From positions 1 through 64,000 of IMG/VR virus record IMGVR_UViG_3300017589_000047: a DNA stretch of 64,000 bases; one strand, given 5' to 3'. Positions 1 through 64,000 of the stretch are shown piece by piece. Source of the stretch: a virus. Positions within the stretch are counted from its first letter, which is position 1. Each line of letters starts with the position of its first letter. A program made the position numbers and the translations under genes. The notes below the pieces were generated by a model. The model worked only from the letters and a program-made list of their open reading frames with translations, did no database searches and had not been told where the DNA came from.

Positions 1-258
1 GGTCTCCTGTGTTAGTAGCCACGCTTTGGTCTCCTGTGTTAGTAGCCACGCTTTGGTCTCCTGTGTTAGTAGCCACGCTTCGGTCTCCTGTGTTAGTAGC
101 CACGCTTTGGTCTCCTGTGTTAGTAGCCACGCTTCGGTCTCCTGTGTTAGTAGCCACGCTTCGGTCTCCTGTGTTAGTAGCCACGCTTCGGTATCCTGTG
201 TTAGTAGCCACGCCTCGGTATCCTGTGTTAGTAGCCACGCTTTGGTATCCTGTGTTAG
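1..258. repeat. 27-bp tandem repeat, 9 full copies plus a partial copy; the array is cut by the window edge
   Basis: Unit GGT(C/A)TCCTGTGTTAGTAGCCACGC(T/C)T(T/C) restarts at 1,28,55,82,109,136,163,190,217,244. Unit length is a multiple of 3. Confidence 0.95.
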
Positions 259-592
259 ATTCTTTTGCATGCTCCCAATCCGCTTTAGATTTTATGTATT
301 CAACCCCAGCCTTTATTAATCCAGGAAGTCCAATTTCAACTCCTATTTTTATATGTGATACTGCTACCTTTGTATCATCTTTATCGCCAATGTCTGTCTT
401 TCCACTACCCTCTACTTCACAATATCTGCTGTCAGATGGTGGATAATAACTAAATACATCTAAAGGATATTCGCAGAAATGAAAACCATTCTTACAACAT
501 TCAGCTGTTTTTTCTTCATATTCTTTATCTATTTCAAATTGAAAATTTCTACATTTTAAATCTTTGTTGAATCCTTTAAATCCTTTTATCAT
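1..592 (-). CDS. Phage-type protein with a globular N-terminal domain followed by ATNTG nonapeptide repeats (start in window, 3' end off-window)
   Basis: ATG at 592-590 with AAGGAG 8 nt upstream. I translated the minus frame by hand: MIKGFKGFNKDLKCRNFQFEIDKEYEEKTAECCKNGFHFCEYPLDVFSYYPPSDSRYCEVEG...ESNTGYQSVATNTGYRGVATNTG, with no stop down to position 1. It is missing from the ORF track only because no stop lies in the window. Confidence 0.75.
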   Translation of the reverse strand, partial: MIKGFKGFNKDLKCRNFQFEIDKEYEEKTAECCKNGFHFCEYPLDVFSYYPPSDSRYCEVEGSGKTDIGDKDDTKVAVSHIKIGVEIGLPGLIKAGVEYIKSKADWEHAKESNTGYQSVATNTGYRGVATNTGYRSVATNTGDRSVATNTGDRSVATNTGDQSVATNTGDRSVATNTGDQSVATNTGDQSVATNTGD

Positions 593-636
593 ATTTTTTT
601 CTCCTTAGAATTTTATTTAAATATCTCCTATTGATT

Positions 637-1041
637 TTATTTATTATTTGCTGTATAATATTTATAGTATTTGCATGTTTTACATGCTTTGTAATCGCCT
701 GTTCTCGCAGGCTCTTTTTTTTCTGCCTTTAATCCTCTTTTTTTTAGCCAATATTTTATTCTGTCTTGATTGACACCTTCTTTCTCTGCTATTTCATAAG
801 CTGATAGGCCTTGTTTATATAGTTTCATCTTCCTTTCATCAGCTTCATTTTTTATATAAAAATTATTAAGAATTTTATCTGCCATCTCTTGGTAGCAATC
901 TTCGTTTTGATACTTTTCTGGTATGATTTCATCAACCCTTAACATTTCGAGTAGTTCATCTCTTGTAACCATTCCATCAGTTTTTAAAATATTTCCAAAT
1001 GTCTCAATAATGGCATTTGTATAACTGCTTAATTTCACCAT
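637..1041 (-). CDS. Small HTH DNA-binding protein (sigma region-4 / resolvase-HTH-like C-terminus)
   Basis: ATG at 1041 is directly preceded by GAGGAGGG. The C-terminal segment KLYKQGLSAYEIAEKEGVNQDRIKYWLKKRG looks like an HTH. Confidence 0.55.
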   Translation of the reverse strand: MVKLSSYTNAIIETFGNILKTDGMVTRDELLEMLRVDEIIPEKYQNEDCYQEMADKILNNFYIKNEADERKMKLYKQGLSAYEIAEKEGVNQDRIKYWLKKRGLKAEKKEPARTGDYKACKTCKYYKYYTANNK

Positions 1042-1219
1042 TTCCCTCCTCAATGATTTCTCTTAGTATTTTAGTGATTTCTCCGACCCCATCACCATTA
1101 TATTGGTCAATCATTTTTAGCAATTCTTGTTTGTGCCTTTCTCTCATAATCATAAATGTAGATGGTTCTGTACTTGGCTCAAGTCCCATCGCTGACCAAT
1201 AAGCTTTATTCTTGTTCAA
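1004..1219 (-). CDS. Hypothetical protein
   Basis: 71-aa ORF in the operon, overlapping both neighbours. No recognisable motif. Confidence 0.35.
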   Translation of the reverse strand: MNKNKAYWSAMGLEPSTEPSTFMIMRERHKQELLKMIDQYNGDGVGEITKILREIIEEGNGEIKQLYKCHY

Positions 1220-1802
1220 TTGTTTGTTCTTCCTCCTCCTCTATGTAAACTTTAGATACTTGTTTACCAAAATTAACCGCATCTTTATGCTCATTAAAGT
1301 AAATATCAATAATTTTATTTTCATATTTCTCAGCAATCCATTTCGCTGTTCTGTCTTGGCTTATGTATTCGTGACCATCAATCATTATCTTTGTTCCAAA
1401 CGGTAACGGTGAAGCTACTGAAACTCCTTCTATGAGTTCGATACCCGATGCCCCATATACAATGTTATTTGGTCTATTTATTGCGTGTTTACCGCAACAT
1501 TTGGCACAAGGACAATATGCTGTAATTGTGTATTCATCTTCGATATAACTTTCTTGCTTTAATTTCTTTTCCAACTTTTCTACATACCTTGTCTCTAGCT
1601 TATCCCAAAATTTATAAGATTCAATGTCGCTATTAAGACAATAAATTTTAAAATTTAAATCACTGTTTTCTTTATTAAGTACATCTTTTTCAGATTCTAG
1701 AGTTGTTACTTGTGCTTGTCCCTCTTGTCCATATACAAGATGCATCAATATACTTATTAAAAGTAAAACAGTTAAGATAAATCTTTGTTTCTTTAAATTC
1801 AT
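1206..1802 (-). CDS. Secreted 3D-domain (MltA/RlpA-like double-psi barrel) cell-wall-active protein
   Basis: N-terminal signal/TM segment LTVLLLISILMHLVYG, a coiled-coil middle, and a C-terminus TAYCPCAKCCGK...YGASG...SPLPFGTKIMIDG...IIDIYF typical of 3D domains. Confidence 0.7.
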   Translation of the reverse strand: MNLKKQRFILTVLLLISILMHLVYGQEGQAQVTTLESEKDVLNKENSDLNFKIYCLNSDIESYKFWDKLETRYVEKLEKKLKQESYIEDEYTITAYCPCAKCCGKHAINRPNNIVYGASGIELIEGVSVASPLPFGTKIMIDGHEYISQDRTAKWIAEKYENKIIDIYFNEHKDAVNFGKQVSKVYIEEEEEQTIEQE

Positions 1803-1812
1803 TTAATCACCC

Positions 1813-2142
1813 CTATACGTTATCCGTGGCAATCTTCATAAGTGCTATAAAATCACCATTTGTAAATTTGTCTGGAATAAATATATCTAGTTTGTATCTT
1901 TCTTTAAACCTGTTCTCTAAGTCTAGTATGTTATCTTCTAACATTAATTCTTTTGCGTGTCGTATCGCTCTTTCAACTCTATCTGCTGTCGTTTTATACT
2001 TAATTGCTATTGCTTGATATATGTCCATCATTTTATTCGTTGGCTTGTACAACTCAATTGCTGTTGTTATGTACTCAAAGCCTTTTAGTGATGGTTTTAC
2101 GCCGAGATATAATAATTCTTTCTGAATGCTTTGCTTGTTCAA
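1813..2142 (-). CDS. Stand-alone Spo0A C-terminal (effector/DNA-binding) domain protein, no receiver domain
   Basis: LGVKPSLKGFEYITTAIEL...IYQAIAIKYKTTADRVERAIRHA matches the Spo0A_C signature (GYxYL...TTxSRVERAIRHAI). The ORF is only 109 aa. Confidence 0.7.
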   Translation of the reverse strand: MNKQSIQKELLYLGVKPSLKGFEYITTAIELYKPTNKMMDIYQAIAIKYKTTADRVERAIRHAKELMLEDNILDLENRFKERYKLDIFIPDKFTNGDFIALMKIATDNV

Positions 2143-2147
2143 ATTTT

Positions 2148-2339
2148 TTACCTCCTGTTATTTCTTTGACTTGCTTCTTTAACTTTTCTTTTAGCTTTTT
2201 TCTCTTTTGGAGCTTTCTTGCGTTTGGATGTATTTGTTTCGCTTTCTGTCGTCCTATTTACCGTTTCACCTGCTAAGCTTCTCAACAATTGATATGATAG
2301 CAATAAACCTGCTAATTTAGTTGATGTATTTTTATTCAT
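2148..2339 (-). CDS. Small basic hypothetical protein
   Basis: 63-aa ORF with a Lys/Arg-rich C-terminus, placed in the operon. Confidence 0.4.
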   Translation of the reverse strand: MNKNTSTKLAGLLLSYQLLRSLAGETVNRTTESETNTSKRKKAPKEKKAKRKVKEASQRNNRR

Positions 2340-2590
2340 ACTTTTTCATCTCCTTTTCCATGGCTTTAAATTTTTGTCTATTGTTTGTCCAATTTCTATT
2401 CTTGAACAACCACCTAGCACATTGGTAATAATATTTAATCTTTTTCATTAGAACCTCCTGTTTTTAATTGGTTTATTTATTTGTTAAAATTAAAATTGCT
2501 ATCATTACTGACATGATTAATACATATTTTAAATAAAGATAATCTAATGGACTTTTAAAAAGTTTATACCAGAAATATTTAAACATTTTC

Positions 2591-3385
2591 TTATCCAATC
2601 TTTCTATCAGCAATCCCATATTTAATAGCCATTTCTTTAACCATTGCAACATATCCCTCAATCAACCTTTTATCATCTGCTATAACATCAATCTTAGTTA
2701 AAGCTTCACGTTTCGATTTGCAAACACCTTCGTCTGCCATTCTTTGTCGCTTGTTAGTTAATCTTCTTTTTAAATCTGTTTTCATTCGACTATCTAGTAA
2801 GTCATAACTTTCATTTCTCAATCGGCGATAAAATTGGCTTGTACCACCAAGGAAAATTGCTATTTTGTTAAGTAGGTTTTGTGTATCTGATCTCCAAGCC
2901 GTACTGTCAAGTGCTACAACTTCTCTTATGCTGTCAATTCGAGTATTTGTATCAGCAACGGATTTTTCTATTTCTTGTTGTTTTAATTGTGTTGATGCTA
3001 CCGTGTCAAATATCTGTTTGAACATCTGAAGTTCTGGACTAAGTTTTGAAATATCAAGCTTGTACTTTTCTTCAACGCTTATTAAATACTTTCTATATTC
3101 TTTGCCTTTTTCATTTCTTTCAAGCATTGCCATTTCTTTGGCTATTGGAAGCTTTAGGATGTATTCTATTGTTCTTCCACCGTTTTCACAATTTTGTGAA
3201 AAACTTGAAAAATCAACCTTTCCAATGGCATCAACCTCGTTTAATCTTTGCTTTACCCAATCGGTAAATTGTCTTTTGTTTTCTAATCCCTCATGAAGTT
3301 CCCTGGCATTGACAACTTTTTCGCCTTTGTCTGTTTCGTAAACTTTTATTAAACCGTTGCTTTCTAAAATTTTTAGGTTATTCAT
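2591..3385 (-). CDS. Phage antirepressor (AntA/Bro-N-like N-terminus)
   Basis: N-terminus LIKVYETDKGEKVVNARELHEGLENKRQFTDWVKQRL resembles the AntA/Ant motif. 264 aa with a coiled-coil C-terminal half. Confidence 0.7.
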   Translation of the reverse strand: MNNLKILESNGLIKVYETDKGEKVVNARELHEGLENKRQFTDWVKQRLNEVDAIGKVDFSSFSQNCENGGRTIEYILKLPIAKEMAMLERNEKGKEYRKYLISVEEKYKLDISKLSPELQMFKQIFDTVASTQLKQQEIEKSVADTNTRIDSIREVVALDSTAWRSDTQNLLNKIAIFLGGTSQFYRRLRNESYDLLDSRMKTDLKRRLTNKRQRMADEGVCKSKREALTKIDVIADDKRLIEGYVAMVKEMAIKYGIADRKIG

Positions 3386-3410
3386 TTATTTATAAATCCT
3401 CCTTTTGTAG

Positions 3411-3791
3411 TTATGCAATTTCCTTATTCGCTTTTTCGATATATTCTTTTCTCAAATTGTAAATTGTCTGACACAGTTTGTCTGCTGCATAATTGGCAAA
3501 TTCGGTGTCTTTTAAATCGTTTATGCGTTTTTCGCCACATATATAGCAAGTTAATTTGTGAGATAATTCCCATACCCTGTGCATTGCGCTTGAATCAATC
3601 GTATCAAACACCTTTGCCATAATTGAACCCGTATATCTGTTTTTCTTATTATCACATCTGAACCATTTTTCTCTTACGGTTGCCAATGCTGTTGAGGTAG
3701 TGTCTTTTGCTTTTAAATTCCGGTTATTTATTTCAGAGATAATTTCTTTCATCAATTCAGCTTTAAGCTGCTGCTTTTCTTGTTCTGTCAT
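3411..3791 (-). CDS. Hypothetical protein
   Basis: 126-aa ORF with a GGAG RBS upstream, in the operon. Confidence 0.5.
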   Translation of the reverse strand: MTEQEKQQLKAELMKEIISEINNRNLKAKDTTSTALATVREKWFRCDNKKNRYTGSIMAKVFDTIDSSAMHRVWELSHKLTCYICGEKRINDLKDTEFANYAADKLCQTIYNLRKEYIEKANKEIA

Positions 3792-3863
3792 ATTTTTTTC
3801 TCCTTAGTTCTAAATTTTATTTTGATGAATAATATGTACGTTAAGGGTTTGTCCTTTAAAAGA

Positions 3864-4067
3864 TTAACTTGACTCTTTACTTATCCCCAACCATTTAATC
3901 AAATTTACTTTTAAAACTCTTTTGCTCCTTCCAATTCTCAAACAAGGTATTCCACCTGCTATTGGGTTTATATCCATTAGTTCGTAAACTCTTCTTTTGC
4001 TTAAGCTTAGAAATGGAGCAAGTACTTCCGCTGTTATAACATCTGGTAAATCTTCTATTTTGTTCAT
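3864..4067 (-). CDS. Excisionase-family HTH protein (Xis-like)
   Basis: 67 aa. LSLSKRRVYELMD...IPCLRIGRSKRVLKVNLIKWL is a typical MerR/Xis-type HTH. It is the first gene of the leftward operon, next to the switch. Confidence 0.6.
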   Translation of the reverse strand: MNKIEDLPDVITAEVLAPFLSLSKRRVYELMDINPIAGGIPCLRIGRSKRVLKVNLIKWLGISKESS

Positions 4068-4279
4068 TTTTTACTCCTTTCATATTCTTTTTATGTACAT
4101 CATGCTGTTTCTTTTTCAACTACGTTTTTAATTTTTATGTCTTTAATTTTTATTCCTTTTTCTAAACCGTCTATAAAACTGTCAAAGCACATTTCTTTTA
4201 ATTCGGTTTCAGTCATTGTGTTAAGTGCCTTTTCAAGTCTTTCTTTTTTATCCTCAGTTTTCAATGTTTTCACCTCTTT

Positions 4280-4390
4280 CCTTTGTGTTGTTTAACACAT
4301 TATATATTATATGTTTGTGGTTGTCAACACTTTTATGTGATATTTTTTTAAATTTTTGTGTTGACATACACAATGTAATAATATAATATA
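4280..4390. promoter_or_regulatory. Divergent lysogeny-switch region with three related operator-like sites
   Basis: TGTGTTGTTTAACACA (4282-4297), GTTGTCAACAC (about 4319-4330) and GTGTTGACA (about 4358-4366) share GTGTTGAC/GTCAACAC half-sites. TTGACA 4361-4366, then 17 nt, then TAATAT 4384-4389 faces the XRE gene. Confidence 0.5.
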
Positions 4391-4403
4391 TAAAAAGAGA
4401 GAG

Positions 4404-4796
4404 GTGATAGTATTGAATGATAAAATTGGAAAAAGAATAAAGGATATAAGAGAAAATAAAAAAATAACTCAGAAGGATTTTGGAGAAGAAATTGGCGTAA
4501 GTAGAGATGTTATTAGCAATATAGAATATGGTAGAGTAGAAGTTAAAGAGCATATAATAAAATTAATTATAATGAAATTTAATGCATCTGAAGAATGGCT
4601 CCGAACCGGAGAAGGAGAAATGTATAATTCATATAATAAAGAGGATGAATTAGATTATTTAGTAGGTGCACTTGCCGCTAAAGATAATAAATTTAAAAGA
4701 AAATTCATTACTTTTATGCTTAAACAACCAGATGAAAACTGGGATATGATTGAAAACATGATTATAGAATTTAATAATTATTTAAATAAAAAATAA
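4404..4796 (+). CDS. XRE-family (CI-like) repressor
   Basis: HTH ITQKDFGEEIGVSRDVISNIEYG. The likely true start is TTG 4413, 6 nt after GAGGTG. It diverges from the leftward operon. Confidence 0.8.
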   Translation: MIVLNDKIGKRIKDIRENKKITQKDFGEEIGVSRDVISNIEYGRVEVKEHIIKLIIMKFNASEEWLRTGEGEMYNSYNKEDELDYLVGALAAKDNKFKRKFITFMLKQPDENWDMIENMIIEFNNYLNKK

Positions 4797-5153
4797 GTCC
4801 CTATTAGGACTTATTTTTTTCGTACCCATCTATGTAAGCCAAAATCTTGTTAATTAGTATTTCATCTTGCGTTTCTTTAAGCTTTTCAATTGCTTTATTC
4901 CTTTTTTCTTCCATAGAGCCCCCAATATTATGTATGTTACTTTATTATAGAACAATCGTTCGATTAATTTACATTATACTCTTAATATAAATCGATGTCA
5001 ATGAGATATAATATCTTGTCGAAACGTGTTCATTCTTATATGATAATCCCCTACATGATTAATGTCAATCTCAAATAAAATCATAATGTATATGTTGTTG
5101 TATATGTAAATTATATATATTATACTTTAATATGTAAATGTTAGGGGGATATT

Positions 5154-5465
5154 ATGGATATTACGTTTGGTGACAGATTAAAAAAATTGAGAGCAAATAA
5201 AAACATGCTACAGAAACAAGTCGCACAAGATTTAAATATTACTGTACAAAGATATTCTAGTTATGAAAATAATTCTAGGCTCCCTGAAGTAACAATAGCA
5301 ATAAAAATTGCCAATTATTACAATGTATCTCTTGATTATTTATTTGGACTTGACAATAAAACTTATCTGGATAAATCAAACTTACAGAATCAAATAAAAG
5401 AATTAAAAAACGAGCTTAACAATCGAATGAATAAACTTGAAGAATATATTAACAATACTAAGTAG
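5154..5465 (+). CDS. XRE-family HTH regulator
   Basis: LQKQVAQDLNITVQRYSSYENNSRLPEVTIAIKIANYYNVSLDYLFG. GGGGGA RBS. Confidence 0.8.
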   Translation: MDITFGDRLKKLRANKNMLQKQVAQDLNITVQRYSSYENNSRLPEVTIAIKIANYYNVSLDYLFGLDNKTYLDKSNLQNQIKELKNELNNRMNKLEEYINNTK

Positions 5466-5571
5466 TCATTAGGCTGCTTTTTTTATTGCATAAAACGAAT
5501 TAATGTTCTATAATATAAAAAACCACGTCTCGTCAACGTGGTAAAATCTAAAAGATTTAATTTATGTATAA

Positions 5572-6810
5572 ATGAATTATATCAAATCATCTTTTAGAAT
5601 ACAAGTAAAAAATGAAAGGATGATAAAATTGAAAGGTACTATTTACAAAAGAGGAACTACTTACACGTATATGCTTGATTTAGGCAAGGATCCAATTACT
5701 AATAAAAGGCATCGAATAAGCAAAAGTGGATTCAAGACTAAAAAAGGATGTCAAGCTGCTCTTGCTGAAATCCAAACGCAATATAATCAAGGAATATATG
5801 TGAACGAGTCTGAAATAACATTAAAAGATTTTATTGAAGAATGGATAGAACTCTATGAAAAATCAGGTACTGTCAAGATAAGTACTGTTAGAGTTCGCAA
5901 ACATGAAACAAACAATATGCTTCTATATTTTAAAACTGTTAAATTAAAAGATATCACAAGGCATATGTACCAAGATTTTTTATTTACTATGAATGACAAA
6001 TTTGCTGAAAACACTCTTTCAGGTATTCATGGAACTGCACGATCAGTTTTCAAGAAAGCTATAGAATTAAAATATATAAAAGAAGATCCTACCGAATATA
6101 CAGTATTGCCAAAAATACAAAAAACAGTCGAAGAGCTAGAGTGTGAGAAACTGGTACCTAAGTATTTTGAACTGAAAGAATTGAATAATTTCCTTAATGC
6201 TTGTAAAAGAGATAATGATCCACAAGTTCATACTATATTTATGACTTTAGCATATACAGGAATGAGAATCGGTGAGCTATGTGCTCTCAAATGGAAAGAC
6301 ATTGATTTTAACGCAAAGGAAATAAATATATACAAAACATACTACAATCCAACTAATAAAACAGATAAATATACTTTACTAACACCAAAGACTACAACAT
6401 CAAAGCGTAAAATTTTTATAGACAATATGCTCATCAAAGAGCTTAAGAAGCATAAAAAATACCAAGATGAACTAAGGTTAAAAATTCCATCTTGGTTTAA
6501 AGAGGACGGAAATTTTGTTTTTACAAAAGCTTTAAATTATCCTGGCTATCCCGAAGTGATTAAACAGATTGAACTTAAAATGGCGCAGGTAATAAAGAAG
6601 AATGGATTATTGAAAGAGATCACACCTCATGGTTTGCGCCATACACATGCCTCTTTGCTAGCACAAGCCGGAGTAAGCCTTGAAGAAATTATGGAGCGTC
6701 TGGGTCATAAAAATGATTCCATCACTCGTGAAATTTATCTACATGTAACGCAGGATATGAAAAAAGAAGCTTCATCAAAGTTTATGAATTTATTAATAAC
6801 TGCAAAATAA
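5572..6810 (+). CDS. int: Tyrosine site-specific integrase
   Basis: N-terminus KGTIYKRGTTYTYMLDLGKDPITNKRHR (arm-binding type). Catalytic residues appear as ...YTGMRIGEL...HGLRHTHAS...LGH...Y. The probable real start is ATG 5620. Confidence 0.9.
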   Translation: MNYIKSSFRIQVKNERMIKLKGTIYKRGTTYTYMLDLGKDPITNKRHRISKSGFKTKKGCQAALAEIQTQYNQGIYVNESEITLKDFIEEWIELYEKSGTVKISTVRVRKHETNNMLLYFKTVKLKDITRHMYQDFLFTMNDKFAENTLSGIHGTARSVFKKAIELKYIKEDPTEYTVLPKIQKTVEELECEKLVPKYFELKELNNFLNACKRDNDPQVHTIFMTLAYTGMRIGELCALKWKDIDFNAKEINIYKTYYNPTNKTDKYTLLTPKTTTSKRKIFIDNMLIKELKKHKKYQDELRLKIPSWFKEDGNFVFTKALNYPGYPEVIKQIELKMAQVIKKNGLLKEITPHGLRHTHASLLAQAGVSLEEIMERLGHKNDSITREIYLHVTQDMKKEASSKFMNLLITAK

Positions 6811-6839
6811 AAACCGAGATTGTCATAATCTCGGTTTTT
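6811..6839 (+). terminator. Intrinsic terminator after int
   Basis: AAAACCGAGATT-GTCATA-AATCTCGGTTTTT. Confidence 0.8.
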
Positions 6840-6852
6840 AATCTTAATGGCT

Positions 6853-6866
6853 ACAAAATGGCAACA
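6853..6866 (+). repeat. Direct repeat copy 1, ACAAAATGGCAACA (candidate att core)
   Basis: Identical 14-mer at 7055-7068. A 10-nt core recurs at 17416-17425. Confidence 0.6.
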
Positions 6867-7054
6867 TGTAATACTTTCAAATCATTAAATGCATTGATTT
6901 CAACGCATATATCACTTTATTACATCATTCCGCCCATGATAAATAGTAATTATATAACCATATATAAATTATATAAAGTGAATAAAGTGCGTAAAATCAA
7001 CATATTTGTGAAAGCTTGTACATTTGATTTACTTGATTTATTTTAATTGCGTCA

Positions 7055-7068
7055 ACAAAATGGCAACA
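7055..7068 (+). repeat. Direct repeat copy 2, ACAAAATGGCAACA
   Basis: Identical to 6853-6866 and followed by a second partial copy, ATGGCAACA. Confidence 0.6.
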
Positions 7069-7082
7069 ATGGCAACAAGCAA

Positions 7083-7112
7083 AAAGAACTGTCGATTATG
7101 GCAGTTCTTTTA
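7083..7112 (-). terminator. Intrinsic terminator ending the leftward operon of element 2
   Basis: Minus strand reads AAGAACTG-CCATAATCGA-CAGTTCTTTTTG. It overlaps the Replic_Relax stop codon. Confidence 0.6.
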
Positions 7113-7605
7113 TATCTATTTTAATAACATCAATTACTTTACTACTAACATCTGCTTTGCTAACGAGTAACAGTTTTTTAAACTTTCCACATTCCTCATA
7201 CTTCTGTATCTTCCTAGCAATATTATTGTTGCTTAATTCAACTTCTACAGCCAATAATCCGCGTTTCCCGTTCTTTTCTATATCAAGCAACATATCGGGT
7301 CGCAAATTTCCGTATTCTTTCTGTATTTCAAAATCATGTATGGCGTAACAGTTTTCCCGAACCCAGCAATATGCTCTAGCAATATAATCAAGATGTAATT
7401 TTTGCTTGGGCTCTCTCTTTGTATAATAAAAATATTTGTCATTTGCTCCATGCCTGGATCTACGTAAATATAAATAATCATTTAAAAAAGTTAATCGCCT
7501 ATTTGCGACCCTTTGACTTGGATAAAACAGTTTCTGAATAGTATCAGAATAGCAAGGACATTTAGAAACAAATTCAACTACATCATAATCCCTATCAGTT
7601 ATCAA
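7096..7605 (-). CDS. Replication-relaxation (Replic_Relax) family protein
   Basis: ITDRDYDVVEFV...TIQKLFY...ANRRLTFLNDYLYLRR at the N-terminus (wHTH) and RPDMLLD...AVEVELS at the C-terminus fit the family pattern. Confidence 0.65.
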   Translation of the reverse strand: MITDRDYDVVEFVSKCPCYSDTIQKLFYPSQRVANRRLTFLNDYLYLRRSRHGANDKYFYYTKREPKQKLHLDYIARAYCWVRENCYAIHDFEIQKEYGNLRPDMLLDIEKNGKRGLLAVEVELSNNNIARKIQKYEECGKFKKLLLVSKADVSSKVIDVIKIDIKELP

Positions 7606-8417
7606 ATTAATGACACTTCCTTCAATTCTACAGGCTCAATTTTTTTGACATTTTTAAGAGGTATTATATTACCTGAATTACATTTCATAAAAATTTGCTT
7701 CTTAATTTCTCTGTCCTCTAAGAAAAAGCTCTTGAACTCCACGTCTTGATTATCATTAGTCAAAATAGCTTCGCCCTTACCATGCAGATTAGTCACAGCC
7801 CTGTAATCGCCTTTATCAAGCAATATTTCGCTATTATAAGTATTCCTAACCTTAAATGCTATCGTATTATTAAGATTAGCCTTTAACTTTGTATCGAGGT
7901 TTTCGTGGCATGGTCGTTGTATACTTAATATAACTTTTATATTTGCCGCCCTAGCTTGTGCAAGAATTATATTTAATTGCTTATTAAACTTCTTATCATC
8001 GCTTAACATTGTATATTCTTCAATTAAAACAATTATAGGCTTCATGATGTTTTTAAATCTCTTGTTATAGTCTTTAAAATCCTTGCAATTTGTTTTATCT
8101 AATTCTTTAAATCTGCCAATCATTATTTGTTTTATATTATCAATCTCGATTTCAGCATCTTCAATATTTTTTATGAACGCTGTAAGGTGTTTATAATTTC
8201 TAAATACATTATAGTCACCGCCCATTTTCATGTCAATAATTTTAATCTCAACATCTTTTAAGCACATAGCGGTTAATAAACATTTTATACATGCAGTTTT
8301 ACCGCTTCCAGTTATTCCCCCCACCAAAACATGTGGTTGACTTTCTAAATCTATATATACTATTTTTTCACCTTCAGCCGTAATAGTTACGCCAATCGGA
8401 AATATCATTTTATTCAT
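7602..8417 (-). CDS. FtsK/SpoIIIE-family DNA translocase ATPase
   Basis: Walker A GGITGSGKT and Walker B-like IIVLIEEY. It overlaps the downstream gene by 4 nt. Confidence 0.85.
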   Translation of the reverse strand: MNKMIFPIGVTITAEGEKIVYIDLESQPHVLVGGITGSGKTACIKCLLTAMCLKDVEIKIIDMKMGGDYNVFRNYKHLTAFIKNIEDAEIEIDNIKQIMIGRFKELDKTNCKDFKDYNKRFKNIMKPIIVLIEEYTMLSDDKKFNKQLNIILAQARAANIKVILSIQRPCHENLDTKLKANLNNTIAFKVRNTYNSEILLDKGDYRAVTNLHGKGEAILTNDNQDVEFKSFFLEDREIKKQIFMKCNSGNIIPLKNVKKIEPVELKEVSLI

Positions 8418-8431
8418 TATAAATTATCCTC

Positions 8432-8860
8432 CTATACGTCATAATTTGGCTTATAAACACTTTTATATTGAACATCGAATATTTGTATCATAAGATTAAA
8501 ATTATTTGTTAGTTCTATTTTAACAGGCTTTTTAATAGCTGTTTCAATTTCTGTTTGATGGTCCGTAAAATCTTTTAAACATAATCCTACTGGAATATTA
8601 AAAATATACCTATCTCCTAATTCGTTTTTAGATTTCTTAAGCAACTTTGGTAATTTTTTATCCGCGGTGCAATACAAGCCTAAATTTGTAAATAAAATTT
8701 TCCATTTATCTCTCTTAAAGTCGCTAACTAACAATCCACTACTTAAAACAGATAAAACTATACTGCATATTTTTACACAAGGAACTACACTACCAAATAT
8801 AAATAAAAATATACAACCTACTAAGCAATAAATATCTTTCATTAAATTCTTAGTATTCAT
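8432..8860 (-). CDS. Membrane protein, probable N-terminal partner of the FtsK-like ATPase
   Basis: Two hydrophobic helices (CLVGCIFLFIFGSVVPCVKICSIVLSVLSSGLLV), sitting directly upstream of the ATPase gene. Confidence 0.5.
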   Translation of the reverse strand: MNTKNLMKDIYCLVGCIFLFIFGSVVPCVKICSIVLSVLSSGLLVSDFKRDKWKILFTNLGLYCTADKKLPKLLKKSKNELGDRYIFNIPVGLCLKDFTDHQTEIETAIKKPVKIELTNNFNLMIQIFDVQYKSVYKPNYDV

Positions 8861-9019
8861 ATTAATTAATATTGACCTCCTATTCCAACACTTATTCCAT
8901 CAACTATACTTATGCATTAGTACACCAATGTATAGGTTTATAAGTGTATGGACAACTTTATTATTAGACTTATAAGAATGAGTGAAACGGAGTGGAGTGA
9001 TATTCTGTGCCACGATTTT

Positions 9020-9208
9020 TTAAATAATGTTTTTCCTGATTTTTCTAATTTCATCTTTATCATTTGTGCCATATATCCAGTCGTTAAATTCTTCCTTGGT
9101 AATGTTCCCCTCTTTGATTTCATTCCGTAACCCCTTCATTCCTTTTTTATTTGCTTCATGCATACCCTTGTAACACGCTTTTTCAAACATTTTATATGCT
9201 TTACCCAT
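9020..9208 (-). CDS. Small hypothetical protein
   Basis: 62-aa ORF with a GGGGG RBS-like run upstream. Confidence 0.4.
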   Translation of the reverse strand: MGKAYKMFEKACYKGMHEANKKGMKGLRNEIKEGNITKEEFNDWIYGTNDKDEIRKIRKNII

Positions 9209-9217
9209 AATAACCCC

Positions 9218-9406
9218 CTATAAAACAATTTGAAAATTCTCTTGCTCTAACATCTGATTTAAGTAATTAATCTGTGTTTTCTTTAAAGTAATTTCAATAT
9301 AAATTTCTCTATATAAATCAACGTCATTCATAGTTATACGTTTATTTTCAAGTGCCTTAAGGTCCTTTTCTAGTTGTTCAAGTTTGGATAAAATTATTTC
9401 TTTCAT
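9218..9406 (-). CDS. Small coiled-coil hypothetical protein
   Basis: ATG 9406 is preceded by CAGGAGGG. The upstream ATG in the ORF track lacks an RBS. Confidence 0.45.
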   Translation of the reverse strand: MKEIILSKLEQLEKDLKALENKRITMNDVDLYREIYIEITLKKTQINYLNQMLEQENFQIVL

Positions 9407-9516
9407 AAACCCTCCTGATTTCGACAAACAATGTACAAGCTATTTGATAACATGATAAAAACTGCTCAATGCGGTTACTCTCTCTAATGTGCTTGGCGGT
9501 GCGGTGGAGAGAGTTT

Positions 9517-9729
9517 TTATTCAATTGTGAAAAATCCTTGCTTTATTTTGGAGTTCTGCGTTTCTTCTCGTATTTTTTCCTTTTTTAAAAGTTCCTTGAC
9601 AAAGCCACTTCTTCCACTTTTTTTATCTAACCACTTATATAATTCTTCTTCTTCCTTATTATTTTTATACGATATCATGTGATAAAGTTTTGTTTTTCCG
9701 TTTTTTATGCTTTTACTCATTAATTTCAC
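9517..9729 (-). CDS. Small basic hypothetical protein
   Basis: 70-aa ORF with a GGAGGTG RBS. Confidence 0.45.
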   Translation of the reverse strand: MKLMSKSIKNGKTKLYHMISYKNNKEEEELYKWLDKKSGRSGFVKELLKKEKIREETQNSKIKQGFFTIE

Positions 9730-9847
9730 CTCCTAATAATTTATATGCTTTCTATTACTAATATATGATTATTATTATTTTTTGTTACTGAATTTCATTA
9801 AATATAATAAATTTGCATAAAAAAATAACCAGAATTGTTTCTCCTGG

Positions 9848-10546
9848 CTATCTCTGCTTTTTATATTCATTATTGTACCATTCTATAAATTCACCATGCA
9901 ATTTTTTCTTTGCTTCTTGATAAGCTTCACTTGCATCTTCCGCTTTATCAAATCTACCTAAAAAATAATGTTTTTTCTTAAACCCTATTTGTGCAATAAA
10001 TTTATTACGTTTTTCATCAAAGCATACTCCTTTAAAACCTGTTTTATTAGTTTTCAACAATTTGTTGCTTTTAATAACTTTAATATGCGTATTCTGAATA
10101 ACATTTTCTTTAACATTTAATTCGCCAATCCGTTTACCATAAATCGAACGTAATTCGTCTGTTAAGCATCCGCAACTTTGAACCCTTTTCCCTGTTAAAT
10201 CACCCTCACTAACTTCCTTAATATTTCCACATTTGCATTCACATTTCCAAACAACGCATCCGTTTTCAGCTCGTTTCTTAGTAGGCTCTATTGCTTTAAG
10301 CCTCCCAAATATTTGATTTGTTAAATTATTAGTTTTAAACTGCGTTGATTCCATAGAGCAACCACAACTTTTTTGGCCTCTAGTTATGCAATCTGCACGT
10401 ATCCATTTCTCGTTTTCGCAATCGCATTTACAGTAATAAAAAGTTCGCGTTCTGCCCTTATCGTCTAGTTCCCTTTTTCTCTTTAATATTTCCAGCATTC
10501 CGATTTTTTGCCCTGTTAAGTCCATTGACTTTGACATACTTATCAC
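9848..10546 (-). CDS. AP2-domain DNA-binding protein with two N-terminal Cys-rich modules
   Basis: C-terminus TGFKGVCFDEKRNKFIAQIGFKKKHYFLGRFDKAEDASEAYQEAKKK is an AP2/ERF-type fold signature. The N-terminus has CKCDCxxE...CGCS and CECKCGN...CGCL. Confidence 0.65.
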   Translation of the reverse strand: MISMSKSMDLTGQKIGMLEILKRKRELDDKGRTRTFYYCKCDCENEKWIRADCITRGQKSCGCSMESTQFKTNNLTNQIFGRLKAIEPTKKRAENGCVVWKCECKCGNIKEVSEGDLTGKRVQSCGCLTDELRSIYGKRIGELNVKENVIQNTHIKVIKSNKLLKTNKTGFKGVCFDEKRNKFIAQIGFKKKHYFLGRFDKAEDASEAYQEAKKKLHGEFIEWYNNEYKKQR

Positions 10547-10560
10547 CCACTTAACATCTT

Positions 10561-11970
10561 TTAATTAATAATATTTTTATATATTGACCTGAGAACCTTT
10601 TCTTCATTTTGCTGATTGAGATATACTACTTTGATGTTTTTCCCCTCGATAGCAGACATTATTTTATAGTAAATGCTATGATTAAGATAGTTGGGGTATA
10701 TAAACACAACATTGATATTATCTACTATTCTAGCATCAAAATTCATATTATCAGGATGAACGAAGATAAAACTAGGTAAATTCTCCTTCATTTTTTGTTG
10801 CCACTTCTCATGACCGCCGATTAAGACGGCTTTAAACGACTTTAATCCATCAAGATTGATTTCTATATCCTTGCATTCTATCTGCTTGTCTAAATCAAAT
10901 ATAAACTCTCTTAGTCCGTTCAATTCTTGCCTGTTTCTCTTTTCATCTTCCAATTCTGCTTTAAGACGTATATTTTCTTTTTCTAAAAGTCCATGTGTTT
11001 TTTGAAGCTCTGATAAACCCTGCCTTGCAGTAAATAATTGTTCTTCATTAGCATTTAACAATTTCTCTAGTCCATCTAACTCAACATACATAGTTTCTTT
11101 GTTGTTTTCAAAATACATTTGTTTTACTTGTTTATATGCTTTTATTAGATATAAAATATACATGTAAGATATTAAAAATTTCGTTGCATCTTGAATATTT
11201 TCTAAATTTTCATTTTCTAAAATGTATAAATATAATATAAAATCTATATCACCATCAGTAAATTTAATATCTTGAAATATTGAGTCGCTTGATAATCTTT
11301 CATAATCAAATAAAAACGTGCATTGCTCCATTTTTTTTTCTTCAAGCACATTTCTTACGATATCATCATAGTTTTTAATAATTCCATATTTTTTATATAT
11401 GTCATTCTTCAATTTTTTAATATTGTATTTTCCCGTATCATTTACTTTGTTTAGACTAATTCTCGTATTTAAAGCGTCTTTATAATGTCCTAGCCTATCA
11501 TGCATCATCATTAAAATTTCATTGTATTTTTCATCTCTTATAATCTCATTGCCATTATTTAGTGATAGAATCAATAAAATATTAAAATTGTAATCTATGG
11601 GATTATCATTTGAATCCATATTGTTTTTGAATTTTTTAGCAAATGCTTTGTGATAATCTTGAAATTTAATAACTTGATGATTTTCTACATACAAATAGGT
11701 CCATCTATAAGCTTTGAATATTAAATCATATAATTTATCGTTAATTTCTTCATTTTTTCCAGCTGCTGCAATTATACCTAATATCTTTTTACAATATTCT
11801 TCTTGTAACAATGAGCCTTCTGTTACCATTTGATGATTATATAATTCATGCTCTTTAGCTGCTTTATAAAATTCGTATTTATTTGCTTGATAAACCTTAT
11901 CTATGTCTTTATATATTTTTTTATTATTTCCTAGTGCCTCAATTATAAATGGTAGCAGATTCAATTCCAT
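10561..11970 (-). CDS. 469-aa hypothetical protein: helical N-terminus, central coiled coil, DUF2325-like C-terminus
   Basis: C-terminus AVLIGGHEKWQQKMKENLPSFIFVHPDNMNFDARIVDNINVVFIYPNYLNHSIYYKI resembles the DUF2325 pattern (GG...D-V-I...sH). GGAGG RBS. Confidence 0.5.
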   Translation of the reverse strand: MELNLLPFIIEALGNNKKIYKDIDKVYQANKYEFYKAAKEHELYNHQMVTEGSLLQEEYCKKILGIIAAAGKNEEINDKLYDLIFKAYRWTYLYVENHQVIKFQDYHKAFAKKFKNNMDSNDNPIDYNFNILLILSLNNGNEIIRDEKYNEILMMMHDRLGHYKDALNTRISLNKVNDTGKYNIKKLKNDIYKKYGIIKNYDDIVRNVLEEKKMEQCTFLFDYERLSSDSIFQDIKFTDGDIDFILYLYILENENLENIQDATKFLISYMYILYLIKAYKQVKQMYFENNKETMYVELDGLEKLLNANEEQLFTARQGLSELQKTHGLLEKENIRLKAELEDEKRNRQELNGLREFIFDLDKQIECKDIEINLDGLKSFKAVLIGGHEKWQQKMKENLPSFIFVHPDNMNFDARIVDNINVVFIYPNYLNHSIYYKIMSAIEGKNIKVVYLNQQNEEKVLRSIYKNIIN

Positions 11971-11999
11971 GGATTGATTTCCTCCCTGATAAAAAAAAT

Positions 12000-12473
12000 T
12001 TATTTCATGCTTGCTTTTAACTCATTCAACAATCTTTCTTTTTCTTTCTTATAAACTTCAAATGCTTTTTGAGGAGTATCAAAACTTCCTAATTCATATC
12101 TCTTTTTATTGTAATTTATTCTTGCTATATATTTTTTATTTTTTATTATTACCCCTTGAAATCCTGCCTTATTTGACGTATTAATTCTATTTAGTCCACT
12201 TATAGTTCTAATCTTTTTTATGTGCATGCTTCTGTTTACGTTTTTCTTATAACACCCACAACTTATAGTATTGAGTTGTTTTAAATTCTGAGCATCAACT
12301 ATAATTTCATTTCCACACCTACATATACATAACCATCTAGCTCTCTTTATACCTTTACAATTCCGGTTTTCTGCTCTTTTTATGACTTTTAAAAATCCAA
12401 AAATTTTATTAGTTAAATCATCTGCCTTTCTTCCCATATAATCACCCATATTATTGTAAAATATTTTGTACAT
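12000..12473 (-). CDS. AP2-domain DNA-binding protein (shorter paralog of 9848..10546)
   Basis: CICRCGNEIIV...SCGCY followed by AGFQGVIIKNKKYIARINYNKKRYELGSFDTPQKAFEVYKKEK. Confidence 0.65.
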   Translation of the reverse strand: MYKIFYNNMGDYMGRKADDLTNKIFGFLKVIKRAENRNCKGIKRARWLCICRCGNEIIVDAQNLKQLNTISCGCYKKNVNRSMHIKKIRTISGLNRINTSNKAGFQGVIIKNKKYIARINYNKKRYELGSFDTPQKAFEVYKKEKERLLNELKASMK

Positions 12474-12539
12474 TATAACATAAAATATAAAAAAGGGGAA
12501 TAAAAATCCCCATGAATTTTCAAATGTGTCAATAAACCC

Positions 12540-12680
12540 CTATGCTTCTTCAACTTCGTAAACTTCATAATTTATATTTGCTTCTATATCCATATCCAAT
12601 GTATCAAGCACCATTGTTTTTGCTTGTTCCTCTGTTTCTGCTTCTACATCAAATCTAATAAAAACTCCGTATTTCGCCAT
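12540..12680 (-). CDS. 46-aa acidic hypothetical protein (not in ORF track)
   Basis: ATG 12680 follows CATGGAGG. It reads MAKYGVFIRFDVEAETEEQAKTMVLDTLDMDIEANINYEVYEVEEA, and its TAG stop lies inside junction repeat (a). Confidence 0.5.
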   Translation of the reverse strand: MAKYGVFIRFDVEAETEEQAKTMVLDTLDMDIEANINYEVYEVEEA

Positions 12681-12719
12681 TTCAAACCTCCATGAATTTT
12701 TGAAACTCTCTATAAACCC

Positions 12720-13325
12720 CTATACAGTTCCTAATCCCTTTCTATTTGCGAACTTACTTTGCAATTCATCAATCGCGACATGTGTATAAATCATTGTGGT
12801 AGCTAAATTTGCATGTCCTAACAGGTCCTGAATTTCTCTTATGTTAAAATCTCCGCTTCGCAAAATATCAGTTGCAAATGAATGCCTTAATTTATGAGGA
12901 CTAACCTTTTTCTTTTCTGTTCCATCTTGAATAAATACGCCTGCACGTTCTGACATCCTGTAACATACTTCCCTTATATAATGCGTGTCAATAATGCCAC
13001 CTTTCATGGTACAGAAAAAATAATTACTTTCTGGTCTAAATTTTAACCATTCCAAACAAGCTTTTATAACATCCGTGTCCATTGGTATATATCTATCTTT
13101 CTTTTTGTCTTTTTTTCCCTTTGACTGCTGCACGTATATCAATTTAGTTTCAAAATTTACATCCGATAAAGCTAATTTTGCTACTTCTGACACTCTTAAC
13201 CCTGCTCTATACATCATCATTAGCATTGCATAGTTTCTGCATCCAGTCGGACATTTAGTATTTATTTCTGATAGCATTTTCAATGCATCTGTTTGACTTA
13301 TTGTTTTTGGTAATTTTAAAGACAT
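12720..13325 (-). CDS. Catalytic-core-only tyrosine recombinase (Xer-like, 201 aa)
   Basis: RAGLRVSEV...HKLRHSFAT...LLGH...TMIYTH gives the R..H-x-x-R..H..Y set. There is no N-terminal core-binding (SAM-like) domain. Confidence 0.8.
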   Translation of the reverse strand: MSLKLPKTISQTDALKMLSEINTKCPTGCRNYAMLMMMYRAGLRVSEVAKLALSDVNFETKLIYVQQSKGKKDKKKDRYIPMDTDVIKACLEWLKFRPESNYFFCTMKGGIIDTHYIREVCYRMSERAGVFIQDGTEKKKVSPHKLRHSFATDILRSGDFNIREIQDLLGHANLATTMIYTHVAIDELQSKFANRKGLGTV

Positions 13326-13344
13326 TCCATTTCCTCCCTATGAA

Positions 13345-13530
13345 TTAAATTATTCTAAATTTTATATTATCAAAAGTATTTGCATCTGGAACCATAGCTC
13401 CATCTGCTTCCATTTTTTCTAAATCGTCATAATAATTTTTGGCTTTCTGAACAGCTTACATTTTGCTATTTGCTTCAAACTCACGAATATACTTATATGT
13501 TTCAGTTATTTCTACTTTGTATTTTTTCAA
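13345..13530 (-). pseudogene. Small ORF interrupted by one in-frame TAA (24 + 36 codons)
   Basis: TTG 13530 follows GGGAGGTG. Hand translation: MKKYKVEITETYKYIREFEANSKM*AVQKAKNYYDDLEKMEADGAMVPDANTFDNIKFRII*. Confidence 0.4.
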
Positions 13531-13571
13531 ATAAACACCTCCCATGAATTAAAATTTTCTCTTATAAACCC

Positions 13572-13940
13572 CTATATCATTTCAAATCTAAGCTTAATTG
13601 CTTCTATAAAATAATCCTTGTTTTCGCCAGCATAAGCAAATATATTTATTACTGTATAATTGTATGCTTCATCGTCTTCGAATCCATCAAAACTATTAAA
13701 CAAGTTAAATGCTAATTTACAGCAAGCCATAGTTCCGCTTGTTTGCCATCCGCTATTTAAGCCTTTAAATTCAATATGATTTTCTTTAAAATTATACAAT
13801 GTATTAATATTTTTTCTTGTTTCTTGAAACATTGATAACAAATAAAACAAACTGATACGTTCAACATCACCGGAACTTAAGTTTGCATTTCTGATAAATC
13901 TTTCATATCCTTGTTGATGTTCTGCGTTTTTAAATTTCAT
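13572..13940 (-). CDS. Hypothetical protein
   Basis: ATG 13940 follows CATGGAGGTAGTT. The upstream ATG in the ORF track is part of the junction repeat. Confidence 0.55.
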   Translation of the reverse strand: MKFKNAEHQQGYERFIRNANLSSGDVERISLFYLLSMFQETRKNINTLYNFKENHIEFKGLNSGWQTSGTMACCKLAFNLFNSFDGFEDDEAYNYTVINIFAYAGENKDYFIEAIKLRFEMI

Positions 13941-14085
13941 AACTACCTCCATGAATTTTTAGGAAGGTCAATAAACCTTCCTTGATTTTTAGGCGGTCAT
14001 GATCTATAATACATATACCACCTTAATTGGTGTGTTGGTGTAGCATCTTAATAGCTTTGGTCGGCTCGTGCTACACCATTTTTAT

Positions 14086-14343
14086 TTACATTTCATTTAA
14101 TCTAATTGCTATTTTGTTCCCGTCTTGGACTGCTCCACCAAACGCATACAGATTATTATAAACCGCATTAAATGTTCCGTCATTTGCAACGTGTCCTGTT
14201 TTTTCAAATCCTTTTGTTGATAAAAAGTCATTTACAAAGTCGATTAAATTATCAACTGTTCTGCTTACTTTGATTTCAAAAAGTATTGATACTTGACCTT
14301 TTTTCAAACTTGGATTGCTTACAAATTGTTTATATCCCGTCAT
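14086..14343 (-). CDS. Hypothetical protein
   Basis: 85-aa ORF. GGAGGTATAGAAA-ATG is coupled to the upstream stop. Confidence 0.5.
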   Translation of the reverse strand: MTGYKQFVSNPSLKKGQVSILFEIKVSRTVDNLIDFVNDFLSTKGFEKTGHVANDGTFNAVYNNLYAFGGAVQDGNKIAIRLNEM

Positions 14344-14346
14344 TTT

Positions 14347-14784
14347 CTATACCTCCAATCTTAAAATTAAATCCAATGCTTCTTGCCTATACTTCCAATT
14401 ATTCCAGGCCTTTTTTAAATTTTCCCTTAGCTCCGCTGGCACTGTTTCAAGTTGCAAATTCAACAATTCGTTTTCAATCTTTTTAAGTTCTTGCTCTTTT
14501 TTCCAGCAAGCAACAATGTTATAATCAGTTACATCTAATCCAGCTTTTTTGTTTTCCTCAAATACCAGCTTGCAATAATTTTTAAAGTCTGCCTCACTCA
14601 TTAAAAAGTCGCTTGATGGATCTGTTATTCTTTTGCCTTCATCTTCTGTTATAAAGCAATTTTCATTTAATGCTCTTCGCTTGTTTTCTCCGTCGATTTC
14701 TTTCAGTGTCTCAACTTCTGCGTTTATCAATAAATATTTCTGTTGCTTGCTTCTGATTTGTAATCTTAATTTATTGTCTAACAT
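14347..14784 (-). CDS. Hypothetical protein
   Basis: ATG 14784 follows CATGGAGGATTTAAAA. It is the first gene after the triple junction repeat. Confidence 0.55.
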   Translation of the reverse strand: MLDNKLRLQIRSKQQKYLLINAEVETLKEIDGENKRRALNENCFITEDEGKRITDPSSDFLMSEADFKNYCKLVFEENKKAGLDVTDYNIVACWKKEQELKKIENELLNLQLETVPAELRENLKKAWNNWKYRQEALDLILRLEV

Positions 14785-15067
14785 TTTTAAATCCTCCATG
14801 AATTTAATTTTTGATTAATAAACCTACGAATTAAATATTATGTCTATAAACCCCTACAAGCCCATGAATCTTTTCGAGTGTCTATAAACCCCCTCGTTAA
14901 TGAGTAAAATCTAGGGAAAATCACAAGACGTATACTGATAATGACAATCAATATCATTTAGATGTCTGTAAGTGTTAAGGTCCATTTCTGGACCCGTCGG
15001 AATCTTGCCAGCTCCCCAAATTGAGGACAACCTCGGGACTTTTAATCGTTTTCGTACGATTCTCTCT

Positions 15068-15628
15068 CTAAACGTCTAAACGTCTTTGCTCTTCTTCCCA
15101 AACTTCGTGTGCTTCTCTTTCTTCTTTGTTTGCTATATCAATATTTATTCTTTCAATCGCATCTGCAAATTTGCTGCTTGCTGTTTCAGAAAATTCGTCT
15201 GAAATCAAATATTCTCTATGTTCAGAATCCATTTTGTCAATTACTTCACTGTAATTTTTCTTTACAAAATCGTAAAAATTGTATTCGTAATCGTCGCTGT
15301 CCTCGTCTTGATTGTCAAAAGCTGCTTTAATTTCCTTGTAATTTTCTTGACATTCTAAAGTTTCATCAAAATCGTAGTCATAACCGTCCGAACCAACAGA
15401 CCAACCCTCACCGCTTGCTACTACAAACGCATCACCATCATAAACACTACTACTAAAACTGTTTTGCCCCATCATTCCAGTTGTCCAAGGTTCTAAATCA
15501 TCATCTATCAATAGATCTGTTCTCCAGCTACTGTCAAATCCTTCTGCTTCTTTCATAGCTTCAACTATTTTTTCAATAACTGCATCTTCATTGTTTTCTA
15601 GGTATTCTCTAATTTTTAATAAATTCAT
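15068..15628 (-). CDS. Highly acidic protein (possible DNA mimic / anti-restriction; function unknown)
   Basis: About 30% D+E, with runs such as DGYDYDFDE and NQDEDSDDYEY. No match to ArdA motifs that I can recall. Confidence 0.55.
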   Translation of the reverse strand: MNLLKIREYLENNEDAVIEKIVEAMKEAEGFDSSWRTDLLIDDDLEPWTTGMMGQNSFSSSVYDGDAFVVASGEGWSVGSDGYDYDFDETLECQENYKEIKAAFDNQDEDSDDYEYNFYDFVKKNYSEVIDKMDSEHREYLISDEFSETASSKFADAIERINIDIANKEEREAHEVWEEEQRRLDV

Positions 15629-15758
15629 TTTCAATTTTGTTGCAACCTTTGCCGCAACTCTCCTATTTTTTATTCCCTTTTTCAGGTTGAGCGGTGAGCC
15701 TTTCGGCTCTGCGGGATTTCACCACCATCGACCCTTGCCCTGTTTGGGTTTATACCAT

Positions 15759-15815
15759 TTACATTTGTTTGGCTCTTTCTTTTAAATATTTAATATAATC
15801 ATTAATTTCTGTCAT
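15759..15815 (-). CDS. 18-codon mini-ORF with a strong RBS (leader-peptide-like)
   Basis: GGAGGTAACAAA-ATG at 15815 reads MTEINDYIKYLKERAKQM. It is immediately followed by the GC-rich structured spacer. Confidence 0.35.
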   Translation of the reverse strand: MTEINDYIKYLKERAKQM

Positions 15816-15878
15816 TTTGTTACCTCCGATTTATTTTATATTATTTTTATTGTTGTACCACTGGACAACATTTAATTT

Positions 15879-16157
15879 TTATATATTGAAACTTTTTATA
15901 TAATTATCTAATTCAATTTTATCAAAATAATCTTTTGGGAAGTAACAAGCTATTGCTTTTTTTATTCCATTTATTGCCCCTTTATATGTTTTATATCTAT
16001 TGCAATCTGAATAATATTCCTCTTGATTATTTGTTATTTCTGAAAAATACGAATCTTTCTGCATGATTACATATTCATCATCAATTAGATTTATTTTATA
16101 AAAATTTCTGTATTGATTTTCTCTTTCTTTTAATTCCTTTATTTCTTCATTTTTCAT
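15879..16157 (-). CDS. Hypothetical protein
   Basis: ATG 16157 lies 8 nt after GGAGG. The longer ORF-track version would run through a GC-rich hairpin region. Confidence 0.5.
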   Translation of the reverse strand: MKNEEIKELKERENQYRNFYKINLIDDEYVIMQKDSYFSEITNNQEEYYSDCNRYKTYKGAINGIKKAIACYFPKDYFDKIELDNYIKSFNI

Positions 16158-16238
16158 TGATAAAACCTCCGATTTTGTAACTGGGCTTGCGACCAGTTCG
16201 CGCATTGCCAGGTATTTATTCCCCGTCACTCTGCTTGT

Positions 16239-16649
16239 TTAATTTGCCATTTGATGCATTAACTCTTCGATGTCTTTTATTATTGCGCTGTTTAAATCAT
16301 TTGTGGTTAATACACTTACTATATATTGACCGTCGTCGTCAGTGTATCTTTCTGCAAGTCCTCGAAGTTTGTTCTGCATTCCTTCTCTGTCAAAGTCTAA
16401 ACCTTGTTCAAAAGCTAAAGAAGGGATTTCACGAATTACGATTGACCTTTTTCCGTTGTAATCATCATAGTAGATGTTTTTATTGTTTGGGTCGTCTGCT
16501 TCATTTATGATTATGTGTAGTGTATGCAAGCAGTTCCATCTTGGAGTTATGAATAAATCCTTTTCAAATTCAACATCCATTTTATCTTGTATTATTTGAG
16601 CTAACCAGCTTGTGTCTTGAAGTTTTCTTACACTGTTTGATGTTTTCAT
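16239..16649 (-). CDS. Hypothetical protein
   Basis: 136-aa ORF whose start overlaps the upstream stop (TAATG). Confidence 0.55.
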   Translation of the reverse strand: MKTSNSVRKLQDTSWLAQIIQDKMDVEFEKDLFITPRWNCLHTLHIIINEADDPNNKNIYYDDYNGKRSIVIREIPSLAFEQGLDFDREGMQNKLRGLAERYTDDDGQYIVSVLTTNDLNSAIIKDIEELMHQMAN

Positions 16650-16789
16650 TACATTGCCTTCGTTTTTACAAAATATCTATAACCGCCATATGCATTATCC
16701 ATTTTATCCTTTTTAGTCTTAGCTCTTTTTTCTGATGTATAAGTTCCGATTGTTTCCCCTGTTTGCCTATCCATTACCAAGTATTTCAT
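16649..16789 (-). CDS. 46-aa hypothetical protein (not in ORF track)
   Basis: GGAGGTATTGGAA-ATG at 16789 reads MKYLVMDRQTGETIGTYTSEKRAKTKKDKMDNAYGGYRYFVKTKAM. It is the first gene of the leftward operon. Confidence 0.45.
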   Translation of the reverse strand: MKYLVMDRQTGETIGTYTSEKRAKTKKDKMDNAYGGYRYFVKTKAM

Positions 16790-16913
16790 TTCCAATACCT
16801 CCGAGTTATTTCTTTAATCTCTATCTGATAATACAATTATACTACCGTTTTTATTGTTTGTCAAGCGTTATTTAAGATATTTTTTATCTTTTTTAAGATT
16901 ATTTTTATTGTGT

Positions 16914-16942
16914 TTGACATTTAAAATATTAAATGATATAGT
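16914..16942 (+). promoter_or_regulatory. Sigma-A-type promoter for the XRE gene of element 2
   Basis: TTGACA (16914-16919), 17 nt, then TATAGT (16937-16942). Confidence 0.5.
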
Positions 16943-16973
16943 CAGAACATCATATATCAGAGAGGTGTTTTTT

Positions 16974-17204
16974 ATGATTAGTTATAAGCCGTTAAGGGTG
17001 TTGCTAGCTCAAAAAGATATGAAAATGACAGATTTGAATAAAATCCTACCAACGAGCGTTACATCTAAATTTAATAAAGATGCTCCAGTCAATATTACGA
17101 CACTGGATAAAATATGCCAGTATTTGCATTGCAGCATCAGCGATGTTGTTGAGATACTACCAGATGCAATAGCAGTGCCGGAACTGGAAACAGATCTAAA
17201 ATAA
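16974..17204 (+). CDS. Small XRE/Cro-type HTH regulator
   Basis: ATG 16974 follows AGAGGTG. MISYKPLRVLLAQKDMKMTDLNKIL...TLDKICQYLHCSISDVVEI is a YozG/HTH_26-like pattern. It diverges from the operon. Confidence 0.7.
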   Translation: MISYKPLRVLLAQKDMKMTDLNKILPTSVTSKFNKDAPVNITTLDKICQYLHCSISDVVEILPDAIAVPELETDLK

Positions 17205-17415
17205 AAGCAGGGTTTTTATAGCTCCGCTTTTTTCTTTTGCCTGGATCTATTTTCTTTCCTTTTCTTTTGCTGTCTAGCAATGCGTCTTTTCAGCATTGCG
17301 GTTCTTTTAATCTTTTGTTCTTTTGTTCTTTTGTCCTTATTCTTTATCATTTATTCCGGGCCCTGATGTTACTACTATCATATCGGCATATTCTTTATAT
17401 TATTATCACCAAGCC

Positions 17416-17425
17416 ACAAAATGGC
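17416..17425 (+). repeat. Direct repeat copy 3, ACAAAATGGC
   Basis: CCACAAAATGGC here against CTACAAAATGGC at 6851-6862. Confidence 0.45.
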
Positions 17426-17439
17426 CTATAACAAAAGTT

Positions 17440-17760
17440 AATATCAGTTTGATATCATTGTTTGATAGCCGTTGTTATATTGCATCCTATGCATTACTAT
17501 AAGTAATGCGTTATTGTATTATTCTTTCTGTTCGTAATGCATATGTAAAAATACAAGTGATTTGTTAATGATTACTATATGGTACAATTACATTTAGTTA
17601 CCGTATATAACGAATTGATTACGTTTAGTTACTGTTTGATTGTTATTGCATTCAATTAGTAATGAAATTAATAATGATTTATGATTAATAGTTTGTAGTT
17701 GCATCATATTAGATGTATATAGTAACAACTTAATGGTCAATGATTACTATTAGTAATGTA
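17440..17760. repeat. AT-rich field of TAGTAAT/ATTACTA and TTTAGTTAC motifs (iteron- or operator-like)
   Basis: Palindromes GCATTACT-ATA-AGTAATGC (17491-17509) and ATTACTA-T-TAGTAAT (17743-17757). AATGATTACTAT occurs twice (17567, 17739), CAATTAGTAATG at 17654, and (C)RTTTAGTTAC at 17591 and 17622. Confidence 0.6.
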
Positions 17761-18111
17761 TTTTTGTTATATGCGTTCTTTTAGTTAGATTACAGTATGT
17801 AGACCCCATTATAAACCTATATTGTGCAATATTTTGCATGCAATTTCTTGCAAAGCGTGAAATATGTTTCATGGTGAATGCAATGTAATAAATGTTACAT
17901 ACTATCTTTGTGCTTAATCGCGATACCGCATCACTCATGTATATATCGCATGTTTTGTGCATATTTATCATTTATCAGTATTTTAGCTGCCAAAACGTCG
18001 TATATACTACCGTTTCTCTACAGTTTCGGTACTATAGCTATTTGGACATGCTTTATGTTCCTTCCAGCGCTACAACTGCTACCACGCCCGGCTATTTTTA
18101 ATTATTTTTTT

Positions 18112-18160
18112 AAAGGGGGCGGGGGGCTCCTTGCCTGCGGCGCGGAGAGTTACTCCCCTA
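18112..18160. other. Isolated GC-rich island in a 1.3-kb non-coding AT-rich tract
   Basis: AAAGGGGGCGGGGGGCTCCTTGCCTGCGGCGCGGAGAGTTACTCCCC, with possible GGGG/CCCC and CTCC/GGAG pairing. Confidence 0.5.
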
Positions 18161-18520
18161 GAAAATATACCACCCTCACGGGAAAATTATTAATTTCATA
18201 TACAAAATATATATTCCATTTTCGATATAACGTAATTTATTATAATTCATTCCCAGAAGCCATAATTTGCGATATTTTAAACGAAAACATATAAATAATA
18301 CTAATGGTTATTGATATCAAAAATCATCTTTAAATGTAAGATATGCCTTGTAAAGAACCTAAAAATATAAAATATTAATTTTTATATCTGATTAATGAGT
18401 TGAAATCAATATTATAAATTACATGTTTACTACACTAAAACTACATGAAAACCTTCGATAAACCTCTATCCTATGCACTTTACATATCCTAAAATAAGAA
18501 GTATAATTATGATGTCAGAA

Positions 18521-18546
18521 GTGCCTAAGGAATTAGGTGCTTTTTT
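18521..18546 (+). terminator. Intrinsic terminator with no upstream CDS
   Basis: GTGCCTAA-GGAA-TTAGGTGC followed by TTTTTT. Confidence 0.55.
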
Positions 18547-18740
18547 ATATGTCTTTTTTTAAAAGATAAAGTCAAGAAAAATTAGTCATATACATAATAG
18601 TATATTACATTATACGTATCTGACTGACGGTTCTTTGGTAGCCCTTGAAATACTAACATGTATCAAGATTTCAAAGTGACCCAAAAGGGTACAATTAAAA
18701 TTGAGATTGCACCTAAAAAGGTCGCTTGGGAAGTGAGATA

Positions 18741-19274
18741 ATGAAAGAAACATATATCAAGCGTCAAAGCATTACACAAAACGGTGAAGTAGTTAAGCAA
18801 AACGTAGCCGAGTTTTATAGTCCGTTTAAAGATGGCAAGGGATATAATTTAAAATATAAATCTACTCATACGAGAAGTTATCTTGAAATATCTCTACCAG
18901 AAGACTTTACAGATACTGAAATAGGTAAAATATATAGATTAAGTAAAAAAATATATTCAGACAGTAATCTTTTAGCAAAAAGGAGTAATGACGAAATTGT
19001 TCCACTGTCAAAAAAGGATATACAGGACTTGGTTAATCTCCATAGAACAAAATTCAATCCATTTTGGAGTAAAATATTAGAACAAAGCGTTATAAAAGAA
19101 ACTAAATTAGGAGATTGTAAATATTTCTGCTTTAATCCTTTATATTTCAATTCCACAACATACATTCCCCTATATTTATATATCGCATTTCAAAAAGAAT
19201 TAAATGAGCATTTACCAAAATGGGTTATACAAAGATATTTAGAAATGCATGAAGAACAAAATAAAAAACAATAG
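18741..19274 (+). CDS. Hypothetical wHTH-like protein (possible initiator/regulator acting on the upstream repeat field)
   Basis: ATG 18741. The segment PLSKKDIQDLVNLHRTKFNPFWSKILEQSVIKE looks like a winged helix. First rightward gene. Confidence 0.45.
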   Translation: MKETYIKRQSITQNGEVVKQNVAEFYSPFKDGKGYNLKYKSTHTRSYLEISLPEDFTDTEIGKIYRLSKKIYSDSNLLAKRSNDEIVPLSKKDIQDLVNLHRTKFNPFWSKILEQSVIKETKLGDCKYFCFNPLYFNSTTYIPLYLYIAFQKELNEHLPKWVIQRYLEMHEEQNKKQ

Positions 19275-19333
19275 ATAGCAGCTAGCACTTTCTAAGTGTT
19301 TTTTTATTACTCAAAATTGAGGTGATTATTAAA

Positions 19334-19492
19334 ATGAAATATGAAATAAAAGCAGAAATTGAACTTGATGATGACTTTGGTGATAGTTCAGAACAAATTG
19401 AAGAAGTAAGAAAAGATATACAGGATATAATTGGTTGTTATGACATTAAATTTCCATCGGTTGAAGTTAAAATATTTGAATTAAAAAAGTGA
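19334..19492 (+). CDS. 52-aa acidic hypothetical protein (not in ORF track)
   Basis: GAGGTGATTATTAAA-ATG reads MKYEIKAEIELDDDFGDSSEQIEEVRKDIQDIIGCYDIKFPSVEVKIFELKK. Confidence 0.45.
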   Translation: MKYEIKAEIELDDDFGDSSEQIEEVRKDIQDIIGCYDIKFPSVEVKIFELKK

Positions 19493-19605
19493 TGTGATTG
19501 ATATGAAAATATATAGTGATAAATGCAAATCCTGTCCTTGGAAAAAGGATGCTGGAAATAAAATATTTTGTCCATTTTCTAGATGTATAAAGGGGGTGTT
19601 CGGTA

Positions 19606-20082
19606 ATGGCATCCAAAAGAAAAATACACAAATCAAAGATTGACGGTAGATATTACAATTACTTTGATATCTGTAAAATGGAAGGAATTGAAACCAATAG
19701 ATGTAAAAATGCTGTCAGCAAATTAGGCATTGAAGGTATTAAGAATCTTAAAGAATTAGAACCTATTGAACATTTATTTGAGCAGTTTGAAAAACCTGTT
19801 TTAAATGGCATGGTTAAATCTTATGGAATACTTCGAAGATACTATGACGATTGGAAACAAACCGGTGAAGTTCCTAAGTTCAGCACAGGCAGACCAATAA
19901 AAGAAGGTTATGTATGGCTTAAAGCTTCTATTCCAGAAAATTTAAAGGAAGAGTTTCAAGCAGTAGTTGACAAAGCAAATTCAATGTCCGTTGTTCATGT
20001 TACTTATTCAGACATGGTTGCGGTGGCGATAAAAGATTGGATATTGAGACATCCAGAGTTTAAAGATTTAGATGAAGATTAA
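19606..20082 (+). CDS. Hypothetical protein with a ribbon-helix-helix-like C-terminus
   Basis: VWLKASIPENLKEEFQAVVDKAN...YSDMVAVAIKDWILRH has a strand-helix-helix pattern. A role as small terminase or packaging specificity factor is possible only by position. Confidence 0.45.
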   Translation: MASKRKIHKSKIDGRYYNYFDICKMEGIETNRCKNAVSKLGIEGIKNLKELEPIEHLFEQFEKPVLNGMVKSYGILRRYYDDWKQTGEVPKFSTGRPIKEGYVWLKASIPENLKEEFQAVVDKANSMSVVHVTYSDMVAVAIKDWILRHPEFKDLDED

Positions 20083-20266
20083 TAATATGCAGTGCCGGAA
20101 TAGGTAGACGGTGTATAAAGGGACGCTTATCGGACTAAACGTGCAACCATCTATTAGTTGAGTGCGTAATCACTAATAGACCGATAGCCAAATCGTTGCT
20201 GAACTATGCAAGGTGCAAATCCTTACCTGTATAATGACCTATTGAAATAAATAGGATATCGGTTTT

Positions 20267-20302
20267 ACTCATTGAGCCACGTTGAGAAATCAATGAGTTT
20301 TT
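20267..20302 (+). terminator. Intrinsic terminator directly abutting the tRNA 5' end
   Basis: ACTCATTGA-(14 nt)-TCAATGAGT followed by TTTTT. Confidence 0.6.
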
Positions 20303-20304
20303 AT

Positions 20305-20379
20305 ATGGGAATAGTACAAAGGTTAGTGCAAGGGTCTTATAAGCCTCAAATATAGGTTCAATTCCTATTTCCCATACCA
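20305..20379 (+). tRNA. tRNA with anticodon UAU (Ile, AUA decoder), CCA encoded
   Basis: Folded by hand. Acceptor ATGGGAA/TTCCCAT has 7 WC pairs. U8 is present. D arm GTAC-AAAGGTTA-GTGC. Anticodon arm AGGGT-CTTATAA-GCCTC is weak (1 mismatch, 2 G.U). Variable loop AAAT. T arm ATAGG-TTCAATT-CCTAT. Discriminator A, then CCA. Confidence 0.7.
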
Positions 20380-20397
20380 AACAAAGGAAGTGAAATC

Positions 20398-20913
20398 ATG
20401 GCAGTAAAGAAAACTACAATAAAAAAAGATAAAGAAAAAGCTATTGACTTAAAGCCTGTTGAAAATCAATTGTTGCCAGAAAATCCACTTATGCAAAGTA
20501 TGGCAATTACACCATCTGATGAATTAGATGAAAAAGTTGAAATGATAAATGAAATTGAATCCTTGACACAACTTGCAAAGCAAGAATTATCAGTAAAAAG
20601 GCAAAAAATCGAATTAGAAGTTGATAATAAAAAACTTGATACTGCTTTAAGAACTATATCAACTATTGATAAAATAATTGAATCTGTGGCTAATGAAGAT
20701 GTTTTAGCGAGAGTTGCTAAAAATATTAATACACCCCAAGATATGAAATATATGGCCGAAGCTGCTGAAAAATTAACCGGAACTCTTAAAAATCTTATGA
20801 ATCCAAATGTTATGGACGAGTTCGGCAATAAGAAACATAAGAAAATTAATTTTATGTTCAAGAGTTCAGGACCTATTCAAGCTGCAATACAGGTTGATAC
20901 ATCAGACGATTAG
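20398..20913 (+). CDS. Hypothetical protein (helical; small-terminase candidate by position only)
   Basis: 171-aa ORF with AAAGGAAGTG RBS. No motif recognised. Confidence 0.5.
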   Translation: MAVKKTTIKKDKEKAIDLKPVENQLLPENPLMQSMAITPSDELDEKVEMINEIESLTQLAKQELSVKRQKIELEVDNKKLDTALRTISTIDKIIESVANEDVLARVAKNINTPQDMKYMAEAAEKLTGTLKNLMNPNVMDEFGNKKHKKINFMFKSSGPIQAAIQVDTSDD

Positions 20914-20924
20914 GAAGTGTTTTT

Positions 20925-21461
20925 ATGATAGAGAATTATAGGTACACAGAAAAAGAGATAAAAGAATTGTTAAAATCAATGAAAATTATTATAGATAGCA
21001 ATGAACAAGTTTTCGACCATATTTCAACTTGGTTTGATAAAAAGAAAATTCCTTATGTTATTGAGAATTTGAACTTTTGTGATTATAGCTTTTATCTACC
21101 AGCTAATTCTGAACTTGGGATAGAACGAAATATGTATTTTGATAAAAAGATTTCAATTGAAAGAAAACGAGATTTGAATGAAATTTCAACTAACTTCGGT
21201 GACGGACGTACAAAATTTGAGAATGAATTCATTAGAGCAACTGGCAAAATTCATTTATTAATTGAAAATTCATCCTATGAGGATATTATAAATCAAAATT
21301 ACAAAACAAAATATTCACCGCAAGCATTTATTGCAAGTTTACATAGTTTTGCTGATAGATATAATTTTTCAATAAATTTTATGAAGGACAATAAATATTC
21401 AGCACAGTTTGTTTATTATACTTTTTACTATTATCTTAGAAATTATTTAATGAATAAATGA
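20925..21461 (+). CDS. ERCC4/Mus81-like nuclease-domain protein (tentative)
   Basis: IIIDSNEQ ... CDYSF ... SIERKRDLNEIS resembles the D..E / GDY / ERK..D arrangement, but the spacing is non-canonical. Confidence 0.45.
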   Translation: MIENYRYTEKEIKELLKSMKIIIDSNEQVFDHISTWFDKKKIPYVIENLNFCDYSFYLPANSELGIERNMYFDKKISIERKRDLNEISTNFGDGRTKFENEFIRATGKIHLLIENSSYEDIINQNYKTKYSPQAFIASLHSFADRYNFSINFMKDNKYSAQFVYYTFYYYLRNYLMNK

Positions 21462-21485
21462 ATAAAATTAAATGGAGGAAATTAA

Positions 21486-21977
21486 ATGAAAGAGGTTTAC
21501 AAAGATTTATACGTTGGAAATCAACAAGATTATGAAAACAAGTGTTTTGATGATAGTTTCTCATTCTTGTTAGCCGCTAAAGAGCCATTTCACAGGCAAG
21601 CACTTAATTATAGTGGAAGAGCGTGTCCAAAAGATAATCCAGAGTATTTATGGGCTTACAGAGACAGAGGTAGTAAATTAATCCTTAATATAGTTGATGC
21701 AAGTTCTTCTTTATTCTTCAACAAAGACATGATTGATGAAGCACTTGATTTTATTGAAGAAGAGTTATTCAAGGGTAAAAATGTGGGAATTTTTTGCAAC
21801 AAAGGCGAAAGCCGTTCAGCTTCCTTAGCACTTCTTTATTTGATTAAACATGGAATTATAAAAGGTGAAACTTTAGAAGATTGTGAAGTTGAATTTTTAA
21901 GAGTTTATCCCGAATACAATCCAGGTAGCGGAATAAGGGAATTTGTTAAGGAACATTTTAAGGAGTATAAAAAATAA
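21486..21977 (+). CDS. Dual-specificity / Cys-based protein phosphatase-like protein
   Basis: The CX5R(S/T) P-loop is readable as IFCNKGESRSAS. 163 aa, the size of a minimal DSP fold. Confidence 0.6.
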   Translation: MKEVYKDLYVGNQQDYENKCFDDSFSFLLAAKEPFHRQALNYSGRACPKDNPEYLWAYRDRGSKLILNIVDASSSLFFNKDMIDEALDFIEEELFKGKNVGIFCNKGESRSASLALLYLIKHGIIKGETLEDCEVEFLRVYPEYNPGSGIREFVKEHFKEYKK

Positions 21978-21991
21978 ATATTATACATATC

Positions 21992-22168
21992 AGAATCATA
22001 GGTTTAGGTCGTTGCCTATCCGTGCCCGTGTGTTAGATAGGTCTAGGTCAACTTTTACAACTCGACTGATGAGGCTGAACGTAGCCGAAAAACAAATTGT
22101 TTATCGAGAATTCTCCACGTTGACTACGATGAGAATCCAGACGGGCAACTACCTAAGCTTATGATTTT
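21992..22168 (+). ncRNA. Helix-closed structured RNA domain containing a hammerhead ribozyme
   Basis: 21992-22016 pairs with 22144-22168: 25 positions, 1 mismatch, 3 G.U. An internal hairpin TATC/GATA lies at 22017-22039, and the hammerhead arm spans 22041-22130. Confidence 0.7.
22041..22130 (+). ncRNA. Hammerhead self-cleaving ribozyme, stem-I-open (type I) topology
   Basis: CTCGA | CTGATGA | GGCT-GAACGT-AGCC | GAAA | (A)AACA-AAT-TGTTT | A(H17, 22103) | TCGAG. Distal stem I is GGTCAAC/GTTGACT. All invariant core positions are present. Confidence 0.8.
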
Positions 22169-22175
22169 ATAATTT

Positions 22176-22199
22176 AAGCACTCCTAGAAGTGCTTTTTT
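22176..22199 (+). terminator. Intrinsic terminator after the ribozyme domain
   Basis: AAGCACT-CCTAGA-AGTGCTT followed by TTTT. Confidence 0.7.
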
Positions 22200-22289
22200 A
22201 ATGCAAATATTAGGTTGATGTCTTATGACATAGGGGTATAACACTATATTTTGGGGTGGGCGGTGTGTTATTAAAAGTAGGTGGTAATT

Positions 22290-23864
22290 ATGCCTCGCAA
22301 GGGCGGTTCTATAAGCATTATACAACAAAAGAATGAAAAGTTAATACAACATTCAACTAGCGACAAGATGGCTATTTGTGGTGAATGCGGAAAGCCATTT
22401 GCTCAAATATGGAGGCCTGAGTACGAAGCATATACATCATTTCGAACTTGCGGTATTTGCAGAATGAACAATGCAAGAGGCGGCATAAATGTTGCTGCTG
22501 AATATAGTCCTCATTGGGGACAGCAATTAGTACATGATAGCGAAGCAAGATTTAAAATAATAGATGCAGGCATTCGTTGGGGAAAAGACCGTTGCTCAAT
22601 TATGGAAGGTATAAAATACTTCATAGATTGTTTAAATGAGGAACGTGGCCCCGATATGGTTCCGCATGCGTTATGGTGGATAATCGCACCATTAGATAAA
22701 ATTGCAAATCAGAACTGGCGTGAATTACAAGCTAATCTACCAAGCGAATTAGTCGTAGACGTATCTAAAACCACAAAGACAGTACAAACAATAAATGGTG
22801 GAATTATAGAAGTCCATTCAGCCTATGACCCAGAAAGCTTAGTTGCAGTTGGGCTTGATTTAGTTACTATAACAGAGGCAGCAAGAATAGCTGACATGGA
22901 AGAAGTATGGGCTAATATAGAGGGTCGTTTAAATTCTCCTGGTCGTGGATTAGGTGGTAAGGGCGGTATGGCGATTGTCAATTCTTCCCCATTTGGTACG
23001 AATTACTTTTATAAAATGTGGAAATGGGGACAAAAAGATACTAATGATTCTGACCCCGACTTTGAAAGTTGGAAATTTGCTACTTGGGACAATCCTTATA
23101 TGGCTGTCAGAGGTAATCAAATAACTAAAAACGGTCGTACGTACAAAGAAAATCTTGAAAAAAGAATGTCAAGAAACAGGTATAAACAAGACTATTTAGC
23201 TGAATTTCTATCTACAGTCAATCAAGTATTTCCCAATTATGAAAAAGTAATAAAGAAAACACCATCTGAATTAAAAACAGAAGAAGAAATAAATGAGTTT
23301 TGGAAAAAATGGGAAGAACCAGAACCTTTTGAAACTTACACTATAGGTTATGACCCTGCATCTAAAGGCGATGGTAAACCTTGCGTTATACGTAACAGTA
23401 ACGGTAAAGTTGTAAAAATTGATACTATGAATTCTTTAGGATGGGATGCTCAATGGGATAGGGTAGCATCTTACTCAAGGATATATAATGGCGCTCATTG
23501 CAATTTTGGACAAACAGGTGTTGGAGAAACGATCGAATCGCAACTTACTAAAAGAGGTGTTTCAAATACACCAATACCAGAGCAAGGCAGAAACAAAGAA
23601 ATACTTGTAGAAGATTTTTCCTTAGTAGTTGAGCAACAATGGTGTCAAATACCTTGGTCTCAAGAGGTAGAAAATCAATTAAAGGATTATACAATGATAA
23701 TGAGGTCGGGGCAATCTACACAATACAAAAACGGAACAAGTGATGAATATGATGATATTGTCAGTGCGTTGTACTTTTGTTTTTCAGACTTTCAATCCCC
23801 CGCCTTGATGGTGCCGTATGTTGGTTATTTTGGCGGAGTTAAAAATAAAACTTCTGTAAGATAG
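22290..23864 (+). CDS. terL: Terminase large subunit with an N-terminal zinc ribbon
   Basis: ATG 22290 follows AGGTGG. CGECGKPF...CGICRMN, then an ATPase-like KIIDAGIRWGKDRCS and a nuclease-half acidic motif. Size and position (before the portal) fit. Confidence 0.75.
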   Translation: MPRKGGSISIIQQKNEKLIQHSTSDKMAICGECGKPFAQIWRPEYEAYTSFRTCGICRMNNARGGINVAAEYSPHWGQQLVHDSEARFKIIDAGIRWGKDRCSIMEGIKYFIDCLNEERGPDMVPHALWWIIAPLDKIANQNWRELQANLPSELVVDVSKTTKTVQTINGGIIEVHSAYDPESLVAVGLDLVTITEAARIADMEEVWANIEGRLNSPGRGLGGKGGMAIVNSSPFGTNYFYKMWKWGQKDTNDSDPDFESWKFATWDNPYMAVRGNQITKNGRTYKENLEKRMSRNRYKQDYLAEFLSTVNQVFPNYEKVIKKTPSELKTEEEINEFWKKWEEPEPFETYTIGYDPASKGDGKPCVIRNSNGKVVKIDTMNSLGWDAQWDRVASYSRIYNGAHCNFGQTGVGETIESQLTKRGVSNTPIPEQGRNKEILVEDFSLVVEQQWCQIPWSQEVENQLKDYTMIMRSGQSTQYKNGTSDEYDDIVSALYFCFSDFQSPALMVPYVGYFGGVKNKTSVR

Positions 23865-24090
23865 TTAATGTTGTAAATAACGGGAGCGAAGAAAAAGGAC
23901 ACGGGATACCTCCTTCCCACCCTCTCCCCCAGTGCAACACCTCCTAAAATAAAAATAATTAAATCATGGTGGTTTATATGAGGAATTTTAAACTTTATAT
24001 AAAGGTATTAAAACAACTTGCGATAGTTTGTTACAGGGCTATTGATTATTCGATAGCTTGTTTAATAGTAAGAATTAAAGGAGGAATATT

Positions 24091-24246
24091 ATGAATTTAA
24101 TACAAATTTATGAAAAACAAATAAAAATGCTTGAAAAAGCACAGGAAGAAGCCTTGAAAAACGGAGATATGAAAAAGGTTGAAGAATTAGCAATAAGCAT
24201 TATTAGTATCTCAAATACGATTAATAGCCTAAAACAAGGGAGGTAA
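24091..24246 (+). CDS. 51-aa coiled-coil hypothetical protein (not in ORF track)
   Basis: AAAGGAGGAATATT-ATG reads MNLIQIYEKQIKMLEKAQEEALKNGDMKKVEELAISIISISNTINSLKQGR. Confidence 0.5.
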   Translation: MNLIQIYEKQIKMLEKAQEEALKNGDMKKVEELAISIISISNTINSLKQGR

Positions 24247-24253
24247 TAAATCA

Positions 24254-24541
24254 ATGAAACTAAATCTTGATAAAAACCTTATGAGCTTAAAAGGCGAACC
24301 ATATCCTGATAAGCTAAACGATGTATTAGCTGATATATTAGCAATGTCAACACAAGGAAAGCCCGCAAAGATGATAACTTGGGCCGTTAACCTTACTAAT
24401 AATGGCGAAATTGATATAGATAAATCTGATTTAAGATTTATTGCTGGATTGGTTGAAAGTAGTTCAAGTGTTATTAACTTGGCTAAAGCTCAATTGCTTG
24501 ATGAAATAGAAAAAGCTGAAGAATATCCAGAAGAAAAGTAG
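24254..24541 (+). CDS. Hypothetical protein
   Basis: 95-aa ORF with GGGAGG RBS. Confidence 0.5.
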   Translation: MKLNLDKNLMSLKGEPYPDKLNDVLADILAMSTQGKPAKMITWAVNLTNNGEIDIDKSDLRFIAGLVESSSSVINLAKAQLLDEIEKAEEYPEEK

Positions 24542-24549
24542 GTGATGAT

Positions 24550-25962
24550 ATGGGATTTTTTAAAAAAGGAACTTCAAAGACAAGAGATAAACCAAACACT
24601 AACAATGTTCCCACAGGCAGACAAACAATGGTTGGCAATGGTTACTCCTCTACCCTGTCACCTACTCGCTCAAGAACTAAAGATGTTCTTAAAACTTTAA
24701 GAAGCATTTCAGAAGAAACTACCGCTATTGAATATCTAAAAAAAGTTAATCCCGATGTTTCAATGGCTGTATGGAACTTTGTAAGACTTGCAAATCAAGG
24801 ACATGATATGCACTTTTATTCACTTGATGGAAAAACGAGAAGATCTGATTTAGATGATAGATGGAGAGATTTTGCTTCAAGGGTAAACGAAATATCAAAT
24901 AGTGGGCTTGATGGATTGATAGACCAATTACATTACAGTTCATTTTTATTAGGCGCTATGGGCGTAGAAGCCGAAGTAACAATTAAAAGGAATGATATTT
25001 ATGATATATATCCAGTGAAGCCACAAACTATAGAATGGGAAATAAAAGAAATCAATGGTCGTAAAACATGGGTTCCTTATCAATATAACGACTTTAAAAA
25101 AGTTTATCTTGATAAAGAACATGCTAATTTCTTTTGGGTTCCTGCTGACCCTGATATAGGAGACCCTAGAGGAACGTTAAATCTATCCCCTGTTTTACAA
25201 GCGATAGACTTTCAAATGCAAATATTACAGGATTTACAAGCTGTTTTACATCATCAAGGATATCCTAAAAATGACATTTCTATAAGTACAGAAAAGTTAA
25301 TGCAAACATGCCCTCCTCATATAAAAAATGACCCAAAGAAATTAAGCGAGTGGATAGATAGTATTGTAGCTGATTTAAGAAGAAATCTTGAAACCATGGA
25401 CCCTGATAGCGACTACATACACACAGATGATTCAACTATAAATAGAAACTCTGGTGCAAATGCAAGCCGAAGCCTTGATGTAAGAGCTGTATCTGAATTA
25501 GTAGACACTCAAACGCTATCTGGTTTAAAGCAGATGGCTATTTTTATGAATAGAAACACTGGGGTTACTGAATCTTGGGGAACGGTCCAATTTCGTATCT
25601 ATTGTTCTGGTATTCAATCTTGTCAAAGAGGTAGCAAAAGAATTATTGAAGAAATATCTAGGTTGTGGTTACGAGTTAATGGCGAACAAGCCATACCTCG
25701 TTTTACTCATAATGCTATTGATTGGAATTCCGAAGAACAACGAATGACAGTTGAACTTATGAAACAAGAATTTTACGCCGTATCTCAACTTATGGGCTGG
25801 ATTGATAAAGATAAAGCAAGCCAGGAAGTTATGGGCGAAGAAAAAGCGGTTGGTGAACCTGGTGATAATATTAGGGCAAGTTTTAGTGTAGGAGGTGGTA
25901 AAGTTGATAATGAAAAATATTCGTGGAGAGATAAATCATCCTCTGCCGATAAGACCACTTAA
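24550..25962 (+). CDS. Portal protein (by size and synteny)
   Basis: 470 aa, first large gene after terL, upstream of the scaffold/capsid genes. Confidence 0.6.
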   Translation: MGFFKKGTSKTRDKPNTNNVPTGRQTMVGNGYSSTLSPTRSRTKDVLKTLRSISEETTAIEYLKKVNPDVSMAVWNFVRLANQGHDMHFYSLDGKTRRSDLDDRWRDFASRVNEISNSGLDGLIDQLHYSSFLLGAMGVEAEVTIKRNDIYDIYPVKPQTIEWEIKEINGRKTWVPYQYNDFKKVYLDKEHANFFWVPADPDIGDPRGTLNLSPVLQAIDFQMQILQDLQAVLHHQGYPKNDISISTEKLMQTCPPHIKNDPKKLSEWIDSIVADLRRNLETMDPDSDYIHTDDSTINRNSGANASRSLDVRAVSELVDTQTLSGLKQMAIFMNRNTGVTESWGTVQFRIYCSGIQSCQRGSKRIIEEISRLWLRVNGEQAIPRFTHNAIDWNSEEQRMTVELMKQEFYAVSQLMGWIDKDKASQEVMGEEKAVGEPGDNIRASFSVGGGKVDNEKYSWRDKSSSADKTT

Positions 25963-26085
25963 TACAGAAAAGGAACTTCATGATTGTCTTGATTGTGAAG
26001 GTTGTATATGCGAGGAGACTTGCAAGAAATATGAAGATGAATATTTCAACAAGAAGAAATCTATCAAGAAAGAAGGTGAATAAGA

Positions 26086-27435
26086 ATGAGTAAATTTGGA
26101 GTGCCAACTACTGAACAGTTGGCAAAAATAAATAAACTTGCTAAGAGAACTTTATCAGAAGATGAAGTTTTTGCTTTTTCTGGAAAATCTGCCGGAGATA
26201 TGCTAATTCCTAATAGGTATACAAGAATCAGCAAAGAATTATTACAAGTCTTTGCTGATGATGCTAAAAAGGGCGTTTCGTTTATGCTTAATCACAATTG
26301 GGGTAGCTTTGGAGTACAAGGCATACCTTATGGCAAGGTTTTTGATGGAAGGTTAGATCCTAGTATAGAAGCTGACGAAACCGTTGGATTGTATCTTGAT
26401 AAATTTATTGTTAGAGATAGTGAAGTTGTTGACGGAATATCTGCTGATTCTTTAATTAAAAAAATTGAAACTGGAATATTATCAGATACATCAATAAGTT
26501 TTAGTACTGATACGATGGTTTGTTCTATTTGTGGAATGAATTATTTTGGCGGTAAGTGTTCTCACTATAGAGGTTGGAAATATGAAATGGCAGACGGTTC
26601 AACTAAAACTTGCACAGTAACTGCAATGCCTCCTAGTTTGATTATTCCATATAACAACAATGCTCTTTATGAGGAATCAATTGTTTGGGATGGTGCTTAT
26701 CCTGGTGCTGTAGTAACACAATCAAAAAGTGGAGACATAATAGAATTGCCAACTGGTAATTTTGCTGTCGTTGGCGACAAAGAAGAGTTACCCGAAAATA
26801 CATTGTTTTTAGGCAAATATCATAATGGTAACCTTGTAACAATGGTTAAGAAATCAGAGCCTAAGAAAATTCACAACTTAGGTGGAATTGAAGAAGGAAA
26901 TAAGAAGGGAGTTGGAAAACTTATGAATGAAAAATTACAAAAAATGCTTGAAGCCTTTGGAGTAACATATAAAGAGGGTGAAACAAAAATTGACGAAACA
27001 TTAAACCAATTAGCTGAAAAATGGGACGCAACTGTTGAAACAATAAAAGCTTCTGTTGAACCATTAAAGCCATTGCAAACTGGAGAAAGTATTATAAATA
27101 CCAATGAGTATTTAGCAATACCTGTGACTGAAATAACTGAAAAATTAGGCGCTGAAACTAACACTGACAATATACTTGACCTTGCCAAAGAAGGACAAGA
27201 GTATCGTAAACAGTTAGTTGATGACACTATGGCAATGGGTGTTCGTGCTATGGGTAATGACTTCCCAAAAGAAACATATGAAGCTACATTTGCTAATATG
27301 GGAACAAAGGCTATTAAGGACATAATGAAAACTTTTGAGACACAGGCACAAAGCATTCCTACCGGTAGACAAACTAGCCTTAACAATTTGGGTGATAAAA
27401 AGTTTTCAATACCAGATGAGGCGTTTAGAGTTTAA
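26086..27435 (+). CDS. Head maturation/scaffolding-like protein with an internal zinc ribbon
   Basis: 449 aa. CSICGMNYFGGKCSHY, then a long helical/acidic C-terminal half. It lies between the portal and capsid genes. Confidence 0.4.
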   Translation: MSKFGVPTTEQLAKINKLAKRTLSEDEVFAFSGKSAGDMLIPNRYTRISKELLQVFADDAKKGVSFMLNHNWGSFGVQGIPYGKVFDGRLDPSIEADETVGLYLDKFIVRDSEVVDGISADSLIKKIETGILSDTSISFSTDTMVCSICGMNYFGGKCSHYRGWKYEMADGSTKTCTVTAMPPSLIIPYNNNALYEESIVWDGAYPGAVVTQSKSGDIIELPTGNFAVVGDKEELPENTLFLGKYHNGNLVTMVKKSEPKKIHNLGGIEEGNKKGVGKLMNEKLQKMLEAFGVTYKEGETKIDETLNQLAEKWDATVETIKASVEPLKPLQTGESIINTNEYLAIPVTEITEKLGAETNTDNILDLAKEGQEYRKQLVDDTMAMGVRAMGNDFPKETYEATFANMGTKAIKDIMKTFETQAQSIPTGRQTSLNNLGDKKFSIPDEAFRV

Positions 27436-27457
27436 TTTTAAATAAAAGGAGGGCAAT

Positions 27458-27643
27458 ATGCAAGAATACACTAAAGAATTATTAACAGAAAGATTAAATT
27501 ACTTAAAAAGTGAGTTTTGCGAGATAGAAGGAGAAATTCTAAGAATCAAAAAATCACTTAACAATCTAGAAGTACACAAGGAGGATGTAACAAAAAACAT
27601 TTTAGGAATACAAAAAGATTTAAGCATTAATCCGCAAGAGTAA
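27458..27643 (+). CDS. Small coiled-coil protein
   Basis: 61-aa ORF with AGGAGGG RBS, followed by a terminator at 27632-27660. Confidence 0.45.
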   Translation: MQEYTKELLTERLNYLKSEFCEIEGEILRIKKSLNNLEVHKEDVTKNILGIQKDLSINPQE

Positions 27644-27702
27644 AATCATGCGGTTTTTTTATACAAAAAAATATTATAAAAATCGAAAGGAAGTGTTTTT
27701 AA

Positions 27703-28098
27703 ATGAGAGGAAATTTAGGTTATGCAGGTATAGGTGCGAAATTTGCAACCCTTAAGGCAGGCGCAGGAATAAAGGCTTTAGTTGCTGATGGAAATAGAGA
27801 TTCAGTTGTAAATTTAGCCGTTGTAATAAGCGGTGCTCAAACAGTGGATTTAGGCACAGATGCAGATACGGTATTTGGTTTTATTGATGTTTATGAGAAC
27901 GACGGACATTGTACCGTTCAATTTGCAGGATTCAGAGAAGATGTTCCTACTAATGCCACTGCCCCAACTGTAGGCAAAATTACTGCTGTTGATGGTGCTG
28001 GAAAAGTTAAAGATAGTGCAACTACTGCAAAATTAAGAAATCCTATAACAGTTGATGTTGATGCTACTGCAAAGACTGCAACTGTATTTTTAGGTTAA
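27703..28098 (+). CDS. Head decoration / DUF2190-like protein (tentative)
   Basis: 131 aa, Gly/Ala/Val-rich beta-type composition, immediately before the capsid gene. Confidence 0.4.
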   Translation: MRGNLGYAGIGAKFATLKAGAGIKALVADGNRDSVVNLAVVISGAQTVDLGTDADTVFGFIDVYENDGHCTVQFAGFREDVPTNATAPTVGKITAVDGAGKVKDSATTAKLRNPITVDVDATAKTATVFLG

Positions 28099-28109
28099 TA
28101 GAAAGGGAG

Positions 28110-29213
28110 ATGGATAATATGACTATGAATAAAATAATTTTACAGAACTTGAACATTGAAACTTACAGAGAAGCATTTGCGAAAGGATTAACTTTGTCCT
28201 CTTATGCTGAAATGCTGGACCCTTCACCAGAAGGAAGCAAAATAGATGCATTCGGAAGGTTGATGAAAGAAGCAGGAATTGTTACAAGCTCAATTGCTGA
28301 AAAAAATATATTCTCTTCACAAGTTGAAGCTTTTTACAGAACAAACGAAACTAAAGCATTGTTCCCTGAATATATAGGCAGAACATTGATTAATTCTATG
28401 ATGGAATTTCCATTATACAAATATCTAGTTGCAAGCAGAACTCCTATAGATTCTAATGTTTACAAAGCAGCTTACTTAAATTTAGAAGATGCGAAAAACA
28501 AAAAAGCAACCGAAATGAGAAGAGTTACAGAGGCTTCCAATTTACCTGTTGCAAAACTTACAATGGGAAAATCAGCTGTTGAGCTTTATAAATACGGTAG
28601 AGCTGTCGAAGCTTCATATGAAGCTTTAAGAAGAATGAGCCTTGATTTATTCAGACTTCACATCAATAGAATTGGTAAAGATGCTGCTGGAAATAAGGTA
28701 AGCGAAATATTAACAGTAGTTAGAGATGGTGACGGAAATAATAATGCTGCCCCAAGACATAAAGCGAGTGAAATCGTGAGTGGTGCTACTACTATAACAC
28801 GTGATGTATGGGTTAGGTTTTTACTTAAATTCTATCCTAATGGTGCAAATACTGTTGTAGCTAATATTGATGGATTGCTTCAAATACTAGAAGTTCTTTA
28901 TCCTAAGTTTGAAGTTTCGACTAAAATGGATGAACTTTTATCCAACGGATTAAACGTAAAAACAATATTACCTCAAAACCTTATAGCAAATACTACTTTG
29001 TTATATAGCCCAGATGTTGATAAAATAGCAACCAAAGAAGCTGTTTATGCTCTTGATAGAGAAAACTGCATATCAGAATTATTTGAAATTGGTTCAACTA
29101 TCAACGAAGCAGACAAATTCATTAAGAACCAAACAGAAATATTAACTGTTTCTGAAAATAGTGGATTTATGAAATTGTTCGCAGATTCTGCAAGAATATT
29201 AACAATTGAGTAA
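28110..29213 (+). CDS. Major capsid protein (by size and synteny)
   Basis: 367 aa with a strong RBS, in the conserved order portal-scaffold-decoration-capsid. Confidence 0.6.
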   Translation: MDNMTMNKIILQNLNIETYREAFAKGLTLSSYAEMLDPSPEGSKIDAFGRLMKEAGIVTSSIAEKNIFSSQVEAFYRTNETKALFPEYIGRTLINSMMEFPLYKYLVASRTPIDSNVYKAAYLNLEDAKNKKATEMRRVTEASNLPVAKLTMGKSAVELYKYGRAVEASYEALRRMSLDLFRLHINRIGKDAAGNKVSEILTVVRDGDGNNNAAPRHKASEIVSGATTITRDVWVRFLLKFYPNGANTVVANIDGLLQILEVLYPKFEVSTKMDELLSNGLNVKTILPQNLIANTTLLYSPDVDKIATKEAVYALDRENCISELFEIGSTINEADKFIKNQTEILTVSENSGFMKLFADSARILTIE

Positions 29214-29228
29214 AAGAGGTGAATTCCT

Positions 29229-29660
29229 ATGACAAATAGGATTTTAACTAATGATGGCTGGGAAAAACGCATTCAAGATAAGCTTGGCGTTGACCCAGCT
29301 TATTTATCAAATGATGCAATCAATCAACGGGATGTAATAAATATTGCAGAAGCAAATATAATTGCACAAATACCAGAATACGCTACATTAGAAGATGATT
29401 TAAAAATCTATCTGGAATATGCTGTTGTTCTGGAATGCTGTATATTATTATGCTCTAGTATGTCTGCAAGATTACCTAAAAAAGAAACAGGACCACATAC
29501 AAGTCACGAATTAGGCATTGATTGGGATAAAAAGAAAATTGGATTTGAAGAGGAAAAAGAAATGTATATTATGAAAATAATTGATACTTTATTTCCGAAT
29601 ACTCCCTCTTCTCTACCTTTTTTTATTATTACCAGTCCTAAAAAGGAGTGGTTAGATTGA
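29229..29660 (+). CDS. Head-tail connector/adaptor (positional)
   Basis: 143-aa ORF directly after the capsid gene. Confidence 0.4.
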   Translation: MTNRILTNDGWEKRIQDKLGVDPAYLSNDAINQRDVINIAEANIIAQIPEYATLEDDLKIYLEYAVVLECCILLCSSMSARLPKKETGPHTSHELGIDWDKKKIGFEEEKEMYIMKIIDTLFPNTPSSLPFFIITSPKKEWLD

Positions 29661-30235
29661 GCTATGCTGAAAAATTCATAAAGTCAAAAGGTTTGGATTG
29701 CATAATTAATCGTCCTACTCCTTTAAATGTTAAAGTCTCAATAAAGAAGTCAACAAATTCAAGCAGAGACTTTGGCGTAAGAGAAGCTTTATGGGAAGGC
29801 TTAATTCCTATTGACAGCAATTTAATTAGTGGCGAAGTATTAACTATCAAGAGCGATAAATACATTGCTCTAACAGTCGAATATGACCTTGCAAGTGATG
29901 AATATATGTTTTATTGTGCAAAATGTAATTTGACTGTTGAGCATAAAAGATATGAGGAAACAGCTGATGATGATTTGAATATCATTCAAACATGGTTATC
30001 GAAAAAATCTAATATTTCTGCTTATGGCGAAGTAATTACTTACAGATTAATTCAACAAGACCCTGGATTGTTAGAGGGCACAAAATACACATTGCAAGTT
30101 CCAAAGTCGTTGGAAGTTGAATTACTTGATAGATTTGTTTATAATAATGAGAAATATCAAGTTGTATCATTGGATGATGTTGGACTTATTGGAGTTGTAA
30201 GATGCCAATTATCAGCCGATACAAGACCTGATTAA
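29648..30235 (+). CDS. Head-tail joining protein (positional)
   Basis: 195-aa ORF overlapping the upstream gene. Confidence 0.4.
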   Translation: MVRLSYAEKFIKSKGLDCIINRPTPLNVKVSIKKSTNSSRDFGVREALWEGLIPIDSNLISGEVLTIKSDKYIALTVEYDLASDEYMFYCAKCNLTVEHKRYEETADDDLNIIQTWLSKKSNISAYGEVITYRLIQQDPGLLEGTKYTLQVPKSLEVELLDRFVYNNEKYQVVSLDDVGLIGVVRCQLSADTRPD

Positions 30236-30259
30236 AATTAAATTAAATGGAGGTAAATC

Positions 30260-30652
30260 ATGTATAAAGAATATCTAGGGCCTGATTACCATAATAAAGT
30301 TAGGAAGATGCTAACAGTTAACGAAGAACTACTACCCAATAGAATAATTGATGCTGATTTAAATATCGGTGGCATGAAAAAGCTTTTAACTCCTGCTTTA
30401 GACAAAATGACCGCTTTAGGTAAGCCGATTGATACAGAAGAACAATTTGCTGAATTTCAGGAAGTTGCATTAAATTATCTTTGTGGAATTTTGTGTATAG
30501 CTTTAAAAAGTCGAACTTCTACCCCACCCTATAATCTTGCTAAATACAAGAAGAATTGGGATAAGAAGAAAAATAAGTTTATGCAGAAAGGCAATTCTTT
30601 AATGCGAGGACTGACGATGGGAGGTAATAAATTTGAAAGCAATAGTATGTGA
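30260..30652 (+). CDS. Head-tail joining protein (positional)
   Basis: 130-aa ORF with GGAGG RBS. Confidence 0.4.
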   Translation: MYKEYLGPDYHNKVRKMLTVNEELLPNRIIDADLNIGGMKKLLTPALDKMTALGKPIDTEEQFAEFQEVALNYLCGILCIALKSRTSTPPYNLAKYKKNWDKKKNKFMQKGNSLMRGLTMGGNKFESNSM

Positions 30653-30800
30653 TAAGTGCAAAATAACTATTACCGAAAAGGATGAGTTGAAATCCATAGT
30701 AAGACTTGATTTGTGTAATGATAAAATAGGCAAGTATTCTGAAAAACATTTATGCGATGATTGTGAGAGCAAATTTTATAAATGGATAGATAATAAGTAG
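30633..30800 (+). CDS. 55-aa zinc-ribbon protein (not in ORF track)
   Basis: GGGAGGTAATAAAT-TTG reads LKAIVCDKCKITITEKDELKSIVRLDLCNDKIGKYSEKHLCDDCESKFYKWIDNK (CxxC ... CxxC). Confidence 0.45.
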   Translation: MKAIVCDKCKITITEKDELKSIVRLDLCNDKIGKYSEKHLCDDCESKFYKWIDNK

Positions 30801-30808
30801 GTGCTAAA

Positions 30809-31351
30809 ATGTCAATAAAATTTGATAGTCAAGCATGCGTAACAGCTTTAAAACAAGAGTTGATTTTCGATATGATAAAGCTACAGAAAGAACTTTTAAA
30901 TGAAGCTAAACAAAATATGTTAACCCCTGAAGGTGCTGAAAGTTTATACGATGAAGATATAGTTGATATTGCGAATGTAATCATAGCAAGTATATCCGGT
31001 GGTGCTTGGGCGGTAATGGACGAATTTGGAACAGGTTCATATATGGACAGGAAAAATCCCGCTCTTGACAATTATAGAAAGAGCAAGTCGTGGAATCCAG
31101 CTAGGGATGTTGCAACAATTTTGAGCAGACCCGACCAACCAGGGCAAGTTGATATATTTGGGAATTCTGTCAATGGACGTGGAAAAGGTGGAGTTGACCT
31201 TGAAAAAATCGGTGTAGTTGAAGCTATGCCCCCCTCTCATTCAATAGAAACAGCTACAAGATGGATGGCTAACGGAAGATTTAAATTTGTCATAAAAACT
31301 ACTCTAGCAACATTCAATTATGGGAAATATTTAAAAACTGACAAGAGATAG
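30809..31351 (+). CDS. Tail completion/neck protein (positional)
   Basis: 180-aa ORF. Confidence 0.4.
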   Translation: MSIKFDSQACVTALKQELIFDMIKLQKELLNEAKQNMLTPEGAESLYDEDIVDIANVIIASISGGAWAVMDEFGTGSYMDRKNPALDNYRKSKSWNPARDVATILSRPDQPGQVDIFGNSVNGRGKGGVDLEKIGVVEAMPPSHSIETATRWMANGRFKFVIKTTLATFNYGKYLKTDKR

Positions 31352-31410
31352 CTGATTATGGCTATTTTTTTATATCCAGAAAGGTGAATAGCTATGGAAG
31401 GTGATTAAAA

Positions 31411-31827
31411 ATGTATGACATAGACAGTGATATTAACGCAATTCAAAAAATATTAGCAAACAACAAACCAATATTGGAATTGATGGGTTTAACTAATGCA
31501 CAAACTATTGACAAAGCAAAGCGAATTATTAAAAAAAGTCAATATGATAATTTGGATACTGACGAAAAAAGAATTTGCATTTATTCGTTACCTGCAAGAC
31601 CAACAAGAAATAGCGATTTATTCGAAGAACTAATACAGATTGATGTTCATACGCCCTCAAGCCTTGACAACAAAGCGAGACAGATTGTTGGTAAAATTGT
31701 AGATGCTTTAAATAACAACCGTATAAATGGTCGTTATATCAAGTGTAATGGCAATCTTGGCGAACTATCAACTGCAAGTGGTTTTTATTGTCACGGTGTT
31801 AGATTTGGGTTTTACAGCCCATTTTAA
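31411..31827 (+). CDS. Tail terminator-like protein (positional)
   Basis: 138-aa ORF directly before the major tail gene. Confidence 0.4.
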   Translation: MYDIDSDINAIQKILANNKPILELMGLTNAQTIDKAKRIIKKSQYDNLDTDEKRICIYSLPARPTRNSDLFEELIQIDVHTPSSLDNKARQIVGKIVDALNNNRINGRYIKCNGNLGELSTASGFYCHGVRFGFYSPF

Positions 31828-31865
31828 AATAAAAATAATGTTTAAAAAGAAAGGAATGATAAATT

Positions 31866-32666
31866 ATGAGCAAAAACTTTTTAACAATTAACGCTGGTAG
31901 AGTTATCCTTACAAAAGTTGACCCTATGACTGGTGCTTTATCTATTAAGCCCGAAGATAAAAGAATTTTAACTGAAACTTGCGATGGAATTACTAGAAGC
32001 AAAGCTTTAAAGACCTACGAAATAGCAGATGGCAACAGTAATTATCCTGCTGGAATTTATGAAACTGGCGTTACTTATACGGTTGGAATTAATTTAACTA
32101 CTCTTAACACTGAAACTTTAGCCTTCTTGCAAAATTCTAAGATTACTAAAGCCGCTGGAAAAGTTAAAGAAGTTATTACGACTGCTATACCTTTAGAATC
32201 TCTTTATGAGATTGAAGCGTTAGGAACTATTGTAGGTACTCCTGTTGTATTGGATAGCGAGAGTAAATTACTTACAAAAGCCGTTGCTCCTACTGCTCCT
32301 GTTGCTGGTGAGTTTGGTATTAAAGTTGGGGTTGACCCTGCAAATGACAAATTTATATTTTCTGCTGCTGATGCTGGCAAAGAAGTGACTATTGAATATG
32401 AGTTCGAAGCTGATGAAGTAGAAGCTTATGACATTAACGAAAATCATATTAATCCAATAGTACAAATTGAAATTATTCATGAGACTTTGGCAAAGGATAA
32501 GACTAAGAGATATAAAAATAACTCTACTATCTCAAGGGCACAATTAACAGGTAATATTGATGAAAACTTGAAAAAACAACATGACCCATCTACATTGAAT
32601 TTCACAGCGATTAAACCTGCTGGCGTAAATGTTGTTATGAATAAGAAAACTGAAATCCCTCTATAA
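31866..32666 (+). CDS. Major tail (tube) protein (positional)
   Basis: 266 aa, followed by terminator 32657-32686 and the chaperone pair. Confidence 0.5.
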   Translation: MSKNFLTINAGRVILTKVDPMTGALSIKPEDKRILTETCDGITRSKALKTYEIADGNSNYPAGIYETGVTYTVGINLTTLNTETLAFLQNSKITKAAGKVKEVITTAIPLESLYEIEALGTIVGTPVVLDSESKLLTKAVAPTAPVAGEFGIKVGVDPANDKFIFSAADAGKEVTIEYEFEADEVEAYDINENHINPIVQIEIIHETLAKDKTKRYKNNSTISRAQLTGNIDENLKKQHDPSTLNFTAIKPAGVNVVMNKKTEIPL

Positions 32667-32703
32667 AATGAGGGTTTTTCTTTTTTAATCTGAGGAGGTA
32701 AAA

Positions 32704-33021
32704 ATGTCTGAGAAAAAAACTGCTTCACTTTCTACAATGTTAGGAAAAGGTGAATTTGCAATTATAAAAGATAAGAAATATAAAATAAAACCAATTGCTT
32801 TAAAAGACGTTGAAGAATTCATGAATGACAATTTAAGTTTAGGTTCTCAATTATTTAGCATTAGTGACGCCGAAAAAAGAAAACAAATAAACAGATGGCT
32901 CACAGGCTATTGTTATGACGAAGAAAACAATGCAATATCTCTTGAAATAGCTATGAATAATGATTGGGATATAGTTGATTTAAAAGAATTCGTGAAAAAG
33001 TTGTGTGATATATCGGGATAG
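32704..33021 (+). CDS. Tail assembly chaperone (G-like)
   Basis: 105 aa, between the tube and tape measure genes. Confidence 0.55.
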   Translation: MSEKKTASLSTMLGKGEFAIIKDKKYKIKPIALKDVEEFMNDNLSLGSQLFSISDAEKRKQINRWLTGYCYDEENNAISLEIAMNNDWDIVDLKEFVKKLCDISG

Positions 33022-33023
33022 CT

Positions 33024-33401
33024 TTGGCTCCTTCTAGTGATAGCGAGGATAAATACGTCAAGTTGACTTTTGACGAACTGAAAAATGAGTGCATTAAAAG
33101 AAAACTTGACTTTTTTGACGATGCGACTATTGAACAATTAACAAAGTTGCTTAAAGATGATGACAACAAACCTCCCGACTGGGGGAAGATTTATTCAAGG
33201 GTGCTATATCATACGGGAATGTGCTATGAAGAAATTGCAAATAGAACTATCCCTCAAATTTTGGCTATCTTGGGTGGAGCCGAAGAAAATATATCAATAA
33301 AAATGGGAATGCCTAGTATTTTTGGTGGCAGTTCTCAATCTCCTGTTGAAAATGCTGAAGCTTCTCAAGAAGATGTTGAAGCTTTTTTTGGTGAATTTTA
33401 A
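33024..33401 (+). CDS. Tail assembly chaperone extension (T-like), in the -1 frame relative to 32704..33021
   Basis: Its frame is open from 33009 and overlaps the upstream ORF end by 10 nt. Acidic C-terminus. Confidence 0.5.
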   Translation: MAPSSDSEDKYVKLTFDELKNECIKRKLDFFDDATIEQLTKLLKDDDNKPPDWGKIYSRVLYHTGMCYEEIANRTIPQILAILGGAEENISIKMGMPSIFGGSSQSPVENAEASQEDVEAFFGEF

Positions 33402-33413
33402 GTATCTTAAAGC

Positions 33414-36400
33414 GTGGTGAATATATTTATGGAAGATAATAGCTTAATTCGTGTTATGCAATCATTAGACCTTGACTATAGCAAGGCAATATTATCGACA
33501 AAGCATTTTGAACAAACAATTCAAAGTTTAAATAAACAATTAGCAGGCATGAAAGGTATTGCTATGCAATCCGCTAAAGATATAAACAATACCTTTTCTG
33601 CTCAATTAGGTAATACTATCGGTGGCAAAACAATAGTAGACCAATACGGAAACGCTTTTAAGACTGTTCAGATGGAAGCTACAAAGTCTACAAAATCAAC
33701 TGCAAGTGGGTTCGTTTCTGCAACTACCGCTGCCAAACAACATGGTAAAGCTATTCAAGATGTTGCAAAAGATTATAATGTCATGGGTTCGGAAATGCAA
33801 AGAAGAATGTCGTGGTTCCTTTCTGGCGGATTATTTTACGGTGCATTAAAAGGTGCAAAAGAAGCTATTCAAACAATTTCAGAAGTTGAAATGGGCATGG
33901 TTGAAATATCTAGGGTTATGGAAGATTCAACTTTTGTATTCAAAGACTACAGAGATGAATTATTGCAATTAGGCGTTGATTATGGACAATCCTTTGATAC
34001 GGTTCAAGACATCGCTTTAAGATGGGCTCAAGCAGGATACGGAGTTAAGGACAGTCTAGATAATACTAAATATTCATTACTTGCTTTAAATACTGCTGAA
34101 TTGGATGCATCTAATGCTACTGAATCATTAATAGGTATAATGTCACAATGGCAACTTACTTCCGCTGATATGCCTTTATTGCTTGATAAAATCAATAAGA
34201 CTGCTGATGATTTCACCGTTACATCACAGGATTTAGTTGATGGTTTATTGCGTTCTTCTGGTGCTGCTAGAATAATGAATTTATCTATTGATGAAACTAT
34301 TTCATTGTTAACAGTTATGCGTGAAGCAAGCGGACGTACAGGTCGTGAAGTTGGTAATGCGCTTAATTCTATTTTATCATATATTCAAAGACCTAAATCT
34401 ATTGATACTCTTGGAGATATGGGAATTAATATGTTTGCTGATACTGCTAAAACCCAATTTAGAAACGTAATGGAAATATTCCAAGACATAGCCTCTAAAT
34501 GGGATACTGCAAGTTCCTCTATCAAAGATGGCTTTATAGAATCTGCCGATGACGCAAATTTATTTAGCGAAGAATTAGCTACGGCTTTAGGCATGCAAGA
34601 AGAATGGAATGATTTGCAGACAAGAGATATATCTCAAGCTTCTGCTGGTGTTTATAGAAGAAATTACTTTATAGGTATGATTGAAAGGCTTTCAAAAGCT
34701 CAAGAAGTTCTTAACGGCATGACCGATGCAGCAGGATATTCACAAACAGAAAATGCTCGTACAATGGAAGCTCTTGAAAAAAAATACCAGTCTTTGAAAA
34801 CTTCTGCTGAACAACTAGCTATTGCTTTAGGCGATGCTGGATTGTTAGACGTATTAAAAGGCATAGTTGACACAGGAGCTAATGTTACAAGTAGCATTGC
34901 AAAGATGGACGACGAAGGTAAAGCATTGCTAGCAACTGCATTAGAATTAATAGCTGCCATTGTCGTTATTAAAGGCGCTAGTGGGTTATTTACAACTAAA
35001 AATTTATTATTTGGCGCAACTGCTATGTTGCCTGGTTGGACAAAATTATTAGCAATTATACCAGGCGTCATTGGTGCAATAGCTTTATATAAAAATAATC
35101 TCGATAGTGCTTCATCGTCGGTTGATGATATTAATAGCAAGCAAGATAAATTAATTCAAAATTACGAATCACAATTAAAGACTATTAAAGATAACGAAAA
35201 TGGAATGCTCTCTCAAGCTAAAACTGCGGAATTGTTGGCAAATAAAATTGATTTATTAAGCAAAAAAGAAAGTTTGAACATTTCCGAAAAAGAGCAAATG
35301 AAATCTGTTGTAGACCAACTGAATGGCATATTCCCTAATTTAACATTAGCAATCGATGAACAAACAGGTAAGGTTATTGGTAACACAACAGCTATTTATG
35401 ACAATATAGAAGCATTAAAGAAGCAAGCAATTGAACAAGCCTATCAAGCTAAAATGCAAGCCACGGCCACAGAATATGTTAATCAAGAAGTGCTATTAGG
35501 ACAAACTAAGAGTGATTTAGAATCTGCTAAAGGTCAAATAAATTCACTTTCGGGCGAAATGGCTCAAGCTTATGAAAATGCCGAAGCTGAAATTGCAGAA
35601 GCAAGAGAAAAAGCAGAATCGCAAAAGTGGGGCGAACGCAGTTTAACTATTAAAATAAACGATATTAAAAAGAAATACGGCGTTACAGATGCAAATATTG
35701 GAATAAATAAAAGTCATGACAATGTTAATTCTTTAGAGAAAATTGTAACAGAGCAAGAAAAAAGAATGCAAGAACTAGATGCAGAACTTAATGATTGGGT
35801 TAACAAATCGCTTGAAACCACTTCTAACATAAGTAGCAATAGTTATACTCCTTCTACTGGAGAAGTTAAACCTGACAAAAGTAAAACTAAGGCTTATAAA
35901 AATGACGCATTAAATGAAGCATTAAAAGTTCTTGATTATAAAAAATACATTAACGAATTGACTACCGAAGATGAAATTAAGACTTTGAATCAAATTAAAG
36001 CTAATCATGTAAATACTGCTGATGAATTAATGGATATTAATAAAAGAATTTATAGCGCTGAAAAATCATTATTAGATGAACAATTAAAAACTAAACAAGA
36101 TACTCTTAATATTTCTAAAAATTGGATTGCAGAAGAAACGCAATATGGTAAACTTGCAAACGAAGATTTGATTGCATCATATGAACGTGTAAAAAATAAG
36201 CAAATTGACAATATCGAAGCTGTCAAATATGCTAACAAAGGTCTATTTGATACTTACAAAGATATGCTCGCAGAAGAACAACAAGCTATTAAAGATGCTT
36301 ATGACGAAAGAATGGACAGGATTGATGAAGAGGCTAAGGCAAAAAAACAATCATTGGAAGATGAAAAAACTGCCATTAAAGAACAATTAGATTTGCTTGA

Positions 36401-37325
36401 TAGAAAAGACAATCAACGAAGCCATGAGCAAACATTGTCTGATCTACAAAAAGACCTCGAATACTGGCAAGTTAGAACATCAGAGGAAGCAAGAAAAAAA
36501 GTTATCGAAATTGAAAAACAAATATATGAAGAAAAATATAAATATAACCTTGAACAGCAAAAGCAAAGTCTTAACGACAAAATAGATAATTTAGATGATG
36601 AAATAGATGAAGTTGAAAAAACAGCTAATGAAGAAAAAGCAAAGTGGGAAAAGTCATATAAATTAACCGAAAAAGCTTTTGATAAACACAGTTCAAATAT
36701 AATTGCTTTGGCTGGCGCAATGTCTAAAGAAGCTTATCGACAATGGGTCGATAATTATTTAACTCCTTTACAAAATGCTTTATCTTCTGGTGACTTTGAT
36801 AGTTTTAATTCTATTTCAGGTGGATTGAGCGGTTCTGTTAATGGCTTAAATGGCAATAGCAAGGCTAACTATGTCTTAGTGAATAAAGATGGTACCAGTA
36901 ATGCTAACGTTGGCGATATAGTAGTTACAGGCGGTGGACTGTTTAAAAAAAATGCCGATGGCACATCTTCAAAGGTTGGCGATTTGAGCGGTGGAAACAC
37001 TTCTGATTATAATAAGGTTATCGAAGAATATAACAAATTGCCTAAATTTCATGAGGGTGGTAAAGCTTATTCTGACGGTTTAGCAGTTCTTAAAAAAGAT
37101 GAATTAATATTCCCCCCTGACTTATCATTAAAGATGGATGGATTATTGAGTTTCTTAAAGGGAAATAACACTTATCAATCCAATTCTACGTCTAATGCCT
37201 ATGACAATAGAAAAGAAGTTAGAATTGACAAATTAGTAAACATCGAAAATAATTGCATGGAAGATGAAGTTGATAGCGATATGTTTGCAAGGGAACTTGG
37301 AAGAATTGTAAATTCAATAATATGA
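33414..37325 (+). CDS. Tail tape measure protein
   Basis: 1303 aa with a TP901-type core (DIALRWAQAGYG...TSQDLVDGLLRSSGAAR), TM segments, and a long coiled coil. Confidence 0.9.
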   Translation: MVNIFMEDNSLIRVMQSLDLDYSKAILSTKHFEQTIQSLNKQLAGMKGIAMQSAKDINNTFSAQLGNTIGGKTIVDQYGNAFKTVQMEATKSTKSTASGFVSATTAAKQHGKAIQDVAKDYNVMGSEMQRRMSWFLSGGLFYGALKGAKEAIQTISEVEMGMVEISRVMEDSTFVFKDYRDELLQLGVDYGQSFDTVQDIALRWAQAGYGVKDSLDNTKYSLLALNTAELDASNATESLIGIMSQWQLTSADMPLLLDKINKTADDFTVTSQDLVDGLLRSSGAARIMNLSIDETISLLTVMREASGRTGREVGNALNSILSYIQRPKSIDTLGDMGINMFADTAKTQFRNVMEIFQDIASKWDTASSSIKDGFIESADDANLFSEELATALGMQEEWNDLQTRDISQASAGVYRRNYFIGMIERLSKAQEVLNGMTDAAGYSQTENARTMEALEKKYQSLKTSAEQLAIALGDAGLLDVLKGIVDTGANVTSSIAKMDDEGKALLATALELIAAIVVIKGASGLFTTKNLLFGATAMLPGWTKLLAIIPGVIGAIALYKNNLDSASSSVDDINSKQDKLIQNYESQLKTIKDNENGMLSQAKTAELLANKIDLLSKKESLNISEKEQMKSVVDQLNGIFPNLTLAIDEQTGKVIGNTTAIYDNIEALKKQAIEQAYQAKMQATATEYVNQEVLLGQTKSDLESAKGQINSLSGEMAQAYENAEAEIAEAREKAESQKWGERSLTIKINDIKKKYGVTDANIGINKSHDNVNSLEKIVTEQEKRMQELDAELNDWVNKSLETTSNISSNSYTPSTGEVKPDKSKTKAYKNDALNEALKVLDYKKYINELTTEDEIKTLNQIKANHVNTADELMDINKRIYSAEKSLLDEQLKTKQDTLNISKNWIAEETQYGKLANEDLIASYERVKNKQIDNIEAVKYANKGLFDTYKDMLAEEQQAIKDAYDERMDRIDEEAKAKKQSLEDEKTAIKEQLDLLDRKDNQRSHEQTLSDLQKDLEYWQVRTSEEARKKVIEIEKQIYEEKYKYNLEQQKQSLNDKIDNLDDEIDEVEKTANEEKAKWEKSYKLTEKAFDKHSSNIIALAGAMSKEAYRQWVDNYLTPLQNALSSGDFDSFNSISGGLSGSVNGLNGNSKANYVLVNKDGTSNANVGDIVVTGGGLFKKNADGTSSKVGDLSGGNTSDYNKVIEEYNKLPKFHEGGKAYSDGLAVLKKDELIFPPDLSLKMDGLLSFLKGNNTYQSNSTSNAYDNRKEVRIDKLVNIENNCMEDEVDSDMFARELGRIVNSII

Positions 37326-37332
37326 TAAGCGA

Positions 37333-37361
37333 AAGAGCAATTATGACCCGTTGCTCTTTTT
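37333..37361 (+). terminator. Intrinsic terminator immediately after the tape measure gene
   Basis: AAGAGCAA-(10 nt)-TTGCTCTT followed by TTT. Confidence 0.7.
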
Positions 37362-37394
37362 AAATAGTCTTTAAGACATTAAACGAGGTGATTA

Positions 37395-37712
37395 ATGGGT
37401 GAATGGATAAAGGAATATTGGTTAAAGGCTTTGTTTGGTGGGGTAATTACTTTGTTTGGCTGTTGGGGAAAAAAGAAAATTAGTTATCTAGAATGTAAAA
37501 TCAAGGAAGAAGAAATGCTAAAAGATGGCGTACAGGCTTTGTTAAAGGATAGAATCATTGAATCTTATAATCACTATATAGAGATAGAATATTGCCCTAT
37601 ATACGCTAGAGAGAATGTTCAAAATATGTATGATAAATACCATGCACTAGGTGGCAATGGCACAGTTACAGACTTAGTTAAAAAGTTATTTGATTTGCCT
37701 ACAGAGAGGTGA
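37395..37712 (+). CDS. Membrane-anchored small protein (lysis-cassette associated)
   Basis: N-terminal TM WLKALFGGVITLFGCWG and C-terminal ...YHALGGNGTVTDL. Confidence 0.45.
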   Translation: MGEWIKEYWLKALFGGVITLFGCWGKKKISYLECKIKEEEMLKDGVQALLKDRIIESYNHYIEIEYCPIYARENVQNMYDKYHALGGNGTVTDLVKKLFDLPTER

Positions 37713-37716
37713 TGTT

Positions 37717-37971
37717 TTGAAAAAAGAGTATACAAAACGTATGGTAAATTTCGTTATGATTACTTATTTCATAGGCCTGTTTATAGGTTCTTATGTGGTA
37801 TTAAAAATACTTATGGATTATCCAGAGTATGCCGTACAAGCTTTGATTGCCATGTTTACATACATAGGAACACCAACAGCAACTACAATAGGTTTTTATT
37901 GTTGGAAAGCTAAAAATGAAAATGTTAAGAAAATTGGAGGTAATATTGATGGAAATAATGACGATATTTAA
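37717..37971 (+). CDS. Holin-like two-TM protein
   Basis: TTG 37717 follows GAGAGGTGA. Two hydrophobic helices and a charged C-terminus. Confidence 0.55.
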   Translation: MKKEYTKRMVNFVMITYFIGLFIGSYVVLKILMDYPEYAVQALIAMFTYIGTPTATTIGFYCWKAKNENVKKIGGNIDGNNDDI

Positions 37972-38266
37972 AATGTTAGTAGTAGTAATGGTAACAGGAT
38001 TAATTGCATTGCAGTTCAAAAGTTTTAGCGAATGGTTAGTATGGGGAGTTACCGAAGCAGAAACTTATCTAGGAAGTGGAACAGGAGAATTAAAACTAAA
38101 ATATGTTTATGATTTAGCAATAGAAAGATTCCCTATTTTCGTAAAATTTATAACTTTTGATTTGTTTAAAAAATTAGTTGATGTTGCTTTAGATAAAATG
38201 AGGGAAATGATTGAAAACAACGAAGCTATTAATAATATAGTTTTGGGAAGTGATAAAATTGAGTAA
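37949..38266 (+). CDS. Holin-like protein (LL-H-type pattern)
   Basis: ATG 37949 lies 8 nt after GGAGG. N-terminal TM MLVVVMVTGLIAL, then AETYLGSGTGELKLKYVYD. Confidence 0.5.
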   Translation: MEIMTIFKMLVVVMVTGLIALQFKSFSEWLVWGVTEAETYLGSGTGELKLKYVYDLAIERFPIFVKFITFDLFKKLVDVALDKMREMIENNEAINNIVLGSDKIE

Positions 38267-38819
38267 TTTATATAAAGGTGAATATAAGATAACCTCACCA
38301 TTTGGACCTCGTAACTTATACGGTGACACAAGACCTCATAAGGGTATTGATTGCGTAGGTATAGGCAATAAAAATCTAGTTGCTATATGTGATGGTACTG
38401 TTATTTCAAGTCAAATGCTTCTTAAAGAGAATGATAAAACTGGTACTTGGGAATGGGGTAACTACATAAAGCTTGATGATGGATATGGTTATTACCCTCA
38501 CTATTGCCATTTAAGCAAAAGATTAGTGAGTAAAGGTATGAAAGTATCAAAAGGGCAAAAAATAGGTGTAGAGGGTGAAACAGGCTACTCACGAGGTTCG
38601 CATTGCCACTTTGAAGTTAGGGATTCTAAAGGTGTTTCAATAGACCCAATTTTATATTTTAAAATACTTGAAGAAAGGAATAAACCTATGACAGTTGACG
38701 AAGCAAAGAAAATAGTCAAGGAAAAAGCTGGACTAGATGATAATACAATTACCTACTTAGCACAATCATATAAGTATGGCGATGCATTGATAGTCAAGCT
38801 TGCTAATGCAATGATATAA
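38250..38819 (+). CDS. M23-family metallopeptidase (endolysin or tail lysin)
   Basis: HKGIDCVG ... GETGYSRGSHCHFEV matches the HxxxD / HxH zinc motifs of M23. Confidence 0.8.
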   Translation: MIKLSNLYKGEYKITSPFGPRNLYGDTRPHKGIDCVGIGNKNLVAICDGTVISSQMLLKENDKTGTWEWGNYIKLDDGYGYYPHYCHLSKRLVSKGMKVSKGQKIGVEGETGYSRGSHCHFEVRDSKGVSIDPILYFKILEERNKPMTVDEAKKIVKEKAGLDDNTITYLAQSYKYGDALIVKLANAMI

Positions 38820-38828
38820 AATATTATA

Positions 38829-38860
38829 AAAAGCCATTCTAACGAGTGGCTTTTTATTTT
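38829..38860 (+). terminator. Intrinsic terminator after the M23 gene
   Basis: AAAAGCCA-(10 nt)-TGGCTTTTTATTTT. Confidence 0.7.
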
Positions 38861-38878
38861 TACAAAGGAGCTGATATT

Positions 38879-39400
38879 ATGAAAGATAAAGGAATTGGAA
38901 TAGATGCAGTTGCTGTTGGTGCTGGATTAAGTATCACTGAACACGCAAAATGGCAACCTAAATGGATAATTGAAAAATATGATAAAGATATGAAATTATA
39001 TGAAACAGAAGAAATTGACGGTAATTTGCTTTTAAATGAAGGAATTACCGAATTACTTAATCTATTAATTGGCGGTACCGCAACCGCTTTCAATAATGCC
39101 AATGCTTATATTGGAATCGGCGATGGAACAACTGCTGCCGTGACTACTCAAACAGGATTATTAGGTGCTAATAAGACCTATGTTGGAATGGATTCTACTT
39201 ATCCGCAAGCATCGGGAAATGTCGTAACCTTTAGTTCTACATTTGGACCTACAATTGGCAATCATGCATGGAGAGAATTTACAGTATGTAATTCTAATAG
39301 TGATACGGGAAAAAACTTAAATCGTAAAGTAGAATCGGCTTTAAGAAGTAAAGTTAATCCAGATACATGGGTTGTAAGACTTACGATAACTATATCATAA
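38879..39400 (+). CDS. Structural (fibre/baseplate-associated?) protein
   Basis: ATG 38879 follows AAAGGAG. 173 aa, beta-rich composition. Confidence 0.4.
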   Translation: MKDKGIGIDAVAVGAGLSITEHAKWQPKWIIEKYDKDMKLYETEEIDGNLLLNEGITELLNLLIGGTATAFNNANAYIGIGDGTTAAVTTQTGLLGANKTYVGMDSTYPQASGNVVTFSSTFGPTIGNHAWREFTVCNSNSDTGKNLNRKVESALRSKVNPDTWVVRLTITIS

Positions 39401-39413
39401 GGTGGCGGTATAA

Positions 39414-40262
39414 ATGGCTAAAACTAATTGGCAAGACCCTAAAAGTTCAGAAATTATATCTCCCCATATATCAGGATTGCAAGAAGCTATTGGCAAACTT
39501 GAAGAATCTTTAGGGATATCCTCTACTGCCGAAACAGGCATAGTTTTATCAGAGGTTTATATTTCCGAAACGGATAGATATAGAATTTATCAAGCTTCAG
39601 AAGGTAAAAGAAATTGGTTATCCTTCCCTACTCCAATTGTAAAAAAAAATGGAGTGCAAATATCCACAGGCTTTATTATTGAATATGGTGGCGGTGCAAT
39701 TGTATTTACTACTCCTATTTTAGGGACGGATATAGTTACTGCCGATGCTACTTATACAATAAAAGAATCTACATCTGTTACGGCACGAATTAACACTTTG
39801 GCTCCTCATCCTACTTTATTAGTTACGGGCACAAATGGAGTACACGGATTAAAAATAGAGAGCGGAACATTTACTTCAAGTGTAGCTGGATGGAGTACTT
39901 TTGGAGTTAATACTTACTCCATTCAACATAGTACATATTATTTATTAGGCAAAATATGCAAATTTGATATTTATATTGAGATGACTGTAAAAGATGCAGC
40001 TATGGCAGGCTCGATTGTTATTAATGATTTGCCATTTGCAAGTAAAAATCAAACAAATAAAAATCAAGCTGTACAAATCGGTATATTTAATAATATAGAT
40101 TTAGATGTGACAAGATATCTATTAAAAGGTGTTATTTTACCAAATACTAATAGGATATGGATACTACAAACAGGTGATAATGTGGCTCATACAAATCTTA
40201 CTGCAACACAATTAAATAATACAACGCTTATACAAATAAGTGGCGTATATGAAATAGCATAG
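39414..40262 (+). CDS. Tail-fibre-like protein
   Basis: The N-terminus MAKTNWQDPKSSEIISPHISGLQEAIGKLEESLGI is the kind of conserved fibre N-terminus seen in Firmicute phages, recalled from memory and not verified. Confidence 0.4.
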   Translation: MAKTNWQDPKSSEIISPHISGLQEAIGKLEESLGISSTAETGIVLSEVYISETDRYRIYQASEGKRNWLSFPTPIVKKNGVQISTGFIIEYGGGAIVFTTPILGTDIVTADATYTIKESTSVTARINTLAPHPTLLVTGTNGVHGLKIESGTFTSSVAGWSTFGVNTYSIQHSTYYLLGKICKFDIYIEMTVKDAAMAGSIVINDLPFASKNQTNKNQAVQIGIFNNIDLDVTRYLLKGVILPNTNRIWILQTGDNVAHTNLTATQLNNTTLIQISGVYEIA

Positions 40263-40273
40263 GAGGAGATAAA

Positions 40274-40507
40274 ATGATAGAAAAATATACATTAGATATG
40301 CTTACACAAGACAGTGTGAGCGTAAAAAAACAAACATATATTGATTACATGGGGCAACAGTACCCAATCGGTGAGCCTTGGAGAAGGGCTTATGTAAACA
40401 GCATTCAGGGCAGAGAACAAATAATTGCTGAATTACCGCAGGTACAAGTAAATGCAATAATGGCTGTTTGGGGTGACACTCCAACGGTAACAGAAGTTAC
40501 AGAGTAG
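40274..40507 (+). CDS. Small hypothetical protein (fibre chaperone?)
   Basis: 77-aa ORF with GGAGGAG RBS, followed by a hairpin plus T-run near 40535-40560. Confidence 0.4.
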   Translation: MIEKYTLDMLTQDSVSVKKQTYIDYMGQQYPIGEPWRRAYVNSIQGREQIIAELPQVQVNAIMAVWGDTPTVTEVTE

Positions 40508-40574
40508 GGAACAAAAGAAAAATTTCGTGTCCTAAAGGATCTCTTATGAGGTCTTTTTTCATTCTTAAAAGAAG

Positions 40575-40976
40575 GTGATTTCCTTGAAAGAATATAAAAA
40601 CGGAGATTATACTAATTATTTTGACACTTCAATATTACCAAGCGGACAGACTATAAGAATTGAGTTTCAAGAAGAGTGGGGTAAGTCAAAGTATTTTTAT
40701 AGTATCTACCTAGTTACTTCCCATAAAAGAAAGCAAGCTGATTCTACATATGGAATAGCAACAGGAAAAGATGGTTTTAAAGGTTTGTTATGAGCTAAAA
40801 GTAAAATAATTGAATTTGAAGCTTTTATAAAAGAAAAACATCTTGATATACCAATAATTATTTATTGTCATTGGACGGATAATAAAAGAAGAAATATGTA
40901 TGAACGTGGTTTATCTAATATTGGTTATAAATACAACTTTTTATTTGATAAGAAGGTTTTAAGCAAAATGATATAA
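40575..40976 (+). pseudogene. ORF with a single in-frame TGA (72 + 61 codons)
   Basis: ...KDGFKGLL-TGA-AKSKIIEFEAFIKEKHLDIPIIIYCHWTDNKRRNMYERGLSNIGYKYNFLFDKKVLSKMI-TAA. 61 stop-free codons after the TGA are unlikely by chance in this AT-rich DNA. Confidence 0.5.
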
Positions 40977-41026
40977 AAAACAAGACGGAAGAAACCTTTA
41001 ACTGACCAAGAAAGGGGTTATTATGA

Positions 41027-42025
41027 ATGGGGGATGATAAAGAGTTAGTTATAATTAAAATATTATCAGAGTTACAGGATAAATACAACATAAATAACGT
41101 GGATGTAAAAAACATACTAGATAGGAATTTAGGTAATTATTTTTTAATATCTAACGAGACAAGCCTAATGGCATCTGATTTAAATGAAAAAATACAGTTT
41201 TTTCTAGGATTAAAGTCTCTAGAGGGGCTTTCAAAACTTTCATTACAGCGATACAAAGAAGAATTATTAATGTTTGGAAGGTACATAATAAAACCAGTAA
41301 GACAAATTACAGTTAATGACATTAGGACATATTTTATTATTATTCAATCAGAAAAGAGTTACGAAAAGATTACTATAAATGGAAAACTAGGTGTATTAAG
41401 GAGTTTTTTTGGCACGCTTTATAAAGAAGAAATGATTGAAAAAGACCCAACTATTAGGCTTAAAAACATAAAAGTTGATGTGAAGGGTCTTAGGGAACAT
41501 TTAACCGCAGAAGAATTGGAGATAGTAAGAAATGTGTGTATTAATATTAGAGAAAAAGCAGTCATTGAATTTCTTTATAGTACCGGATGCAGAGTTTCGG
41601 AAGTTGTGGAATCAAAATTAAATGATATTAACTGGAATAGTAATAGTCTTATAGTGCACGGCAAAGGAGACAAGTGTAGAACTGTTTATTTTTCTGTAAA
41701 ATGCAAATTATATCTAAGGGAATATATAGAAAATAGAAATGGAGATTGTGAATCCCTTTTTATAGGAGAGAGAAGTCCTTATAGTTCATTAACAAAATCA
41801 GGATTAGAAAAAGTTGTTAAAAAGATTGCATTGAGGACTAAAATAAATAAGAAAATTTCACCACACGTATTTAGACATACTTTTGCAACTTTAGCATTAC
41901 AACGAGGAATGGACATAACATCAATACAGCAAATTTTAGGACATGAACAAATTAATACAACACAAATTTATGCAAAGACAAATACTAAACAACTTCAAAT
42001 TGCCTATGAAAAATTCATAGCATAA
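41027..42025 (+). CDS. XerC/D-like tyrosine recombinase embedded in the tail module
   Basis: N-terminal SAM-like domain (LSLQRYKEELLMFGRY...) and catalytic STGCRVSEV ... HVFRHTFAT ... LGH ... QIY. Confidence 0.85.
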   Translation: MGDDKELVIIKILSELQDKYNINNVDVKNILDRNLGNYFLISNETSLMASDLNEKIQFFLGLKSLEGLSKLSLQRYKEELLMFGRYIIKPVRQITVNDIRTYFIIIQSEKSYEKITINGKLGVLRSFFGTLYKEEMIEKDPTIRLKNIKVDVKGLREHLTAEELEIVRNVCINIREKAVIEFLYSTGCRVSEVVESKLNDINWNSNSLIVHGKGDKCRTVYFSVKCKLYLREYIENRNGDCESLFIGERSPYSSLTKSGLEKVVKKIALRTKINKKISPHVFRHTFATLALQRGMDITSIQQILGHEQINTTQIYAKTNTKQLQIAYEKFIA

Positions 42026-42053
42026 CGTCAAATTGTTTTAAGAAGGTGATATA

Positions 42054-43118
42054 TTGGCTAATTACAATTTTAAAAGAATATACAATAAAATAACACCTGA
42101 TGGTGGGGCGAATTATAATTCTACTCCATTTATGATATTAATAGCGGATAACGCTTTAGGTAACGATAATATTTACAGTGTTTTAATAAATTCTAATATA
42201 AACGATAACGGAACAGGAATAGAAAATATAAATGCCTCTACGACCATTCAAATAGTCGATAATTCAATTAGTTTAATCGATGAAATTAATGTAATTAATA
42301 ATATAAATATTTCTGATGTCGGGCAAGGAATAGATATCATATATTCGATTTTAAACAATGTTAATATATCTGACAATGGATATGGAACTGATTATTTATC
42401 GATAGCAACTACTTATTTCCTTATTGATGCGGATAATATTTTAAATCCTTTAGGTATCTTAATAACAAGAGATACGAGGGAAGAAATACTTCCTGCAATT
42501 AAAAAATACATTGAAACAGTACCAGGTAAACAGGGTGAATATAATTTCAAAACGGAACTTAAAGCAAAAACGCTTGAATTAACAGCAGTTACTCCTGAAG
42601 GACTTACGCCCAAAGAGAAAATAGATTTAAAAAGATTATTTGCAAAATATCTTAGTCCTTTAAATGGCGAAAAAAGCTTAGTATTTGCAGATGACATTGA
42701 ACGTCAATATAAAGTAAGATATTCAGGGAAAATAAATCCCGATAATTTCCCTTCGTGGTTCAGATTTGCAATTCCTTTTAAAATGAGCAGTCCTTTTGTA
42801 ATTGGCTCTTTTGAAAATATGCAAATAGGAAAAGGAACTATTGAAAATAAAGGCAATATTGATACTCATGTAATAATTGAGATATCTGGATTAACCACTA
42901 ATCCATCTTTAATTTTTAATGGCGAAGAACTGAGTTATACAGGAACAATAAACGCAAGTGAAACTCTTGTTATTGATACCTATAAGCAAACTGCTAAAAT
43001 TGGAGATCTAAATGTTTTAGATAATTGGTGTAAAATATTCCCTATATTAAAACCCGGAACAATAGATGTTGCTATGAGCAATAACATTGCAATAAAATGG
43101 AGGGCAAAATGGCTATGA
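42054..43118 (+). CDS. Distal tail protein (Dit-like) with an N-terminal repeat extension
   Basis: The C-terminal ~250 aa is paralogous to 43097..43873. The N-terminus carries three copies of NI(N/S)D(N/V)G.G(I/T)(E/D). Confidence 0.55.
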   Translation: MANYNFKRIYNKITPDGGANYNSTPFMILIADNALGNDNIYSVLINSNINDNGTGIENINASTTIQIVDNSISLIDEINVINNINISDVGQGIDIIYSILNNVNISDNGYGTDYLSIATTYFLIDADNILNPLGILITRDTREEILPAIKKYIETVPGKQGEYNFKTELKAKTLELTAVTPEGLTPKEKIDLKRLFAKYLSPLNGEKSLVFADDIERQYKVRYSGKINPDNFPSWFRFAIPFKMSSPFVIGSFENMQIGKGTIENKGNIDTHVIIEISGLTTNPSLIFNGEELSYTGTINASETLVIDTYKQTAKIGDLNVLDNWCKIFPILKPGTIDVAMSNNIAIKWRAKWL

Positions 43119-43873
43119 TACCTATAGATGATGGGAATGGAAATATTGAATATGTCGATTTGGTAATCACAGAAGACAATATATTACTCCCTTTAAACAC
43201 TAGAATAATACAAGGTGGAAACGAAGATTTACTTCCTCCAACAAGAGATATATCAGAAGAAATTGACGGAACAAATGGCGAATATTATGAGGAAACAGAA
43301 TTTGAAGCAAGAAGTTTTGAACTGGCGACTGTTACACAAGAAGGATTAACCCATAGTGAAATTTATAATTTGAAACGTGACATTGCTTCAATTCTAAATC
43401 CTTTAAATGGGACTAAGTCTTTAGTATATTTAATTGAACCTGATAAAAAATACATGGTTGATGTAAACGGAAAAATCGAAGTTACTCCATACCCTACTTG
43501 GTTTCAATTTAATATTCCATTAATTATGCATGACCCTTTCATTATATCAACTTTTGAAAAAAGTTTAATTGGCAGTGGAACAATTAAAAACGAAGGTACG
43601 CATAAAACAGGATTAATAATTGAAATATCTGGTCCTATTGGATTTGATGAAACAGTTGAAATTATAATCGGAGATAATGTTTTAACTTATACTGGATATT
43701 TAACATCTGATAACAAAGTAATAATTGATACTGAAAAATACGTTGCTAAAACCTTATATTATAATATAACAGAAGGATTTAACAATGTATATCCAATGCT
43801 AAATTCTGGCGAAGAACTTAATGTTATAGCTCCAAATAATGTTAAAATTAATTGGTTTGATAAATGGATTTAA
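43097..43873 (+). CDS. Distal tail protein (Dit-like), second copy
   Basis: Aligns by eye with the upstream gene (ELATVTQEGLT...LNPLNGTKSLVY...PTWFQFNIPL...DPFI...GTIKNEGT...IIEISGP). Confidence 0.55.
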   Translation: MEGKMAMIPIDDGNGNIEYVDLVITEDNILLPLNTRIIQGGNEDLLPPTRDISEEIDGTNGEYYEETEFEARSFELATVTQEGLTHSEIYNLKRDIASILNPLNGTKSLVYLIEPDKKYMVDVNGKIEVTPYPTWFQFNIPLIMHDPFIISTFEKSLIGSGTIKNEGTHKTGLIIEISGPIGFDETVEIIIGDNVLTYTGYLTSDNKVIIDTEKYVAKTLYYNITEGFNNVYPMLNSGEELNVIAPNNVKINWFDKWI

Positions 43874-43885
43874 GGAAGTGATAAA

Positions 43886-46051
43886 ATGCAAATACCTAAA
43901 TATATAGAAATAAAAATCAATGATAAAACGGTAGCTTTTTTATCGCCTAATGATGGACTAAAGGATGTATATTCTGATACCCGACTGAATGGCGAATCTA
44001 CTTTAGAATTTAGTTTGCCCTCTAATAGCGAAAAGATATCCGAACTAATGACTGAATGCGAAATATATGCTAATTTTAAAGTTTATAATTTATTGAAAGA
44101 TGAAGCCGTTGAAGAAGTTATGGATGAATCAGGCAAAACTTGGTCTAAGTTCATGGCTGTCGAGAGATGGAATAAACTTGACACAGAATATGTTGAACCT
44201 TATATATCTAACGACCCATCTATCCCGTACCCTGCTGATTTGGCAGTTATAATCGTTGGTGGTGGAACTAATTTAACAAGTGGTATATATCCTACTGGAA
44301 CTGCTGCTCATGCTCTATATTCCATATTACAAGGCTCTAGTTGGTCTATGGGAATATGTGATGTTACTGGCATTCATGATTTGGAATTGGAAAAACAAAG
44401 TCGATTATCAATTATTAAAGAAATTCAAAATAAATGGGGTGGTTTTCTTGTATGGGATAGCGTTAATAAGACCGTTCATCTTAGAAGTGGCTCACTCTGG
44501 CAAATATACAGGGGAACAAAATTTAGATATGCTAAAAATCTAAAACATATCGCAAGAACGCAATCTAATAAATTAACTACTAGGTTATTTTGCTTTGGCA
44601 AAGATAATCTGGATATTGCCTCTGTTAATAGTGGAATAAAATATTTAACTGACTTTAGTTATTCTAGCAACATTTACACGGATACTTATATCAATTCCGA
44701 TATTGAAGATGCAGAAGAATTAAAACAACTTGGATATGCAGAATTGGCTATAAACTGTAAGCCAAGATATAATTACAAAGCTAAGGTTGTAGATTTAAGC
44801 ACATTAGGAGATTTATATGACGAAACTATTCGATTAGGAGAGATGGTTGATATAATAAATTCTAAACTTGCAATTATTGATAATGTTAGGATTATCCGCC
44901 ATAAATATAATATCTTTCAACCTTGGAATTGCGAATTAGAACTTGGAGACCCAATAGAAAGGCTTGTAGAGAAATTAAAAGCTTCTTTTGATACTACCGG
45001 GTTCATTAATAATACCTTTGATTCTAGTGGTAATATATCTGGTAATAAATTGGTTGATGGTTCTGTTATAAATAATAAAATTGCTAATGCAGCTTTGGAC
45101 GCATCTAAATTTAACACTAAACAAATTATACTAGCTGGCGATGCTTGGAGCGATAATACCCCTTCTAGTGGCTATGTATCATGGATTGCTCATAAGTTAT
45201 TTTATGGCGGTGTTGAATATAGTATTATAGCAGGAAACACTAATAAAAAATATATTGTTTGGCAAAAAAGTAATAGTTCTATAATATATCAATGCTATAC
45301 AGAAGATGAATTTGCATTGGTTAATTTAGCAGAAAGTGAATTTGTTATTGCTGTAAATAATAGCGGATTGCATGACATTGCTTGGTACAGTCGTTTAGCA
45401 AGACAATTTATAGGTAGTATTTTTATTGCTGATGCTGCTATTAAAACTGCTGCTATACAAGATTTGGCCGTTACGAATGGAAAGATAGCTGATTTAACAA
45501 TTACAAGTGCTAAGATAGGATATGCTGCTATAAAAAGTGCTAACATTGACGATTTAGCTGTTACTACTTTTAAGATTGGCGATACTACTATAACAGAAGC
45601 GAAGCTTGCTAATCTGGCGGTTACTTCAAATAAATTAGATAATTTAGCGGTTACGAATGCCAAAATTGCCAATTTAGCAGTAACAGATGCAAAGATAGGA
45701 AGCTTATCAGCTGGTAAGATTACTGCTGGAACTATTACTGCTTTGATAAGTATTGAATCTCCTAAACTTTATAGTGGTAAGTATTATGGTTCAAGTTCAA
45801 GTAGTGCTTTTCTTGAAGTCGGCACTACTAATGGTAATTTAGCCGATTTGTCATTGTTTAGAGGTGGAACTTCTAAGCCTATGTTTCAAGTATATGATGG
45901 TACGCCTATAGTTTTATTAAAAGCATTAAATTCATCTAATGTCTTAAGCACTTTCCTAGAAACTACAGGAGATACAAGTAAGCCTAGAGGAAGTTGGGAT
46001 TTTTCAAGTGCTATTGTTAGCGGAATAGCCACTACAGCAACATTCAAATAA
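43886..46051 (+). CDS. Tail-associated lysin / minor structural protein (Tal-like) with a C-terminal fibre repeat region
   Basis: The N-terminus MQIPKYIEIKINDKTVAFLSPNDGLKDVYSDTRLNGESTLEFSLP is the prophage-tail-endopeptidase type. The C-terminus has AVTNxKIxxL-type repeats. Confidence 0.7.
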   Translation: MQIPKYIEIKINDKTVAFLSPNDGLKDVYSDTRLNGESTLEFSLPSNSEKISELMTECEIYANFKVYNLLKDEAVEEVMDESGKTWSKFMAVERWNKLDTEYVEPYISNDPSIPYPADLAVIIVGGGTNLTSGIYPTGTAAHALYSILQGSSWSMGICDVTGIHDLELEKQSRLSIIKEIQNKWGGFLVWDSVNKTVHLRSGSLWQIYRGTKFRYAKNLKHIARTQSNKLTTRLFCFGKDNLDIASVNSGIKYLTDFSYSSNIYTDTYINSDIEDAEELKQLGYAELAINCKPRYNYKAKVVDLSTLGDLYDETIRLGEMVDIINSKLAIIDNVRIIRHKYNIFQPWNCELELGDPIERLVEKLKASFDTTGFINNTFDSSGNISGNKLVDGSVINNKIANAALDASKFNTKQIILAGDAWSDNTPSSGYVSWIAHKLFYGGVEYSIIAGNTNKKYIVWQKSNSSIIYQCYTEDEFALVNLAESEFVIAVNNSGLHDIAWYSRLARQFIGSIFIADAAIKTAAIQDLAVTNGKIADLTITSAKIGYAAIKSANIDDLAVTTFKIGDTTITEAKLANLAVTSNKLDNLAVTNAKIANLAVTDAKIGSLSAGKITAGTITALISIESPKLYSGKYYGSSSSSAFLEVGTTNGNLADLSLFRGGTSKPMFQVYDGTPIVLLKALNSSNVLSTFLETTGDTSKPRGSWDFSSAIVSGIATTATFK

Positions 46052-46068
46052 ATAAAGGGGGTGACATT

Positions 46069-46338
46069 TTGGATACATTTAATATCTATGAAAGTGATGG
46101 AATTGAATATTGCGAAAAGAATGAAGAGATATATCATTCAGCTTCTAATATTATAAGGTTGATGAATGAGCATAATTTCTACGGCATTGATTTTATTGAA
46201 TTTGCTAATGGTAATTTGAGATTTTATGATAAAAATAAAAATACTTTAATTGAAAATGTACCATATGAAATGATTCAAAATAGGATATTTATTCCTAAGA
46301 CCTATTACGAAAATACAATGTTGCCATTAATTGTATAA
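46069..46338 (+). CDS. Hypothetical protein
   Basis: 89-aa ORF with GGGGGTG RBS. Confidence 0.45.
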   Translation: MDTFNIYESDGIEYCEKNEEIYHSASNIIRLMNEHNFYGIDFIEFANGNLRFYDKNKNTLIENVPYEMIQNRIFIPKTYYENTMLPLIV

Positions 46339-46412
46339 TTATCTTGTATAAATTTAGCAATGTGTGTTATAATAAAATAATGAAATATTAAAATAATGGA
46401 GGATTAATAGTA

Positions 46413-47018
46413 ATGAAAAATAGAATAAAATATTTTATGATTGGATTTTTAATTTGTTTTGTTTTAATGACGACAACTCCGGTATTAGCAGACACGATAT
46501 TACAAAAAATAGACGTAATTTTAAACACAGTAAAAGTAGACGTTAATGGTAAAAAATTAAATACAAATAGCATATTATATAACGGAACAGTTTATATTCC
46601 AATAAGAGATGTATCGGAAGCTTTAGAAAAAGATGTTATCTGGGACCAAGATACAATGACGGTAAGTATAAACAATAAAACGGATAACGATATTAAAAAT
46701 ATTGCGAAATACAATGAATTCATTAAAAAATTTGATTTAAAAGACGATATGTCAGCAAAGCTTAATGATAAAACATATTCGTATTATAAGTTTTCTTATA
46801 ACGGTGATTTAAACGACGATGAGTTTAATACATGGATTTCTGAATATTCAAACGAACTAAATTCTTACTTCAAAGCTTCATATAATAGCTTGGGCACTTA
46901 CGGAGTATTAAATACAATAGTTGAATTTACCAAAGCTTCAGATAATGGTGTTGAGTATTGGATAGGTAGAGTTATTAATGATTCAGAAGGGCTTATAATA
47001 GAAGTAAACAGGAAATAA
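46413..47018 (+). CDS. Secreted protein with a copper-amine-oxidase-N-terminal-like (stalk) domain
   Basis: Signal peptide MIGFLICFVLMTTTPVLA, then VDVNGKKLNTNSILYNGTVYIPIRDVSEALEKDVIWDQDTMTVSI. Confidence 0.55.
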   Translation: MKNRIKYFMIGFLICFVLMTTTPVLADTILQKIDVILNTVKVDVNGKKLNTNSILYNGTVYIPIRDVSEALEKDVIWDQDTMTVSINNKTDNDIKNIAKYNEFIKKFDLKDDMSAKLNDKTYSYYKFSYNGDLNDDEFNTWISEYSNELNSYFKASYNSLGTYGVLNTIVEFTKASDNGVEYWIGRVINDSEGLIIEVNRK

Positions 47019-47046
47019 GTTAAAATAAATATTAAATAGTTATACA

Positions 47047-47077
47047 AGAGCAGTTAAAAATTTAACTGCTCTTTTTT
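47047..47077 (+). terminator. Intrinsic terminator
   Basis: AGAGCAGTTAAA-AA-TTTAACTGCTCT followed by TTTTT. Confidence 0.75.
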
Positions 47078-47100
47078 ATACCTAAAAACAGGAGGATAAT

Positions 47101-48318
47101 ATGAGTTGTGAAAATTGTTTAGGTGATTGCAAGATAGAAAAAAATACAAAAAAAGAATATCAAGATATAACTTCAGCTTTTTTTATACTAACCAATCAAT
47201 GTCCTTTAGCTTGCAGATATTGTTTCGTTAATCAAAATGTTAAAAACATGTCTTATCAAACAGCGCTAGATGCTACTAGCTTTTTAATAAAAAATGCAAA
47301 AGAAAATAACACAACTCCTTCTATAGTATTTTTTGGTGGAGAGCCTTTGGTGCAATGGGATAATATAATTGTGCCCTTATCAAAATATATCAGAGAAGAA
47401 TATAATAAATCGTTTGATTTAAGCATAACAAGTAATTGTGTTTTAATGACAAAAGATAAATTAGATTTTATGAGAGAATACAATATAAAGTTATTGTTTT
47501 CAATGGATGGAGATAAAGAAACACAAGATTATAATAGACCTTTTCATAACAATAAAGGCAGTTTTGACATATTAGATCCTAAGATAGATATGATACATGA
47601 GTATTTTCCAAACGTTACTTTTAGAGCAACTATTCATAAAAATACATGTGCCAATACATTCCATGATATGAAATTTGCCGTAGAAAGAAATTTTAAAAAT
47701 ATGTTTTTTATACCTAATGTGTTTGATGATTGGAGCAAAGAACAAAAAGAAATGTTAACAAATCAAGTTAGAATGTTTGGCGATTACTTTATTGAGAATG
47801 CTAGAAATGATAAGATTGTACATTTAATAAATTTAGATAATATTATTGTGGATATCCCAAATATAAACGAACGCAAAAGAAAGGGAATGGAAAGACTTAT
47901 TTCTAACCATAAATGTGGCTTAGGAACGGGTTTTTGGTCTAGTATTTCAGTAGAAGGTGACATAATTGCTTGTCAAGAAATGCCTACTAATGACAAAGGA
48001 ATTTTTGGAATAGGAAATATTTACGATGGAGAAAATCTTGAAAAAAGAAAGAGATTAAGGTCACTATATGATTCAAAATTAGTACGAGGATTAAATAATT
48101 GCAAAGATTGCAAACTAAAAACTGTCTGTGATGGCGGTTGTATTGCAAATAATTTTATGAATAATGGTGATTTAAATGTTGTATCTGATATGTTTTGTTT
48201 TTGGCAACAACTGCTATTAGAAGAAGCTATAAGAATATGTAATATTTTAGGTAGTGAGAAAAATGAATTATTCAAATCTACTTATTTTTCTGCTCTAAAT
48301 AGTGAGAAGGTGAAATGA
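47101..48318 (+). CDS. Radical SAM enzyme with a C-terminal SPASM domain (peptide/protein-modifying maturase type)
   Basis: CPLACRYC (CX3CX2C). SPASM signature CGLG...GDIIAC ... CKDCKLKTVCDGGC (CX2CX5CX3C) ... C. Confidence 0.85.
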   Translation: MSCENCLGDCKIEKNTKKEYQDITSAFFILTNQCPLACRYCFVNQNVKNMSYQTALDATSFLIKNAKENNTTPSIVFFGGEPLVQWDNIIVPLSKYIREEYNKSFDLSITSNCVLMTKDKLDFMREYNIKLLFSMDGDKETQDYNRPFHNNKGSFDILDPKIDMIHEYFPNVTFRATIHKNTCANTFHDMKFAVERNFKNMFFIPNVFDDWSKEQKEMLTNQVRMFGDYFIENARNDKIVHLINLDNIIVDIPNINERKRKGMERLISNHKCGLGTGFWSSISVEGDIIACQEMPTNDKGIFGIGNIYDGENLEKRKRLRSLYDSKLVRGLNNCKDCKLKTVCDGGCIANNFMNNGDLNVVSDMFCFWQQLLLEEAIRICNILGSEKNELFKSTYFSALNSEKVK

Positions 48319-49163
48319 TGTCTGATTTTATAAATCTACCCTCGTTTCTAAGTCAATCAATATCTACATATGGCATTAATGCTTGTGGAGATTGCCAAGT
48401 TATTTGTACTGGCTGTGAAAGATATGAGGGATGCGGAAGTTGTGAAAGTTGTACAAGTTCATGTACGTATGGCTGTACAGCTTCATGTACATCAAGTTGT
48501 ACGTCAAGCTGTACAAGTAGCCAATGTGGAGATTGCCAAGTTATTTGTACTGGCTGTGAGGGCTGTCAAACGGGTCAGGGATTACCCAAACTTCCAACCC
48601 CAACTTTAAATACGAGCGCAACTATAAAAAAAAGCAACTCCATACAAATAACAATAAATACAGTCGAAGGTGCCACTAGATATTATGCACGAATAAACGG
48701 TGCAAACGAACAAAATTCAGATTCTAAAACCTTTTTATTTAGTGGATTAACACCGCTTATTAAATATTTTATAGAAATTAAAGTTTATGGTGCTTTATAT
48801 GAAGATTCTGAATGGGGTGGTTATTATGCTACTACTTCTGGTGCTTGGGAATGGTGGACACCTAAAACATCTGGGGTTGGTTTTAATGTGGGAGCTGATG
48901 AATGGTTAGCATTCTATACTAGGATTAATGAAATTAGAGTATCGGTGCTGGGTATCGGTAGTGAATATTCGTTTGCAACAGATGCTACATATATATCACC
49001 TGGCAAGGATTATTATGCTTGGATATTCCTGCAAGCTTGTAATGCTATTAACCAAATTAATGGACAAGTATCAACAGAGTTATTAAACGTAGTTTCTGGT
49101 AATGATATTTACGCTTGGTACTTTGAAAATCTTAAAACTGCATTGAATAATGCCATTACTTAA
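48315..49163 (+). CDS. Cys-rich repeat protein fused to an FN3-like and a C-terminal domain (candidate substrate of the rSAM/SPASM enzyme)
   Basis: Its start overlaps the rSAM stop (ATGA). Residues 24-85 hold 17 Cys: CGDCQVICTGCE (twice) flanking SCESCTSSCTYGCTASCTSSCTSSCTSS. LPTPTL...ATRYYARINGA...FSGLTP...IEIKVYG is FN3-like. Confidence 0.7.
   Translation: MMSDFINLPSFLSQSISTYGINACGDCQVICTGCERYEGCGSCESCTSSCTYGCTASCTSSCTSSCTSSQCGDCQVICTGCEGCQTGQGLPKLPTPTLNTSATIKKSNSIQITINTVEGATRYYARINGANEQNSDSKTFLFSGLTPLIKYFIEIKVYGALYEDSEWGGYYATTSGAWEWWTPKTSGVGFNVGADEWLAFYTRINEIRVSVLGIGSEYSFATDATYISPGKDYYAWIFLQACNAINQINGQVSTELLNVVSGNDIYAWYFENLKTALNNAIT
48384..48418 (+). repeat. 35-bp perfect direct repeat, copy 1
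   Basis: TGTGGAGATTGCCAAGTTATTTGTACTGGCTGTGA, identical to 48525-48559. The offset is 141 bp (47 codons). Confidence 0.9.
48525..48559 (+). repeat. 35-bp perfect direct repeat, copy 2
   Basis: Identical to 48384-48418. Confidence 0.9.
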
Positions 49164-49284
49164 TCACAGGTTATATTTTAGCTTATATCGAATTTTATTC
49201 AAGTCTTAATGTATTTGTATTGTAACTTATTTTACTAATCGTAAAACTTAATTAAATAGGTCATTTTTTAGTTGCAAAATGTAA

Positions 49285-49318
49285 AAAGCTACTCGAAATT
49301 TGAGTAGCTTTATTTTTT
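49285..49318. terminator. Bidirectional terminator at the convergence point of the two phage arms
   Basis: AAAGCTACTC-GAAATTT-GAGTAGCTTT, flanked by an A-run and a T-run. Confidence 0.75.
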
Positions 49319-49896
49319 TAACTTTCACTTCTTTTGATAAGTGATTTTACTTTTTTATAAGATTCCATGTCTATCATGGCAATAATATTTATTTGTTTAA
49401 TTGCTTTTTTTACATTTGCTTGAATCTGCCATTCGCTGTAATACTTTTTTTCATTCTTAAGATGTTGAGCAACTTCATTCCATGTTTTCGCTTCCCAATA
49501 TTTTAAAGGCAATAATTCTTTTTGGATTTCGGTTAGTCCTTTTAATCCTATCTCTATTTTGTCTAAAATAACTTCTATGCAGTAAATCTCTTTTATTATT
49601 TCTTTGACTGCTTTTTTGTTTTCCTTTGCCTCATTATCAATTGTCTGCTGATAAAGCAATGCTCCGTTTTCAGTTGTCGAATGAAAACTATTTGTATTTG
49701 AATGAGGCATGTCCGATAATTCGTAATTATTAAATGTCATTCCTTTTATGTAATCGTCATCAGCATCTTTTGCATATTCCTTAACTCGTTTTAAATCTGC
49801 ATCTAATGAAAGCTTTATGTTTTTTAGTAATGGCACTAGTGAAAATAGTTCTTTCATTTCTTCGGTTCTGATATATTCTTTTTTTATTCTAAACAC
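49318..49896 (-). CDS. Sigma-region-4-like / ArpU-RinA-type late transcription regulator (tentative)
   Basis: The C-terminus LTEIQKELLPLKYWEAKTWNEVAQHLKNEKKYYSEWQIQANVKKAIKQI is a region-4-type HTH. Last gene of the leftward arm. Confidence 0.5.
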   Translation of the reverse strand: MFRIKKEYIRTEEMKELFSLVPLLKNIKLSLDADLKRVKEYAKDADDDYIKGMTFNNYELSDMPHSNTNSFHSTTENGALLYQQTIDNEAKENKKAVKEIIKEIYCIEVILDKIEIGLKGLTEIQKELLPLKYWEAKTWNEVAQHLKNEKKYYSEWQIQANVKKAIKQINIIAMIDMESYKKVKSLIKRSES

Positions 49897-49903
49897 CTAC
49901 TTT

Positions 49904-50059
49904 CTATTTATCATCTTGTTGTTGTGTTTCTGAATTTGACTTTTCTGTTATTTCCACTTCTACGCATTTATTATAATATTCAAAATCGCAACCCTCGCAA
50001 TTTGTTGATGCACACAAGACTTGTCCGTCCTCAATATGAGCTTTAGCTTTATATGCCAC
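49904..50059 (-). CDS. 51-aa Cys-containing small protein (not in ORF track)
   Basis: GGAGGTAAAGAACA-GTG reads VAYKAKAHIEDGQVLCASTNCEGCDFEYYNKCVEVEITEKSNSETQQQDDK. Confidence 0.35.
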   Translation of the reverse strand: MAYKAKAHIEDGQVLCASTNCEGCDFEYYNKCVEVEITEKSNSETQQQDDK

Positions 50060-50345
50060 TGTTCTTTACCTCCTCGAATATAACCATTTTCTTTTTATCG
50101 TACGCATATTTATATTCTAGATTTGCGCCCTTGCTTATCGTCCAATTTCCAATCATATAAATTGCATCTGAACAATCAATCATTGCATAGCCTATATGCA
50201 TGTAATCATCATAACCTAATCCCAAAGGTAATGTAGCAGGGTTTAAGACAGCATGTCCTAGTTGCTTTAAGTATTCCTCTGCTCTTGAAAATCTTTCTTT
50301 ATAATCCAATGTATTGGTTATTGCACCGCTAATATATATCACCAT
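50049..50345 (-). CDS. DUF4406 (nucleoside 2-deoxyribosyltransferase-like) protein
   Basis: VIYISGAIT...ERFSRAEEYLKQLGHAVLNP...CSDAIYMIGNWTISKGANLEYKYA fits the DUF4406 pattern. Confidence 0.6.
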   Translation of the reverse strand: MVIYISGAITNTLDYKERFSRAEEYLKQLGHAVLNPATLPLGLGYDDYMHIGYAMIDCSDAIYMIGNWTISKGANLEYKYAYDKKKMVIFEEVKNSGI

Positions 50346-50357
50346 TTTTTATTCCTC

Positions 50358-50486
50358 CTAATATTTTTTAAAGTAAAATGTAACTCTACCGCACTTTGTA
50401 CATGTTGCTTTTTTATCTTTGTACCATTCTAAATCCTCATCTTTACAACCTGTAAATGTATGAATTATATAATATATTAGCTCCAT
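50358..50486 (-). CDS. 42-aa small protein (not in ORF track)
   Basis: GGAGGATTAAGA-ATG reads MELIYYIIHTFTGCKDEDLEWYKDKKATCTKCGRVTFYFKKY. Confidence 0.4.
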   Translation of the reverse strand: MELIYYIIHTFTGCKDEDLEWYKDKKATCTKCGRVTFYFKKY

Positions 50487-50488
50487 TC

Positions 50489-50650
50489 TTAATCCTCCTT
50501 TGACGTCTCTTCTTTCGCTTCATATGTAATAAATTTCTTTTCACATTTTAGGCACTTTCTTTTACGTTTTGTTTTTGTTCCGTTCTCTGCTTCTCTGCTA
50601 TCAATCACTACAGTAAAATAATTATCGCAAAATGGACATATCATTTTCAT
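50489..50650 (-). CDS. NrdR-like zinc-ribbon-only protein (53 aa, no ATP-cone; not in ORF track)
   Basis: GGAGGG-ATG reads MKMICPFCDNYFTVVIDSREAENGTKTKRKRKCLKCEKKFITYEAKEETSKED. This matches the NrdR N-terminus pattern CPxC...VxDSR...RRRReCxxCxxRFtTyE. Confidence 0.65.
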   Translation of the reverse strand: MKMICPFCDNYFTVVIDSREAENGTKTKRKRKCLKCEKKFITYEAKEETSKED

Positions 50651-50859
50651 CCCTCCACTTTCTCCATATTAACTATTCTCACACTATTATTAGCTTTTAA
50701 GTCTTTTAACTCGAGTGTATACTGCCACTTATCGCCTTTTAATCGCAATATGCAAGCCGTAACAATGTAATTTGCATTATCATACTTGACTATCTTTTTA
50801 TCTGTTATAGCTCGTTTTACGTCCTTTATGTCCATTATACTTGTCCCTGTTCTTCCCAT
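50647..50859 (-). CDS. Hypothetical protein
   Basis: 70-aa ORF overlapping both neighbours by 4 and 25 nt. Confidence 0.45.
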   Translation of the reverse strand: MGRTGTSIMDIKDVKRAITDKKIVKYDNANYIVTACILRLKGDKWQYTLELKDLKANNSVRIVNMEKVEG

Positions 50860-51209
50860 ATCTCAACTAATATATCTTTGCCATCATAAAATTTTTGTCT
50901 GATTTCCGTAACAAACTCTCTTTTATCGTCCTCTATCAAATAGCCTTTCAATCCATCAACTAACATTTTAGTTAAATATCCATGATTGTCACAATCAAGG
51001 TTACTGTTATAGTTAATGCTTATCACTACAGGGCGTTTAAATAGCTTTTTAGGCACTTTCTGTTGTATCATTGAGTAATACATCAATTCGTGTATTTCGT
51101 CCGCTGTTTTCTTTCTTACTGTCCAATGAATGCCTTTATAAATTTCATTCAATCCGTATTTTTTGCCTACAATTTTTAGAGGTACTGTAAATTTAACCAC
51201 TAATAACAT
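50835..51209 (-). CDS. RusA-like Holliday junction resolvase (tentative)
   Basis: LDCDNHGYLTKMLVDGLKGYLIEDD resembles the RusA D.DN..K...D.L......DD motif. Confidence 0.5.
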   Translation of the reverse strand: MLLVVKFTVPLKIVGKKYGLNEIYKGIHWTVRKKTADEIHELMYYSMIQQKVPKKLFKRPVVISINYNSNLDCDNHGYLTKMLVDGLKGYLIEDDKREFVTEIRQKFYDGKDILVEIWEEQGQV

Positions 51210-51540
51210 CCTCCATTATTTCATCTTCATCAAATTCTATAGGTTTCCAGTTTCTGCAATGATATTGAAATTTTTGTCTATCGATAAATTTCTCTGCTCC
51301 GAATTCCTTACCTGTAGCCTTGCAAATAAGAAATTGCTCTTCATAATCAGCATCGCCATAGTTTTGGTCACCCTGTGGTCGCACATATACCGTCTCGTAA
51401 TCTGTTATAAAATTACCACAAGTTACACAAGCTTTATTCTCAGGATTATAATAACATCTATTTTCATGCCTTTTAGCACTTGATTTATGCTTGTAATACC
51501 TCCTACAGTAGTCGCATTCGAATGCTTTTATTTCTTTCAT
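51193..51540 (-). CDS. Zinc-finger protein
   Basis: CDYCRRYYKHKSSAKRHENRC (C2H2/C2HC-like) and CVTC. Confidence 0.5.
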   Translation of the reverse strand: MKEIKAFECDYCRRYYKHKSSAKRHENRCYYNPENKACVTCGNFITDYETVYVRPQGDQNYGDADYEEQFLICKATGKEFGAEKFIDRQKFQYHCRNWKPIEFDEDEIMEDVISG

Positions 51541-51779
51541 TTAATCACCCCCAAAATTTCATTTATTACGCATACAGGCAATATTACATCGCATTTAGCT
51601 ATTACCGTTTTTGATAGTTCTTCAACTGTAAAAACGCCATTGTTACAAAGTGCTTTTATGCTTTGGTTTACCGCTAATATTGTTAAACAATTATTTTCGT
51701 AAGCTTTTTCTTTAAAATCAATATTTTCTTTTAAAAATGGTTCGAGTTTTATCCTTATATCTTCCGTAAACTTGTACAT
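51537..51779 (-). CDS. Hypothetical protein
   Basis: 80-aa ORF with GGAGGG RBS. Confidence 0.45.
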   Translation of the reverse strand: MYKFTEDIRIKLEPFLKENIDFKEKAYENNCLTILAVNQSIKALCNNGVFTVEELSKTVIAKCDVILPVCVINEILGVIK

Positions 51780-51789
51780 ATTCCCTCCT

Positions 51790-52782
51790 TTAACTAAACA
51801 TTGTAATTTGACTATTATAACTATCTTTAATCTTAGCCCATGGCTCGTACTTATCGAAATCTGGAACAGCTTTATAAATCATTGAATCAACCCATCTAGC
51901 AAATTTATTAAGTCTTTCATCGTCCTTCTTTTCGTTATACTTCATAACATATGGTCTGATACCTAATTCATTTAGTTTGTGGAATCTGTACATATCCTCT
52001 TCGAATGTTGTATTAAATCCAACAAGCATAAAGCACATATGATTATAAGTTTTGATATGTTTAGATAATGTTTTAATCCCGTCTAAAACTTGATTTTCAA
52101 ACTCCATCAAGTCCCAGGCGTAATGTATTGACCTTAAATGTTTTACTTCTTTCATCGCTTGTGCAATATCATCTGTCATTAAACGAACATCACAACCTTG
52201 GTTGATATCAACTATAAGTTTTCTGTCCCTGATTTCGTGTAGCTTGTCTATAACAAAAGGATCTGCGGTTAAATTATTGTCGTGCAATATCAGTACATTG
52301 CTTCTTGGATTGATTAAATCTTTTATTTCTGCTATGTCTCTGAACGGTCCTTCTTTTTCAGGTACGAAACAAAATTTACAATTTCTTATACATCCCCTAG
52401 AAGTAAATCCCATGCCGGCATTTACGATTTCTTCTGCTTTTTCCAACTTATGAGCTTTTGTCATTATGCCTTTCATTCTTGGCGCTATGTCTGTAACTTT
52501 ATATAAATCATAGTCAGGCTTCATACTTTCAATTTCTACCGGCAATTCTTTTTTTATATTCCATCCTGTACCGCCAATTTCTATTTTGTCGCCGTAATAA
52601 TCTTGAAGTTTTTGACATTCGTCTTTTGACCTTGTAAATACTGCACTGGCAAATATCTTGTCATATTCAGTTCCGAGTTGTACAAATTCAACTTCACAGC
52701 CATTTGATTTGTAATAACTACTTATTTTCATCAAAGCTAAATTTGGTATTCTGCTGTCAACGTCTATCAATCCTATTTTCAA
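51790..52782 (-). CDS. Radical SAM protein (COG1032-like, Rossmann/B12-like N-terminus)
   Basis: TSRGCIRNCKFCFV (CX3CX2C). The TTG start abuts the stop of the C5-methyltransferase gene (TAATTG). Confidence 0.7.
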   Translation of the reverse strand: MKIGLIDVDSRIPNLALMKISSYYKSNGCEVEFVQLGTEYDKIFASAVFTRSKDECQKLQDYYGDKIEIGGTGWNIKKELPVEIESMKPDYDLYKVTDIAPRMKGIMTKAHKLEKAEEIVNAGMGFTSRGCIRNCKFCFVPEKEGPFRDIAEIKDLINPRSNVLILHDNNLTADPFVIDKLHEIRDRKLIVDINQGCDVRLMTDDIAQAMKEVKHLRSIHYAWDLMEFENQVLDGIKTLSKHIKTYNHMCFMLVGFNTTFEEDMYRFHKLNELGIRPYVMKYNEKKDDERLNKFARWVDSMIYKAVPDFDKYEPWAKIKDSYNSQITMFS

Positions 52783-53778
52783 TTAATTGTCCTCCTGTAA
52801 ATCCATTATGTTAATTTGTCTTTTGTCTTGCTTTTGAGTTTCTCCTAAAATTATCTTACGGAATATACTTTCAAATATTGGTACAGGTATAGAATTTCCT
52901 GATTGTTTATATAAAGCTCCATTTAATTTACCTTTTGTACCTGGATGAACCGATAATGCATTTTCATAATCAATATCAGAATAGCCTTGTAATCTCCAAC
53001 ATTCTAATTCTGTTAAGTATCTGTATTTTCCATTATCCAAATCCACTACTCCGCTGTTAGGACTTCTCATTTGCTTACATGTTATGGTCGTACAATAATC
53101 CTTTATGACCTCAACTCTGCCATTGAAAGACGATTTGCTTGTTCCGTTAATAAGTTTTAGCATGCTAGGTTGTGTTACAATATGCTGTTCCCCATAATCA
53201 TTTGTTAAAAACTCTGATATATTTCTCATTGGAGTTCTAATTAATTCGTCAAAATTAAAATGCGTACCATCTAAACGACTAATTGTAAAAACTCTTTGTC
53301 TTGCTTGTGGTAATCCGAAATCTCTAGCATCTAATACATCAAACGAATTTGTATATCCTAACCGCTCCATTTCCCTTAAATAGCCGTTAAAGTTATGTAT
53401 CATATGTTTACTCAATACATTCTTTACATTCTCCCAAATAACAATCCTTGGCTTCCATGCACCCATTTGATTTATAATATTTAAGGTTTCCCACATAAGA
53501 CTTGACCTTGTTTCACTTCCCTTGTCAGCACCCTTTTGTTTACCTGCTATACTAAAATCTTGACAAGGACTTCCATGTATCAATATGTCAGGCTTTAAAT
53601 TCCAATCAACTACAGATTGAGGTTTATAAGAAAGTTCCTTTTTAAACATTGCATTATAGGAACATACTGCCTTTTCGTCTATTTCAACATAGTCTATTGA
53701 TTTTACAGGAACACCAATATTTCTAAGTGCAATTCTAGGACTTCCTATGCCTCCAAACAATTCAAGTATTTGTAACAT
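52783..53778 (-). CDS. DNA (cytosine-5)-methyltransferase
   Basis: Motifs LFGGIG (I), GSPCQDFS (IV), WENV (VI), QARQRVF (VIII) and GNSIPV (X). Confidence 0.9.
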   Translation of the reverse strand: MLQILELFGGIGSPRIALRNIGVPVKSIDYVEIDEKAVCSYNAMFKKELSYKPQSVVDWNLKPDILIHGSPCQDFSIAGKQKGADKGSETRSSLMWETLNIINQMGAWKPRIVIWENVKNVLSKHMIHNFNGYLREMERLGYTNSFDVLDARDFGLPQARQRVFTISRLDGTHFNFDELIRTPMRNISEFLTNDYGEQHIVTQPSMLKLINGTSKSSFNGRVEVIKDYCTTITCKQMRSPNSGVVDLDNGKYRYLTELECWRLQGYSDIDYENALSVHPGTKGKLNGALYKQSGNSIPVPIFESIFRKIILGETQKQDKRQINIMDLQEDN

Positions 53779-53790
53779 CTTTACTCCTTT

Positions 53791-53814
53791 GAGAAGTCAC
53801 TGAAGCGACTTCTC
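53791..53814 (-). promoter_or_regulatory. 10-bp-stem intercistronic hairpin (UUCA loop) immediately 5' of the Dcm RBS
   Basis: Minus strand: GAGAAGUCGC-UUCA-GUGACUUCUC, then AAAGGAG. Paralogous copy at 54835-54858. Confidence 0.7.
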
Positions 53815-54817
53815 ATTTAATTTTTAACTGCTCACAAGTACCTTTAAATTCACCAATAACTTTATTTTCGTACTGACGATATGGTACGCATATATAGTCT
53901 AATACCTCACCAACTCCTAAATCTTCTATGCAATATTTATATAATTGCGGATGGCTTTCTGCCATTTTTTGAAATCTGTTTGGTAAATCTTCTAAATGAC
54001 ATCCAAATCCACAAAACATGCATCCAGTCCTTTGCACTCCAGTTGTTCTGTAAATGCCATTTTCGCAAATTATATTGCCGTATACGTTACATATTTTCAA
54101 GTCATTTTCTACAACATATCTAAGTACATCTTGCTTAGTCCAAAATCCCATAGGTTGACTTTTGGGAGCATTTGCTTCATAAACATTGCATCCTGTTTTA
54201 CTGTATTGTCTTTGCCTCATAAACCCTTCGTCTTGAGTAATACCTATAAATGGGTATCTTTCTGTTTCTTTATGGTATTTTTTAAAAGGTGATTTTTTCA
54301 TTACGTCACAACATTTTTCAGAAGTGTCAAACGGTGCATCAACTAAGAACTTCCACTTGTCAGCCAACTTACCTAGCTTTCCTCTTTCATCACCGTGCAA
54401 TAGATAATTTCTATACTTATCTGATAGATTTCCATGCCTTAATTTCCTTACCTTTGCAGCCGTTTCTTTTGATACAATTGGATATCCATATTCTTTTATA
54501 ACTTGTCGAAATGATTTGTCGGGTTTAATAATAGTTACATTATCAAATGTTTTTATATGTTCAACTAATTCGGGATATTCAAGCCCTGTATTAGCAAATA
54601 CCGCTACTACATTATCTCTTAAGGTTTGTCTTACTAAGTGCAATAAAACCGTGCTGTCCAAACCGCCGCTAAAACTTACGTATACATTGCCGTTATAATG
54701 GTTATACCAATCATTTATTCTTTGTTTCGAGAGTATAAGCTTCAACTCATAAGGCAACCATTTTCTTTGACTAAAAGCCCAATCTTTGAGTTTTAGATCT
54801 ATATCTTGAATATACAA
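53813..54817 (-). CDS. PAPS-reductase-family PP-loop protein with a C-terminal Cys cluster (DndC/IbrA-like class)
   Basis: VSFSGGLDSTVLLHL (SGGxDS PP-loop). C-terminus TGCMFCGFGCH. TTG start. Confidence 0.7.
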   Translation of the reverse strand: MYIQDIDLKLKDWAFSQRKWLPYELKLILSKQRINDWYNHYNGNVYVSFSGGLDSTVLLHLVRQTLRDNVVAVFANTGLEYPELVEHIKTFDNVTIIKPDKSFRQVIKEYGYPIVSKETAAKVRKLRHGNLSDKYRNYLLHGDERGKLGKLADKWKFLVDAPFDTSEKCCDVMKKSPFKKYHKETERYPFIGITQDEGFMRQRQYSKTGCNVYEANAPKSQPMGFWTKQDVLRYVVENDLKICNVYGNIICENGIYRTTGVQRTGCMFCGFGCHLEDLPNRFQKMAESHPQLYKYCIEDLGVGEVLDYICVPYRQYENKVIGEFKGTCEQLKIK

Positions 54818-54834
54818 ATTTATTCATCTCCTTT

Positions 54835-54858
54835 GAGAAGCCACCGAAGCGACTTCTC
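54835..54858 (-). promoter_or_regulatory. 10-bp-stem intercistronic hairpin (UUCG tetraloop) immediately 5' of the PP-loop gene RBS
   Basis: Minus strand: GAGAAGUCGC-UUCG-GUGGCUUCUC, then AAAGGAG. It differs from the other copy by changes that preserve pairing (A-U to G.U). Confidence 0.7.
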
Positions 54859-54869
54859 TCATCATTAAG

Positions 54870-55340
54870 TTAATCCATCATGTCAAAATGAATTACGTTA
54901 TAGCCTTTACTTCTCAATATTTCTGCAAACCTATCTCTGACCCTTGTCCTATCATTACCTTGATTACCACCGCTCACATTTAGTATATAGCCTGTGCCTA
55001 TCCAATTCGTTCTACCACTGCAATAAAGTCCTGCGTTTTTTATTGCTTCAAGAACTTTTTCTTCTCTCCATCCCTTAAGTGTTAAAAATGTTGCGTCCAA
55101 ATTACAAGTACCGCCATCATCGCCTGTTCCCTCGTCGCTCATTTCCATTTGTCTTACTCTGCAATTGTCGATTGCTTTTTCGGTTTCGATATCTTGAATC
55201 AAATTGCCTAGTTCAAAAGATACTTGACTTATTTTTGCTTTTGCTTCACGCACTATTTTATTTTCCATAGCTGGCATAATCAGCATTCCTACTGCTGTAT
55301 CAAGTTCACTTATTAATTTACCGATTTTATCGTTAATCAT
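54870..55340 (-). CDS. Hypothetical protein
   Basis: 156-aa ORF with GAGGAGG RBS, inside the modification island. Confidence 0.5.
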   Translation of the reverse strand: MINDKIGKLISELDTAVGMLIMPAMENKIVREAKAKISQVSFELGNLIQDIETEKAIDNCRVRQMEMSDEGTGDDGGTCNLDATFLTLKGWREEKVLEAIKNAGLYCSGRTNWIGTGYILNVSGGNQGNDRTRVRDRFAEILRSKGYNVIHFDMMD

Positions 55341-55342
55341 TG

Positions 55343-56026
55343 TTACCTCCTCAACCCTTCTGGAAATTCTCTTAACATATTTTCTTCGCCCACGATTGAT
55401 ATTAAACTATCTTTCATGAATACAGGACTGTCATTTTCCTTGCATTTTTTAACAATGTCGTCAATCCATTCTTTTTCAGGAATAATTTTATCCTTCCTAT
55501 TCCCTGTTTCAGCTCCAATTATTACCCATTGAGAATACACCAAGTCATCATTACTAAATTCAATTGGCTCCAATATTGGCTCAACACTATAAAAATCAAC
55601 ATCATATTTAAGATTATTTAATCTAATTTGAGTGTCGATAGTGTGACCGAAGTAGTAAAGTGGATTTAACACTAACATTGCATTTCTAATCTTTTCAGTT
55701 CGTAATGCTTTTTCCATATACCTATCAATTCGTTTAGTAAGAAACAAATATCTGTGCTGTGGATTGTTCCCAATAGCTTTAAACGTTTCTATTACAAATT
55801 CTTCTTTCCAATCAGCAATATCGCTCATGCTATCCATAAAAATAATTTTAGGAGCTTTGCTTTTTAGTTGTTCTAGCCTTTCAGGAAAGAATTGAGGTTT
55901 ACTAAAATCATGAATCCATTTAAAACGATCATTCATTCGTCTTGCATAACAATATTTGCAACCATAAGTACACCCAACAACAGGATTTAATGAACTATCA
56001 CACCATTCGATTTTTGTTTTATTCAT
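55343..56026 (-). CDS. Phage Gp37/Gp68 (DUF5131) family protein
   Basis: The N-terminus TKIEWCDSSLNPVVGCTYGCKYCYARR is the family signature, including CX3CX2C. Confidence 0.75.
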   Translation of the reverse strand: MNKTKIEWCDSSLNPVVGCTYGCKYCYARRMNDRFKWIHDFSKPQFFPERLEQLKSKAPKIIFMDSMSDIADWKEEFVIETFKAIGNNPQHRYLFLTKRIDRYMEKALRTEKIRNAMLVLNPLYYFGHTIDTQIRLNNLKYDVDFYSVEPILEPIEFSNDDLVYSQWVIIGAETGNRKDKIIPEKEWIDDIVKKCKENDSPVFMKDSLISIVGEENMLREFPEGLRR

Positions 56027-56183
56027 CTTCTTTTACCTCCCATTCTATTTCCATTTCCAACGTTTCTTCACAATTAAAATCACATTTATTGTAGAAAAGA
56101 CAACTTCTTCTACACAAACTGTTGGAATTTTTAATTAAAAGTATAAGTTTTTTCTTTTCTTCTTTACTGCATGTTATTTTCAT
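56019..56183 (-). CDS. 54-aa Cys-rich small protein (not in ORF track)
   Basis: GAGGTGGAAA-ATG reads MKITCSKEEKKKLILLIKNSNSLCRRSCLFYNKCDFNCEETLEMEIEWEVKEDE. It overlaps both neighbours. Confidence 0.35.
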   Translation of the reverse strand: MKITCSKEEKKKLILLIKNSNSLCRRSCLFYNKCDFNCEETLEMEIEWEVKEDE

Positions 56184-56712
56184 TTTCCACCTCACCTTTC
56201 AACCTTTCCAACTCTTTCTCTGCTTCTTTTCGTGTTAGAAATATTGTTTTACCAAATTGCCCAAGAGTAACAAAGTCTTCTCCATCTTCACCTTTCAATA
56301 CCGCATAATCGTTATATCGATTTTTCCCAAAACGTATAAGAAGCAACTCTTCTATTCCTTTTATATACTTATCCTCTTTGTCATCATATTTAGTGTAAAT
56401 TTCGTACACTTTTGTATGTGGCTTACAAGGCATTTTAATTAATAACCCTTGTTCTTCTAGCCTTCTATATCTCATTAATTCTAGCAAATCTTCTACGGTT
56501 CCTTCTGTTCCCTCTTCGCCTTCAACGCAATCCTTTAAGTCTTGTACATCTTCTGCCTCTATTCCCGTATCTTCATATTTTTTTAAATATTCTAAAGAAT
56601 CTAACAAATTACAATATTCAGTTCCGTTAAATATATATTGATATTTGTTTAGTATTTCTATAGATTTATTAGCTTTTGTTAATATATCCATCTTAAACCT
56701 CCCAATATTCAC
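56164..56712 (-). CDS. Hypothetical protein
   Basis: 182-aa ORF. Confidence 0.5.
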   Translation of the reverse strand: MNIGRFKMDILTKANKSIEILNKYQYIFNGTEYCNLLDSLEYLKKYEDTGIEAEDVQDLKDCVEGEEGTEGTVEDLLELMRYRRLEEQGLLIKMPCKPHTKVYEIYTKYDDKEDKYIKGIEELLLIRFGKNRYNDYAVLKGEDGEDFVTLGQFGKTIFLTRKEAEKELERLKGEVENENNMQ

Positions 56713-56840
56713 ATATATTATTTTTATCTACAAACTCCGTACATAATTCTGATTTATCACAAACACATACAGCATCTTTTAATTCATCTATGTAGCCGTA
56801 TTTACAAGTAGTACAATTTCTTTTATTCATACAATTTCTT

Positions 56841-57065
56841 TTATTCAATTTCTACCTCCAATAATTTCTCTAAGTCTTCTTGTGCAAATATTACATTGTC
56901 TCTACACTCTCTGCATATAGGTAATAATTCTTCCGTACTTTCATCAACATATCCGTAGCAATAATAATGCGGTGTGCCATCTTCGTCATGCCATTCGACG
57001 CTTGCTTTTCCACGCAATTTTACTTGCCCTGTTTTCTTCGCCCTACAAGTAGTCTTTGCCATCAT
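56841..57065 (-). CDS. Small zinc-binding protein
   Basis: 74 aa with C...CYGY...CRECRD. Confidence 0.45.
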   Translation of the reverse strand: MMAKTTCRAKKTGQVKLRGKASVEWHDEDGTPHYYCYGYVDESTEELLPICRECRDNVIFAQEDLEKLLEVEIE

Positions 57066-57712
57066 TCAACCTCTATAACCCAAACGAACGGATTAGCATC
57101 CCAGCCGTATTTATCTAAGTCCTCTTTTTTAATTGTGGAATTCCATAAATCTTCAAATTCATACTCAATTTCAATTTCACTTTTTTCAGTGCGACCATCT
57201 GATTTGTATAGCTCAATACCTTCATTCAAGAAGTCAATTGTAAGCATATTACATATCCTCTCAACCCTAACGTTCGTAACCTTTAAAAATATTCTTGCTG
57301 CTGACTTTGGCATATGGATTGATGGTCGCCATTTATAAAGTGAATATTCTTCCGTACCCCAACTTGGAATATTAGGTGCATCAGCTTTGTAAAGCGTTAA
57401 TCCACTTTCGATTATATTTTCATTTGCATCTAACAAATAACCTTTCCACCATGTTTCCCTAACATAGAGAATATCTCCAACTTTGTAAGGTGAGTAATTC
57501 TCAATAAAATGTTTTATATGTCCGTAAAAATGTTTATGACTAATTCCTTTGGACTTTTTAATATTTGCACTGATAATATCATTGCTAAATTTAATGTCTT
57601 CGGCTTTCACAACTCTTCTTGTAACGGTCTTTCTATTATCCAGTATTGCCTGCACCATTTTTACGTTAAACAATATTGGTTTTGCTACTTTTAACAGTTC
57701 TTCTCTATTCAA
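57062..57712 (-). CDS. ASCH/PUA-like domain protein
   Basis: PILFNVKMVQAILDNRKTVTRRVVK is the typical N-terminal ASCH-type motif of phage proteins. Confidence 0.55.
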   Translation of the reverse strand: MNREELLKVAKPILFNVKMVQAILDNRKTVTRRVVKAEDIKFSNDIISANIKKSKGISHKHFYGHIKHFIENYSPYKVGDILYVRETWWKGYLLDANENIIESGLTLYKADAPNIPSWGTEEYSLYKWRPSIHMPKSAARIFLKVTNVRVERICNMLTIDFLNEGIELYKSDGRTEKSEIEIEYEFEDLWNSTIKKEDLDKYGWDANPFVWVIEVE

Positions 57713-58104
57713 TTTTTTTCGTCCTCCTTATATGGTTCTGGCAACTCTCGCCATGCTAACGGGCAACTTAGTAAATATCCTTCTCCGTCTCTCCAATGAT
57801 TACTACTATTTCTATTGCAGAATCCAAGTCCTACACTTCCTGTACTTCTTGTAATTAGCACAATCTTTTTATTTTCTGGTAATTTTCCACTATTTACAGG
57901 AACCCAACCACCATTTAATTGTTTTTCAAGTGCTTTAATAGCTAAGTTAAAGGAAATTATATTTTGTTTGTAAAATCTTACATTTTCTTCACTTTCGTCA
58001 CTTTTTATTTTTCTTTCAGCGCCTTCTGCATAAGCTTTTAAGTCTCTTATAGCTGTTTCAATCTCATTCAATCTTCTACCTCCCAATCTAATTTTTGACC
58101 GCAA
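57709..58104 (-). CDS. DUF551-like protein
   Basis: The C-terminus GGWVPVNSGKLPENKK...WRDGEGYLLSCPLAWRELPEPYKE fits DUF551. Confidence 0.5.
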   Translation of the reverse strand: MRSKIRLGGRRLNEIETAIRDLKAYAEGAERKIKSDESEENVRFYKQNIISFNLAIKALEKQLNGGWVPVNSGKLPENKKIVLITRSTGSVGLGFCNRNSSNHWRDGEGYLLSCPLAWRELPEPYKEDEKN

Positions 58105-58334
58105 TCACAAACTTTTAAATTATCCCAATGTTTATAATAGCCATCTCCTTCTAATTCGGACAACTCTTTACCACAACAAGGACAAAGAGCAGGAGACCAA
58201 GATTTAATAATTGGTTTCTTCACCACTTGTTTTTCAAGTGCATCAATTGCTAAATCTATATATCCTATTGTTAAATTTCTGGTGACACGTTTTAATATTT
58301 TAAAATCTTCTATTGCCTTTTTAATTTCATTCAT
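58068..58334 (-). CDS. Small zinc-ribbon protein
   Basis: CPCCGKEL...CDCGQKL. Confidence 0.45.
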   Translation of the reverse strand: MNEIKKAIEDFKILKRVTRNLTIGYIDLAIDALEKQVVKKPIIKSWSPALCPCCGKELSELEGDGYYKHWDNLKVCDCGQKLDWEVED

Positions 58335-58475
58335 TCGATACCTCCCACTATCGTTTTTTATTAATCATTTTAAGTAACTTTTTCTTACGCCTGTTATCCT
58401 GCTTCTTTGTTAATGGTCTTATATGATTTTCGTGTATGTCATGTGATTTATATCCATTTCTTCTGTTATTTTCAT

Positions 58476-58922
58476 TCAATTTTCTACCTCCAACAACTCT
58501 GGATTTTCGTATATTGTGCCTATAACTTCAATATCTCTTTCGTCAATTTCACATAGACACATGTAATGATTATCTAGATAAAGTCTAAATCCACAATTGT
58601 AATGTTTAACAAGATATCTAGTATATTGATGCATGTATACAGTTTTTACTATACAAATATCGCCCTCATAAATCTCTTTGCCGTTCTTATCTTTTAAGCC
58701 TGTATATTGTCCTACTGTTTCAGGAATAACGCAAAACCAATTATCAAATCCAAAACTTTCTTTATTTTCACCGTTCGATGCGTAATCGGTAGTAAATCCA
58801 TCAGCATCTTTTTGCGGAATAATTAATGTTTCGTATTTTTTATATGCATCGCTACTATAAATTAGATTTCCATACACAAATTCTTTGTTACCAACCCTCT
58901 GACCTCTAAATTTAATTTTCAT
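58476..58922 (-). CDS. YopX-family protein
   Basis: MKIKFRGQRV...VGQYTGLKDKNGKEIYEGDI...GTIYENPELLE. Confidence 0.75.
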   Translation of the reverse strand: MKIKFRGQRVGNKEFVYGNLIYSSDAYKKYETLIIPQKDADGFTTDYASNGENKESFGFDNWFCVIPETVGQYTGLKDKNGKEIYEGDICIVKTVYMHQYTRYLVKHYNCGFRLYLDNHYMCLCEIDERDIEVIGTIYENPELLEVEN

Positions 58923-58970
58923 CTCTATCCCCTTTTCATTTGTTTGTAATTTTCATTCCATGCTCTAAAT

Positions 58971-59303
58971 TTATATTCCATCATTGTCCTCCAGAAAATT
59001 GCTTACAATCTTTTCACACCTAAAAATATCTACTTCACAATCATCGTCTTTATCACAATCATAACAATAAATCTCTCTTAACCAATCATAGATACCATCT
59101 ACGGTAAATTCATTATCAGCATCTTGCTCACAATAACCATCCATCATTTTGTTACAAGTCATATGTAAACATCTATCAAAGAAATCACCTTCATATTTTC
59201 CAGATTGCCTATGGTATTTTTCTCCTACTGCTATGATTTGATTGCATATTATACATTTATGTTCTTTTCTCGCTTTGTGAATTCCATCACTATAAAATTC
59301 CAT
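58971..59303 (-). CDS. Cys/His-rich hypothetical protein
   Basis: 110 aa with HKCIICNQ...CLHMTC...CYDCDKDDDC. Confidence 0.45.
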   Translation of the reverse strand: MEFYSDGIHKARKEHKCIICNQIIAVGEKYHRQSGKYEGDFFDRCLHMTCNKMMDGYCEQDADNEFTVDGIYDWLREIYCYDCDKDDDCEVDIFRCEKIVSNFLEDNDGI

Positions 59304-59305
59304 CT

Positions 59306-59473
59306 CTATCCTCTTTTCATTTGAAATCTTAAATTTCCATCCCAGTCCCGATTTTGCATGAACTCACGCTCTTTTTTATTTGCATTTTCACGTTCTATTT
59401 TAAATTTCTTATAATCTTCACAAGTATCATGGCAGGCCGTGTGTCTTTCAGGACAATTAATACAATTTTTCAT
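59306..59473 (-). CDS. 55-aa Cys/His-rich small protein (not in ORF track)
   Basis: GGAGGCTCAT-ATG reads MKNCINCPERHTACHDTCEDYKKFKIERENANKKEREFMQNRDWDGNLRFQMKRG. Confidence 0.45.
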   Translation of the reverse strand: MKNCINCPERHTACHDTCEDYKKFKIERENANKKEREFMQNRDWDGNLRFQMKRG

Positions 59474-59482
59474 ATGAGCCTC

Positions 59483-60358
59483 CTAAAACAAGCTTATTTG
59501 ATTTTCTTCTTCAATTACTGATTGGCAATTCTTAACTGCTTGATTGTAATAACTTTCTTTTAACTCGATTCCTACAGCTCTACGTTTCATTTCTAATGCT
59601 TTATATGCTTCGCTTCCTATACCTAGAAACGGTGTAAAAACTATATCTCCTGGATTAGTCCAAAGTTCTATACCTCTTTCTATTACAGGTAGTTGTAAAG
59701 GACAAATATGTCTTTCATCTTTTTCTTCTCTTGCACTTCTAGCTTGCAATGTATCGCTTGGATTAATGTCCATCCATACAGGAGAAGCATATTGTTGCCA
59801 TACATTAACAGGAAAGCTTTCATTTGTGTGTGTTACTCTTTCAGGATTATCGCCAGGTTTTCTCATTGTTACTAAATAGTCTGGTATTCCTTGCCTACTC
59901 ATGCAGCTATCCTTTTTAATCTGCTTATGAAGCAATCCTAATGCTTTTGTTCTCTGCATAGCTATTACTGGATTCTTCCAAATAACTACTTCCGAATGAT
60001 ATATAAATCCTGCATCTTGAAATATTTTGATTAACATCCCTCTAAAATCTGTTATACCTATATATCCATCACGTTCTTTTAATGTAGGTAAGTTCATGCA
60101 ATGAAATGAAACTAATCTGCCATTCATCATGATCCTGTACAACTCTTTAACTATGAATATAAAATGTTCATAAAATTCACTGTAAGTCCTGCAATTTCCT
60201 AAATCTCTATCACTGTTAGAATAAGTATAAAGGCTTGCAAATGGTGGACTGAAAATGCTGTAATGTATGCTATTGTTAGGTATTTCTTTCATAATTTCGC
60301 ATGAATCACCATTATAAAGTGACATTCTATCTGTTATATACTGATTGTTTACTTTCAT
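59483..60358 (-). CDS. N6-adenine/N4-cytosine DNA methyltransferase (beta class)
   Basis: SPPF (motif IV) precedes PFLGIGSE (motif I). ATG 60358 overlaps the helicase stop (TAATG) and follows GGAGG. Confidence 0.8.
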   Translation of the reverse strand: MKVNNQYITDRMSLYNGDSCEIMKEIPNNSIHYSIFSPPFASLYTYSNSDRDLGNCRTYSEFYEHFIFIVKELYRIMMNGRLVSFHCMNLPTLKERDGYIGITDFRGMLIKIFQDAGFIYHSEVVIWKNPVIAMQRTKALGLLHKQIKKDSCMSRQGIPDYLVTMRKPGDNPERVTHTNESFPVNVWQQYASPVWMDINPSDTLQARSAREEKDERHICPLQLPVIERGIELWTNPGDIVFTPFLGIGSEAYKALEMKRRAVGIELKESYYNQAVKNCQSVIEEENQISLF

Positions 60359-61731
60359 TAGCAAGCCTCCACTAACCATATAGGCATTTTCATTTCTATA
60401 CATGGTTTGTATTCTGTTATATTTCTTGTTGTATTTCTAATCTCGTTTTTAAGTATTTCAGAGGTTAAAGCAACCATGTTCTTTAACATTTGCTCCGCTT
60501 GTTCTTCTTTCCTTTTAACATTTGCAAGAACACTTTCTTCTCTTTCTGAAATAATCACATGAACGTTTACTTCTTTAGTTTGTCCAAACCTATAACATCT
60601 TCTAATTGCTTGATAGAATCGTTCATAACTGTCTGATAATCCGCAAAATATCATGTTGTTGCAGTTCTGCCAATTCATTCCGAATCCACATATTTTAGCT
60701 TTGGTTACAAGAAACTTTACTTCTCCAGTTGCAAATCCCAACATTGCATTTTCTTTATGTTCTGGTTTGTCTGCTCCTGTTACTTCTACAGCTCCTACAA
60801 TCAGTTTTGACAGCATTTCACTTTCGTTGTTATAGTCGCACCATATTAAACAATTATCCATTCCTTTAACTAATTCAACCGCCTTACCAACTCTATCATC
60901 AATGCTTTCTTTTCTTGCTTCTCTTCTTTCATCTAATGTTTGCGCTGGCATAACTACAAACATATCGTTGTTGTTTGGGCTATCTACTATGTGAGTAGTA
61001 ATATTAAGCTTAGGTAATTTGTATTTGCTACCGTCATATCCTAAATCTTCAGGTGTCTTAACTACCATAGCCCAACTTGCAATCCACTTCCAGAATTCTG
61101 TTTCTGCGTGGCCTTTTAATCTCCATTTAGCTGTGTCACCACTATCATGTACAAAGAAAGTTGCAAGCATTTCAGTTCTTGACATTACACCTAAAAACTC
61201 TGAATGATTACCTAATTCAACAAAATCATTAGGACTTGGTGTTGCGGTACATGCTAATTTATATTCTGTATATTTAAAAAGTTCTAGCATTTCCTGTGTA
61301 GTTTTTCCTGTGAAGCTTTTTATAATTGAGCTTTCATCAAGCACTACACCTACAAATTCATAAGGATTAAAATGTTGAAGCATTTCATAATTAGTTATGT
61401 TAATTCCTGGCTTAACGTCCTGTTGTCCTCGGCACAACGATACATCTATCCCAAATTTTGCACCTTCTCTAACTGTTTGCTTACTTACAGCCAATGGAGC
61501 TAATATTAAAATCTTACCACCGGTATACTTGCATATTTCATTCGACCAGATTAATTGAATTATTGTTTTACCTAATCCAGTATCTAAAAATAATGCTGCT
61601 TTACCTTTCTTTAACGCCCATTTTACAATGTCTCTTTGAAAATTAAACAGAAATTCATTAGTTGGTTCACATTCAAATCCAGAAGGTTTGAAAATTCTTT
61701 GTTTATTTTTTAAAAATTCTTTATATTGCAT
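60358..61731 (-). CDS. SNF2/DEAD-like superfamily-2 helicase
   Basis: DTGLGKT (Walker A), VLDESS (DExx), and C-terminal helicase motifs ...QAIRRCYRFGQ. Confidence 0.8.
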   Translation of the reverse strand: MQYKEFLKNKQRIFKPSGFECEPTNEFLFNFQRDIVKWALKKGKAALFLDTGLGKTIIQLIWSNEICKYTGGKILILAPLAVSKQTVREGAKFGIDVSLCRGQQDVKPGINITNYEMLQHFNPYEFVGVVLDESSIIKSFTGKTTQEMLELFKYTEYKLACTATPSPNDFVELGNHSEFLGVMSRTEMLATFFVHDSGDTAKWRLKGHAETEFWKWIASWAMVVKTPEDLGYDGSKYKLPKLNITTHIVDSPNNNDMFVVMPAQTLDERREARKESIDDRVGKAVELVKGMDNCLIWCDYNNESEMLSKLIVGAVEVTGADKPEHKENAMLGFATGEVKFLVTKAKICGFGMNWQNCNNMIFCGLSDSYERFYQAIRRCYRFGQTKEVNVHVIISEREESVLANVKRKEEQAEQMLKNMVALTSEILKNEIRNTTRNITEYKPCIEMKMPIWLVEAC

Positions 61732-61744
61732 TTTTACCTCCTGG

Positions 61745-61987
61745 TTAGTAGTTAGTTTTAAATTTATCTTTCAACTCTTGCATCTTTTTATCTGTACAGC
61801 TATCTGTATTTATTTCCTCAATCATATTTACATTTTCAAAATTTAATAGATGTTGATCTCCGTTCGATATTTTAATTAATACTGCATTACCCTCTTGAAT
61901 TATCTCTGTTGTGTTATAAAAATTTCTAGAAGTGGATAGAGTTTTAAACCAAACTTTTATAGTTGCTTTATCGAATGTTGCTGTCAT
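61745..61987 (-). CDS. Hypothetical protein
   Basis: 80-aa ORF. Confidence 0.45.
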   Translation of the reverse strand: MTATFDKATIKVWFKTLSTSRNFYNTTEIIQEGNAVLIKISNGDQHLLNFENVNMIEEINTDSCTDKKMQELKDKFKTNY

Positions 61988-62534
61988 TATTTCCTCCCAT
62001 ATCCAATTTTAATTTATCCGATACATTCGTTATTAGTGTTTTAATATCGTTAGGCAACGCTTTATATTCTCTCTCTGTATTTGCCCTCACCTTGTAACTT
62101 CGCATGAAGTTTGAAGCAACTACCGCTTGTACAGTATCAGACTCCATCTGTCCCCATTCCTTGAGCTGTGAGGGGCTACCTACTAATTGCTTTAAGATGT
62201 CAGGTAACTTGTCAAATTCCTCTGTAGCATGGTAGGCACTGTTTTTAATTGCTTTGCTGACTAGGTTCCACGCTTCTTGTTCGGTTAATTCAGTTGGATT
62301 TGATATTTTTACAAGGCTTGCTTTAATTTTGCCAATAATAGGAGGATAACCGCTTGTATCACTTACTATATGAGCTTTAACTGCTGATTTTACTAAATTA
62401 AAATCATCATCTATAAACATTTCAGTCCACAAAGTGATAATTCCCTCTGCTTCACTTTTACTTATATTTTTATAAAACATTGGGTACGCTGCTTTCAAAA
62501 TCGCCATAATTCCCATAGTTTCAATTTTTGTCAT
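61968..62534 (-). CDS. Helicase loader/inhibitor-like protein (SPP1 G39P type)
   Basis: MAILKAAYPMFYKN...LWTEMFIDDDFNLVKSAVKAHI...GYPPIIGKI resembles the G39P-family N-terminal domain, recalled from memory. Confidence 0.55.
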   Translation of the reverse strand: MTKIETMGIMAILKAAYPMFYKNISKSEAEGIITLWTEMFIDDDFNLVKSAVKAHIVSDTSGYPPIIGKIKASLVKISNPTELTEQEAWNLVSKAIKNSAYHATEEFDKLPDILKQLVGSPSQLKEWGQMESDTVQAVVASNFMRSYKVRANTEREYKALPNDIKTLITNVSDKLKLDMGGNNDSNIR

Positions 62535-63409
62535 TTATTCTGTGCCTCCTTTTCCATTTCTTCATGCATCATGTCTAAAAACACATTCCCACTAGTTTCT
62601 TTTGATTTTTTATTGCCATTTTGTTCTTTATACTTACCCTCTGCAATATCTTTTCTATTCCAATTTAGAATCGTCGCATAATCATCAGCATAATTTTTTC
62701 CTTTACTTGCTTTGTAAGTATCTAATCTTGCAATCATGTCTTTAGTTCTCGCTTGACCTAATTTATCTAGCAATTTATTAAATTCAATTTCTGTCAAAGA
62801 TACTTTTTCAAATTCTCCGTACTTTTCTTTTTTGGGTTTGTCAGCATCAAGTTTTAAAGATTCATCAATTGAAAGTTGTTCTTCGTCACCGCTTATATAT
62901 ATATCCTTTTTATTCTTCTTAACATTCTTGTCATTCTTTACATTCTTGTTTATATTGTTCCCTTCCTGTTCCCTTCGCAGTTCCTTCGTGTCCTTTTCAT
63001 TGTTCCCTTCGTTGTTACCTTCATAGTTTTTAGAGGTCTGATAAACGTTGAAATTCTCTATAGTTACAAGCAAGCCTTGTGTTCCCTTCGTTGTTACTAT
63101 CATAGTTCCCTTCGTGTTCCTTTCATTGTCCTCTTCATGGGGATTTCGTAGCCACCCTAATATTGAGTAAATTTGTTTCTTAGAAGGTACTTCTTTTCTA
63201 AAGCCTACATACCAACTACAAGCTTCTTGAATTTCAGGAACATTTGTCCATAATTCACCTATTTTTAAATTTTTATATTCCTTATGCTGTGCCCTTGAAA
63301 GCAGATATATCCAAACCTTAATATAAAGTGGAGGCTTGAACCATATTTCACTTTCAATTAATTTTCTACTTAGTAAGATATATCCACCATGAATTAAAGG
63401 TTCTGCCAA
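62531..63409 (-). CDS. Replisome organiser / origin-binding protein containing the iteron array
   Basis: N-terminal wHTH-like GGYILLSRKLIESEIWFKPPLYIKVWIYLL, a low-complexity middle encoded by the iterons, and a DnaD-like C-terminus. Confidence 0.55.
   Translation of the reverse strand: MAEPLIHGGYILLSRKLIESEIWFKPPLYIKVWIYLLSRAQHKEYKNLKIGELWTNVPEIQEACSWYVGFRKEVPSKKQIYSILGWLRNPHEEDNERNTKGTMIVTTKGTQGLLVTIENFNVYQTSKNYEGNNEGNNEKDTKELRREQEGNNINKNVKNDKNVKKNKKDIYISGDEEQLSIDESLKLDADKPKKEKYGEFEKVSLTEIEFNKLLDKLGQARTKDMIARLDTYKASKGKNYADDYATILNWNRKDIAEGKYKEQNGNKKSKETSGNVFLDMMHEEMEKEAQNK
62920..63125. repeat. Iteron array (candidate phage origin) inside the organiser gene
   Basis: GTTCCCTTC(G/C) at 62958, 62968, 63002, 63081 and 63105, with degenerate copies at 62980 and 63116. 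A 26-nt repeat GTTCCCTTCGTTGTTAC..TCATAGTT lies at 63002 and 63081. ACATTCTTG-type triplet at 62922-62948. TATATATATA at about 62895. Confidence 0.7.
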
Positions 63410-63421
63410 TTCTTCACCACC

Positions 63422-64000
63422 TCAATACGGATACATTTCTAAATTAACTTCTAAACCCGCATCCGCAACAACAGGCTTAATTCCTGTCAACTCTTTAATT
63501 TCTTTAACCATTCTCAAGGCATTTGAGTTGCTATCCGATAAATGTAAGAGTATAATTTCTCGGCATTGGCTCAAATCATTAGCTTTTAAAAATTGTTTTA
63601 CATTCTCGAGGCTGAAATGTGACTGTAACAATCTGCTTTTCATAGCCTCGTGAATATATCCTGCTTCTATATTTTCATTTAATGTTTCTTTGATGTAATT
63701 GCATTCAATCATTATGTAGTTCAAATTTTTAAATTTATATTTGCAGTAATAACTATCAGTAACAAACAACAATTTTTCTTTAGTAGGTTTATACTGAATC
63801 AAGAAACCTAAACTTCCCTCGCAATCATGCTCTGTAGGAAATGGTAGTATAATAAAATTTCCTACTATAAACTGTTTTAACGGCTCTATATGATTAATTC
63901 TATGTCCAGTTAGTCCTAATGTACTAGCAGTCTCTTTTGCTGTGTAAATATCGATTCCTAGGTCTGCTAGTTTGCTTGCATTTGATGAATGGTCTTGGTG
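63422..64000 (-). CDS. MBL-fold metallo-hydrolase (5' end off-window)
   Basis: The minus frame stays open to position 64000 and reads ...HQDHSSNASKLADLGIDIY... (HxHxDH-type motif) upstream of the ORF-track Met. Confidence 0.6.
   Translation of the reverse strand, partial: HQDHSSNASKLADLGIDIYTAKETASTLGLTGHRINHIEPLKQFIVGNFIILPFPTEHDCEGSLGFLIQYKPTKEKLLFVTDSYYCKYKFKNLNYIMIECNYIKETLNENIEAGYIHEAMKSRLLQSHFSLENVKQFLKANDLSQCREIILLHLSDSNSNALRMVKEIKELTGIKPVVADAGLEVNLEMYPY

Follow-up and report, generated by a model that had tools for sequence, protein, structure and literature searches.

What could be the role of a short element that stands between consecutive genes of a viral operon, reaches from the stop codon of one gene to the Shine-Dalgarno sequence (SD) of the next, and recurs around a small tyrosine recombinase gene? 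The window analyzed here, a stretch of 64,000 nucleotides of the virus record IMGVR_UViG_3300017589_000047, carries 7 full copies and 1 half copy of such a unit on the minus strand at 12508-14893. A first-pass annotation, made from the letters alone, had described a repeated element over this interval, and every copy is found where it had been placed. It had offered 3 options for the element, i.e. integron-like cassette sites for the recombinase, binding sites for AP2 or XRE proteins, and a signal for RNA processing or translational coupling.

A fixed unit between consecutive genes

The unit keeps a fixed frame of 30–31 nt, (A)TAGGGGTTTATCAGCAC-N4-W5-AATTCATRGG, with a 13-7-11 layout (conserved, variable and A/T-rich, conserved; 31–34 bp). 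The gap within it had been given as 12–16 nt but does not vary, GGTTTAT and TTCAT being spaced by exactly 15 nt in 21 of 21 seed copies. Tandem copies follow each other head to tail with a period of ~28 nt, which consists of the core AATTCATRGGGTTTATCAG and a short A/T-rich spacer and is plainest in the relative L095 (5529-5700). A CRISPR array, already rejected at first reading, is ruled out by this 28-nt period with its ~7–10 variable nt and by the genes that separate most copies. None of the units has a match in Rfam at E-values up to 10, the Twister-P5 ribozyme described below being the only family detected.

A position weight matrix, proposed earlier as a check, was trained on 19 copies from relatives with the window sequence left out. 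It recovers exactly the 7 full window copies (units A–E, G, and H below) at 16.8–39.5 bits, and its sole additional site in the window, at 11022 (10989..11022, CAGGGTTTATCAGAGCTTCAAAAAACACATGGAC, 18.8 bits), lies within a 469-aa gene (phrog_11092) and is of uncertain status. All of these sites are on the minus strand, and no opposite-strand unit was found in the window. Chance alone would give a mean of 0.115 sites of at least 10 bits (200 shuffles), and a matrix of the same type finds zero sites of at least 12 bits in 1.38 Mb of unrelated Xer loci. Of the left-block occurrences in 303 kb, 76 are on the strand of the recombinase gene and 8 on the opposite one. Units are found only on the transcribed strand of operons with a catalytic-domain-only, Xer-like tyrosine recombinase, an association tested mainly in one direction, as every relative locus was retrieved via the recombinase; unbiased DNA scans of viral contigs returned only 2 true positives, both adjoining a recombinase. 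The parts of the unit outside the SD (UUUAUCAG and AAUUCAU) are more conserved than the mini-recombinase gene itself. In 7 of 7 window copies, TCAG of the left block is altered in concert to an (A/T)(A/G)A type, which suggests either co-evolution with an element-encoded factor or homogenization.

The units are bounded by a promoter and a terminator. The operon promoter, TTGACA-17-TATAAT (16836..16864, minus strand), agrees with the consensus at 12 of 12 positions and diverges from the XRE gene; its transcript begins UAUUAUCAGAUAG, which is similar to the left block, and carries a Twister-P5 self-cleaving ribozyme (16181..16235, minus strand; 38.3 bits vs a gathering score of 37.6). Farther along the same strand, a conserved candidate four-way-junction RNA (14962..15039), without an Rfam match and with compensatory changes in 6 pairs among 4 sequences, lies directly upstream of 3 tandem units. 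These are the 3 copies that had been noted at 14793-14893, at the head of the gene string. Unit A (14860..14893, GGGGGTTTATAGACACTCGAAAAGATTCATGGGC, 35.4 bits) is the first of them and has no gene directly after it. Unit B (14822..14855, 29.0 bits) has a degenerate right half (AATTCGTAGG) in which unit C already begins, which produces the 28-nt register; the same join is seen in L095. Unit C (14794..14827, 22.5 bits) carries in its right block the SD GGAGG (14797-14793) of a 150-aa gene, with a likely start ATG at 14784, and forms a short homology island with units of L011, L012, and L184.

The remaining minus-strand copies are interspersed with genes. Unit D (13947..13980, 16.8 bits) holds in its right block the SD of a gene with a Pfam DUF6075 match (likely start 13940), and its left block is folded in a local hairpin, GGAAGG-UUUAUUGA-CCUUCC (z-score -3.6). 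The same gene is stopped by the TAG (13574-13572) of unit E (13540..13573, 39.5 bits), which gives a small ORF, apparently frameshifted, its SD (GGGAGG) and forms islands of 88–91% identity with units of L011, L186, and L095. Half unit F (13333..13346) is a right block only (AATTCATAGGGAGG); it provides the SD of the mini-recombinase gene and matches L184 1990-2009 at 100% over 20 nt. The recombinase gene is stopped by the TAG (12722-12720) of unit G (12688..12721, 19.8 bits), which provides with its GGAGG the SD of a 46-aa gene, and this gene is in turn stopped by the TAG (12542-12540) of unit H (12508..12541, 30.9 bits). Here the 3′ GGGG is the 5′ stem of the intrinsic terminator that ends the recombinase operon (GGGGAUUUUUAUUCCCC, then a U-run; 12495..12511, minus strand). 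L095 repeats this layout at 6551-6620, with a unit, a terminator, and a TGTTATAAT promoter.

Stop codons, translation starts, and ribozymes at the junctions

The leading TAG had been taken for the actual stop codon of 3 upstream genes, which is confirmed at 13572, 12720, and 12540. The claim that the trailing GGAGG is the SD of the next gene stands for units C to G, where the right block provides it as GGAGG or GGGAGG, but not for unit H, where a terminator follows. Among the loci analyzed, 33 left blocks are preceded within 9 nt by the stop of an ORF that has 40 codons or more, 25 of them at -1 to +2, and these stops are mostly TAG (24, with 8 TAA and 1 TGA); the stop abuts the unit at a minimum of 25 junctions in 17 loci. 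In L103, L102, L097, and L015 the mini-recombinase has GGAGG(G)TTTATCA-ATG as its real ribosome-binding site, and the window gene after the twister ribozyme uses it as well. In unit H and in units of 3 relatives (L095 6551, L187 2340, L011 4545), the right block provides the stem of a terminator, and the unit at L102 361 forms a terminator on its own. Units E, G, and H are no more stably folded than shuffled sequences (z-scores +1.4, -0.4, and -0.7). GC-richer relatives have a hairpin version of the unit in the same register, as in L017, where the left block precedes a GC hairpin that has no U tract; these variants and a three-way-junction RNA with 3 compensatory base-pair changes have the left block and an AGAAAU loop in common, also in the same register.

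In 10 of 13 loci, the same strand also encodes twister, pistol, or hammerhead ribozymes, and units and ribozymes share operons and intergenic, stop-to-SD positions. For example, a unit stands directly 5′ of a twister in L012, and in the window, L011, L012, and L177 a unit follows the four-way-junction RNA, with unit and SD within ~10 nt of it in these 3 relatives. Prophage ribozymes are known to flank individual genes, of non-constant identity, close to integrase genes (PMC3088659), and there is no settled reason for this association (PMC6765202). The operon is an accessory one, with late genes on one side and the attachment site on the other, in a family of Clostridia temperate phages and integrative elements. 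In L095 a mini-operon has strong terminators at both sides and no recognizable sigma-70-type promoter upstream of its unit array, and the array may have a DNA-level part in transcription.

We tentatively favor, as quite possibly correct, a reading of the unit as a portable intercistronic mRNA junction cassette that is also a crossover point for gene swapping, like the PeSL elements of T4. The 5′ block, (A)UAG-GGGGUUUAUCAG, closes the upstream frame and offers a G-run and spacer of the kind that serves as a genuine ribosome-binding site elsewhere in these elements, an unstructured A/U-rich stretch follows, and the 3′ block AAUUCAURGG leads into the next SD or, at the operon end, into the 5′ stem of a terminator. 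In this role the unit would punctuate a polycistronic RNA in which ribozymes cut at other junctions, so that every cistron has a definite end and starts translation in a standard way. Conservation beyond the SD probably reflects retention of the ribosome after termination, 5′-end protection by the G-run, or a sequence-specific factor. Of the 3 earlier options, RNA processing or translational coupling is the one with the best support, the unit being transcribed, abutting stops, feeding SDs and terminators, and sharing its positions with ribozymes. Tandem arrays without an ORF between copies (window units A–C, 5 copies in L095, 3 in L176) are not explained by stop/restart punctuation and need an extra assumption, such as standby, protection, or a titrated factor. 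DNA-level stoperators, too, are strictly co-oriented and stand in short intergenic spaces (PMC9283540).

Gene turnover, the mini-recombinase, and rival readings

The close relatives L011, L184, and L186 have only the recombinase and 2 small genes in common. The genes between their units are unrelated, and the units persist as islands of 93–97% identity over 31–60 nt; units of the window form short homology islands of the same kind. Replacements, insertions, and deletions of genes between relatives start and stop at units. For example, identity rises from 82% to 99.6% precisely where the recombinase stop codon gives way to the unit, L011 has an HNH gene inserted at this boundary, and the unit at L184 1205 looks like a hybrid of 2 L011 units whose 2 intervening genes are absent. 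Breakpoints fall at either unit end or within the left block, and the islands extend over all of the intergenic region as far as the start codon, so that homologous exchange fits better than a fixed crossover point. On the preferred reading, crossovers during single-gene exchange would fall at units because the same ~35–60 nt are present at every junction, and the simplest mechanism would be homologous recombination as at the T4 elements. The predicted cassette behavior of the integron-like option, gene turnover between persisting units, is seen, but these data are equally accounted for by homologous exchange at the repeats. The site architecture of that option is lacking: with neither inverted-repeat arms nor a hairpin, the unit is not of the attC, dif, or lox type.

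The mini tyrosine recombinase (201 aa; 12720..13325, minus strand) is Xer-like and consists of the catalytic domain only (PF00589 only, E 1e-36). Its gene lies inside the array, with units on both sides and on the same strand. The protein aligns to residues 92–261 of the XerA model and to the catalytic domains of XerA and XerD in the PDB, and it matches the ~200-aa Fim-type invertase models NF007370 and NF007371 over residues 12–183 (E 2e-16), a match that scores below the models' cutoff. Integron-integrase models are matched partially (residues 108–184, 100 bits vs a 265-bit cutoff), and similarity to TcpM (37% identity) covers 46 residues only and is confined to box I. Six residues, R44, K69, H144, R147, H171, and Y180, do not vary among 30 family members, and this catalytic hexad argues that the protein is an enzyme rather than a mere binder. 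One relative has its recombinase fused to an HTH domain with 41% identity to the window XRE protein. The stop codon and GGGGTTTAT at the 3′ end of the gene are kept across relatives, the left block overlapping the stop in nearly all lineages. A gene for an FtsK/TcpA-like protein (in the window, 26% identity to TcpA, E 8e-20) lies 1–4 kb away in the window, L011, L184, L177, and L100.

A rather unlikely alternative is that the units are DNA substrates cut and rejoined by the recombinase, or nicked by it in the manner of a relaxase that starts at one copy and ends at the next, so that single-gene cassettes are excised and inserted as in integrons, pdif modules, or oriT-oriT events. Units are densest within ~2 kb of the recombinase gene, on both flanks, and the overlap with its stop codon, the invariant hexad, the cassette turnover with the hybrid unit, and a 13-7-11 layout of a size akin to lox, FRT, and dif all agree with such a role, as does the HTH fusion, which argues for action on DNA. 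However, a homodimeric tyrosine recombinase site requires dyad arms 6–8 bp apart, and the unit has no dyad symmetry: its 2 conserved blocks do not form an inverted repeat with one another, no inverted copy lies nearby, and an unfolded unit is not attC-like. The islands and breakpoints, moreover, fit homologous exchange over a fixed crossover, and active sites in direct repeat would repeatedly delete the operon. TcpM, MobK, and MpsA, which likewise have no core-binding domain and have FtsK-like TcpA as partner (PMC8152469, PMC5704250), would be a precedent together with the nearby FtsK/TcpA-like genes, but the TcpM similarity is limited to one box, many unit-bearing loci (e.g. L013 and L095) have no FtsK-like gene, and the matches to integron integrases are partial and far below cutoffs. 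A more specific version is unlikely: the units would be the recombinase's working sites in a phage- or IME-borne exchanger of single-gene cassettes, with asymmetric 31-bp sites in a ribozyme-punctuated operon, where the enzyme might, for example, start like a relaxase at one unit and terminate at the following one. If true, it would explain why ribozyme-rich prophage operons are found so consistently beside an "integrase" gene.

The junctions could also be where RNA is cut. We find it doubtful that a sequence-specific nuclease of phage or host, acting in trans, cleaves or processes the RNA at units and so does there what twister, pistol, and hammerhead ribozymes do elsewhere in the operons; it might be one like RNase Y, guided by a G, an A/U-rich stretch after it, and a downstream hairpin. 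The units do occupy ribozyme-type stop-to-SD positions of the same operons and stand beside ribozymes, the order of four-way-junction RNA and then unit recurs in 4 loci, and the L017 hairpin variants have the expected arrangement; a review also holds that cleavage seems to be the need, the exact motif being unimportant (PMC6765202). Against this, no nuclease candidate is conserved in the operons, and no hairpin follows the linear units. The 30 conserved nt seen here also far exceed what is required at known sites of RNase Y or RNase E. It is improbable that units are DNA operators of the stoperator or SPBRE kind that silence or pace operon transcription, the tandem array being the main operator and the regulator perhaps the recombinase-fold protein itself. 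Such proteins have a precedent in MrpR of SPbeta, a repressor with a tyrosine-recombinase fold that binds a repeated 15-bp intergenic element (PMC10516654), and L5-type stoperators are asymmetric, intergenic, and oriented with transcription (PMC9283540). The arrays at the head of the gene string (window units A–C, L095), the L095 mini-operon without a recognizable promoter, and the concerted left-block change, which suggests a cognate element-encoded factor, point the same way. By contrast, the recombinase keeps all catalytic residues, of which MrpR has lost 4 of 7, the sites all fall within 2.4 kb of the 64-kb window instead of being genome-wide, and an operator needs neither 3 different stop codons in fixed place nor the reuse as ribosome-binding site and terminator stem, nor hairpin homologs. 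The XRE protein is a poor candidate for binding units, as its probable operators (ATATCTTAAAAA repeats at the divergent promoter) have another appearance and are unrelated to the unit. The AP2 option fares no better: AP2-HNH genes are missing from most unit-bearing relatives (L012, L095, L102), and comparison of L011 with L186 makes them look like inserted homing genes. Very improbable, finally, is a promoter in each unit for an alternative sigma factor or phage RNA polymerase, with the left block as -35 element, the right block as -10 or initiation region, and a start of its own for every gene. The bipartite layout with fixed spacing would suit it, as would the L095 array with no sigma-70 promoter upstream and CATAGGGAGG, which resembles the initiation region of T7-type promoters. 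However, on inspection the spacing places no sigma-70-like -10 element, transcripts would begin at or past the SD, units end in terminator stems, one L095 unit lies ~20 nt downstream of a good TGTTATAAT promoter, and no RNA polymerase or sigma gene is seen among the window ORFs examined.

Comparison with known systems

The closest kinds of system are T4 PeSLs, ribozyme arrays, integron attC arrays, stoperators and SPBRE, and the recombinase-like relaxases. An attC site is an imperfect palindrome of 57–141 bp (R''/L''...L'/R') that recombines as a folded single strand. Like attC sites, the units are co-oriented repeats right after the stops of promoterless genes of variable content, with a tyrosine recombinase gene at the locus. 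They differ in being 31 nt long, asymmetric, and unfolded, with blocks that are not complementary, and the recombinase has no IntI-specific features and is encoded inside the array in the same orientation, with no attI or Pc arrangement at the unit locus. Sites of the Xer/dif type have 28 bp with 11-bp inverted arms and a 6-bp center, and pdif sites alternate in orientation, whereas the arms of the unit are unrelated and all copies are direct repeats; on inspection against the B. subtilis dif site, resemblances in the outer arms are ~8 bp too far apart. With Fim-type invertases the recombinase shares its ~200-aa size and the catalytic domain only, and a search of 6.5-19.5 kb for an invertible segment gave only low-complexity, A/T-rich chance inverted pairs.

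The recombinase-like relaxases TcpM, MobK, and MpsA also consist of a catalytic domain without a core-binding domain (PMC8152469), and as with them, repeats adjoin the gene and an FtsK/TcpA-like ATPase is nearby in several loci. The similarity to TcpM is restricted to one box, however, the FtsK-like gene is not always present, and an oriT is a single locus, so that multiple dispersed copies at every gene junction are atypical. Stoperators resemble the units as asymmetric repeats in short intergenic spaces whose orientation follows transcription (PMC9283540), and SPBRE of SPbeta are bound by a protein with a tyrosine-recombinase fold (PMC10516654). Both are sites of 13–15 bp spread over whole genomes (PMC9283540, PMC10516654). 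Specifically, the L5 type has >20 genome-wide sites bound by the immunity repressor, as against 7 units in 2.4 kb and 1 outlier in the window; MrpR has lost its catalytic residues, which the mini-recombinase keeps, invariant in 30 homologs, and the window units belong to one operon and are tied to stops, SDs, and terminators.

Ribozyme arrays share operons, strand, and stop-to-SD positions with the units (PMC3088659, PMC6765202), and both flank genes of non-constant identity with an integrase-family gene close by. The unit differs in having no conserved secondary structure and no Rfam match; a ribozyme of known class is ruled out, and any cleavage would require a trans-acting factor. The PeSL, or promoter-early stem-loop cassette, of T4-type phages (PMC2839356, PMC4122927) combines a sigma-70 early promoter with a terminator stem-loop, whereas the unit has no sigma-70-like -35/-10, is mostly unstructured in a fixed 31-nt stop-to-SD frame, carries or feeds a terminator only in some cases, and is found in Clostridia temperate elements beside a mini-recombinase and ribozymes. 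Like PeSLs, the units are short regulatory repeats between small ORFs of a hyperplastic region (PMC2839356, PMC4122927). Breakpoints of indels and replacements between relatives coincide with the repeats in both systems, in which the repeats are expression signals as well as crossover points.

Copies and anatomy of the junction unit

Reading the minus strand of 12000-15500 together with a listing of its ORFs recovers the repeat copies described in the first-pass annotation, and mismatch searches confine good matches to either half of the motif to 12507-14893 on that strand. A position weight matrix trained on 19 copies from relatives, with the window sequence left out, finds units at 14893, 14855, 14827, 13980, 13573, 12721, and 12541 (16.8-39.5 bits), against a chance expectation of 0.115 matches on average at ≥10 bits (200 shuffles). 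A similar matrix has no match of ≥12 bits in 1.38 Mb of unrelated Xer loci. One further unit-like sequence (18.8 bits; 10989-11022, minus strand) lies within the coding region of a 469-aa gene and may be either a chance match or functional.

The TAG triplets at 13572-74, 12720-22, and 12540-42, already noted as stop codons, end the DUF6075, recombinase, and 46-aa genes, respectively, and the GGAGG or GGGAGG of units is the Shine-Dalgarno sequence (SD) of five genes. The recombinase SD is provided by a half copy, AATTCATAGGGAGG, at 13346-13333. The variable gap of 12-16 nt that was initially reported is not borne out: the distance from GGTTTAT to TTCAT is 15 nt in 21 of 21 seed copies, and the frame of the unit is therefore fixed. 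The consensus is (A)TAGGGGTTTATCAGCAC-N4-W5-AATTCATRGG, i.e. a left block with a run of G and a right block, AATTCATRGG, and the conserved segments besides the SD are UUUAUCAG and AAUUCAU. In the relative L095, five units stand head to tail at 5529-5700 (...AATTCATGGGTTTATCAG...), which reveals a repeat of ~28 nt made of an 18-20 nt core and a short A/T-rich variable stretch; as such, the stop-to-SD element first described corresponds to two successive cores. For units E, G, and H, predicted structure is not above that of shuffles, and Rfam holds no family matching any unit at E up to 10. CsrA-type GGA sites, the CodY box, the DnaA box, the IHF site, and sigma-B/F/G/E/K or ECF promoters were compared by eye on the basis of their consensus sequences, and none fits all copies.

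The unit is without counterpart in deposited phage and plasmid records and rare in IMG/VR. Specifically, megablast of the region finds nothing among deposited phages and plasmids, and tblastn of the recombinase against deposited records returns only matches of <40% identity, all to generic Xer or integrase proteins. Among viral contigs, a first DNA-pattern scan gave only chance matches in coding regions, while two stricter scans yielded four chance matches and two true contigs, each of which encodes the recombinase. Protein scans of viral contigs found one distant relative of the recombinase and none of DUF6075.

The unit-bearing operon and its mini-recombinase

The window is a temperate phage, with an integrase carrying an arm-binding domain (5572-6810), cI/Cro-type HTH genes (4404-5465), an antirepressor, an SNF2 helicase, a capsid gene (28110), and, from 18.7 kb onward, a late operon. 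The unit array is part of a minus-strand operon that starts at a perfect promoter, TTGACA-17-TATAAT (16864-16836), divergent from an XRE (HTH_26) gene, and ends at an intrinsic terminator (12511-12495) whose 5' stem is the GGGG of unit H. Farther downstream are two HNH-AP2 genes, one phrog_11092 gene, and an ATPase similar to FtsK/TcpA. The AP2 and XRE proteins had been suggested as binders of the repeats, and we reject both: unit-bearing relatives exist without the AP2-HNH genes, which look insertion-like when L011 is compared with L186, and the probable XRE operators are instead the ATATCTTAAAAA repeats at the divergent promoter.

The HNH-AP2 genes (phrog_374; 12000-12473 and 9848-10546, minus strand) sit on either side of the phrog_11092 gene, and in L011 two of them flank the mini-recombinase precisely where L186 carries a unit or a small gene. 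They are consistent with free-standing homing endonucleases. The ATPase (7602-8860, minus strand) is apparently split into ORFs of 142 and 271 aa, the latter 26% identical to TcpA of pCW3; L011 and L184 have a single 515-aa gene with the same 172-aa partner behind it. The small gene that separates unit E from the recombinase (13326-13530, minus strand) also seems broken: a 24-codon ORF from TTG stops at TAA and the reading goes on in another frame (AVQKAKNYYDDLEKMEADGAMVPDANTFDNIKFRII). Possible explanations are a frameshift, a pseudogene, or an error in sequencing. From the XRE gene to the first late-operon gene, ~1.5 kb (17205-18725) has no convincing ORF and contains a weak ctRNA-like match (17206-17240), a terminator-like hairpin (17489-17511), and a palindrome (17825-17852). 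A tRNA-Ile with anticodon TAT (20305-20379, plus strand) lies among the first late-operon genes.

The 201-aa mini-recombinase consists of the PF00589 catalytic domain alone. Its alignment with the XerA model covers model residues 92-261; it also aligns with the catalytic domains of XerA and XerD in the PDB, and weakly matches models of 200-aa Fim-type invertases. No record of the exact window protein was found by look-up. Its family is large (195-207 aa, 60-79% identical, from Clostridia genomes and metagenomes), and R44, K69, H144, R147, H171, and Y180 are invariant in 30 of 30 members. In one relative the enzyme is fused to a C-terminal HTH that is 41% identical to the window XRE protein. 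In the window, L013, L095, L099, L100, L177, and L184, true integrases are encoded close by, so that the mini-recombinase is a separate enzyme from the integrases of these elements. The idea that a core-binding domain is encoded separately upstream of it was rejected, as the small upstream proteins are mutually unrelated, and an invertible segment was rejected for want of credible inverted repeats.

A distant recombinase relative (L019, 5251-8795, minus strand) lies beside a 20-repeat CRISPR array (36-nt repeat, GTGTCAGCCGATCATAATGGCGCCTTCATAGGCGCC) that is unrelated to the unit. On pCW3, whose tcpM region was used solely as a comparison for the oriT regions of recombinase-like relaxases, four tandem direct repeats of the GGAACTTTA type, then inverted repeats, lie upstream of tcpM (24660-24720).

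Gene turnover and RNA context

The first-pass annotation had asked whether gene content between copies varies, and among relatives we find that unit islands are kept while the genes between them differ. For example, the recombinases of L011, L184, and L186 are 81-89% identical, and these loci have only the recombinase and two small genes in common; all their other inter-unit genes are unrelated at E 1e-3. The intergenic units are isolated islands of 93-97% identity (L186 957-1016 with L011 4545-4604; L186 1246-1290 with L011 4780-4824; L184 1977-2007 with L011 4790-4819), and the window units form like short islands against L011, L012, L184, L186, L095, and L187. Identity is 82% within the recombinase gene and 99.6% across the unit and next gene; the switch falls exactly at the boundary of stop codon and unit, where an HNH gene is inserted in L011. 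In unit 1205 of L184, the left block is that of L011 unit 2903, the right block and the SD are those of L011 unit 3745, and L184 lacks the pair of L011 genes that lie in between. Breakpoints fall at either end of an intergenic island or inside the left block, with no single fixed position. Alignment ends are also enriched at left blocks (25 vs 9.6 ± 2.9 at random positions), a signal we consider weak because gene ends coincide with left blocks, and which we replaced with these pairwise comparisons. The unit array of L012 carries an insertion (5903-7193), a TnpB gene of the IS605 family together with its RAGATH-18 RNA (67.5 bits).

Because the recombinase served to retrieve every relative, its association with the unit was probed mainly in one direction. 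Units occur on the recombinase strand only (L011, L012, L013/14, L095, L102, L103, L112, L176, L177, L184, L186, and L187), and not all of them are fused to an SD, with a separate AAGGAG farther downstream in L013, L112, and L176. The left block alone is far commoner, with 76 occurrences on the recombinase strand vs 8 on the opposite one (303 kb). It abuts the recombinase stop codon ahead of a terminator hairpin; precedes GC hairpins that lack a U tract and are followed by an SD (L017); serves as the genuine SD and spacer of genes (GGAGGGTTTATCA-ATG), including the recombinase in four lineages and the window gene after the twister ribozyme; lies within a three-way-junction RNA whose conservation spans the window, L177, L013, and L101; or lies at the 5' end of the operon transcript. 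Where a real ORF stops ≤9 nt upstream of a left block (n = 33), the stop lies at -1 to +2 nt in 25 cases and is TAG in 24, TAA in 8, and TGA in 1, as compared with 43 TAA, 15 TAG, and 14 TGA over the whole window. Hairpin variants keep the 30-nt register unchanged: after GGTTTATCAG they have a 7-nt stem, then an AGAAAT loop where units have WWAATT, and a G-rich 3' stem where units have TCATRGG. Some full units are terminators in their own right (L102 361), and others contribute CATRGGG to the stem of a terminator (window unit H, L095 6551, L187 2340, and L011 4545).

Other junctions hold structured RNAs. The unit transcript includes a Twister-P5 ribozyme (16181-16235, minus strand; 38.3 bits vs a gathering score of 37.6), and Twister-P5, twister-P1, pistol, or hammerhead ribozymes lie upstream of the mini-recombinase on the same strand in 10 of the 13 loci with ≥2 kb of upstream sequence. 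The window ribozyme is flanked by a 136-aa gene and by another gene with a ribosome-binding site, GGAGGTTTTATCAATG, that resembles the left block; a twister-P1 in L012 (4017-4068) has a complete unit directly 5'.

A conserved four-way-junction RNA of ~80 nt (window 14962-15039, minus strand; L011 2812-2890, L012 4499-4577, L177 2127-2205) runs from GUCCCGAGGUUG through three hairpins to YCAACGCUUACAGAC, with compensatory changes in the hairpins and one loop kept as YAAGAUU. It is always followed by a unit and SD, has no Rfam match at E up to 10, and is possibly a new ribozyme or processing RNA. The covarying three-way-junction RNA (window 15680-15745, minus strand; L177 1635-1700, L013 5747-5812, L101 101-166, L095 1870-1928) reads AGGGCAAGGGU...GAAAUCCCG...ACCGCUCAACCU, then the SD, and is likewise without an Rfam match; in relatives it includes the left block GGGUUUAUCAG and the AGAAAU-loop hairpin. 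A conserved non-coding block (window 13981-14088, minus strand; L184 1661-1764, L186 154-266, L187 1434-1552), AAUAAAAAUGGUGUAGCAC...GAUGCUACACC...GGCGGUAUA...CCGCCUAAAAAUUCAAG, is 76-80% identical between elements with differing flanking genes, and its stems are invariant and so give no evidence of covariation; like the two junction RNAs, it belongs to the unit transcript.

Proposed role of the unit

The first-pass annotation had offered recombination sites or an RNA processing or translational-coupling signal among its explanations. We tentatively favor the unit as primarily an mRNA-level junction cassette that, by virtue of its repetition, may also be a site of gene exchange, a view that, like all our mechanistic statements on the unit, is drawn from sequence. 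The unit is transcribed, linked to stop codons, and reused in ribosome-binding sites and terminator stems. RNA hairpins and a covarying RNA are related to it in the same register, and at other junctions ribozymes occupy its position. This account is incomplete, because there are tandem arrays without ORFs, the left block has changed in concert across all window copies, and the L095 mini-operon has no recognizable promoter.

Site-specific action of the mini-recombinase on the units is a weaker candidate, and in our view a doubtful one. The enzyme is intact, units cluster around and abut its gene, their 13-7-11 layout matches a recombinase site in size, a fusion to an HTH exists in one relative, and there are known relaxases that consist of the catalytic domain alone and work with FtsK-like partners (PMC8152469, PMC5704250). 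However, the left and right blocks do not form inverted repeats, an inverted copy is absent, the unit is unfolded, and breakpoints are not fixed. Cleavage of the units by a trans-acting nuclease would fit the ribozyme context but is unlikely, as no candidate enzyme is conserved in the operons. Slightly less probable still are operators of the stoperator or SPBRE kind, which have good precedents (PMC9283540, PMC10516654) but leave the link to translation and termination unexplained, and the recombinase protein is not degenerate. That the units are promoters is very improbable, given that their spacing contradicts it, one sits downstream of a good promoter, and some end in terminators.

Bacterial self-cleaving ribozymes have been known for more than 10 years to cluster near prophage integrase-family genes, for reasons not yet determined (PMC3088659, PMC6765202), and prophage hammerheads near integrase genes flank single genes of non-constant identity (PMC3088659), a neighborhood like that of the present operons. 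Three things come together at this locus: the integrase-family gene of these operons encodes a conserved, catalytic-domain-only Xer-like enzyme, an additional, non-ribozyme junction element is found where ribozymes otherwise sit, and the genes between junction elements turn over among relatives. With its defined sequence of 31 nt, its enzyme of 200 aa, and one strong promoter for the whole operon, this is a concrete, testable system for studying possible cistron-by-cistron processing, the exchange of small accessory genes, and the role of the mini-recombinase.

In kind, the unit resembles known repeated intergenic cassettes. With the T4 PeSLs, the repeated cassette is likewise a place of gene exchange (PMC2839356, PMC4122927), and even if the unit were simply a shared translation-start and terminator cassette, it would still offer a clear parallel, in Gram-positives, to the modular shuffling that T4 PeSLs mediate.

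Follow-up and report, generated by a model that had tools for sequence, protein, structure and literature searches.

What does the virus encode between its phosphatase gene and terL, where a long imperfect inverted repeat encloses a sequence resembling a self-cleaving RNA? The window, by which we mean the whole stretch of 64,000 nucleotides analysed here (positions 1 to 64,000 of the IMG/VR virus record IMGVR_UViG_3300017589_000047), had been described in an initial annotation as carrying a complete hammerhead ribozyme at this place. The reading that we favour, and consider fairly probable, is that an accessory RNA of the 3´ UTR forms a rod which has a real, though atypical, type I hammerhead at its tip. 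The RNA would be cut between 22103 and 22104, and the rod would keep the products together.

The module comprises 177 nucleotides (21992-22168, thus about 180), with the ribozyme located at the tip of a long hairpin. Upstream on the + strand lies a dual-specificity phosphatase gene (21486-21977; PF00782, E=4e-8; 192 homologues), with which the upstream operon ends. The intrinsic terminator of this operon, expected behind the element from the initial annotation, was found on the + strand at 22176-22201, with the hairpin stem at 22176-22195 followed by a T-run. It is followed by terL (22290-23864, +; phrog_5909, terminase large subunit, E=7e-9), the start of which is probably the ATG at 22290 and not the GTG at 22281 given in the ORF list, as judged from the relatives, in which an ATGCC start is conserved. 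A tRNA-Ile gene with the anticodon TAT is located at 20305-20379 (+), within the same block of + strand genes and 1.7 kb before the element.

An open reading frame, 21943-22164, runs across most of the element, and if it encoded a real protein of 73 amino acids the RNA features would be incidental. The frame is indeed open, but it has a TTG start within the 3´ end of the phosphatase gene, and searches of 5.8 billion clustered proteins and of 1.84 billion cluster representatives gave no homologue; the only match was an unrelated tandem-repeat protein. In addition, the same frame contains a stop in the one homologous element that we found, on the contig L026. We regard a protein-coding function as improbable in the extreme and agree with the earlier judgement that the ORF is spurious.

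Direct reading of the + strand at 22061-22108 gives every conserved base of the hammerhead core and three helices in type I order. The string begins with the 5´ strand of stem I, CUCGA (22061-22065), and the core segment C3-U4-G5-A6-U7-G8-A9 (CUGAUGA, 22066-22072). Stem II, GGCU/AGCC (22073-76 / 22083-86) with the loop GAACGU, is closed by a G10.1-C11.1 pair and is also present in the centroid fold; since a fifth pair, G.U 22077/22082, is possible, its length is 4-5 bp. The core bases G12-A13-A14 (GAA, 22087-22089) are followed by the stem III hairpin AAACA-AAU-UGUUU (22090-22102, arms 22090-94 and 22098-22102), closed by A15.1-U16.1, which corresponds to A22090-U22102. A17 and N1.1 occupy 22103-22104, and the 3´ strand of stem I, UCGAG, is found at 22104-22108. 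The 5´ strand of stem I and stems II and III were also returned by the descriptor search described below. Helices I, II and III are 5, 4-5 and 5 bp long; II and III are capped and I is open, which is the type I arrangement. Of the features of the class, the window has the C3-A9 core, G12 A13 A14, the A15.1-U16.1 pair, an H17 other than G and the helix order. The motif lies on the transcribed strand of an intergenic region, with the phosphatase stop codon on one side and the terminator on the other. From the hammerhead numbering, the scissile bond is predicted between 22103 and 22104, with A22103 as H17. On re-reading, the core, stems I-III, H17 and the complementary segments GGTCAAC/GTTGACT all lie where the initial annotation had placed them. 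Several traits are atypical, namely the UUA triplet, the A-U pair at 15.2-16.2 (usually C-G), the A at H17 (usually C) and the A-U-rich stem III. In terms of NUH-triplet kinetics, a UUA triplet and an A-U-rich stem III are suboptimal.

Could such a motif be present by chance? The type I descriptor (CUGANGA, a stem II hairpin, GAA, a stem III hairpin, H and stem I) matched 22061-22108 and no other site on both strands of the window. When the sequence was shuffled 2000 times with a first-order Markov model, the chance expectation was 0.0155 matches per window with stems of at least 4/3/3 bp, and not one of the 2000 shuffles matched at the observed stem lengths (at least 5/4/5). A stricter descriptor that required A15.1 and U16.1 gave no type I match in 1.02 Mb of fetched loci, related and unrelated. 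A complete core with three correctly placed helices is very unlikely to occur by chance in an element of 177 nucleotides. The type II and III descriptors yielded nothing credible in the window. Their sole match, of type II (26181-26263, +) and considered as a second hammerhead flanking a cassette, has minimal stems of 3/2/3 bp and was rejected as a chance match.

The initial annotation had proposed the Rfam hammerhead models as a check, and at the gathering score this check failed. With Rfam 15 and gathering thresholds, a tRNA and a twister-P5 were the only matches reported in the whole window, and no hammerhead was among them. The models of the hammerhead clan (Hammerhead_1, _3, _II, HH9 and HH10) gave no match with E<=10 in slices of 401 and 71 nucleotides. 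The only hammerhead model that aligned was RAGATH-1-hammerhead (RF03152), with 13.7-14.5 bits compared to a threshold of 56.3, and its alignment puts the core in the correct place. The candidate shares with this family the type I order, a 5´ segment and an A/U-rich linker before stem I, and CUGAUGAG...CGAAA. It differs in stem II, which has 4-5 bp here and 1 bp there, and in having GAAAA...UUA instead of the usual GAAAC...GUC; this replacement, together with the stem geometry, accounts for the low score, and membership in RAGATH-1 was rejected. Consensus-perfect hammerheads can fall far under the Rfam thresholds. Although it satisfies the consensus, the candidate is atypical and falls outside every curated Rfam family.

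The helix that closes the module is formed by a 5´ arm (21992-22016, +) and a 3´ arm (22144-22168, +), which flank 127 bp. Recomputing its 25 positions gave 21 Watson-Crick pairs, 3 G.U pairs and 1 mismatch, the same counts as in the initial annotation. Its pair probabilities are mostly >0.95, with 0.67-0.98 for the distal five pairs and 0 at the mismatch position, and a 221-nucleotide region around it folds with z = -4.2. The minimum free energy (MFE) of 21992-22168 is -57.2 kcal/mol. With the three hammerhead stems forced and the core unpaired it is -56.5, thus 0.7 above the MFE. In this constrained fold the path leads from stem I through an 8/10-nucleotide internal loop into GGUCAAC/GUUGACU, then into the pairing 22023-32/22138-47 and finally into the closing helix. 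The arm TGCCCGTGTG (22023-22032, +; inverted repeat I15), which pairs with 22138-22147, is a possible inner helix arm that is present in this hammerhead-compatible rod fold, and its 3´ partner is invariant in L026.

The segment GGTCAAC (22046-22052, +), complementary to GTTGACT at 22119-22125, is a candidate for a distal extension of stem I; the helix forms in the hammerhead-constrained fold and has an ensemble probability of 0.28. It competes with a local hairpin, AUUCUC...GAGAAU (22110-22136, +, arms 22110-15 / 22131-36; I17), which has a probability of about 0.7. Of the stem I extension proposed earlier, the complementarity stands, but it is the rival hairpin that holds a compensatory change in L026. 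In the unconstrained ensemble, stem I has a probability of 0.18 and an inactive extension of stem III, 22086-88 / 22104-06, about 0.75. The active fold is thus predicted to be accessible but not to dominate. Two candidate tertiary contacts can be named: either the 8/10-nucleotide internal loop is involved, or the AACGU of loop II (22078-82) pairs with ACGUU (22117-21) in the loop of the local hairpin. The changes of L026 in the latter pairing are mixed, since one compensates, one gives a wobble pair and one is disruptive, and a match of 5 bp alone is not significant. A pseudoknot between stems I and II is used by about 40% of natural hammerheads (PMC3088659).

The comparison with L026 spans the 3´ half of the element, since this contig begins at the equivalent of position 22078, inside loop II. 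Over the 3´ 95 nucleotides the two elements are 81% identical, with 14 substitutions in 91 aligned element positions. G12, A13, A14, A15.1, U16.1 and A17 are identical in both. The stem III pair A22092-U22100 is replaced by G-C and the pair U22114-A22132 of the hairpin 22110-36 by C-G, both compensatory; in a simulation in which the 14 substitutions were placed at random, at least two compensatory pairs had P = 0.0076. The closing helix has three changes in its 3´ arm, and two of them are U<->C exchanges facing a G in the 5´ arm of the window. If the unseen 5´ arm of L026 retains those G's, the pairing would be kept as + strand RNA alone. Furthermore, the inactive pairing 22086-88 / 22104-06 is made weaker by the substitutions that L026 has at 22086 and 22104. 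Two 3´ strands whose partners are in the missing 5´ half differ as well, with AGCC in stem II changed to AACU and UCGAG in stem I to GCGAG; position 11.1 is a U in L026, which would require A10.1 instead of the usual G-C. Taken together, the two sequences indicate that the module is structurally conserved at the RNA level.

The element might instead be a structured non-catalytic RNA, whose hammerhead-like core has no activity or has decayed to a relic. As such it might stabilise the 3´ UTR, be processed by RNase III or function as a small regulatory RNA sharing the operon terminator; processing is conceivable because the 25-bp duplex would suit RNase III as a substrate. That the structure is real and conserved agrees with this explanation, and the best-conserved stretch, 22121-22150 with one change in 30 nucleotides compared to L026, is located outside the hammerhead. 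The failure of the Rfam hammerhead models, the non-hammerhead pairings favoured in the predicted ensemble, and the closing helix and its adjacency to the terminator, both retained in the two lineages, point in the same direction. It does not explain well why a complete core with three placed helices, so rare in shuffled sequence, should be present, nor why stem III covaries and all visible core bases are identical in L026. In addition, no complement to 22121-22150 that could serve as an antisense target was found elsewhere in the window. We therefore regard a non-catalytic RNA as possible but rather unlikely, and prefer the atypical hammerhead.

How widely is the element distributed? Among 27 IMG/VR loci with a related TerL it was found in L026 alone, and it was absent from 44 phosphatase loci and from 13 contig sets obtained by exact-protein look-ups. 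Neither the element nor the 6 kb around it had a DNA match among GenBank phages. Exact and degenerate pattern scans of IMG/VR returned the L026 contig and chance matches and nothing else, and a 20-base conserved pattern searched in JGI metagenomes and GTDB genomes returned GC-rich chance matches (L032-L034). For one of them, L032, an apparent second shared motif, GTCTAGGTC, was rejected, as it is part of a hairpin unrelated to the element and there are just as many matches as expected by chance. ARAGORN detected no tRNA, tmRNA or tRNA-like identity at the element.

A further contig, L118 (GCA_012841565.1, contig end 2215-2227), ends 13 nucleotides past the phosphatase stop codon with ...AATATTAT, the same as the left flank in the window. 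It comes from an Epulopiscium MAG, as does the NCBI copy of L026. L118 and L026 are therefore probably neighbouring contigs of an assembly that broke inside the element. Possibly, the break was caused by the long inverted repeat of the element.

About 20 relatives were checked at the corresponding slot between the phosphatase gene and terL, and all of them are without the element; small ORFs, tRNAs or an HNH gene are present instead. The relatives with a TerL 74-80% identical to that of the window do not contain the element, whereas L026, with a TerL of 57% identity, does. An element identity of 81% compared to a TerL identity of 57%, together with its absence from the closer relatives, shows that the module is shared horizontally. 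The comparison thus indicates that the module is an exchangeable accessory unit inserted into the 3´ UTR of the phosphatase gene.

The slot between the phosphatase gene and the terminator or terL is an insertion hot spot across the relatives, with tRNA genes, small membrane-like ORFs and an HNH/NUMOD4 gene. tRNAs are located in the slot in L035 (908-981), L163 (about 3265-3340) and L164 (about 3270-3360), small ORFs in L008, L009 and L014, and a gene resembling HNH/NUMOD4 homing endonucleases in L036 (2793-3293); a further insert is present in L019 (3798-3868). In three relatives of the L026 lineage, a conserved non-coding stretch of about 90 nucleotides (…AATCTTTTGCTAACAGGTTAAGATAAGTAAAGGCTTTACCTATTGAGCCGGATAATCAATGGG…) precedes the tRNA on its 5´ side (L035 about 815-905, L163 about 3168-3262, L164 about 3177-3270). 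An Rfam scan of the L035 copy gave no match.

Repeats at both ends and a patchy distribution might suggest that the element acts at the DNA level, as a miniature inverted-repeat mobile element or as a recombination or packaging site, with the 25-bp terminal repeats functioning as DNA. The imperfect 25-bp inverted repeats around 127 bp, the location in an insertion hot spot and the proximity of terL would be compatible with such a function. Of the traits of a miniature inverted-repeat transposable element it has the repeats, but the window contains one copy, a single other instance was found across the collections searched, and no target-site duplication is seen on reading the flanks; this candidate was rejected. 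A DNA function would also leave unexplained that, of the four positions in the closing helix without a Watson-Crick pair, three are G.T, and this on the + strand only, that the compensatory changes in the internal helices are of the RNA type and that the descriptor match is confined to the transcribed strand. We consider a DNA-level element very improbable and retain the hammerhead-bearing RNA.

The initial annotation had suggested that cleavage of the transcript might uncouple terL from the upstream genes. Such a function is not needed for the junction, where the terminator and a promoter-like terL leader already separate the operons. In relatives that do not contain the element the terminator is conserved, with compensatory changes, and the leader is conserved as well. 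As terminator and leader are kept where the element is absent, separation of the operons does not need the ribozyme. The element abuts the terminator in both lineages. It is an accessory 3´ UTR insertion and does not belong to what is conserved at the late-operon junction.

The terL leader itself (22200-22289, +) is also found in L008, L009, L013, L014, L036, L037, L038, L047, L116 and L005. It consists of TTGAYG, a covarying hairpin (AUGUC/GACAU, CGC/GCG, CUGUC/GACAG), TATAAC or TTAAAT, and an invariant UUUUGGGGYGGGC that is flanked by a second, apparently covarying pair of arms (UAUAACAC/GUGUUAU, AAAUACC/GGUAUUU or AAAGC/GCUUU). RNAalifold recovered part of this structure from a MAFFT alignment. 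It may represent a late promoter whose operator is an inverted repeat, or else a structured 5´ leader of the mRNA.

A second self-cleaving RNA may be encoded 6 kb from the element. The twister-P5 model (RF02684) matched the window at 16181-16235 on the - strand with 38.3 bits, compared to a gathering score of 37.6. The match lies exactly within a gap of about 80 nucleotides, which separates the stop of ORF 16239-16649 (-) from the ribosome binding site and start codon (ATG, 16156) of the ORF that follows on this strand. This match is probably a real second self-cleaving ribozyme of the phage. Hammerhead and twister ribozymes share common gene neighbourhoods in bacteria and have a persistent link to phages (PMC6765202, PMC3088659, PMC6155905). 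The hammerhead reading of the initial annotation is thus supported from several sides, by the motif statistics, the constrained fold close to the MFE, the half-core retained in L026 and the twister in the same genome.

From this evidence we infer catalysis, the cleavage site and the retention of the products. In the nascent transcript, stems II and III would form first and stem I thereafter. The 2´-OH of A22103 would then attack the phosphodiester between 22103 and 22104. The upstream mRNA would be left with a 2´,3´-cyclic phosphate end, and a 5´-OH fragment of about 97 nucleotides (22104 to about 22200), ending in the terminator hairpin, would be released. About 40 bp of the interrupted rod would still join the two products, so they would probably stay associated as a nicked duplex, and this association would also favour re-ligation. 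The most likely role of such a cleavage would be the control of 3´-end processing or stability of the upstream mRNA, or the production of a small RNA derived from the 3´ UTR.

It might also be that the element is an autonomous, horizontally moving RNA module, located in this phage group in the slot where relatives have tRNAs, in which cleavage within a rod of about 40 bp that retains the products would yield a stable nicked double-stranded RNA or a terminator-bearing 5´-OH small RNA, and in which the nearly invariant stretch 22121-22150 would be the functional part. We consider this unlikely, but if it were true, 22121-22150 might have a regulatory function, divert the defence of the host as a decoy, or undergo reversible cleavage and ligation. 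The hammerhead would then be the maturation device of a new phage small RNA and not an mRNA cutter.

How does the element compare with known hammerheads? With the genomic hammerheads of bacteria and phages (types I, II and III; Perreault et al. 2011, PMC3088659; review PMC6155905) it shares the invariant core, the three-helix junction and the type I topology, as well as the intergenic location in a phage genome, the patchy accessory distribution and the co-occurrence with twister. Unlike them, it scores under every Rfam hammerhead threshold, has the UUA triplet and the A-U pair at 15.2-16.2, and continues from stem I into an interrupted rod of roughly 40-50 bp with a closing helix of 25 positions; it is also a single ribozyme directly upstream of a terminator and not one of a pair flanking a gene. 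The mammalian Clec2 discontinuous hammerhead (PMC6155905) is likewise located in a 3´ UTR and has a very long helix I, but it is of type III and eukaryotic, contains an insertion of 150-1500 nucleotides and has no sequence relationship to the element. The Schistosoma Sm-alpha and newt hammerheads (PMC6155905) are of type I, too, with about 5 bp of stem I before an internal loop, and in all three this loop could contact loop II. They differ in being eukaryotic satellite repeats with known loop-bulge contacts, whereas the contact proposed here is a candidate.

Hammerheads are known by the thousand in bacteria and phages. The element is probably a new example of a ribozyme class already known as common in phages and not a new kind, and by itself it leaves current knowledge unchanged. 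What it offers is a clean context, with a single 3´ UTR ribozyme directly before a conserved terminator, in a slot that in sister phages is occupied by tRNAs or small genes. It may thus be a tractable case for learning how a phage benefits from self-cleavage, for instance through the stability of an mRNA 3´ end or the production of a small RNA.

Follow-up and report, generated by a model that had tools for sequence, protein, structure and literature searches.

What does a radical SAM/SPASM enzyme do in a phage genome, directly upstream of a cysteine-rich protein? We addressed this for a locus in 64,000 nucleotides of viral DNA (positions 1 to 64,000 of IMG/VR virus record IMGVR_UViG_3300017589_000047). 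This whole stretch is called the window. A first-pass annotation had proposed that the enzyme cross-links its neighbour. Our preferred reading, to which we give a probability of roughly 0.55, is that the two genes form a phage module. An enzyme lacking an RRE domain would act on a translationally coupled substrate, in a protein-scale, ranthipeptide-like form of stapling. To our knowledge, radical SAM thioether chemistry is almost entirely confined to small secreted peptides, with a very small number of cellular proteins besides. In at least several dozen independent uncultured phage lineages, an enzyme of this kind goes with large modular phage proteins.

The enzyme and its partner

The upstream gene was identified by ORF calling and by comparison with Pfam, NCBIfam and the PDB. 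Its ribosome binding site was read from the sequence. The features are as follows.

47090..47095, + strand: ribosome binding site AGGAGG, 5 nt 5' of the enzyme's ATG
47101..48318, + strand: radical SAM/SPASM ORF, proposed maturase, 405 aa
47200..47223, + strand: CX3CX2C motif (C34, C38, C41), site of the radical SAM [4Fe-4S] cluster, 99% conserved in 113 relatives
47914..48198, + strand: SPASM region with seven cysteines (C272, C291, C334, C337, C343, C347, C366), 100% conserved in 113 relatives

Both cysteine motifs named in the first-pass annotation were located in the translation. The CX3CX2C motif is CPLACRYC, at residues 34–41. The protein belongs to the Radical SAM superfamily, matching PF04055 (Radical_SAM) with 57.5 bits against a cut-off of 29.5 (E 2.4e-15). 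The SPASM signature runs C272-X13-G-X4-C291, then C334-X2-C337-X5-C343-X3-C347, then C366. This is the seven-cysteine pattern of the SPASM subfamily (CX9-15GX4C, CX2CX5CX3C and a last C), and the cysteines align with the cluster ligands of CteB. The Pfam SPASM HMM (PF13186) gave no match to the protein at E ≤ 0.1; the motif alone is present. All ten cluster-binding cysteines, three in CX3CX2C and seven in SPASM, are 99–100% conserved in the alignment of 113 relatives, from which all conservation figures for the enzyme are taken. An N-terminal RRE domain is absent.

The downstream gene encodes the partner, and its parts are listed below.

48315..49163, + strand: partner protein, proposed substrate, 282 aa; its start overlaps the enzyme's stop (ATGA)
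48315..48383, + strand: leader-like segment, residues 1–23, with motif FINLPSFL (family consensus [LIF][IE]x[IV]Px[FY]L)
48384..48566, + strand: Cys-repeat module, residues 24–84, 17 Cys at a spacing of 3–4; no fold predicted by AF2
48384–48418, + strand: 35-nt exact direct repeat, copy 1, encoding CGDCQVICTGCE
48525–48559, + strand: 35-nt exact direct repeat, copy 2, encoding CGDCQVICTGCE
48582..48839, + strand: FN3 domain, residues ~90–175, assigned with AF2 and Foldseek
48840..49160, + strand: C-terminal helical domain, residues 176–282, of the phrog_37329/Basilisk gp52 C-terminal family

Most of this architecture had been anticipated. The TGA of the enzyme gene does overlap the partner's ATG, the leader-like start is 23 residues long and contains INLPSFL, which is conserved among relatives, and we likewise counted 17 Cys in the 61 residues from 24 to 84. 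The proline-rich linker is LPKLPTPTL and lies ahead of the FN3 domain.

Within the module, 14 of the 17 Cys are followed directly by T, E or Q, and eight by Thr. AF2 pLDDT is below 50 for this segment. Minimal repeat units include, for example, CTSSCTSSCTSS and CQTTCEESCQTN. Across copies of the module, K, R, H, P, F and W are nearly absent, successive Cys are 4 residues apart in 53% of cases and 3 apart in 26%, and Cys is followed by Q or E in 67%. The typical unit is C[Q/E]xx with a period of 4; the window copy is Thr-rich. The module is portable, since it occurs on FN3/helical, Hoc-like and other bodies. We found no significant family for the window partner in Pfam, NCBIfam or PHROGs, and no match to NCBIfam target models among 11 partner proteins (the window copy and 10 diverse ones).

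Comparison with known maturases

The five best NCBIfam matches to the enzyme are all peptide or protein maturases: PapB, a Nif11-peptide maturase, QhpD, the SCIFF maturase and a ScfB-related orphan. PapB, QhpD and the SCIFF maturase are thioether formers. No curated NCBIfam cut-off was reached, those of thioether families included. PapB scored best (NF047865, 197.6 bits against 340); QhpD came third (TIGR03906, 134.9 bits against 453) and the SCIFF maturase gave 132.6 bits against 425 (TIGR03974). The nearest solved structure is CteB (PDB 5WGG, E 3.7e-23), aligned from CteB residue 101. Hence, the N-terminal leader-binding domain of CteB has no counterpart in the window enzyme.

PapB, which matures PapA to freyrasin, is also a three-cluster radical SAM/SPASM enzyme. 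It forms six thioethers, each from Cys to the C-beta of Asp, along CX3D repeats (PMC10177961). Hence, one enzyme can staple a periodic Cys array many times. The systems differ in other respects. PapB has about 85 extra N-terminal residues, with its radical SAM cysteines at 119–126 (PMC10177961) rather than 34–41. The PapB system combines an N-terminal RRE with a short CX3D peptide, and the window pair has neither. Its substrate would instead be a phage-borne, 282-residue multidomain protein with C[T/Q/E]xx units and Cys every 3–4 residues.

The SCIFF maturases CteB (acting with CteA) and Tte1186 share the seven-Cys SPASM pattern and a three-Cys auxiliary cluster 1 (AC1) with the window enzyme. 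By analogy with CteB, the SPASM cysteines would divide into three for AC1 and four for AC2. In CteB, PapB and Tte1186, which have the same 3 + 3 + 4 arrangement of Cys ligands, the three-Cys AC1 binds a substrate Cys (PMC10177961). Hence, AC1 of the window enzyme would be left with an open site. CteB forms a Cys-Thr thioether, and Thr is the commonest residue after Cys in the window module. Unlike the proposed window substrate, SCIFF peptides are about 45 residues long with one or a few cross-links. The SCIFF peptide models (TIGR03973/PF13165) gave no match in the window partner and only sub-threshold ones in distant partners of the L106 type.

Larger substrates are also known. QhpD makes several Cys-to-Asp/Glu thioethers in QhpC, a subunit that is kept within a larger assembly. 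QhpC differs from the window partner in being small, periplasmic, quinone-bearing and non-viral, with no repeat array, and the window enzyme has phage tail genes as neighbours rather than qhpA or qhpC. The enzyme anSME acts on sulfatases. Hence, the earlier statement that known radical SAM/SPASM substrates are short RiPP precursors was too narrow, with sulfatases and QhpC among the substrates. HxsA is a further case: in the HXS antiphage system, the radical SAM enzymes HxsB and HxsC mature this full-size, short-repeat effector in phage-host conflict (PMC13128918). Unlike the window pair, HXS is bacterial, uses His-Xaa-Ser repeats and involves a +8 Da modification with N-terminal processing. 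The HxsB model gave just 83 bits. In the CXXX-repeat system (TIGR04115), as in the window, a radical SAM/SPASM maturase is paired with a target having Cys at every fourth residue; the window enzyme scored 82.6 bits against a cut-off of 350.

We consider it more likely than not that the enzyme forms thioethers, on the basis of homology that lies below every curated cut-off. The same enzyme could instead modify the same substrate by other chemistry, such as formylglycine formation of the anSME type, C-C or C-O cross-linking, epimerisation or methylation. The SPASM group covers many types of reaction. Like the enzyme proposed here, anSME is a SPASM enzyme without an RRE, of about 370–400 residues, that acts on full-size substrates with folded domains. 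There are also weak matches to anSME (TIGR03942, 76.7 bits against 349; PDB 4K36, E 3e-6), and the missed thioether cut-offs leave room for another reaction. However, thioether formers are the best matches by a wide margin. The seven-Cys SPASM region, with its predicted open site at AC1, resembles that of CteB, whereas the eight ligands of anSME fully occupy both auxiliary clusters. Furthermore, anSME oxidises Cys or Ser to formylglycine within a C/SxPxR motif, but the window partner has no sulfatase motif C/S-x-P/A-x-R. Cys is the one residue enriched in every copy of the module. We regard other chemistry as unlikely.

The acceptor could be the Thr, Glu or Gln that follows Cys, but the indication is weak. 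The residue after Cys is mostly Thr in the window copy and Q or E in most relatives.

A slightly less likely alternative is a classical RiPP. In this case, the Cys-rich core would be cross-linked, excised and set free at lysis as a bioactive peptide (for example a bacteriocin or signal), with the FN3/helical part as carrier or follower. The order of leader-like motif and Cys-rich core fits such a precursor, as does faint SCIFF similarity in L106-type partners (E 0.004 and 0.012), and the PapB and SCIFF families are known to yield peptides. Conversely, no protease, exporter or immunity gene was found in the loci examined. The module is N-terminal, C-terminal or at both ends of its protein, and carries between 8 and 40 Cys, a range more in keeping with a structural element than with a defined ligand. 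The FN3/helical body is also widespread without the module, at the same genomic position. The view that this is not a classical RiPP thus held, given precursors of 190–790 residues with folded domains and loci that contain no protease or transporter.

Conservation of the pairing

We compared homologues of the partner with and without the Cys module. An intact radical SAM gene lies directly upstream in 14 of 17 Cys-rich homologues and in none of the 12 that are Cys-poor (Fisher p = 1e-5). Relatives of the enzyme number 232 or more. We searched IMG/VR phage contigs with a profile of the enzyme and kept enzymes at least 35% identical. Among the 31 non-redundant loci, 29 have an abutting Cys-dense ORF of 190–790 residues downstream. 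The pairing therefore passed strongly the check for conservation elsewhere that had been set for it, and it recurs in dozens of independent uncultured phage lineages. In nearly all related loci the two genes overlap at stop and start or abut (gaps of -35 to +21 nt). In loci on larger contigs, the same arrangement is found within tail modules. One locus, L039, is a prophage in a 791-kb MAG contig, and phages with the pair come from anaerobic digesters and the gut. The leader motif is missing from Cys-poor homologues and recurs beside enzymes just 38–50% identical to that of the window. We think it likely that the partner is the substrate of the adjacent enzyme.

The module might instead bind metal or Fe-S clusters, as a redox element or an iron tip of the lambda gpL type, and the enzyme might act elsewhere or merely share a need for Fe-S clusters. 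Dense arrays of CxxC and CxxxC are typical of metal binding, some relatives (among them P0004) have ferredoxin-like CxxCxxCxxC runs, and three loci encode a Cys-rich protein but no intact radical SAM enzyme. However, the enzyme is absent beside all Cys-poor homologues and present beside Cys-dense ORFs in nearly all independent loci, a pattern difficult to account for unless the two are directly related. Neither the Q, E or T after Cys nor the leader motif is a feature of metal-binding repeats, and translational coupling is conserved. We think a metal binder that is not a substrate improbable, more so than a released peptide; the CxxC and CxxxC runs could bind metals or Fe-S clusters as well. 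In the three exceptional loci (L021, L022 and L024) a leader-bearing partner with 14 Cys is kept, while the enzyme is absent or internally deleted. Hence, modification may be dispensable or supplied in trans. Neighbours by chance or shared regulation, with no functional link, are disfavoured by the survey and very improbable: unrelated genes do lie close together in late phage operons, and the ATGA overlap is a common one, but the association of enzyme and Cys-rich partner is significant and adjacency persists with enzymes 35% to 73% identical and with partner bodies that are unrelated.

Among GenBank phages, megablast of positions 46000–49400 and tblastn of the partner gave no matches. Searches of the same phages by tblastn, with the enzyme and with a 41%-identical relative, gave only matches of at most 32% identity. 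The best of these for the enzyme was Phass-1, which uses genetic code 15 and has fragmented ORF calls. No cultured phage with the system was found in this set. A scan of a genome collection yielded one short MAG contig only, which carries a Cys-poor relative. Full-text literature searches returned no description of a phage radical SAM enzyme with a Cys-rich structural protein. The first-pass annotation knew of no described system of this kind, and our searches agree: the pair is covered by neither the HMM libraries, GenBank phages nor searchable papers.

Possible virion association and proposed mechanism

The partner had been described as a full-size, domain-bearing protein, possibly of the virion or cell surface. 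It has 282 residues and a predicted FN3 domain; its relatives are encoded in tail modules or resemble Hoc. The Hoc-like head decoration family is matched by some partners at 1e-85 to 1e-92. In the window the pair follows the tail genes, as previously noted, with Dit and Tal preceding it. The FN3 assignment rests on the AF2 model, which has pLDDT > 90 at residues 90–175 and gives hundreds of FN3 matches in Foldseek, many with probability 1.00. The Pfam fn3 HMM did not match the window partner itself; homologues do match.

The C-terminal domain proved shorter than the ~130 residues first proposed, at ~105 (residues 176–282), and is helical. Whole-partner Foldseek searches were dominated by FN3, and the C-terminal domain alone had no match in the PDB (best E 2.3). 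We built a profile from this domain and its relatives, which recovered 1064 clusters at 50% identity. This defines the family, in which there is no relative of solved structure. Among 139 representatives, 111 match phrog_37329; the window partner alone did not reach it at E ≤ 0.01. The domain is homologous to the C-terminal part of Bacillus phage Basilisk gp52 and belongs to its family (hhalign probability 95.7%, E 8.5e-9). Like the window partner, gp52 has FN3 domains ahead of the helical domain, and its gene closes the virion module, directly behind a tail-fibre or Tal gene; the gp52 gene adjoins the tail-fibre gene. Unlike the window partner, gp52 has 2 Cys in 593 residues and no radical SAM neighbour. 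That gp52 is tail-associated is the explicit speculation of the authors who described it. Overall, we lean slightly towards attachment of the partner to the virion or tail.

We propose the following mechanism. Briefly, the substrate would have four parts: an N-terminal recognition motif (xFIxIPSFL), the Cys module without a fold, FN3 and the helical C-terminal domain. The enzyme would work in the host cytoplasm, which is anaerobic and reducing, and would cleave SAM reductively. A substrate Cys thiolate would be held by AC1, at its open iron site. A hydrogen atom would then be abstracted from a carbon nearby, in a side chain or the backbone, and a thioether would form. The best acceptor candidates would be the Thr, Glu or Gln found after almost every Cys. 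Repeated along the array, this reaction would lay a ladder of small covalent rings along what had been a flexible segment rich in thiols. The product would be redox-insensitive and protease-resistant and would stand in for disulfides, whose formation the cytoplasm does not allow. With the C-terminal domain anchoring the protein to the virion, probably the tail, the stapled module would be presented at the distal N-terminus.

More tentatively, and with somewhat less than even confidence, we extend this stapling model to phages of anaerobic Firmicutes in general. A dedicated radical SAM/SPASM enzyme without an RRE would make ladders of thioether rings, still in the reducing cytoplasm, from portable Cys modules at the distal ends of virion surface proteins. 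These rings would serve as oxygen- and protease-proof substitutes for disulfides on tail-associated FN3 proteins, Hoc-like decoration proteins and other virion proteins.

If correct, the model would bring a new kind of covalent post-translational modification into phage structural biology. The rings would be the first enzymatic thioether cross-links in structural proteins of viruses, a protein-scale counterpart of ranthipeptides and sactipeptides, made by a phage-specific modification system with hundreds of members. The model would also explain how phages of anaerobes could obtain disulfide-like stabilisation inside a reducing cytoplasm. An RRE-free enzyme that uses a short transferable tag (xIPSFL) and a simple repeat would be attractive for protein stapling and display. 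Finally, one recurrent 'radical SAM' gene of viromes, usually filed as an auxiliary metabolic gene, would gain a role.

Two further features flank the pair.

47046..47073, + strand: terminator-like hairpin with a 12-bp stem and a T run after it, between a secreted Cu_amine_oxidN1 gene and the enzyme gene
49285..49311: terminator-like hairpin, bidirectional, where the convergent late and early gene blocks meet

Terminator-like sites exceed expectation (six against 1.6). The pair had been called a terminator-bounded unit of its own. The hairpins on both sides stand, but a separate transcription unit has no support from promoter-like sites, which occur at chance level (31 found, 30.5 expected), and we rejected a promoter belonging to the pair. 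The GC content of 0.28–0.38 is in line with the flanks. Hence, we also rejected a recent foreign insertion.

A maturase-like enzyme and its Cys-rich neighbour

The late operon of the window is closed by two genes. These encode a radical-SAM/SPASM enzyme (rSAM) and a partner protein, the proposed substrate. The genes for Dit (42054-43873) and Tal (43886-46051), an 89-aa ORF and a secreted Cu_amine_oxidN1 protein precede the pair, whose GC content matches the flanks.

47046-47073: terminator-like hairpin, upstream of rSAM
47101-48318, + strand: rSAM ORF, 405 aa
48315-49163, + strand: partner ORF, 282 aa
49285-49311: terminator-like hairpin, downstream of partner

As the first-pass annotation had described, the rSAM stop codon TGA and the partner start codon ATG overlap within ATGA. 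An AGGAGG site lies ahead of the rSAM gene and GAAGGTGA ahead of the partner gene. The pair had also been assigned its own terminator-bounded unit. The hairpins are present on both sides, and terminator-like sites exceed expectation (6 observed, 1.6 expected), but promoter-like sites are no commoner than chance. Hence, the pair cannot be said to form a transcription unit of its own.

The enzyme carries CPLACRYC (residues 34-41) and a complete SPASM signature (C272-X13-G-X4-C291, then C334-X2-C-X5-C-X3-C347, then C366), just as first reported at 47101-48318. It matches Radical_SAM in Pfam (2.4e-15). The top NCBIfam match is PapB (ranthipeptide; 197.6 bits), followed in order by Nif11-peptide maturase, QhpD, SCIFF maturase and a ScfB-related orphan. 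All five are maturases for Cys-rich peptides or proteins, and all five scores are far under curated cut-offs. The enzyme also falls below the cut-offs for CXXX-repeat, anSME and every other NCBIfam maturase family.

CteB, a SCIFF maturase that forms thioethers, is the nearest solved structure, and the alignment begins only at CteB residue 101. The radical-SAM Cys occupy positions 34-41 in the phage enzyme, compared with 104-111 in CteB and 119-126 in PapB (PMC10177961). Hence, the phage enzyme lacks the N-terminal leader-binding domain of these proteins. PapB, CteB and Tte1186 have an RRE region, whereas the phage enzyme has none. Across an alignment of 113 relatives, the three radical-SAM Cys and the seven SPASM Cys are 99-100% conserved; the extra N-terminal CxxCxxxC is not. 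When aligned on CteB, three SPASM Cys fall to auxiliary cluster 1 and four to auxiliary cluster 2. The open iron site of auxiliary cluster 1 holds a substrate Cys in PapB and Tte1186 (PMC10177961).

The partner starts with MMSDFINLPSFLSQSISTYGINA, followed by 17 Cys within 61 residues (the Cys module), in agreement with the leader-like start and Cys repeat noted at first pass. Thr, Glu or Gln follows 14 of the 17 Cys. A 35-nt direct repeat, exact at the DNA level, encodes the two copies of CGDCQVICTGCE. With an alignment of 40 sequences as input, AF2 returned no structure for residues 14-86 (pLDDT <50). The FN3 domain (residues 90-175) and a helical domain (residues 176-282) were both confident, and Foldseek confirms the FN3 assignment, which had been made from sequence. 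The partner has no significant match in Pfam, NCBIfam or PHROGs, and none to a target-peptide family.

Co-occurrence of enzyme and Cys module

Among 5.8 billion proteins we found 41 partner relatives, all from metagenomes and of two classes. In Cys-rich relatives, the FN3 domain is preceded by the leader xDDFIQIPSFL and 8-40 Cys. Cys-poor relatives have FN3 and helical domains only, or a papain-like peptidase replacing the Cys region. We retrieved 38 loci, which were scored by script. Counting the window, and only where upstream DNA was readable, Cys-rich partners are directly preceded by an rSAM in 14 loci, at 58-67% identity to the window enzyme. None of 12 Cys-poor loci has one (Fisher's exact test, p = 1e-5). 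The proposed pairing is conserved, with three exceptions from a single lineage. Two of these (L021 and L024) have no rSAM; the third (L022, 4500-4960) has a remnant in which only the first 8 codons and the SPASM part are left, joined to each other. Their partner retains the leader and 14 Cys and is now directly 3' of a truncated tail-fibre fragment. This looks like natural enzyme loss with the substrate kept.

The enzyme has 232 relatives at E <= 1e-20. Three on long contigs have a tail-module position, e.g. TMP-Dit-Tal-rSAM-partner in L041. Immediately 3' of each is the gene for a protein of 237-392 aa that has 16-30 Cys and a leader of the form (I/V)P(S/D)(Y/S)L. Scanning IMG/VR with a profile identified 80 rSAM loci. 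Of these, 31 are non-redundant and encode an rSAM with 35% identity or more; in 29 of the 31, the enzyme gene is overlapped or abutted by an ORF that is 190-790 aa long and has a density of 9-13 Cys per 40 residues. Partner bodies are FN3 plus helical domain, a Hoc-like head-decoration protein (phrog_10993, 1e-85 to 1e-92) or a ~550-aa domain of unknown type; in some partners the Cys module is C-terminal or at both ends. Since Cys-dense ORFs abut rSAM on differing bodies, the Cys repeat is a portable module travelling with the enzyme. The phage system is widespread.

Module statistics were compiled for 33 partners: the window protein, those of L039-L041 and 29 Cys-rich relatives. Successive Cys are spaced by 4 in 53% of cases and by 3 in 26%. 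Gln (36%) or Glu (31%) commonly follows Cys, and K, R, H, P, F and W are nearly absent.

More distant loci were also seen. L106-L122, from IMG/VR gut contigs, form a branch with an rSAM ~28% identical and a 199-aa partner bearing a C-terminal Cys module, CILSCQVACQATCQLGCQSCQYNTCHNQNC. This partner has SCIFF matches below threshold (E 0.004 and 0.012). Among GenBank phages, the rSAM is matched best (30% identity) in Phage Phass-1 (OQ749652.1, 68353-69546), which uses genetic code 15. The matching gene appears in the annotation as a pair of hypothetical proteins, probably because a recoded stop codon split the call.

Proposed modification and display

On the reading with most support, the enzyme modifies the Cys module of its partner, the next protein to be translated. 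Recognition would occur via the short N-terminal motif of the partner, with no RRE. Multiple thioether-type cross-links would be installed, with donor and candidate acceptor at 1:1 (Cys and the following Thr, Glu or Gln). Among the nearest families, the acceptor in QhpC is Asp or Glu. In PapB it is Asp C-beta, and in CteB and Tte1186 it is Thr (PMC10177961). The closest rival retains this substrate and invokes other chemistry, and the sub-cut-off family scores would accommodate it. A classical RiPP would share the leader and Cys-rich segment. However, no protease or exporter lies alongside the pair and Cys copy number varies widely. Hence, a stapled structural module displayed on a phage protein is more likely than a released peptide. 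The Cys segment could instead, less probably, be a metal or Fe-S binding module, a reading to be weighed against its association with the enzyme. Chance adjacency of the two genes sits poorly with that association.

The helical domain modelled alone is well defined (pLDDT 90.5, pTM 0.85) and has no match in the PDB (best E 2.3). Its profile matched 1064 clusters among 1.84 billion representatives, nearly always at the extreme C-terminus. Only 6 of 140 new representatives are Cys-rich. Of 139 scanned, 111 match phrog_37329 (unknown function), 53 match fn3 and 7 match Peptidase_C1. Cultured Bacillus siphophages also have the domain. Basilisk gp52 (593 aa, 2 Cys) ends in it (hhalign probability 95.7%, E 8.5e-9 against the window domain), and its gene is directly 3' of the tail-fibre gene and 5' of the lysis genes. 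gp52 contains a hypervariable locus and was speculated to be a tail-associated structural protein (PMC6145125). Separately, papain-like Peptidase_C1 takes the Cys module's place on the same FN3/helical C-terminus in a protein relative (P0033), in L011, L020, L033 and L035, and in those 7 representatives. The FN3/helical body seems to be a scaffold for exchangeable N-terminal payloads.

anSME and QhpD are rSAM maturases of full-size proteins. The HXS defence effector is likewise a full-size protein matured by an rSAM (PMC13128918). Hence, the earlier premise that known substrates are short RiPP precursors was too narrow. The accompanying claim that no described system matches holds within what was searched: full-text literature queries, GenBank phages and three HMM libraries gave no precedent for a phage-borne repeat-stapling rSAM. 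We conclude that rSAM maturation of a full-size protein is already known and that a phage-borne repeat-stapling form would be new, its chemistry and virion location being predictions. Plausibly, thioethers would serve as a cytoplasmic disulfide substitute in phages of anaerobes.

Other features of the window

Two neighbours of the pair recur. A ~90-aa ORF ending ...YYENT(M/V)LPLI(V/K/N), with no family match found, is kept beside the partner gene, 5' in the window (46069-46338) and 3' in L021 (2106-2387) and L024 (5625-5906). The Cu_amine_oxidN1 protein (46413-47018), with a signal-peptide-like N-terminus, is also found in L001, L006, L024 and L039. It recurs near the pair or Cys-poor relatives in several phages.

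A small-ORF block (37395-42025) separates the tape-measure gene (33414-37325) from the Dit region, where two Dit-like ORFs overlap (42054-43118 and 43097-43873). An M23 peptidase (38250-38819) and a tyrosine integrase (41027-42025) are encoded within the block. Tail modules do not usually hold an integrase, and this one may be the trace of an inserted element or a rearrangement. A second tyrosine integrase (5572-6810, 412 aa) matches phrog_1 at 5e-78, and anti-repressor, FtsK-like and HNH genes lie on the minus strand of 1-16650. The element, with two integrases, appears temperate. The window ORFs that were scanned yielded neither an endolysin nor a holin. A second, unrelated radical-SAM protein (51790-52782, - strand) matches phrog_9298 at 6e-79. 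Beside it on the same strand are genes for a DNA methyltransferase (52783-53778) and, next, a PAPS-reductase-like protein (53813-54817), and the group (51790-54817, early region) resembles a DNA-modification module.
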